IMG/VR virus record: IMGVR_UViG_3300033148_004307
Length of the DNA: 20,000 nt
DNA from: an uncultured virus (IMG/VR IMGVR_UViG_3300033148_004307)
Taxonomy: Duplodnaviria > Heunggongvirae > Uroviricota > Caudoviricetes
Strand: one strand, 5' to 3'
Shown here: one piece after another, positions 1 through 20,000 of the stretch
Numbering within the stretch: position 1 is the stretch's first letter
How the letters are laid out: each line of letters begins with the position of its first letter
The notes under the pieces: model-generated
What the model was told of the DNA's origin: nothing
What the model saw: only the letters and a program-made list of their open reading frames with translations
Databases searched by the model: none
Program-made: the position numbers and the translations under genes

Positions 1-89
1 TATCAGAAAGTAACCCAAAATGCAACTCATAATTATAGAGATTATCTATCTGCCTCACTATTTTATTATTATCCATAGGAGTAATAATA

Positions 90-743
90 ATGCCTAAAGA
101 CCCATTCAAATCCGATAAAAATATAGCAATCTCTGTGAATCCCACTACAAAATTTGCTAAAGGGATGGTAATGAATGGTAGTAGATTTAAAACAATAGAT
201 ACAGGGCATAAGGGTGGTATGAGATTAACGCTAGGTAAGGATGCTAGGGAAGTTAGAAGCAAAGGAAAAGATAAAGCATCCTCAAAAGTACAGAGGATTC
301 TAGTCGAACAAAAGGATTTTGACATAGAAAAAGGGAATCTGAAACCAATAACGAAAAGGGGTAAATCTGAATACCGAGAAATAAAAGAAATACATGGAGA
401 TTTAGAATTTATCGGGAATGAGCAATTCATTGTAAGGAGTGCAAAGCCCCTATTCGAGAGAGTGGGGTACTTTAACAATGTAAGAGGGGGAATAGATAAA
501 AAGAATGATGTAAATCCAGCAAGTATAAAGAGGCTTAAAAAAGCCAATGTACCTGATAGCATCGTAAGAAAAATAAAATCAGGAAGGGAATTATCAGATA
601 TTGAAACCGAAATTTTACACGACAAAAGTTTAGAACTTGTAAAGAGTAGGAAAAGAAGTTCATTTGTCAGAGAATACACAGGGAAAACCCCTACTAGAAT
701 GATGAATCTCAGAATGGCAAATGTAAAAAGAGGACTATTTTAA
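90..743 (+). CDS. Hypothetical basic (Lys/Arg-rich) soluble protein, 217 aa
   Basis: Long ORF with AGGAG upstream of the ATG; no family recognised. Confidence 0.7.
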   Translation: MPKDPFKSDKNIAISVNPTTKFAKGMVMNGSRFKTIDTGHKGGMRLTLGKDAREVRSKGKDKASSKVQRILVEQKDFDIEKGNLKPITKRGKSEYREIKEIHGDLEFIGNEQFIVRSAKPLFERVGYFNNVRGGIDKKNDVNPASIKRLKKANVPDSIVRKIKSGRELSDIETEILHDKSLELVKSRKRSSFVREYTGKTPTRMMNLRMANVKRGLF

Positions 744-768
744 TACCGAAAAATTCGGAGTTGAAAAT

Positions 769-1773
769 ATGGCAAAGAAAAAACAAGTAACCAAAGTAGT
801 TACAGAGTTATCAAAAGCATATAGGGGAAGTTTCTCAACCTTTATGATAACTATGATAATAATTGGATTGTGTTTCTTTCTACCCATGATTACTGCAAAT
901 GAAGTAGAAAAAAGTAGGAGTGGCGAAGGTCGGTATACACCGATGGAAGAAATGATATGGGATTTGAGTGATGAAGATGATTTCTATCCTATAAAATATA
1001 CAGAGGATGAGAATGAACTAGGGGATGCCCTACCAGATGATACCTCTCCTTATGATGAAGCTGGAGAATCACATTCAGTATATTGGCGTTATCATGCAGA
1101 AGTAGTATCAGAATTTAATGGAAATTGCATCAATTCTCAAGTAGAAAATATTGTGGATTTTGCAATAACTGACCCTGTAATTGATGAATATGGAAGTCTT
1201 ACATTGATTGCAAGTGGCGAAATTGAAGAAGTACCACTTCTACATGATTTATCCTTTGAATCTGAATATAATGCAGAACAATTAATCATAGTCTTAGACC
1301 AAGATTCAGAAGATTGGATTGATAAAGATGCAACCAGAGTAGATATTTATATCAGTTTTGAAACATCCGATATAATAAATCCTCATATTAAAGTTGAATG
1401 GGTTACAAAATCCAATGGTGGAGAATACACCATAGTAAGTGAGGATGATTGGGTCAACGGAGAAATATATTCTGTAGATGTAGATGTAGAAGATTTAATT
1501 GCAATATCTTCTATAAGAGGAAGTGGAGAATATATCCGAATCACTCTATCAAGTGAAGATGCTGAAGGTTATCCACCTCTGGATGATGGAGATTTAGTTA
1601 TCTATGATGTTCAAGTATATGGATTAGATTCTACTACTGCATCACTCACAATAATATCTGCATGGTATATAGTTCAATCAGTTATTGTTTTCTTAATGGG
1701 AATAGTAATGTTACCACAAGTTTCGATTGGTGGTATGATTGAATACTTAACGAATTTCACAAAATCATTCTAA
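769..1773 (+). CDS. Family A two-TM surface/virion-like protein (core-module copy), 334 aa
   Basis: N-terminal AYRG + hydrophobic helix + FFLPMITA, acidic central domain, C-terminal TM ending MLPQVSIG; clear paralogue of the ORFs at 9200, 10204, 11411 and 12849; GGAG RBS. Confidence 0.85.
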   Translation: MAKKKQVTKVVTELSKAYRGSFSTFMITMIIIGLCFFLPMITANEVEKSRSGEGRYTPMEEMIWDLSDEDDFYPIKYTEDENELGDALPDDTSPYDEAGESHSVYWRYHAEVVSEFNGNCINSQVENIVDFAITDPVIDEYGSLTLIASGEIEEVPLLHDLSFESEYNAEQLIIVLDQDSEDWIDKDATRVDIYISFETSDIINPHIKVEWVTKSNGGEYTIVSEDDWVNGEIYSVDVDVEDLIAISSIRGSGEYIRITLSSEDAEGYPPLDDGDLVIYDVQVYGLDSTTASLTIISAWYIVQSVIVFLMGIVMLPQVSIGGMIEYLTNFTKSF

Positions 1774-1802
1774 GTTAAGTAAAAATAATAATTAAATAGA
1801 AA

Positions 1803-2201
1803 TTGAGGAAGAAAAAAAATCAATTAGATAAAAAGGAGATGAAAAATATGTTAGGATTTGGTTTGTTAGCATTGTTTGTTTTTATCCTAGTGGTTATGCT
1901 AGTCGTAGTTATTACCGAAGGATTCAAACTGACAGTAGCATCAGTAATAGGATTCTTCAGTTTAGCTTGGGCTTATGTCCTAGCTATCTGGAGTAGTTTT
2001 ATCGAGTTTGTCATAGAACCAGCATTTAACACAATAATGGGAACTAGACCTCTTGATTTCTTTGGAGTAGCATCAGTAATGGTGTTATCAGCGTGGTTGT
2101 GGGTAATCTCAATCGCAATAGTTAATATTATATTAACTTCATCCAAAGGTCAACCAAGAATATTCCAGAATTTGACAAAGGATAAGACAGATAATTTGTA
2201 A
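1803..2201 (+). CDS. Small integral membrane protein (~3 TM); real start probably ATG 1848
   Basis: Hydrophobic segments; GGAG at 1835-1838 suits ATG 1848 better than TTG 1803. Confidence 0.75.
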   Translation: MRKKKNQLDKKEMKNMLGFGLLALFVFILVVMLVVVITEGFKLTVASVIGFFSLAWAYVLAIWSSFIEFVIEPAFNTIMGTRPLDFFGVASVMVLSAWLWVISIAIVNIILTSSKGQPRIFQNLTKDKTDNL

Positions 2202-2210
2202 AAAAATTAT

Positions 2211-2231
2211 CTTCTTTTTTTTATTTTTTTT
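2211..2231 (+). terminator. Oligo-T tract, possible archaeal-type intrinsic terminator
   Basis: cttctttttttt-a-tttttttt just downstream of the stop at 2201. Confidence 0.4.
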
Positions 2232-2264
2232 ATAGATTTATTTAAATTAAAAAGTAAAGGGGAA

Positions 2265-2666
2265 GTGGAAAAAATGGCAAACATATTATCAGGGATATTT
2301 AGTGGATTAAAATTCTTTGTAGAAAATCCATTGTGGACAGTTGCAATCATCATAGGCATTTTGTTAATGCCATTAGAAGTATTTGATTTAATATTATATG
2401 TATTAATAAATCTAATAGTAATAATCATCAATGTTATCATATTCATTTTATTCACATTATTTAACGTAATTGTTATGGGGATAAATTTCATATTAGAAAA
2501 AATATGGCAATTTTTAATATCATGGGGTTATTCAGGGGGTAAACCTGTTTTTGCTATGTTGGATTTTGTAGCACAACCATACATTGTAGTAGATTTATTC
2601 TCTCCAGATAAAAATCTATTGATGATAATATTGGAATTACTTGGAAGAACTTTACCATTATGGTAA
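2265..2666 (+). CDS. Very hydrophobic membrane protein, paralogue of 2682..3122 (start may be ATG 2274)
   Basis: ENPLWTVAIIIGILLMPLEVFDLILYVLINL aligns with EKPIIFVAFIIAILFFPLNVIDLILSVLVNI; C-termini LGRTLPLW / LGLSFPLF. Confidence 0.8.
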   Translation: MEKMANILSGIFSGLKFFVENPLWTVAIIIGILLMPLEVFDLILYVLINLIVIIINVIIFILFTLFNVIVMGINFILEKIWQFLISWGYSGGKPVFAMLDFVAQPYIVVDLFSPDKNLLMIILELLGRTLPLW

Positions 2667-2681
2667 TGATGGGGATATAAA

Positions 2682-3122
2682 ATGCCTGTAATATCAGATA
2701 TTGGTTCACTAGCAAATTTCGTATTAAATTTAGTAAAAGTTATGCTAGAAAAACCAATTATATTTGTTGCATTTATTATAGCGATATTATTCTTTCCTTT
2801 GAATGTTATCGACTTGATTTTATCTGTATTGGTTAATATATTTATTTTATTAGCAAATGTTCTAATGTTTATAATAATGATGCCTATATTTATATTATTA
2901 GATTGGATTACTTCTATAATCAATCTTCTAATAGATTTCATAACAACACCTATAAATTGGATATTAGACCCATTAGGGCAACATTGGAGTCCATTAACAC
3001 TATATTCTCCAGCACCTGTACCACCAACTATTGCATATATGGATATTGATATATTTGCAAACAATGATACTATAATAGGGCTTATGGTAAATGGATTAGG
3101 ATTATCATTTCCATTATTTTAA
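2682..3122 (+). CDS. Very hydrophobic membrane protein, paralogue of 2265..2666
   Basis: Alignment with the upstream gene; GGGG RBS-like sequence upstream. Confidence 0.8.
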   Translation: MPVISDIGSLANFVLNLVKVMLEKPIIFVAFIIAILFFPLNVIDLILSVLVNIFILLANVLMFIIMMPIFILLDWITSIINLLIDFITTPINWILDPLGQHWSPLTLYSPAPVPPTIAYMDIDIFANNDTIIGLMVNGLGLSFPLF

Positions 3123-3164
3123 ATGGATTTTAATAATATTATGACTTAAATAAGAGGAATAAGA

Positions 3165-3389
3165 ATGGGAATGACAAAAAGAATAGCTAAAAAGTTAATT
3201 GGGGGATTTATACTCATCAGTATTGTAAATATCCTAGTTACAAATTTTATTCTAGGATTAGGCATTACATTCAAAGTAGGATTTTTAGATTTTTCACAGT
3301 TATTTACATCAATTTTACTGACCATAGTCAGTTTAATTGAATTTGTATTTTTATATGTAATAGGATTCGGATTCGGGGGTTCAAGATGA
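3165..3389 (+). CDS. Small 2-TM membrane protein, 74 aa
   Basis: Basic N-terminus, two hydrophobic helices, GAGG upstream, ATGA overlap with the next gene. Confidence 0.7.
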   Translation: MGMTKRIAKKLIGGFILISIVNILVTNFILGLGITFKVGFLDFSQLFTSILLTIVSLIEFVFLYVIGFGFGGSR

Positions 3390-3994
3390 AAATAAGATAT
3401 TATATTATGGTTATTCTATTGTTATTGGTTTCTATACCAACAACCTCAAATGTAAGAGCAGATGATATTGCAACAATATATGGGGTAGTTAAATTAGATG
3501 GCAATAACGTAGAAAATGCAGAAATAAAATTAGAAAATCTGGAATTAAGCTATATAGTTATTGTATTCACAGATGAAAATGGAGAATATGAAGGGGAATT
3601 AGGAGTCAGGGCACATAATGAAATAAAAGTTACTGCAACAGTAAATAGTACCATTTTTAGAAGTGTTACATTTACTAGAAGTTCAGATATACATGAATAC
3701 GAAGTAAATTTCCTATTCGGAGAATCGGGGAATGGAAATGGGAATGGAAATGGGATTATTAGAGATAGTTTTGTATATATAACTGTATCATCATTCTTAG
3801 GCGATTTATGGGCATTTTTAATAAGTCTAACAATGGTCGATTGTTTATTATTTTTATTGATTTTATTGGTATTGTGCATACTATTCAGATTACTATTCCC
3901 AAAAAAGCCCAAAAGAAAACAGAGAACACAACAACAGGATAATGACACCATAATACTCCTAACAGGGAATGGGAAGGTTAAGAAATTACGTTAA
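3386..3994 (+). CDS. Membrane-anchored surface protein with a carboxypeptidase-regulatory-like beta-sandwich domain
   Basis: Signal peptide (MKIR...VRA), IYGVV..DG..VENAEI...TDENGEY pattern, GNGNGNG linker, C-terminal TM followed by a basic tail. Confidence 0.7.
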   Translation: MKIRYYIMVILLLLVSIPTTSNVRADDIATIYGVVKLDGNNVENAEIKLENLELSYIVIVFTDENGEYEGELGVRAHNEIKVTATVNSTIFRSVTFTRSSDIHEYEVNFLFGESGNGNGNGNGIIRDSFVYITVSSFLGDLWAFLISLTMVDCLLFLLILLVLCILFRLLFPKKPKRKQRTQQQDNDTIILLTGNGKVKKLR

Positions 3995-4006
3995 AGGGGG
4001 CTTAAA

Positions 4007-4558
4007 ATTAAAATCCGAATACTATCAATATTGTTTTTTATTTTTGTCTTAATAAATATCCCTACAAATTCTAAGGCAGAAACAGATTGCACAATATTGA
4101 CAGGATTGGATGATTATGTATCATTTAGTCCAGCTATTAGAACCAATAATACATTCGGTTATAATAATCTTGAGTTCAGATTATATAGTACAGAAAACAA
4201 CACCCCATATAAAATTATTGTAGACAACATCACTATTGGAAATGGAAGTATAGATTATTTTAAGAAATATGTGTATTGGGATTGTGAGCAAGAATATATA
4301 GAAAATCTAACAGTAATTGTAGGGGAAGATTATTACAGTTATTATAATATTTTTATTTTTAGAAGTTCATTTTATAATCAATCAGATGATGATGGAATAG
4401 AATATAATATTAAATTTACAAAGGAAGAATTTGAGGCATATCTTAGCACATTAAGATTAAAATTATTTTTTACAGATATTAGTGGATTAATACTTGGAAT
4501 ATTGGTATCAACATATTTCATAAGAGAACATAAAAAAACAGTTATTAGAGAGATTTAG
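4007..4558 (+). CDS. Signal-peptide surface protein with C-terminal TM (track start TTG 4031; probable start ATT 4007)
   Basis: In-frame extension gives (M)KIRILSILFFIFVLINIPTNSKA, mirroring the signal peptide of the preceding gene; GGGGG at 3996-4000. Confidence 0.65.
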   Translation: MKIRILSILFFIFVLINIPTNSKAETDCTILTGLDDYVSFSPAIRTNNTFGYNNLEFRLYSTENNTPYKIIVDNITIGNGSIDYFKKYVYWDCEQEYIENLTVIVGEDYYSYYNIFIFRSSFYNQSDDDGIEYNIKFTKEEFEAYLSTLRLKLFFTDISGLILGILVSTYFIREHKKTVIREI

Positions 4559-5263
4559 ATGGTAGGCACTACAAAAAATGATACAAATCAAATCCAAGAA
4601 AGAACAGTAGTGAAAACTACAGAAAAATTCAGATTATTCTCTAAAGCATTTAAATGGTTTTTTATAGTGGTATTTTGTATTATCGGACTTTATATATTAT
4701 TCTTAATATTCGGTGGTTATATATTTGGAAGTTTCTTTGTTTCAATTATCATATCATCCATTGTACTTTACAACACAATCACTGTACCATCAGAAAGATT
4801 TGTTGAAAGCAGAATGGAAGAAAGTTTTGATGATGATGGGAATAGTGAGGGTATAACCCTCTTATTCAATGAATATGATATTCCTGTAGATTTATTGAAG
4901 GAATTTGGATTAACAGGAGATAACCAAAATGGAAAATGGAAAAGTAAAAATGGCAAATCAAGAGAATTAGTAGAAAAAATTGATTTCATCAATAGGAAAA
5001 TTAAGTATTCGTGGTTTGCAGAATATTCTACATGGAAATTTATGGTTGACAAAGCAACATTATTAAGTTTAAATGAAACAGTAGCTAGGAGTCAGAGAGA
5101 TTTAATGCGAAGCCCAGAAATTGAAGTTATAAGATTACAAGAAATCTCCTTAAAAGAACAAAAAGAAATGTCAGATAATCCAGATGGTTATGATGATGCT
5201 TTAACAGAAGTGTCCAAAGATTTAACACGAACTAGGGGGAAGTTAAAAGATGATAAAAGATGA
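4559..5263 (+). CDS. Membrane protein with 2 N-terminal TM helices and a soluble C-terminal domain, 234 aa
   Basis: Directly abuts the upstream stop (TAG-ATG); hydrophobic residues ~34-72. Confidence 0.75.
   Translation: MVGTTKNDTNQIQERTVVKTTEKFRLFSKAFKWFFIVVFCIIGLYILFLIFGGYIFGSFFVSIIISSIVLYNTITVPSERFVESRMEESFDDDGNSEGITLLFNEYDIPVDLLKEFGLTGDNQNGKWKSKNGKSRELVEKIDFINRKIKYSWFAEYSTWKFMVDKATLLSLNETVARSQRDLMRSPEIEVIRLQEISLKEQKEMSDNPDGYDDALTEVSKDLTRTRGKLKDDKR
4563..4573 (+). repeat. Isolated exact TAGGCACTACA copy outside the array
   Basis: Exact match 4 nt after the stop at 4558, inside codons 2-5 of the 4559 ORF. Confidence 0.85.
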
Positions 5264-5597
5264 TAAACTTCCAGCTTTGCATAAGAATATTATGGATACA
5301 AAAACGATGGATGAATTATATAACATTTATGTTAAAATTTTAGATTCAGATTCCTATGGAAAGGATAAAGCACATGGTTGTAAAACTGAACAGTACATTG
5401 AGAAACACTATATCAAATACAAACAATGTTGTGCTAAATGTCCACAATACAAAAAGGATTTTGATAAAAATGCAATAGGTAAAATAAGCCTATTTCAAAA
5501 ATTATTATTAAGGATGGTAGCACATCCAAATCAAGATTATATACTTAATAAAATGAGGATTCCAGATGCAAGAGGAAGCGACAGAACCAAAAAATAA
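5250..5597 (+). CDS. Hypothetical protein with Cys/His cluster (HGC...CCAKC), possibly metal-binding
   Basis: Overlaps both neighbours in operon fashion; GGGG upstream. Confidence 0.65.
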   Translation: MIKDDKLPALHKNIMDTKTMDELYNIYVKILDSDSYGKDKAHGCKTEQYIEKHYIKYKQCCAKCPQYKKDFDKNAIGKISLFQKLLLRMVAHPNQDYILNKMRIPDARGSDRTKK

Positions 5598-7218
5598 AGA
5601 AGGAAGATTTTTCAATCCAAAATTCCGACAGGATATAGTAGATGAACAAAGGAAAAGATGTATTGATAATTTCCATCAAGATTATGCCCCACATTTATTG
5701 TCTTATTACTGTTCAAAGATGCTCGATATTGAAATTTATTCACATGAGGAATATAAACAGATTGAGGAATTATTGAATAGTCCTGAAACTACATTATATG
5801 GTAAAGGAGTAATTGAAGATTCACTTTATAGAAAATATTGGAAATTGATTGAATTATCTGGTCATAAATTAGATGAATTTGGAATGATAAAAGAAAAGGT
5901 AAATTACGAGCAAAGATTGGCAGAAATAGAGGAAAAATACGCTTACTATCAATGGAACGTATTATTCAAGCTCACAGATTTCATATTTAAATCAGGAAGC
6001 AATAATATAATTGTGGGTGGAATGGGGGGTGGAAAATCCAATCTCTGCCTAGAGCTATCACTTGAGGCAGTACAAACAGGCAGATATGAATTAATAACAA
6101 ATCTGGGAATTAAAGAAGAATGGGAGAAAAATTCAGATATTCATCATGTTACTTGGCTATCGGATATGTTAAGGATTGTATGTAAAAATAAAATACGAAA
6201 CTTACAGTTAGTCAAAGAGGGAAAGACCCATTTGCAAAAAGAAATGATTTGTATTATAGATGAATGTGAAAATCTTTTTCAAAGTATCAGGAGTGGTTCT
6301 AAGAATATTGTTGACTTCAATTTGCTCAATCAGATGGCACGTAAATTAAGTATGAGCTGGTCGTTTGTATTCCATCGCTATAGAGATGTACCCACACATA
6401 TTAGAAACTCTCCAAATCTTAATTGTATTATTATGAAAGGATGTGATTTAGAAGGAAATCCAATTCAAATGGATATAGATAAAGTTGTCTTATATTTTCC
6501 TGTACTACAATCACAAATTAAGATTAGTGGTATACCAGAATGTGAAGCACTTGATACATACGAATATTCATCATTTAAATTTGAACATGAGAGCTTTCCC
6601 GAAAAATCAGTAGATATTAATTATTTATTATTGATTGCATCACAGGAGAAATCATATAATGCCCCAAGCAAGATATTAGAATATTTAGATGGTCAAAGAA
6701 TAGAGAATCTAAAGAGGGAAGATATAATAAAAGAAGTAATGAGAATAGAAGAAGTAAATAGAGAGCAAATGGTACTATGTGATAATAAAACAGATTATAG
6801 AATATTGATTGAAGATATTTTTACTAAAGAATTTGGATTTACTGATTTAGAAAAGATAAAATCAGTAAAAAATATCATAAAAGATACAGTAAATAAAGCA
6901 TGGGCTATGGATAGAATACAGAGCAATCTACAAGAGATAAGGCAGAATAATGTAAATTATATCACTTGCGATTATGACGAAATATATAAATTTTTAAAGG
7001 GAAATAAAAACCCTACAATCAAGTCATTAGTAAGGCATCAATATAGAGATTTTGAAAAGAATGAATATGAAGCTCTATTGAAACAGGGAATCTCTAATAC
7101 AAAGTTAAGAACATTATACGGTTCATTAGATGAGATAATAGGAAAGAAAATTGAAAATCAAGTGAGGACAGATTTAGAAACAGAGGAAGAAATGGAAGAA
7201 TTGGTATTACAAATCTAA
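5566..7218 (+). CDS. P-loop ATPase, Zot/inovirus-pI-like or FtsK-HerA superfamily (putative morphogenesis/packaging ATPase)
   Basis: Walker A IIVGGMGGGKS (GGMGGGKS at 6016-6039), LITNL strand, Walker B ICIIDE (6247-6264), ARK followed by a hydrophobic strand. Confidence 0.75.
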   Translation: MQEEATEPKNKEGRFFNPKFRQDIVDEQRKRCIDNFHQDYAPHLLSYYCSKMLDIEIYSHEEYKQIEELLNSPETTLYGKGVIEDSLYRKYWKLIELSGHKLDEFGMIKEKVNYEQRLAEIEEKYAYYQWNVLFKLTDFIFKSGSNNIIVGGMGGGKSNLCLELSLEAVQTGRYELITNLGIKEEWEKNSDIHHVTWLSDMLRIVCKNKIRNLQLVKEGKTHLQKEMICIIDECENLFQSIRSGSKNIVDFNLLNQMARKLSMSWSFVFHRYRDVPTHIRNSPNLNCIIMKGCDLEGNPIQMDIDKVVLYFPVLQSQIKISGIPECEALDTYEYSSFKFEHESFPEKSVDINYLLLIASQEKSYNAPSKILEYLDGQRIENLKREDIIKEVMRIEEVNREQMVLCDNKTDYRILIEDIFTKEFGFTDLEKIKSVKNIIKDTVNKAWAMDRIQSNLQEIRQNNVNYITCDYDEIYKFLKGNKNPTIKSLVRHQYRDFEKNEYEALLKQGISNTKLRTLYGSLDEIIGKKIENQVRTDLETEEEMEELVLQI

Positions 7219-7400
7219 GCTAAGTCGAATAATATAAGCGATTATGCAAAATAAAAATGAGGGAATCGAGGGCATCTTTCCTATATAAATAAAAAAAAGA
7301 AATAGTAAAGTAAAGTAAGTAAATATCAATTCAAAATTAATAAATTAAAAAAACCAAAAAATTGAAAATTCAAAATTAATGAAAGTAAGGAGTGAATGAA
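7219..7400 (+). promoter_or_regulatory. AT-rich intergenic control region with TATA-like element and direct repeats
   Basis: TATATAAAT at ~7282-7290; AATTCAAAATTAAT at 7328-7341 and 7367-7380; tandem GTAAA units at ~7305-7323. Confidence 0.45.
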
Positions 7401-8822
7401 ATGGCACGAAGTAATGGTAAAGGATGGCATGGCGATAGTAGAGGACATAGCAAAGCTAGTAGGAAAGGATGGGATAGTAGGAGATTCGACAGAACATTAG
7501 CATCAGCTACAGGGGGTAAAGGTGGATTATCAATACAAAGAGGCGTATCCCCAGATTATTATAGACCTACTGAAAAACTTATCGGAGTAGATAAGATAGA
7601 TGATTTCAAGAAAGGATTAACTGATGAAGGATTCAAGAAAATATCAAGATATGGATTAGCAAAAATCAAAAAAACTCCAAGTAGCCCTACAAATTACGAA
7701 TTAGGGGTATTGAATACTAAAGATAGAATGTATTATGACAACATAATTGTAGATAGGAAAGGAAATATACCTGAATTACAGGGAATACTCAGAATGATAG
7801 ATGTTGAATCTGGTGGGGATAGAGGAAAGAGAAATGTTCTAATTGATTTAGGTCAAACTGCCGAAAAAGTATATGCACAAGATGAAAAGGGAAATTGGAA
7901 ATGGTACATGAATCCAAATAAATCAGATATTGAACATATTGATACTGACTATTCACAATATGCTAAAACCTATGATAAGATTAAAGATTCAAAACAGTTC
8001 AAAGCTGGAAAGGGAATAGTCTTAATGGCTAGAACCCCAGAGGAAGAAAAAGATATGAGGGAAAGAATAGCTAAAGCCTTTACAAAGAAAGAACAAAAGG
8101 AAATGGGGTTAGTGTTCATATCTGTAACACATACTCCAAGAGGCATAGCTGGAAGGTACTACCCAGATGCAAATCCAAAACAAGTTCAAGTAGACCCCGA
8201 TTTTGTTGATACATCAGATGTTCTAATACATGAATTGGTACACCACCATAGAAATGTATCCGAATCTAGAACAGGGGCTTTAAAACATATCAAAAGATGG
8301 GATGGGGAAGATAGAGATTTAGAAGAATCCACAACCGAAGCTGAAACATTAGCTAGAGAAAAACCATTCGATAAATCCAAAGCTGGATATTACGGTTCAT
8401 TAAAGCACGTTAAAGGAGTAGAGAAAACCAGAGCAGAATTTAAAGATAGAAAAAGATTCTCAGGATATGATACTACATCTGTTAGAAAAAGATTTGGAAA
8501 ATTAGATATGACAGATGATGGAAAGCTCGAAATATCAGAAAGGAACAGAGCAAAGCTCAGTAAGAAGAATATAAGAGGAAAAAGAGCAATAAACAAAGTT
8601 AATAGAGAATATCCAGAATCAGAAATATCTCGATTAAAAATCAAAGGTAGAGTAGAAGCAATTGACACATTCCACGAATATGAAGATGAAGCTGGAAAAA
8701 CTCGAATGAAAATCCAATCATACAATCCAAAAGCAAAGAAGGTAAAAGCCCCAGAAGTGAAGGGATTGAAGAAAAAGAATATGTATGAATGGAAGGATGG
8801 AAAGAAGGTAAAAGTACGATAA
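7392..8822 (+). CDS. Basic protein with a zincin-like metallopeptidase motif (HExxH); probable start ATG 7401
   Basis: AGRYY...VQVD...VLIHELVHH...E pattern; N-terminal GWHGDSRGHSKA; GGAG 8 nt before ATG 7401. Confidence 0.7.
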   Translation: MNEMARSNGKGWHGDSRGHSKASRKGWDSRRFDRTLASATGGKGGLSIQRGVSPDYYRPTEKLIGVDKIDDFKKGLTDEGFKKISRYGLAKIKKTPSSPTNYELGVLNTKDRMYYDNIIVDRKGNIPELQGILRMIDVESGGDRGKRNVLIDLGQTAEKVYAQDEKGNWKWYMNPNKSDIEHIDTDYSQYAKTYDKIKDSKQFKAGKGIVLMARTPEEEKDMRERIAKAFTKKEQKEMGLVFISVTHTPRGIAGRYYPDANPKQVQVDPDFVDTSDVLIHELVHHHRNVSESRTGALKHIKRWDGEDRDLEESTTEAETLAREKPFDKSKAGYYGSLKHVKGVEKTRAEFKDRKRFSGYDTTSVRKRFGKLDMTDDGKLEISERNRAKLSKKNIRGKRAINKVNREYPESEISRLKIKGRVEAIDTFHEYEDEAGKTRMKIQSYNPKAKKVKAPEVKGLKKKNMYEWKDGKKVKVR

Positions 8823-8834
8823 AAGGTGGTCTAA

Positions 8835-9164
8835 ATGCCCCAAGATAACGATATAATAATAATTCAGATGGATGAACCCGATACAATAATCGAAAGACCT
8901 AGAAGAAAACCTAGAAGTAAGCCAAAACCAAAATTAAAAACAGGATTAATATCTGGTATCAGAATGGATATTGAAGAATTAAATGAATTAAAAGGGGCAA
9001 ATTTAAGGAAAGATACCAGAACAGATATATTTCTAGGAGAAAGCATAGATAAAAGTCAGAAAAAAGAAATCTATAAATATCGAAAGGTTTACGTTAGAGG
9101 GCATACAAAAAAAGGAAAAGATGGTAAAATACTTGTTATAAAACCTTACATGAGAGATAAATAA
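8835..9164 (+). CDS. Basic 109-aa protein carrying a family-B-like tag motif at its C-terminus
   Basis: KVYVRGHTKKGKDGKILVIKPYMR aligns without gaps to KTSVREHERKTKSGKKTTVRKHDR; GGTGG RBS. Confidence 0.75.
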   Translation: MPQDNDIIIIQMDEPDTIIERPRRKPRSKPKPKLKTGLISGIRMDIEELNELKGANLRKDTRTDIFLGESIDKSQKKEIYKYRKVYVRGHTKKGKDGKILVIKPYMRDK

Positions 9165-9199
9165 TTAGGCACTACATTTAATAAATCGGAGTTGAAAAT

Positions 9200-10180
9200 A
9201 TGGCAAAAAAGAAAGTAGAACCAAAGACATTAGGAGAGGCATATAAAGGAACGATACTAACCTTTATTGTAACAATATTCATAATATCGGTTGGATTTTT
9301 TCTACCAATGATTACTGCAAAAGAAATTCAAGATGCTATGGAAGGAAAAGGAAGATATGAACCGACAGATACTTTAATTTGGGATTTGAATAGTGAATCA
9401 GATTTATATGATGTAGAATACACATCAGGACAAGATGAGAGGGGAGTCAATCACAGAAGTTCTACAAGTTGTAATGTAGATAGTCGAAATGTACCTCATT
9501 CAGTATGGTGGAAATATAAGGCATATTCTACTGCTTATACAAATAGGTGGGATGGAATGACAGGTAGGGTGGAATTTTCAGAATTGGAGATTGAGGGTAC
9601 TGTGGATAATAGTTTGACATTTCCATTTACACTTGATGGGGGAGATACACCTCGTAATTTGGGCGATAACATACTTCATAATAATGAAGGGGTCAGGTTG
9701 CACTTTAAAGTAGATTCAGATACATTCATAAAAAATGACGCTACAAAAATAATATTGTTCAGCGATTTTGACACATCAGGAATAGAATCTTCTATTGCCC
9801 CACGACATAGAATAGAATTTAGAACAGAAAATGGATATTATATAATTCAAGATTGGACATATAAAGACGTAGGAGATTCTATCGTAATTGATTTAGATAT
9901 GTCAGATTTAATCGGAATAGCATCAATCTCTGGTAATGAAGAATATCTGTTTGTTTGGGAAAGATTACATGATAACAATGATGATGATTTTACTTATTCT
10001 ACCCCTTATATTTTTGATTTACAAATACATGGGTTACAGGGAAAGCCAAATGCAATAACTCTATTGTCAGTATGGTATATGATACAAGCAGTATTAATTT
10101 TCATGTTAGGATTTGTAATGCTACCTCAAATATCATTAGGTAGATTATCTGGAATGTTAAGATTAAATAAAGAATGGTAG
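9200..10180 (+). CDS. Family A two-TM variable surface protein, 326 aa
   Basis: LGEAYKGT...FFLPMITA N-terminus; FDLQIHGL...WYMIQAV...MLPQISLG C-terminus. Confidence 0.85.
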   Translation: MAKKKVEPKTLGEAYKGTILTFIVTIFIISVGFFLPMITAKEIQDAMEGKGRYEPTDTLIWDLNSESDLYDVEYTSGQDERGVNHRSSTSCNVDSRNVPHSVWWKYKAYSTAYTNRWDGMTGRVEFSELEIEGTVDNSLTFPFTLDGGDTPRNLGDNILHNNEGVRLHFKVDSDTFIKNDATKIILFSDFDTSGIESSIAPRHRIEFRTENGYYIIQDWTYKDVGDSIVIDLDMSDLIGIASISGNEEYLFVWERLHDNNDDDFTYSTPYIFDLQIHGLQGKPNAITLLSVWYMIQAVLIFMLGFVMLPQISLGRLSGMLRLNKEW

Positions 10181-10203
10181 ACTAGGCACTACAGGATGAT
10201 TGT

Positions 10204-11391
10204 ATGGCAAAAAGAATTGTAAAGGAATCATTACAAAAACCTCTTGGAGAGGCATATAGAGGCACTTTGAGTACATTCATAGTAACATTGATGATTTTAT
10301 TTGTTGGATTCTTCCTACCAATGATTACTGCCAAAAGGCTAGAGGATGCTAGAAGGGGGGAATCATTATTGGTCTTAGATACCACCCCTACAGAAATGAT
10401 TATATGGGATTTAAATTCAATAAATGAAATAAAACCCATAACAATAAGACATTCTAGTTATTCGCATTGGGTAGCTGGATATTATAAATGGGGGTCTAAT
10501 CTAGGAACATTCGTAAGTCCATTCGACCAATCAAGTGGAAGCTGGATAGAAGTAGGGGGTACTTATCAGTATATGGGTGTAAAAACATCAGATAGTTATG
10601 TTTCATCTTATAGAAATGTGAGGAAAACCCCGACTTATGTATTTACAGATGCCGACTTTCCAGAAAAAGACAAAACAGTAGATAATTATGCTACAATGAC
10701 TCTAACAAATGATGTGAAAATGCAGGGTACTACAATGAGGCACGTTGTAGGTAGCTCTTATTGGAACTCTAAACATTGGTGGTCAGAATCAGATGAAAGA
10801 TTTAGAGCAGAACAATTACACATTTATTGTGATTTTGATTTAGATACATGGATAGATAATGAAGCTACAGAAATAAACTTCTTTTGGAAAACTTATTCAC
10901 ATACAAATTCATGGGCAGTTTTGCCTTATGTTTATACTAATGGATACTTGAGAGATAGAATTACAGGAAATACAAAAGCCATATTTGTTGGACAATATCA
11001 GCAAGTTACAGGAAATCCAATCATTGTAGAAAGAACAGAATTAATAACAGTAACAGATTTGATAGATATTAATAATTGGGTTAGTGCAAATAACAAAGAT
11101 GAAATAGTATTGCATTTTAGTATGTATGGGTGTACTTCCTCTCCATCCACTAATCAAAGGAGAGGTTGTTTTCTACCTAATTCAGTAATGATATTTGATT
11201 GTTATGTGTCAGGACTCGTAGATGTAGAGGAAGAAAAACCTACAAAATGGCTATCATCAGTTGATAAATTTTCAATATATATGATATTAGAATCAATATT
11301 TATAATTGCAGTAGGATTCGTTATGCTACCACAATTATCAATAGGAAGATTAGCAGAAATGTTAAGATTAGTAGAAAAGAAAAAGAACTAG
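10204..11391 (+). CDS. Family A two-TM variable surface protein (long subtype), 395 aa
   Basis: Same conserved termini; aromatic-rich unique middle; the stop codon is the TAG of the motif. Confidence 0.85.
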   Translation: MAKRIVKESLQKPLGEAYRGTLSTFIVTLMILFVGFFLPMITAKRLEDARRGESLLVLDTTPTEMIIWDLNSINEIKPITIRHSSYSHWVAGYYKWGSNLGTFVSPFDQSSGSWIEVGGTYQYMGVKTSDSYVSSYRNVRKTPTYVFTDADFPEKDKTVDNYATMTLTNDVKMQGTTMRHVVGSSYWNSKHWWSESDERFRAEQLHIYCDFDLDTWIDNEATEINFFWKTYSHTNSWAVLPYVYTNGYLRDRITGNTKAIFVGQYQQVTGNPIIVERTELITVTDLIDINNWVSANNKDEIVLHFSMYGCTSSPSTNQRRGCFLPNSVMIFDCYVSGLVDVEEEKPTKWLSSVDKFSIYMILESIFIIAVGFVMLPQLSIGRLAEMLRLVEKKKN

Positions 11392-11410
11392 GCACTACAG
11401 GAGAGATTAT

Positions 11411-12595
11411 ATGGTAACAAAAACAAAAATAGCAAAAGAAGTAGTACAAAAACCATTAGGAGAGGCATACAAAGGAACATTAAGTACATTCATTGTTACA
11501 CTTATGATTTTATTCGTAGGATTCTTCTTACCAATGATTACTTCCGATAGACTTGAAAATGCTAGAAGGGGAGAAAATACATGGGTAGCAGATATTACAA
11601 AAGAGGAATATCTTATTTGGAGTATAGAATCAGATGCAGATTTCAACTCAGTAGAAATAAGAGCAAGAAGTGATGATGGATATTATAATGGAAAACATCA
11701 ATGGGGAAAAGCATCTCATATTACAAGTTCTCAGGGAATAGAACATTTGATGGCATCAACGTGGAAAAACCCAAATCAAGATACGGATTTCAATAATTAT
11801 TGGCTACAAAGAACAAGATTACCAAATAGCCAACATAGGTATAAAATGGTTTATAATGAAATAAATTATGCTTATACTGATATTTCATTCGGTGGTTCTG
11901 ATAAAGTAGAAGGAAATTATATGGTGGGAAATCTTATTGATGATGTTCCATTGGGTAGTGTCTATCATCCATCTAGCCAACCATGTTTACATTGGTCTTA
12001 TAATTCTCTGCGTGACCCACATAATGGACACCGACATTCAGAACAATTGAATTATTGGACTAGATTTGATTTAGATGAATGGGTAGATAACGAAGCCACA
12101 ACATTAAAAACATATATAGAATTTGAGGCAGATTATGATTATTGTAGATTCATAGCAGAGGTATATTCTCAGAATACAGGGAGTAAACGTAGAATAGACT
12201 CTCAAGTAATAAATGTAAATCCATCATCCACAATCAAAATATCTACAGTATCAGATATTACATTAGAGGATTTTATAGCAATTCAAACTTTAGTAGGTGG
12301 TGGAGATTTATGTATAAGATTAAGATATTATGGAGTGGATTCAAGTGGGTCAGAGGATTATACTAAGGGGATGCCAAAAACCGACCCTCAAGTAATTTTC
12401 GATGCTTCAGTATATGGATTATTGAGTATTGAGGAAGAAAGACCTGTCCAATGGGTTTCATCAATGACTAAATATTCAATTTATATGATATTAGAATCAA
12501 TATTGATATTTGCAGTAGGATTCGTTATGCTACCACAATTATCAATAGGAAGATTAGCAGAAATGTTACATTTAGTAGAAAAGAAAAAGATATAG
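11411..12595 (+). CDS. Family A two-TM variable surface protein (long subtype), 394 aa
   Basis: Termini nearly identical to the 10204 ORF, middle divergent; the stop codon is the TAG of the motif. Confidence 0.85.
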   Translation: MVTKTKIAKEVVQKPLGEAYKGTLSTFIVTLMILFVGFFLPMITSDRLENARRGENTWVADITKEEYLIWSIESDADFNSVEIRARSDDGYYNGKHQWGKASHITSSQGIEHLMASTWKNPNQDTDFNNYWLQRTRLPNSQHRYKMVYNEINYAYTDISFGGSDKVEGNYMVGNLIDDVPLGSVYHPSSQPCLHWSYNSLRDPHNGHRHSEQLNYWTRFDLDEWVDNEATTLKTYIEFEADYDYCRFIAEVYSQNTGSKRRIDSQVINVNPSSTIKISTVSDITLEDFIAIQTLVGGGDLCIRLRYYGVDSSGSEDYTKGMPKTDPQVIFDASVYGLLSIEEERPVQWVSSMTKYSIYMILESILIFAVGFVMLPQLSIGRLAEMLHLVEKKKI

Positions 12596-12619
12596 GCACT
12601 ACATTTAGGAGATTAAAAT

Positions 12620-12808
12620 ATGGCAAAGAAAAAACAGGAAAAAGAAAGCGAATTTACATTATTGTTTGTATTCGTTTTTGTATTCAATGTGTTGATGTTG
12701 GTATTGACCACGATGGATTATATAAATGTTGCTACTGCAATCGGATTAATAATGTTCTGGACATTCATACTCGGATTCAACCAATTATTCAAAGTAGTGA
12801 ATAAATAG
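12620..12808 (+). CDS. Small 2-TM membrane protein, 62 aa
   Basis: AGGAG RBS; flanked by motif copies; MAKKKQ start shared with the 769 ORF. Confidence 0.75.
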   Translation: MAKKKQEKESEFTLLFVFVFVFNVLMLVLTTMDYINVATAIGLIMFWTFILGFNQLFKVVNK

Positions 12809-12848
12809 TTAGGCACAACAATATTAAAATTATTTAGGAGAAATTACA

Positions 12849-13853
12849 ATGGCAAAAAAAGTACAACCAAAGACAATAGGAGAGGCGTATAAAGGAACTA
12901 TCAGTACCTTTATAATTACAATGTTCATCATCTTTTTTGGATTCTTTCTACCAATGATTACTGCAAATGAATTACAAAATGCAAGAGAGGGCAAAGGAAG
13001 ATTTACACCAGAGGAATTACTTGTATGGGATTTCAATAGCAAATCGGATTTACAGGAAGTTCAATATACAACTACAAGAGATGTAGAGGGAAGATTACAT
13101 TATAGGGCTTATGATGAAGATATACCAACAACACCAGAATCAGTATTTTGGGCATATCATAGCAAAACATCTTCAAGCAATCAGATAAGTGGAGTATGGA
13201 ATGGGGTTTCAGAGGATATTCGTATAATTGGTTTAGATGTTGAAAATGTAGTGGATGAATATGGAGTATATACTTTCATACCAGATGCTTACAAAAGTCT
13301 ATGGACATATCCACATGAAAAGGCATCAGCATCACAATATAGAGAGGAAGAATTTAGAATATATTTTGATATATCATCAGATTTATTGATTAAGAATGAT
13401 GTAACAAGAATAGATTTCTTTGTAGATTATGATGAATCCAATATCCAAAATCCTAATACAGATGAACCAAAATTTAGAATAGAATATGGAACATCCATAG
13501 GGGAAGAATCAATTACAGGATTTAAATTATTGAAAATGGGAGAAATAAATTCGGTTGAGGTTACTTTAGAAGATTTGATTGAAATAAGTTCAATGAAATC
13601 ATCAACTCTGGAGTATCTAGCAGTAACAGTAAAATTAGATAGCAGTAGATATGATGAATTTACTGATTTCACTCAAATAATGTTTGATTTACAGATTTAT
13701 GGGCTAAAAGGTAGCCCCAATGCAGTAGCAATCCTATCAGCTTGGTATATGGTTCAAGCTGTTTTAATCATGTTGTTAGGGGTGTTTATGCTACCTAGCA
13801 TATCATTTGGTGGATTTTTTGAAAAAGTATCAAAATTAACTCGTAGTGTGTAG
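12849..13853 (+). CDS. Family A two-TM variable surface protein, 334 aa
   Basis: Conserved termini plus GKGRFTP, SVFWAY, DVTRID and EDLI motifs shared with the 769 and 9200 ORFs. Confidence 0.85.
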   Translation: MAKKVQPKTIGEAYKGTISTFIITMFIIFFGFFLPMITANELQNAREGKGRFTPEELLVWDFNSKSDLQEVQYTTTRDVEGRLHYRAYDEDIPTTPESVFWAYHSKTSSSNQISGVWNGVSEDIRIIGLDVENVVDEYGVYTFIPDAYKSLWTYPHEKASASQYREEEFRIYFDISSDLLIKNDVTRIDFFVDYDESNIQNPNTDEPKFRIEYGTSIGEESITGFKLLKMGEINSVEVTLEDLIEISSMKSSTLEYLAVTVKLDSSRYDEFTDFTQIMFDLQIYGLKGSPNAVAILSAWYMVQAVLIMLLGVFMLPSISFGGFFEKVSKLTRSV

Positions 13854-13903
13854 GCACTACAATTATTAATTATTATTTATGTAAGTAAAGGAGAGGATTA
13901 GAT

Positions 13904-14581
13904 ATGCCAAGAGCAGAATCATTTGAAGGAAAAAAGAAAACATCAGTAAGGGAACATGAGAGGAAAACCAAATCAGGAAAAAAAACTACAGTAAGAAAGC
14001 ACGATAGGAAAGTAGATGGTGGTTTAGATAAATACAAATCATTCAGGATACTAAATGGGAAAAAAACAGAATTAGATGTTTTTAGTCCATTAGAAAGAGA
14101 ATCAGAAGAAAAATTCCAAGCAGAAATGATACAAGCAGAAAAAGATTTTTATGAAGGGGAATTATCTCAATCAGAATTTGAGGAAGGATTAAAAGTATTG
14201 GGTTATCAAGAGGGGGATTACGATGATGCAAACTTTGATGAAAGGATGCTTATGGAAATGCAATTAAGAAAACTCATTGGAAAAGGACAAAGCCCAGATT
14301 TTGAAAAATATAAACAAGATGTAATGGTAGCAAATATAATGATGGATAGTTGGTATCAAAATAAGTATGAAGATAGGACACCAGAACAATTATTAATGCT
14401 AGTAGATTTAGCACATGAAACTAAAGAGAGTTTAGGAGATACAGGACTTGATAATTTTTCATATTCAGTACCTATGAATGAACATTTAGATAGTGTTAAA
14501 GAAGGATTGGCAGAGTTAAGAAACAGAAAAATCATGTCAAAACTAAAAAAACCAGATTATGATGATGATGATTATCTGTAA
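13904..14581 (+). CDS. Family B protein (basic N-terminal tag + acidic, probably helical cargo), 225 aa
   Basis: MPRAESFEGKKKTSVREHERKTKSGKKTTVRKHDR; GGAGAGG leader. Confidence 0.85.
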   Translation: MPRAESFEGKKKTSVREHERKTKSGKKTTVRKHDRKVDGGLDKYKSFRILNGKKTELDVFSPLERESEEKFQAEMIQAEKDFYEGELSQSEFEEGLKVLGYQEGDYDDANFDERMLMEMQLRKLIGKGQSPDFEKYKQDVMVANIMMDSWYQNKYEDRTPEQLLMLVDLAHETKESLGDTGLDNFSYSVPMNEHLDSVKEGLAELRNRKIMSKLKKPDYDDDDYL

Positions 14582-14641
14582 TAAATCACAATTATCATAA
14601 TAGTAGGCACTACATATTGAAAGTAATGGAGAGGATTAAAA

Positions 14642-15202
14642 ATGCCAAAAATGGAATCATTTGATGGAAAAAGACAAACAACAGTAAAAGAACATTTAAG
14701 AGAAATAAAATCAGGAAAGACAATCGTAGTTAGACAACATCACAGAAATTTAAAAGGAGAAACAAGATACGTTTTAGGTCAAGATAATAAATTCCATTTA
14801 ACTGATAGAAATGATAGAGATTGGCATGATGGAATACCACAAAAGCTATTGGATGATAGTATAACCCAAATTACTGATATTATGGATGCGAAAGTAAGAA
14901 GGGATATTAATAACGAATTTACAGAAAAATTCAATAATAAATATTTTGAAAATATCCCTACAGATGAATTATTCAATATTATAAAATCCAATGGTTTCGT
15001 GCCTTTAATGGAAGATAATACAGAATGGGAAGGGTGGCTATTGGGGAGTAAAGGTAGAGTAGAGATAATGTTAGGAAATAAGGATAGTTCACTAGAAAAA
15101 GATGAATCGACATTCTATAATGAAGTTGAAAATGCCATGTTTGTATTATCATGGTATAAAATGCCATCTGGTAATTATGAAGTAGTACCTTATATTAGCT
15201 AG
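14642..15202 (+). CDS. Family B protein, 186 aa
   Basis: Divergent tag MPKMESFDGKRQTTVKEHLREIKSGKTIVVRQHHR; unrelated C-terminal domain ending LSWYKMPSGNYEVVPYIS. Confidence 0.85.
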   Translation: MPKMESFDGKRQTTVKEHLREIKSGKTIVVRQHHRNLKGETRYVLGQDNKFHLTDRNDRDWHDGIPQKLLDDSITQITDIMDAKVRRDINNEFTEKFNNKYFENIPTDELFNIIKSNGFVPLMEDNTEWEGWLLGSKGRVEIMLGNKDSSLEKDESTFYNEVENAMFVLSWYKMPSGNYEVVPYIS

Positions 15203-15243
15203 GCACTACATTTATTAATTGAAAGTAATGGAGAGGATTAGAT

Positions 15244-16299
15244 ATGCCAATAATGGAATCATTTGATGGAAAAAGAAAAACATTAGTAAGAGAACATGAG
15301 AGGAAAACCAAATCAGGTAAGAAAACCACAGTAAGACAACATGATAGGACTTTGAGAAATAAGATTATTAACGATATTCAAAGAGGAATCTATAAAGCAG
15401 AATATGGATTAGAAACTGATTCTGATAGTAAGTATTTCTTTTTAAGAACAGAAAAAGGGTTATCTGATGCAGAGGCACAATATGAAGTATTCAGGAGTAG
15501 AGGACTATTGCCTGATAATGAATTATTGGATTTGGAAGATAAATTGCATAATCTTCACGATAAATTTGATTTTGAGGAAGGATTTTCAGATAAAGATACA
15601 GAGGAAAGAGTACAAAAAGGATTAGATTATGCTAGTGAGTTGTTGGATGCTGGAAAAACTGATGAAGCAAATAAAATTATTGGTAGTTTAGAAACTTATG
15701 AAAAAATTGTGATGCCATTAGATATACAAAATCAAAATAATAAAAGCGAAGTCAAAGATGCAGAAGATTTAGTTAAAGAATGGAATGAGGGCTATTTACC
15801 AGAAACAACAGATGAATTTAGAAGTTTATCTGATAATGTAAGAAAGGAATTAGCTAGTGGATTTCATGGAAATACACCTAGAGTAGAAGAATTAAGAAAT
15901 ATATTATCCTTTTCAGATGAAAAATTATTAGAACTCAAAGGAAAAAGAGATATGATTAAATTTAAATATCCAGAGGGTACTTGGGTCAAATCTGGGAATA
16001 CAATCTCTCCAGAAAGTAAAATTGTATTGGGAAATGATGGTCAAGAACAGATAGTAGAAAAAGGTAACGATACAAGTATGAGAATAAACCACTCAATGTT
16101 AAAGAATGTACTAATATCACGAATAAGAGAGGCAGAAAAAAACAGAGATAAGAATTATGCTGAAATGAGTAGGAATGAATTACAAACTTTGGAAAGAAAA
16201 TACAAAGAAGCAAAAGAGAATACAAAGAAGCCTTACATACATTGGGATGAATATAGATATGACAGAGCAGTAATAGAGGGTCATTTCATACCAGAATAA
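15244..16299 (+). CDS. Family B protein, 351 aa
   Basis: Tag plus multi-module cargo; shares an internal KEWN..ELASG module with the 16353 ORF. Confidence 0.85.
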   Translation: MPIMESFDGKRKTLVREHERKTKSGKKTTVRQHDRTLRNKIINDIQRGIYKAEYGLETDSDSKYFFLRTEKGLSDAEAQYEVFRSRGLLPDNELLDLEDKLHNLHDKFDFEEGFSDKDTEERVQKGLDYASELLDAGKTDEANKIIGSLETYEKIVMPLDIQNQNNKSEVKDAEDLVKEWNEGYLPETTDEFRSLSDNVRKELASGFHGNTPRVEELRNILSFSDEKLLELKGKRDMIKFKYPEGTWVKSGNTISPESKIVLGNDGQEQIVEKGNDTSMRINHSMLKNVLISRIREAEKNRDKNYAEMSRNELQTLERKYKEAKENTKKPYIHWDEYRYDRAVIEGHFIPE

Positions 16300-16352
16300 G
16301 TTTAAATGTAGGCACTACATTAATTATATGAAAGTAAAGGAGAGGATTAGAT

Positions 16353-17549
16353 ATGCCAAAGATGGAATCATTTGATGGAAAGAAAAAAACAACCGTAAGA
16401 GAACATGAGAGAACCACACAATCAGGAAAGAAAACAACAGTAAGAAAGCACGAAAGAAAATTAATCAAAGAATGGAATAAAGGAGAAATCCCAGATAACA
16501 AAACTGATTGGAATACATTATTACAAAATACCAATAATGAATTAGCTAGTGGATATTGGGCAGTACAACCAGAAAGATTGAATGAATTAAGAGAAATCAA
16601 ATATTATGCTCAAGAGGAATTAGAAAAAATAAATACAGAGGAAGAAATGGCAGAATCCTTTTTAAAATCAAGATTCGTAAGTGATGATTCAGATATGAGA
16701 TTTGCAATCAACAATAATCAAGCATACAAAGAATATACTGATTTAGCTAATGAAAGGGGCTTTCAATACGCAAATTGGTTCTATGGATATGATTATGACC
16801 CTGAATTAGTCGGAAAGCCAATGACTCTCGGATTTTCAGATGTAATAAAACAAGCAGTATTAATTCAAGATTGGGTTACAGAGGATGATGAAGGAAATCC
16901 AAAAAACCCCGATTATATTAATTCTCTTACAGATGAACAATTAAAATTATCATTAAAAAAATCATATATCAATGCCCATAATGATGCAATTGATTTAGCA
17001 ATCCCACAAATAAGAAAATTATCCAAAGATTTCACTAAAAAGGATAAAGGAGAAATAAAAAACACATTCCCCCCATTCGTTACTAAACAAATAATAAAAA
17101 TGGTTGATAGGGAAGGATTAACAACCCCTGAAAATTGGGATTATAGGAATTGGGAAAATGAAGATGGAAATGAATTTATCACATTCCATAAAATGAGTGG
17201 AGTAACTTCTAGGACAGGATATGGTATGACTAGCCCTAGCAAATCAATGGAAAATTTAAGAATTGTCGAGAACAAAGAACATGGAACGTGGGATGTAAGT
17301 TATAACAATAAAATAAAGGATGAAAGATTGGTTGGAAGATTCAATAATAAAGTTAAAGCTATGGGCTATGCTCAAGATATTATTGATTTATATTATAAAG
17401 ACACAAAACAAGTTAAAAAAGAATCAGAACAAAAATCAGAAAAATTACCACCACATCTACAAAAAGTAGTAGATGATTATGAGGAAAAAAGATTGAAAAG
17501 TAAATTTAAAGTATCAGATTTCAAAGTGGAAGGTTATACTGTCGAGTAG
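16353..17549 (+). CDS. Family B protein, 398 aa
   Basis: Tag followed directly by the KEWN..ELASG module, then unique sequence. Confidence 0.85.
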   Translation: MPKMESFDGKKKTTVREHERTTQSGKKTTVRKHERKLIKEWNKGEIPDNKTDWNTLLQNTNNELASGYWAVQPERLNELREIKYYAQEELEKINTEEEMAESFLKSRFVSDDSDMRFAINNNQAYKEYTDLANERGFQYANWFYGYDYDPELVGKPMTLGFSDVIKQAVLIQDWVTEDDEGNPKNPDYINSLTDEQLKLSLKKSYINAHNDAIDLAIPQIRKLSKDFTKKDKGEIKNTFPPFVTKQIIKMVDREGLTTPENWDYRNWENEDGNEFITFHKMSGVTSRTGYGMTSPSKSMENLRIVENKEHGTWDVSYNNKIKDERLVGRFNNKVKAMGYAQDIIDLYYKDTKQVKKESEQKSEKLPPHLQKVVDDYEEKRLKSKFKVSDFKVEGYTVE

Positions 17550-17599
17550 AATAATTAGGCACTACATTAATTATATGAAAGTAAAGGAGAGGATTAGAT

Positions 17600-18229
17600 A
17601 TGCCAAGAGCAGAATCATCCGATGGAAAGCGAAAAACATCAGTAAGGGAACATCAGAGGAAATCAACATCTGGAAAGAAAACAACTGTTAGAAAACATAA
17701 TAGAAATGTAAGAATTAAAAATGTAAATTATGTATCATGTAGTATTAAAGATGATGAACTTGAATGTAATTTTCAAGATAATAAAGGGAATGTAACTAAG
17801 ATTGATAAAGTAAGTAGATTAATGATTGAACAACCCAAAAAAACATCAATAATAAATATGGATGAACAAACAATAGTTAATTCGGATTTAGAATTAAAGT
17901 CAGATGCAGTAGTAAGGGAAGATTCAGGAAGTGATGAAGTATCTATCTATCTTTATAAAGAAAAAGCGAAAGCAGAATGGGATATTAATAGACCAACTCC
18001 CGAAGATATGCGTACAATGGGTACAATGGGAATGAATGAAGAATTAGGTAGAATAAGTAGACAAACATGGGATTACAAATTTAAGGATGAAGATAAAAGA
18101 AATTATTTAATGAATGTAACTAGAGAAATACAAAAATTAATTGATGATGGGTTTGTTAAAACATCAAGAGAAGAATTAAGAGCATTACATACTTGGTTAG
18201 ATAATAATGTAATTAGAAGCTATATTTAA
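17600..18229 (+). CDS. Family B protein, 209 aa
   Basis: Tag plus unique C-terminal region; GGAGAGG leader. Confidence 0.85.
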   Translation: MPRAESSDGKRKTSVREHQRKSTSGKKTTVRKHNRNVRIKNVNYVSCSIKDDELECNFQDNKGNVTKIDKVSRLMIEQPKKTSIINMDEQTIVNSDLELKSDAVVREDSGSDEVSIYLYKEKAKAEWDINRPTPEDMRTMGTMGMNEELGRISRQTWDYKFKDEDKRNYLMNVTREIQKLIDDGFVKTSREELRALHTWLDNNVIRSYI

Positions 18230-18276
18230 TAATTAGGCACTACATTATTTATTGAAAGTAAAGGAGAGGATTAGAT

Positions 18277-19128
18277 ATGCCAAAAGCAGAATCATTCGAT
18301 GGAAAGAGAAAAACATCAGTAAGAGAACATGAGAGAAAGACAAAAACAGGAAAGTCCACAACAGTTAGAAAGCATGATAGAAACCTGAAAGATAAAGCTA
18401 AAGCTATGGGGATTGAAGCCTTTAAAGAAGGAAAAACAGGAGTACCAATACACAATAAAGAATTTTTTGAATTTATGAAAAATAACATGAATGGGGTAAA
18501 AGCTGGAGAATTGTTGGAAGCCTACAACAAAGGTTATGATTCAAAAAGAAAAGAGGCAACAGATGAAAGAATGAAGGAATTTTGGGAGAAAGAAAGAAAA
18601 GAACATCCACCTTTAACACCAGAGGAAGAAATAATTAATTTTCAAAAAGGCATGGCAGAATCAATAAATAATCGGTATGAAAGGGGAGATTATGATAATT
18701 TACCTCTTGATGAATTGAAAAATTTAACCAAAATGATTGATAAATATTTATATGAATTAGAGGAAAAGGGAATGAAAAGAACAAATCCACTATTCCAGAA
18801 ATTACAGAAAACAAGTTTCAATGTCCATGATTTAAAGGAAGATAAAAAACAGGAAGAAAAAATAAAATTCAGGACTAAAAATAAAGATGCTAAATATTTA
18901 CACACATTCTTTGAGGAAAAGAAATTACCTAGCGTATCATGGGAATTACAAGATAATGAAGGTACTACACATTTCATAGATAGTGATTTTGTAGATGAAG
19001 CTATATTCAATGCCCCACAACACGAACAAAAAGGAATCGGAGATATGATAAGGAAGATAGATTTTGCAAATGGGGATGTAAACGACTATCTTAAACATTT
19101 AGCACAAGCACTTGTAAATAATTATTAG
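18277..19128 (+). CDS. Family B protein, 283 aa
   Basis: Tag plus unique C-terminal region (TFFEEK...KIDFANGDVNDYLKHLA); the stop codon is the TAG of the motif. Confidence 0.85.
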   Translation: MPKAESFDGKRKTSVREHERKTKTGKSTTVRKHDRNLKDKAKAMGIEAFKEGKTGVPIHNKEFFEFMKNNMNGVKAGELLEAYNKGYDSKRKEATDERMKEFWEKERKEHPPLTPEEEIINFQKGMAESINNRYERGDYDNLPLDELKNLTKMIDKYLYELEEKGMKRTNPLFQKLQKTSFNVHDLKEDKKQEEKIKFRTKNKDAKYLHTFFEEKKLPSVSWELQDNEGTTHFIDSDFVDEAIFNAPQHEQKGIGDMIRKIDFANGDVNDYLKHLAQALVNNY

Positions 19129-19159
19129 GCACTACATTATTTAGTTGCGTGGTATAAGT

Positions 19160-19519
19160 ATGAGCATGGCATTAACACATTTCAGTATAGGGGCTATAAT
19201 ATCATTATTGATATTCAGAGCAATAGATTATCGTAGTGATAGAGTAGGCATTAATGATTATCTAAGATATGATATAATTGTAGCAATTATCGGGGGGTTG
19301 TGGGCATTGATACCTGATAATCGAGTCTTACATGGTGGTATAGAGGAATTATTTGGTTTTATGTTATGTAATATATTTTTCCTTCATTGTTTATTAGATG
19401 AATTAGACTCAAAGGATAGTTATATTGTTTCACTAATATCATTCGGATTGCTTTTATTGACGATTAATTTAATTAATTATGAAATCGGGATAAATCAAAA
19501 AAAGAATAATAATGTATAG
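19160..19519 (+). CDS. Family C membrane protein, possible YdjM-like metal-dependent hydrolase
   Basis: MSMALTHF...GGLWALIPD...NIFFLHCLLD; start moved from TTG 19145 to ATG 19160 by alignment with its paralogue. Confidence 0.7.
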   Translation: MSMALTHFSIGAIISLLIFRAIDYRSDRVGINDYLRYDIIVAIIGGLWALIPDNRVLHGGIEELFGFMLCNIFFLHCLLDELDSKDSYIVSLISFGLLLLTINLINYEIGINQKKNNNV

Positions 19520-19555
19520 TAAGTAGGCACTACAAATAATTTATGAGGTATCATT

Positions 19556-19903
19556 ATGAGTTTCGCTATGGGTCATTTCTGTTTAGGGGCATCATTGTCT
19601 TTAATTATATTCAGAGCAATAGATTATCATAGTGAAAAGATAAGGTTGAGTGATTACCTAAGATATGATATACTTATAGCTAGTATTGGTGGATTATGGG
19701 CTATGATACCTGACCTACCTAGCATCTGGGGAGTAATGGATGAATTATTTGGTGGAATCTTGTGTAATATATTTTTCTTCCATTGTCTTTTAGATGAATA
19801 CGACTCACAAGATAGTATTTTATTTTCAGCAATAATGTTCGGATTATTTTTATTAACAATCAATGTTATTAATTTTCAAATTACAAGTAATGGAGAGGAT
19901 TAG
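19556..19903 (+). CDS. Family C membrane protein, paralogue of 19160..19519
   Basis: MSFAMGHF...GGLWAMIPD...NIFFFHCLLD; GAGGT RBS. Confidence 0.75.
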   Translation: MSFAMGHFCLGASLSLIIFRAIDYHSEKIRLSDYLRYDILIASIGGLWAMIPDLPSIWGVMDELFGGILCNIFFFHCLLDEYDSQDSILFSAIMFGLFLLTINVINFQITSNGED

Positions 19904-19905
19904 AA

Positions 19906-20000
19906 ATGCCACGAATGGAATCATCTGATGGAAAGCGAAAAACATCAGTAAGAGAACATGAGAGGAAAACACAATCAGGAAAATCCACTACAGTAAAACA
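19906..20000 (+). CDS. Family B protein, N-terminus only (runs off the window; not in the ORF track)
   Basis: Translates as MPRMESSDGKRKTSVREHERKTQSGKSTTVK; AAGTAATGGAGAGGATTAG leader. Confidence 0.85.
   Translation, partial: MPRMESSDGKRKTSVREHERKTQSGKSTTVK

Follow-up and report, generated by a model that had tools for sequence, protein, structure and literature searches.

The window, the whole stretch of DNA that was analysed, comprises 20 kb of a contig of about 78 kb from an uncultured low-GC mobile element. It contains seven ORFs that share a basic N-terminal tag (Table 1). A sequence-only reading had described these tags as a twofold repeat fused to largely unrelated cargo; all seven ORFs were recovered, on the plus strand, and each N-terminus fits the pattern MPxxESxDGK+xTxV+EHxR..SGKxxxV+xHxR. 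In alignment A2 the positions M1, P2, E5, S6, G9, K10, T13, V15, E17, H18, R20, G25, K26 and V30 are invariant. The repeat holds as well: the unit G-K-x(2-3)-T-x-V-R-x-H-x-R is seen in both halves, which differ by one residue in length. The tag is 36-38 residues long and strongly basic (net charge +6 to +10).

Table 1. Features of the 20-kb window; positions are counted from its first nucleotide.
Feature	Position	Strand	Description
ATPase	5566-7218		only ATPase in the window
HExxH protein	7392-8822	+	476 aa; HELVHHH motif
Degenerate motif protein	8835-9164	+	109 aa; motif at C-terminus, residues 83-99 onward, ..VYVRGHTKKGKDGKILVIKPYMR
Leader example	13851-13903	+	junction motif TAGGCACTACA, then AAGTAAAGGAGAGGATTAGAT, then ATG
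Tagged gene 1	13904-14581	+	225 aa; tag residues 1-38; acidic cargo without family match
Tagged gene 2	14642-15202	+	186 aa; most diverged tag among the seven
Tagged gene 3	15244-16299	+	351 aa; 61-aa module in common with gene 4 at residues about 176-237
Tagged gene 4	16353-17549	+	398 aa; 61-aa module immediately behind the tag, residues about 37-99
Tagged gene 5	17600-18229	+	209 aa
Tagged gene 6	18277-19128	+	283 aa; cargo matches phrog_19203 and phrog_6004
Membrane protein genes	19145-19519 and 19556-19903	+	pair of paralogues for multi-pass membrane proteins, within the tagged array
Tagged gene 7	19906-20000	+	truncated at the window end, leaving 31 residues; complete form P0004 of 175 aa, with GNAT cargo

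We searched all six-frame fragments of the window with a tag profile (A5). Exactly the seven tagged ORFs scored, at 48-61 bits; the best other fragment was a weak motif copy at the C-terminus of ORF 8835-9164, with 7.4 bits and an E-value within the window of 0.058.

The tag is conserved together with a 5' leader of about 45 nt (TAGGCACTACA ... AAGTAAAGGAGAGGATTAGATATG). Tagged genes 2-6 have the same leader as gene 1, with the junction motif starting at 14604, 15200, 16309, 17556 and 18234, respectively; upstream of gene 7 only the Shine-Dalgarno-proximal portion is present. The junction motif occurs 15 times in the window versus 0.17 times expected. An attC-like site was considered for this motif and ruled out, because all 15 copies lie on one strand. 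Sigma-70 promoters were not enriched, no terminators were found between the tagged genes, and tRNA and Rfam searches gave no match. The non-coding leader is conserved more strongly than the synonymous sites of the tag. This conservation, together with the excess of junction motifs, would fit a nucleic-acid feature, in which the leader and the first 110 nt are kept as a recombination handle or a translation-initiation cassette, serving cassette shuffling or strong expression, with the peptide arising as a by-product. We consider this extremely unlikely. Pooled over the 21 pairs of tags, pS is 0.44 and pN is 0.15, giving a pN/pS of 0.33; the tag is thus maintained by selection on the protein while its codons drift. 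Distant relatives of the tag, whose DNA ranges from 35 to 67% GC, retain the amino-acid pattern only, and the junction motif also precedes untagged genes.

Similarity between the tagged proteins had been said to stop after the tag. It ends at about residue 38, with a single exception. In an all-against-all BLASTP comparison of 11 cargo parts (six from the window and those of P0002, P0003, P0004, P0006 and P0016), only the pair from genes 3 and 4 was significant, with an E-value of 3e-8 over 61 aa; the next-best pair had an E-value of 0.027. The cargos are 137 to 389 aa long and all 11 have an acidic net charge; TM-like segments are absent from the six complete tagged proteins of the window. 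A family could be assigned to only one of the seven window cargos, that of gene 7, which is a GNAT acetyltransferase (PF00583, 23.2 bits versus a cut-off of 20.7). The gene 6 cargo matches phrog_19203 over residues 40-87 (1e-5) and phrog_6004 over residues 205-281 (5e-13). Searches of the cargos against PADLOC, NCBIfam and the Pfam effector families gave no match, save a weak rimI-like GNAT match for P0004, and an ESM Atlas search with the gene 4 cargo returned no usable match. A Tyr or Phe is found within the last four residues of 9 of the 11 tagged proteins versus 3 of 20 untagged ORFs.

One account of such an array would be an ordinary paralogous family: tandem duplicates of one ancestor that kept the N-terminus while the remainder diverged past recognition, without modular cargo. 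The tandem arrangement, the common leader and upstream motif, and the uniformly acidic, TM-free cargos agree with it. We consider it highly unlikely. One is a GNAT enzyme and another combines two PHROG domains; their lengths vary nearly threefold; and the 61-aa module is placed differently in the two members that have it. Furthermore, the cargo domain of P0003 is found behind other, unrelated N-termini in nine proteins, and distant proteins bear the motif on SAM-lyase, InPase and ART modules (see below). The C-terminal domain of gene 6 is found by itself, too, making up a hypothetical protein of coliphage FtMidnight and of Mycobacterium phage Thonko. As judged from these sequence matches, the cargo modules are mobile. 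The P0003 tag-plus-cargo unit also gave a colinear BLASTP match within the polyvalent protein P0051 (E-value 1e-5); the cargo-only jackhmmer profile missed P0051, and we therefore do not claim a shared unit.

We inspected the remainder of the window for genes that could place the array in context. We recognised no gene for a portal, terminase, capsid or tail in these 20 kb (24 ORFs searched with Pfam and PHROGs, and nine untagged ORFs with NCBIfam). Fifteen of 26 ORFs are membrane-like, with TM-like segments; among them, the two genes inside the array have a relative upstream of the tag gene in another locus (L002). For the only ATPase, Zot-like or packaging-ATPase leads came from a language-model search only, and no match was found in phages, plasmids or IMG/VR. 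The HExxH protein was considered because metallopeptidases are the commonest partner domain of polyvalent proteins. It is conserved in nine relatives, and its sequence would be compatible with a zincin-like peptidase. Its AF2 model has a mean pLDDT of 47.9 and a best structural Z of 5.9, to which no fold was assigned; a tblastn search in phages and a PDB sequence search with its profile gave no match.

A tag-profile search, as suggested by the sequence-only reading, was also run beyond the window. Profile A5, built from tag-only alignments, was used to score 7995 proteins longer than 78 aa, with a threshold of E <= 0.01; the resulting classes were sorted by hand. The census comprises 43 proteins: 26 small proteins with N-terminal tags, nine large multi-domain phage proteins with two to six motif copies each, six tail-completion proteins (TCPs) with the motif in their interior, and two secreted repeat proteins with a signal peptide and tandem motif copies. 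The 26 small proteins consist of 10 of the window type and 16 others with the motif at residues 1-14. The common core reads V-x-x-H-x-R, four residues, G, four residues, V-x-x-H-x-R. V15, H18, R20, G25 and V30 are invariant in 20 of 20 aligned sequences, and H33 is conserved in at least 90%. The window tags match the profile of this double-hairpin family, which has no Pfam or PHROG match; in a PDB sequence search with the tag profile, there was no match at E <= 10. Literature searches with motif fragments as strings and on virion-packaged anti-defence signals returned nothing relevant among the papers listed. By sequence, then, the tag belongs to a widespread mini-domain for which we found no published description.

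Tags of the window type were found neither in 2.9 million IMG/VR contigs (12 pattern matches, none confirmed) nor in 50,697 phage records. One candidate, L001 from genome_contigs, was spurious; its match covers 14 residues, beyond which the reading frame meets a stop and the sequence is unrelated. It is therefore through distant relatives, which have only about 25 residues in common with the tags, that the tags are linked to virions. In IMG/VR, small genes with an N-terminal tag occur in two distinct kinds of locus (L007 as one, L008-L010 together as the other), and in both the tagged gene is within 3 kb of a portal gene. These portal genes are of the SPP1 type (PF05133, 2.5e-22 and 1.5e-23).

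The N-terminal tags are homologous to the insert in the TCPs. In an hhalign comparison of N-terminal tags only (A9) with the TCPs (A6), the probability was 96.8%, with an E-value of 2.2e-10 and 56% identity over 27 columns. The motif-bearing TCPs match PF05069 (1.8e-23) and the PHROG category "tail completion or Neck1" (phrog_26, 7e-30; phrog_5, 4.6e-19). The AF2 model of one TCP has a pLDDT of 76, with 77-86 over the motif, which is predicted to form four strands in two hairpins (residues 95-125), preceded by a short helix and followed by the C-terminal one. On this model, we read the tag as a portable double β-hairpin mini-domain. In VIA-align, the best match of the model was 9mu2_P from the 80α/SaPI1 neck (Z 9.6, rmsd 3.2, 103 of 109 residues), and the next had a Z of 6.6. 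Foldseek gave nothing at E <= 1e-3 for the same model, and the PDB sequence search with the TCP profile returned one chance match (E 0.88). The matched protein is 80α gp51, which is described as a monomer within the neck whose extended loop, between two long helices, caps the last DNA base pair (bioRxiv 10.1101/2024.12.10.627806). The order of secondary-structure elements, as opposed to a residue-level superposition, would place the motif at this DNA-capping loop.

These observations bear on the possibility that the tag is an intracellular nucleic-acid clamp, which tethers enzymes or inhibitors to the DNA or RNA of the element or to the host nucleoid and has no role in packaging or delivery. 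The basic composition of the tag, its homology to a part of the TCPs that topology places at a DNA-contacting loop in the model, and the lack of virion genes in the window are consistent with a clamp. A Foldseek alignment of the TCP model with the DNA-binding arm of HU (4dky_B; 47 columns, prob 0.94) points the same way, though its E-value of 0.68 is not significant. However, the other homes of the motif are contexts of the virion or of injected proteins (TCPs, polyvalent proteins and portal-adjacent genes), and tethering ten different acidic proteins to DNA would bring no obvious benefit in the producing cell. On balance we regard a purely intracellular clamp as unlikely.

The N-terminal tags are also homologous to repeats in proteins of the polyvalent type, where 36 motif copies are distributed over 13 proteins, at the N-terminus or between domains. 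In these the extended consensus is (F/Y)PLLxKAxVKxHxR+TKSGKxxxV+EHxDSR. The partner domains include an ADP-ribosyltransferase in P0020 (PF03496, 7e-9), InPase in P0032 (PF18823, 3e-41), InPase plus LPD1 in the L014 protein, and a RadC JAB domain in the L013 protein; the L019 protein has InPase and adjoins a ParB_N + ART-PolyVal protein. P0033, a distant two-module relative, matches an S-AdoMet lyase family (PF23780, 5.7e-10). Polyvalent proteins, known from phages and conjugative elements, have been proposed to travel with the DNA, and solo versions of their domains exist; metallopeptidases are their most frequent partner domain and, when embedded, have been proposed to free the modules (Iyer et al. 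2017, PMC5512222). We found no mention of the motif in the abstract, in sections 8, 29 and 34, or in the term-searched main text of that paper.

In another alternative, the tag is a handle for a protein machine. The HExxH protein, another protease or a chaperone could recognise it or cleave there; or the many membrane proteins of the element could read it as an export signal, for example in loading an enveloped particle or vesicle. The HExxH gene with its nine relatives lies 5 kb upstream, and in polyvalent proteins, with their proposed release of modules by metallopeptidases, the motif sits exactly at module boundaries. Two membrane genes lie within the array, with the same neighbourhood again in L002, and the aromatic residues near the C-terminus could be a second signal. 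We nevertheless consider a protein handle quite unlikely, since the motif also occurs inside TCPs, where cleavage or export is unexpected, the tag has no hydrophobic segment, and no fold is assigned to the HExxH protein given its low-confidence model (pLDDT 48, best Z 5.9).

The recurrence of the tag in TCPs and between polyvalent modules suggests that it probably serves as an address, by which cargo would stay with the DNA and be delivered. Under this explanation, the tag would hold unrelated, soluble, net-acidic proteins on the DNA of the element, at a DNA end, or in the lumen of the particle, where the motif would contact DNA or the channel. Proteins held in this way would be packaged or co-transferred, reaching the next cell together with the genome; the cargos would be effectors. 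Each effector module would be a separate gene, with its own motif copy and its own strong translation leader. The sequence-only reading had proposed a nucleic-acid-binding or virion-loading address, and this proposal is supported in part. The homology to the TCP insert, the repeats in polyvalent-type proteins, the portal-adjacent tagged genes, the GNAT cargo and the SAM lyase domain of P0033 argue for it; the window itself, where no recognisable virion gene was found and more than half of the ORFs are membrane-like, counts against full support. An address of co-delivered effectors that associates with DNA or the virion lumen is the explanation we favour, and we would give it an even chance of being correct. 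The same even chance applies to it jointly with the suggestion that the array is the split-gene, or "unbundled", counterpart of a polyvalent protein.

A broader and rather unlikely version of the address explanation is that the motif is a universal portable module for travelling with the DNA end, used by tailed viruses of both bacteria and archaea, and that the DNA-capping apex of TCPs was either its source or its recipient. Its carriers would wait at the DNA end that leads, or in the lumen of the neck or tail, and would enter before or with the first DNA; the module would be used as beads in polyvalent proteins or in separate, swappable tagged genes. In this version, the paired histidines and acidic residues at the two hairpin tips (REHE.. 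and ..KHD) may form a small metal site on which folding of the domain depends. If the element is not a tailed virus, a different kind of particle, one that contains membrane, would have adopted the module. The address idea is directly testable, because cultured viruses bear the motif in their TCPs (Methanocaldococcus fervens tailed virus 1, Acinetobacter phage 5W and Brevundimonas phages). To our knowledge, the choice of proteins that accompany a phage genome is understood in only a few models, such as the T4 capsid targeting sequence (CTS), P1 Dar and MuF fusions. If the address explanation is true, a motif of 25-36 residues would provide a sequence handle with which to search uncultured viruses for first-strike proteins that are injected and are candidates for anti-defence factors, and a small candidate tag for loading foreign proteins into particles.

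The CTS peptide of T4 is about 10 residues long; the window tag is three to four times longer and strongly basic, its predicted structure is a pair of hairpins, and neck proteins contain homologues of it. In T4, the peptide (on IPI-III and Alt) encapsidates proteins that counter host defence, and it can load foreign proteins such as GFP (PMC3012670). Both systems place a short conserved N-terminal peptide on diverse proteins; in the window, the seven high-scoring tags are joined to cargos with one similar pair. The parallel would be one of function only. In the 20-kb window of the 78-kb contig we saw neither a site for a prohead protease nor a scaffold core, and no gene of T4 type. The MuF polymorphic toxins of temperate phages also have a conserved N-terminal part that sets the route, followed by effector domains that vary at the C-terminus (Jamet et al. 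2017, PMC5576092). There the N-terminal part is a MuF head protein domain of about 300 aa, and no window protein had a Pfam match to this domain (Phage_Mu_F).

Among TCPs (80α gp51, HK97 gp10, SPP1 gp16.1, λ gpZ and P2 gpS; PF05069/PF04883, PHROG 5/26), a subfamily has the same double-hairpin motif as the window tags. The window proteins have the motif only, without the two long helices and the remaining fold, and they gave no match to PF05069 or PF04883 at E <= 0.1. The insert is absent from 80α gp51 itself, with which 103 of the 135 model residues align.

In polyvalent proteins, the motif lies at the boundaries of modules with InPase, LPD1, ART, RadC and metallopeptidase-like domains. Of the window cargos, one is a GNAT and six have no family assigned; an HExxH protein is encoded nearby. 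Iyer et al. (PMC5512222) tie polyvalent proteins to portal-terminase phages and report few in archaea, so that the window is not the context they describe; its 20 kb show no portal-terminase or T4SS context, whereas a portal link is seen for distant motif-bearing relatives. Their polyvalent proteins combine at least two disparate domains in one polypeptide. In contrast, the window modules are separate genes, each with one tag and one cargo, parted by stop codons and leaders. The address explanation, if true, would also supply a reason for the architecture of polyvalent proteins.

An earlier sequence-only reading had held that seven ORFs share a basic N-terminal tag, itself a twofold repeat, behind which similarity ends abruptly. 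The shared tag is real. All seven ORFs begin with MP(K/R/I)(M/A)ES(F/S)(D/E)GK(R/K)(K/Q)Tx V(R/K)EHxR...SGKxxxV(R/K)xHxR, and 14 of the first 30 positions are invariant in the protein alignment. When a profile of the tag was compared with every six-frame fragment of the window, these ORFs scored 48-61 bits and the next best fragment 7.4 bits. The twofold repeat was also recovered; its halves, GKRKTSVREHER and GKKTTVRKHDR, differ in length by one residue. The seventh ORF is truncated by the end of the window; the complete protein, P0004, is 175 residues long and has a GNAT cargo.

The abrupt end of similarity was borne out by sequence, with one exception: the tagged proteins diverge past about residue 38, and all-against-all BLASTP of 11 cargo parts (the remainders behind the tag) returned a sole significant pair, o15244 and o16353 (named by their starts), over 61 aa with an E value of 3e-8. 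The second-best E value was 0.027. The different positions of this 61-aa module in the two proteins are evidence for module shuffling inside the array. A less likely rival reading is that the tagged genes are a diverged paralogue family; the common leader would suit it, and the differing positions of the module speak against it.

Pooled over 21 pairs, the tag-coding segments have a pS of 0.44 and a pN of 0.15 (pN/pS 0.33). The tag copies are therefore old, their peptide sequence is under purifying selection, and the identity among tags is not due to recent gene conversion. The 24 nt upstream of the ATG (AAGTAAAGGAGAGGATTAGAT) are better conserved than synonymous sites, and so the leader is under a constraint of its own. 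These values bear on the alternative that the conservation of the tag is a nucleic-acid-level feature: the leader would suit it, and the pN/pS ratio of the tag points to the peptide.

The tags carry a net charge of +6 to +10, the cargos one of -4 to -31, with all 11 examined being acidic. The six complete tagged proteins are free of TM-like segments, which 15 of the 26 window ORFs have. In a post hoc comparison, Tyr or Phe occurs within the last four residues of 9/11 tagged proteins versus 3/20 untagged window ORFs (Fisher p 4.6e-4); the ends are ..DYL, ..PYIS, ..SYI, ..NNY, ..IYL, ..FYE, ..FIPE, ..YTVE, and ..KYKE. These aromatic C-termini may be a second signal.

Coordinates of the features discussed (positions in the window unless a locus is named)
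Feature	Coordinates	Strand	Remarks
Seven tagged ORFs	starts 13904, 14642, 15244, 16353, 17600, 18277, 19906	+	within 13.9-20 kb
61-aa module (KEWN.G..P....)	common to 15244-16299 and 16353-17549		directly after tag in one, ~140 residues deeper in other
Aromatic C-terminal ends, examples	14570-14578, 15188-15199, 16285-16296 and so on	+	
Sites of TAGGCACTACA	4563-19534	+	
Five paralogues, 326-395 aa	769-1773, 9200-10180, 10204-11391, 11411-12595, 12849-13853		
P-loop ATPase, 550 aa	5566-7218		GGMGGGKS; hhhhDE at IIDECE
476-aa protein	7392-8822		HELVHHH (HExxH); N-terminal GKGWHGDSRGHSKASRKGW stretch
ORF with possible degenerate motif	8835-9164		C-terminus ..RKVYVRGHTKKGKDGKILVIKPYMRDK
Tag-only ORF, 48 aa	L002 (1,061 bp), 490-636		same leader; downstream of relatives of window membrane proteins
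Tail-completion-type protein of Methanocaldococcus fervens tailed virus 1	L005, 3016-3552		two hairpins split by ~25-residue spacer, almost pure Lys/Gly

The left 13.8 kb of the window encodes mostly membrane proteins, plus the ATPase, and no recognisable virion gene was found in the window. The ATPase has no BLAST relatives among phages, plasmids, or IMG/VR; its neighbors by language model and structure are Zot-like or packaging ATPases, which are leads only. Nine homologues of the 476-aa protein show 33-89% identity and lie on contigs as long as 131 kb; H280, E281, and H284 are invariant. The protein has no Pfam match, and the pLDDT of its AF2 model (48) is too low for a fold assignment. The five paralogues start with MAKK..K(T/P)(L/I)GEAY(K/R)G(T/S).STF(I/M).T, have a TM-like segment at either end and a variable middle, and match no family; we take the K-G and the hydrophobic run behind it to resemble an archaeal class III (prepilin-type) signal. 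With such neighbors, a protease or a membrane machine might instead use the tag as its handle, a less likely rival to be weighed alongside the lack of TM-like segments in the tagged proteins themselves. The C-terminus of the 8835-9164 product resembles the tag motif in degenerate form, with a marginal profile score of 7.4 bits; its second His is replaced by Tyr, as in the distant relatives P0032 and P0053.

The sequence TAGGCACTACA occurs at 15 sites (13 exact, two with one mismatch), on the + strand only. The expected count is 0.17, and 15 was reached in none of 200 shuffles. The sites lie 0-22 nt past the preceding stop and 10-42 nt ahead of the next start, before both tagged and untagged genes, and in five cases the TAG doubles as the stop codon of the preceding gene. 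Contig L002 has the variant TAGTCATTACA. The sequence could be a gene-junction signal, for example a promoter specific to the element, a site of RNA processing, or a signal for termination/re-initiation; it resembles the promoters of single-subunit RNA polymerases of the K11/SP6 type.

The tag has few close relatives. Among 5.8 billion proteins searched with residues 1-40, only P0002, P0003, and P0004 came up (3/3 candidates), and no window-type tag was found in IMG/VR or the phage collection. For these three, for P0068, and for the window's own proteins, the recorded source is a contig of 78,015 bp, on which we infer at least 10 tagged genes. Short related contigs encode the tagged proteins P0006 and P0016. 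The tag-only ORF of L002 may mark where an element ends, or be a cassette that was cut short; beyond it the sequence changes in character, with a G+C-rich stretch. The cargo domain of P0003 (..KEEYEKRMLS.VHD.LEDANFH..) also forms the C-terminal end of P0009, P0012-P0015, P0017-P0019, and P0026, behind other N-termini. Several of these relatives start with MIKL(G/T/N)..(I/L/T).L and contain (T/V)..FK(S/T/N)K..RDAA(I/V)KAG(S/T)H further on, which may be another shared N-terminal module.

Judged from tag-only alignments, the tag is one member of a widespread motif family that lacks annotation and has the core V-x-x-H-x-R, four residues, G, four residues, V-x-x-H-x-R; V15, H18, R20, G25, and V30 are invariant in 20/20 sequences. 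We scored 7995 proteins of more than 78 aa with the tag-only profile and sorted those at E <= 0.01 by our own inspection of the sequences. The resulting 43 motif proteins comprise 10 with window-type tags, 16 further small proteins that have it at residues 1-14, nine large proteins with two to six copies, six proteins of ~155-190 aa with an internal motif, and two proteins in which a signal peptide is combined with tandem copies. In none of them is the motif itself covered by a Pfam family, and outside the tail-completion group 0/20 scanned tag- or motif-bearing proteins match a PHROG. The two small signal-peptide proteins (P0046 and P0053) carry two or three tandem copies (..MVKAHTMKTKSGKVVIVKSHKM..); the motif is thus present in apparently secreted bacterial proteins too.

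The large motif proteins resemble the polyvalent proteins of phage type described by Iyer et al. (PMC5512222). P0020 combines an ADP-ribosyltransferase (PF03496, 7e-9) and a weak metallopeptidase match with six motif copies, and P0032 an InPase (PF18823, 3e-41) with three. In P0033 two motifs flank a segment that is GNAT-like by eye and has no Pfam match, followed by an S-AdoMet lyase family domain (PF23780, 5.7e-10). Among IMG/VR loci, L014 has the order InPase, motif, LPD1; L019 has an InPase and two motifs adjoining a ParB_N and ART-PolyVal protein; L013 pairs a RadC JAB domain with two motifs; and L011 encodes 1,834 aa with three motifs. In total, 13 large proteins contain 36 copies, N-terminal or inter-domain, with the extended pattern (F/Y)PLLxKAxVKxHxR+TKSGKxxxV+EHxDSR. 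In the portions of PMC5512222 available, polyvalent proteins are proposed to be co-injected with DNA, often processed by embedded metallopeptidases, and assembled from solo versions. The available text of that paper holds no mention of the motif, which its supplementary tables could list under an LPD name.

The six ~155-190-aa proteins match PF05069 (P0048, 1.8e-23) and the PHROG annotation 'tail completion or Neck1', and their genes belong to structural modules of the usual tailed-phage kind (L003, L004). Profiles of the N-terminal tags alone and of these proteins aligned with 96.8% probability (E 2.2e-10, 27 columns, 56% identity); in some BLASTP pairs the similarity reaches 36 residues. Cultured viruses, namely Methanocaldococcus fervens tailed virus 1, Acinetobacter phage 5W, and Brevundimonas phages, carry the motif in a tail-completion protein. 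IMG/VR loci with a tagged small gene are of two distinct kinds, both near a portal gene: in L007 (terminase, tagged gene, portal, with a capsid gene downstream) the 161-aa tagged gene ends 4 nt ahead of an SPP1-type portal gene, and in L009 the tagged gene lies 2.5 kb ahead of the portal gene.

In an AF2 model of the tail-completion protein P0039 (pLDDT 76), the motif spans residues 95-125 (block pLDDT 77-86) and makes four strands, which form two hairpins with a His at each turn; a short helix (88-93) precedes it and the C-terminal helix (130-155) follows. Foldseek gave no significant match for this model. VIA-align against 48,161 chains ranked 9mu2_P first (Z 9.6, rmsd 3.2, 103/109 residues; next Z 6.6), a chain that we take to be 80α gp51 from its 109-residue length and modelled range. 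As described in the available part of 10.1101/2024.12.10.627806, gp51 sits in the neck as a monomer, with the DNA end on one side and the N-termini of the tape measure on the other; the last DNA base pair is capped by an extended loop of gp51 (Y78, F81, R87), and the protein's DNA-facing side is positive. About 32 residues of the model do not align to 9mu2_P, which fits the motif as an insert. By the order of elements, not by superposition, this insert would fall in the DNA-capping loop.

On the simplest account, the motif would be a small basic module associating with DNA or the DNA-filled particle channel, which viruses would use to hold other proteins with the genome, and the window array would be an unbundled polyvalent protein. 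We regard this reading as about evenly balanced between right and wrong; the GNAT cargo, the mobile cargo modules, and the nearby HExxH protein fit the unbundled polyvalent protein. The tag as an intracellular DNA tether is a less likely rival, which the basic charge would suit as well, and the putative virion link of the window tags is via distant relatives.

The tag functionally resembles, by analogy and as far as the partial sources go, the CTS on T4 internal proteins (PMC3012670) and the MuF polymorphic toxins. Its ties to polyvalent and tail-completion proteins are ties of sequence. The window genes fall in none of these families, since they are single-module, without MuF, and without the tail-completion fold. 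Address tags on co-delivered cargo, of which the window tag would be a variant, are a known kind of system; what this tag adds is that its relatives can be recognised both in a neck protein that resides in the lumen and among polyvalent proteins, and this opens its function to testing.
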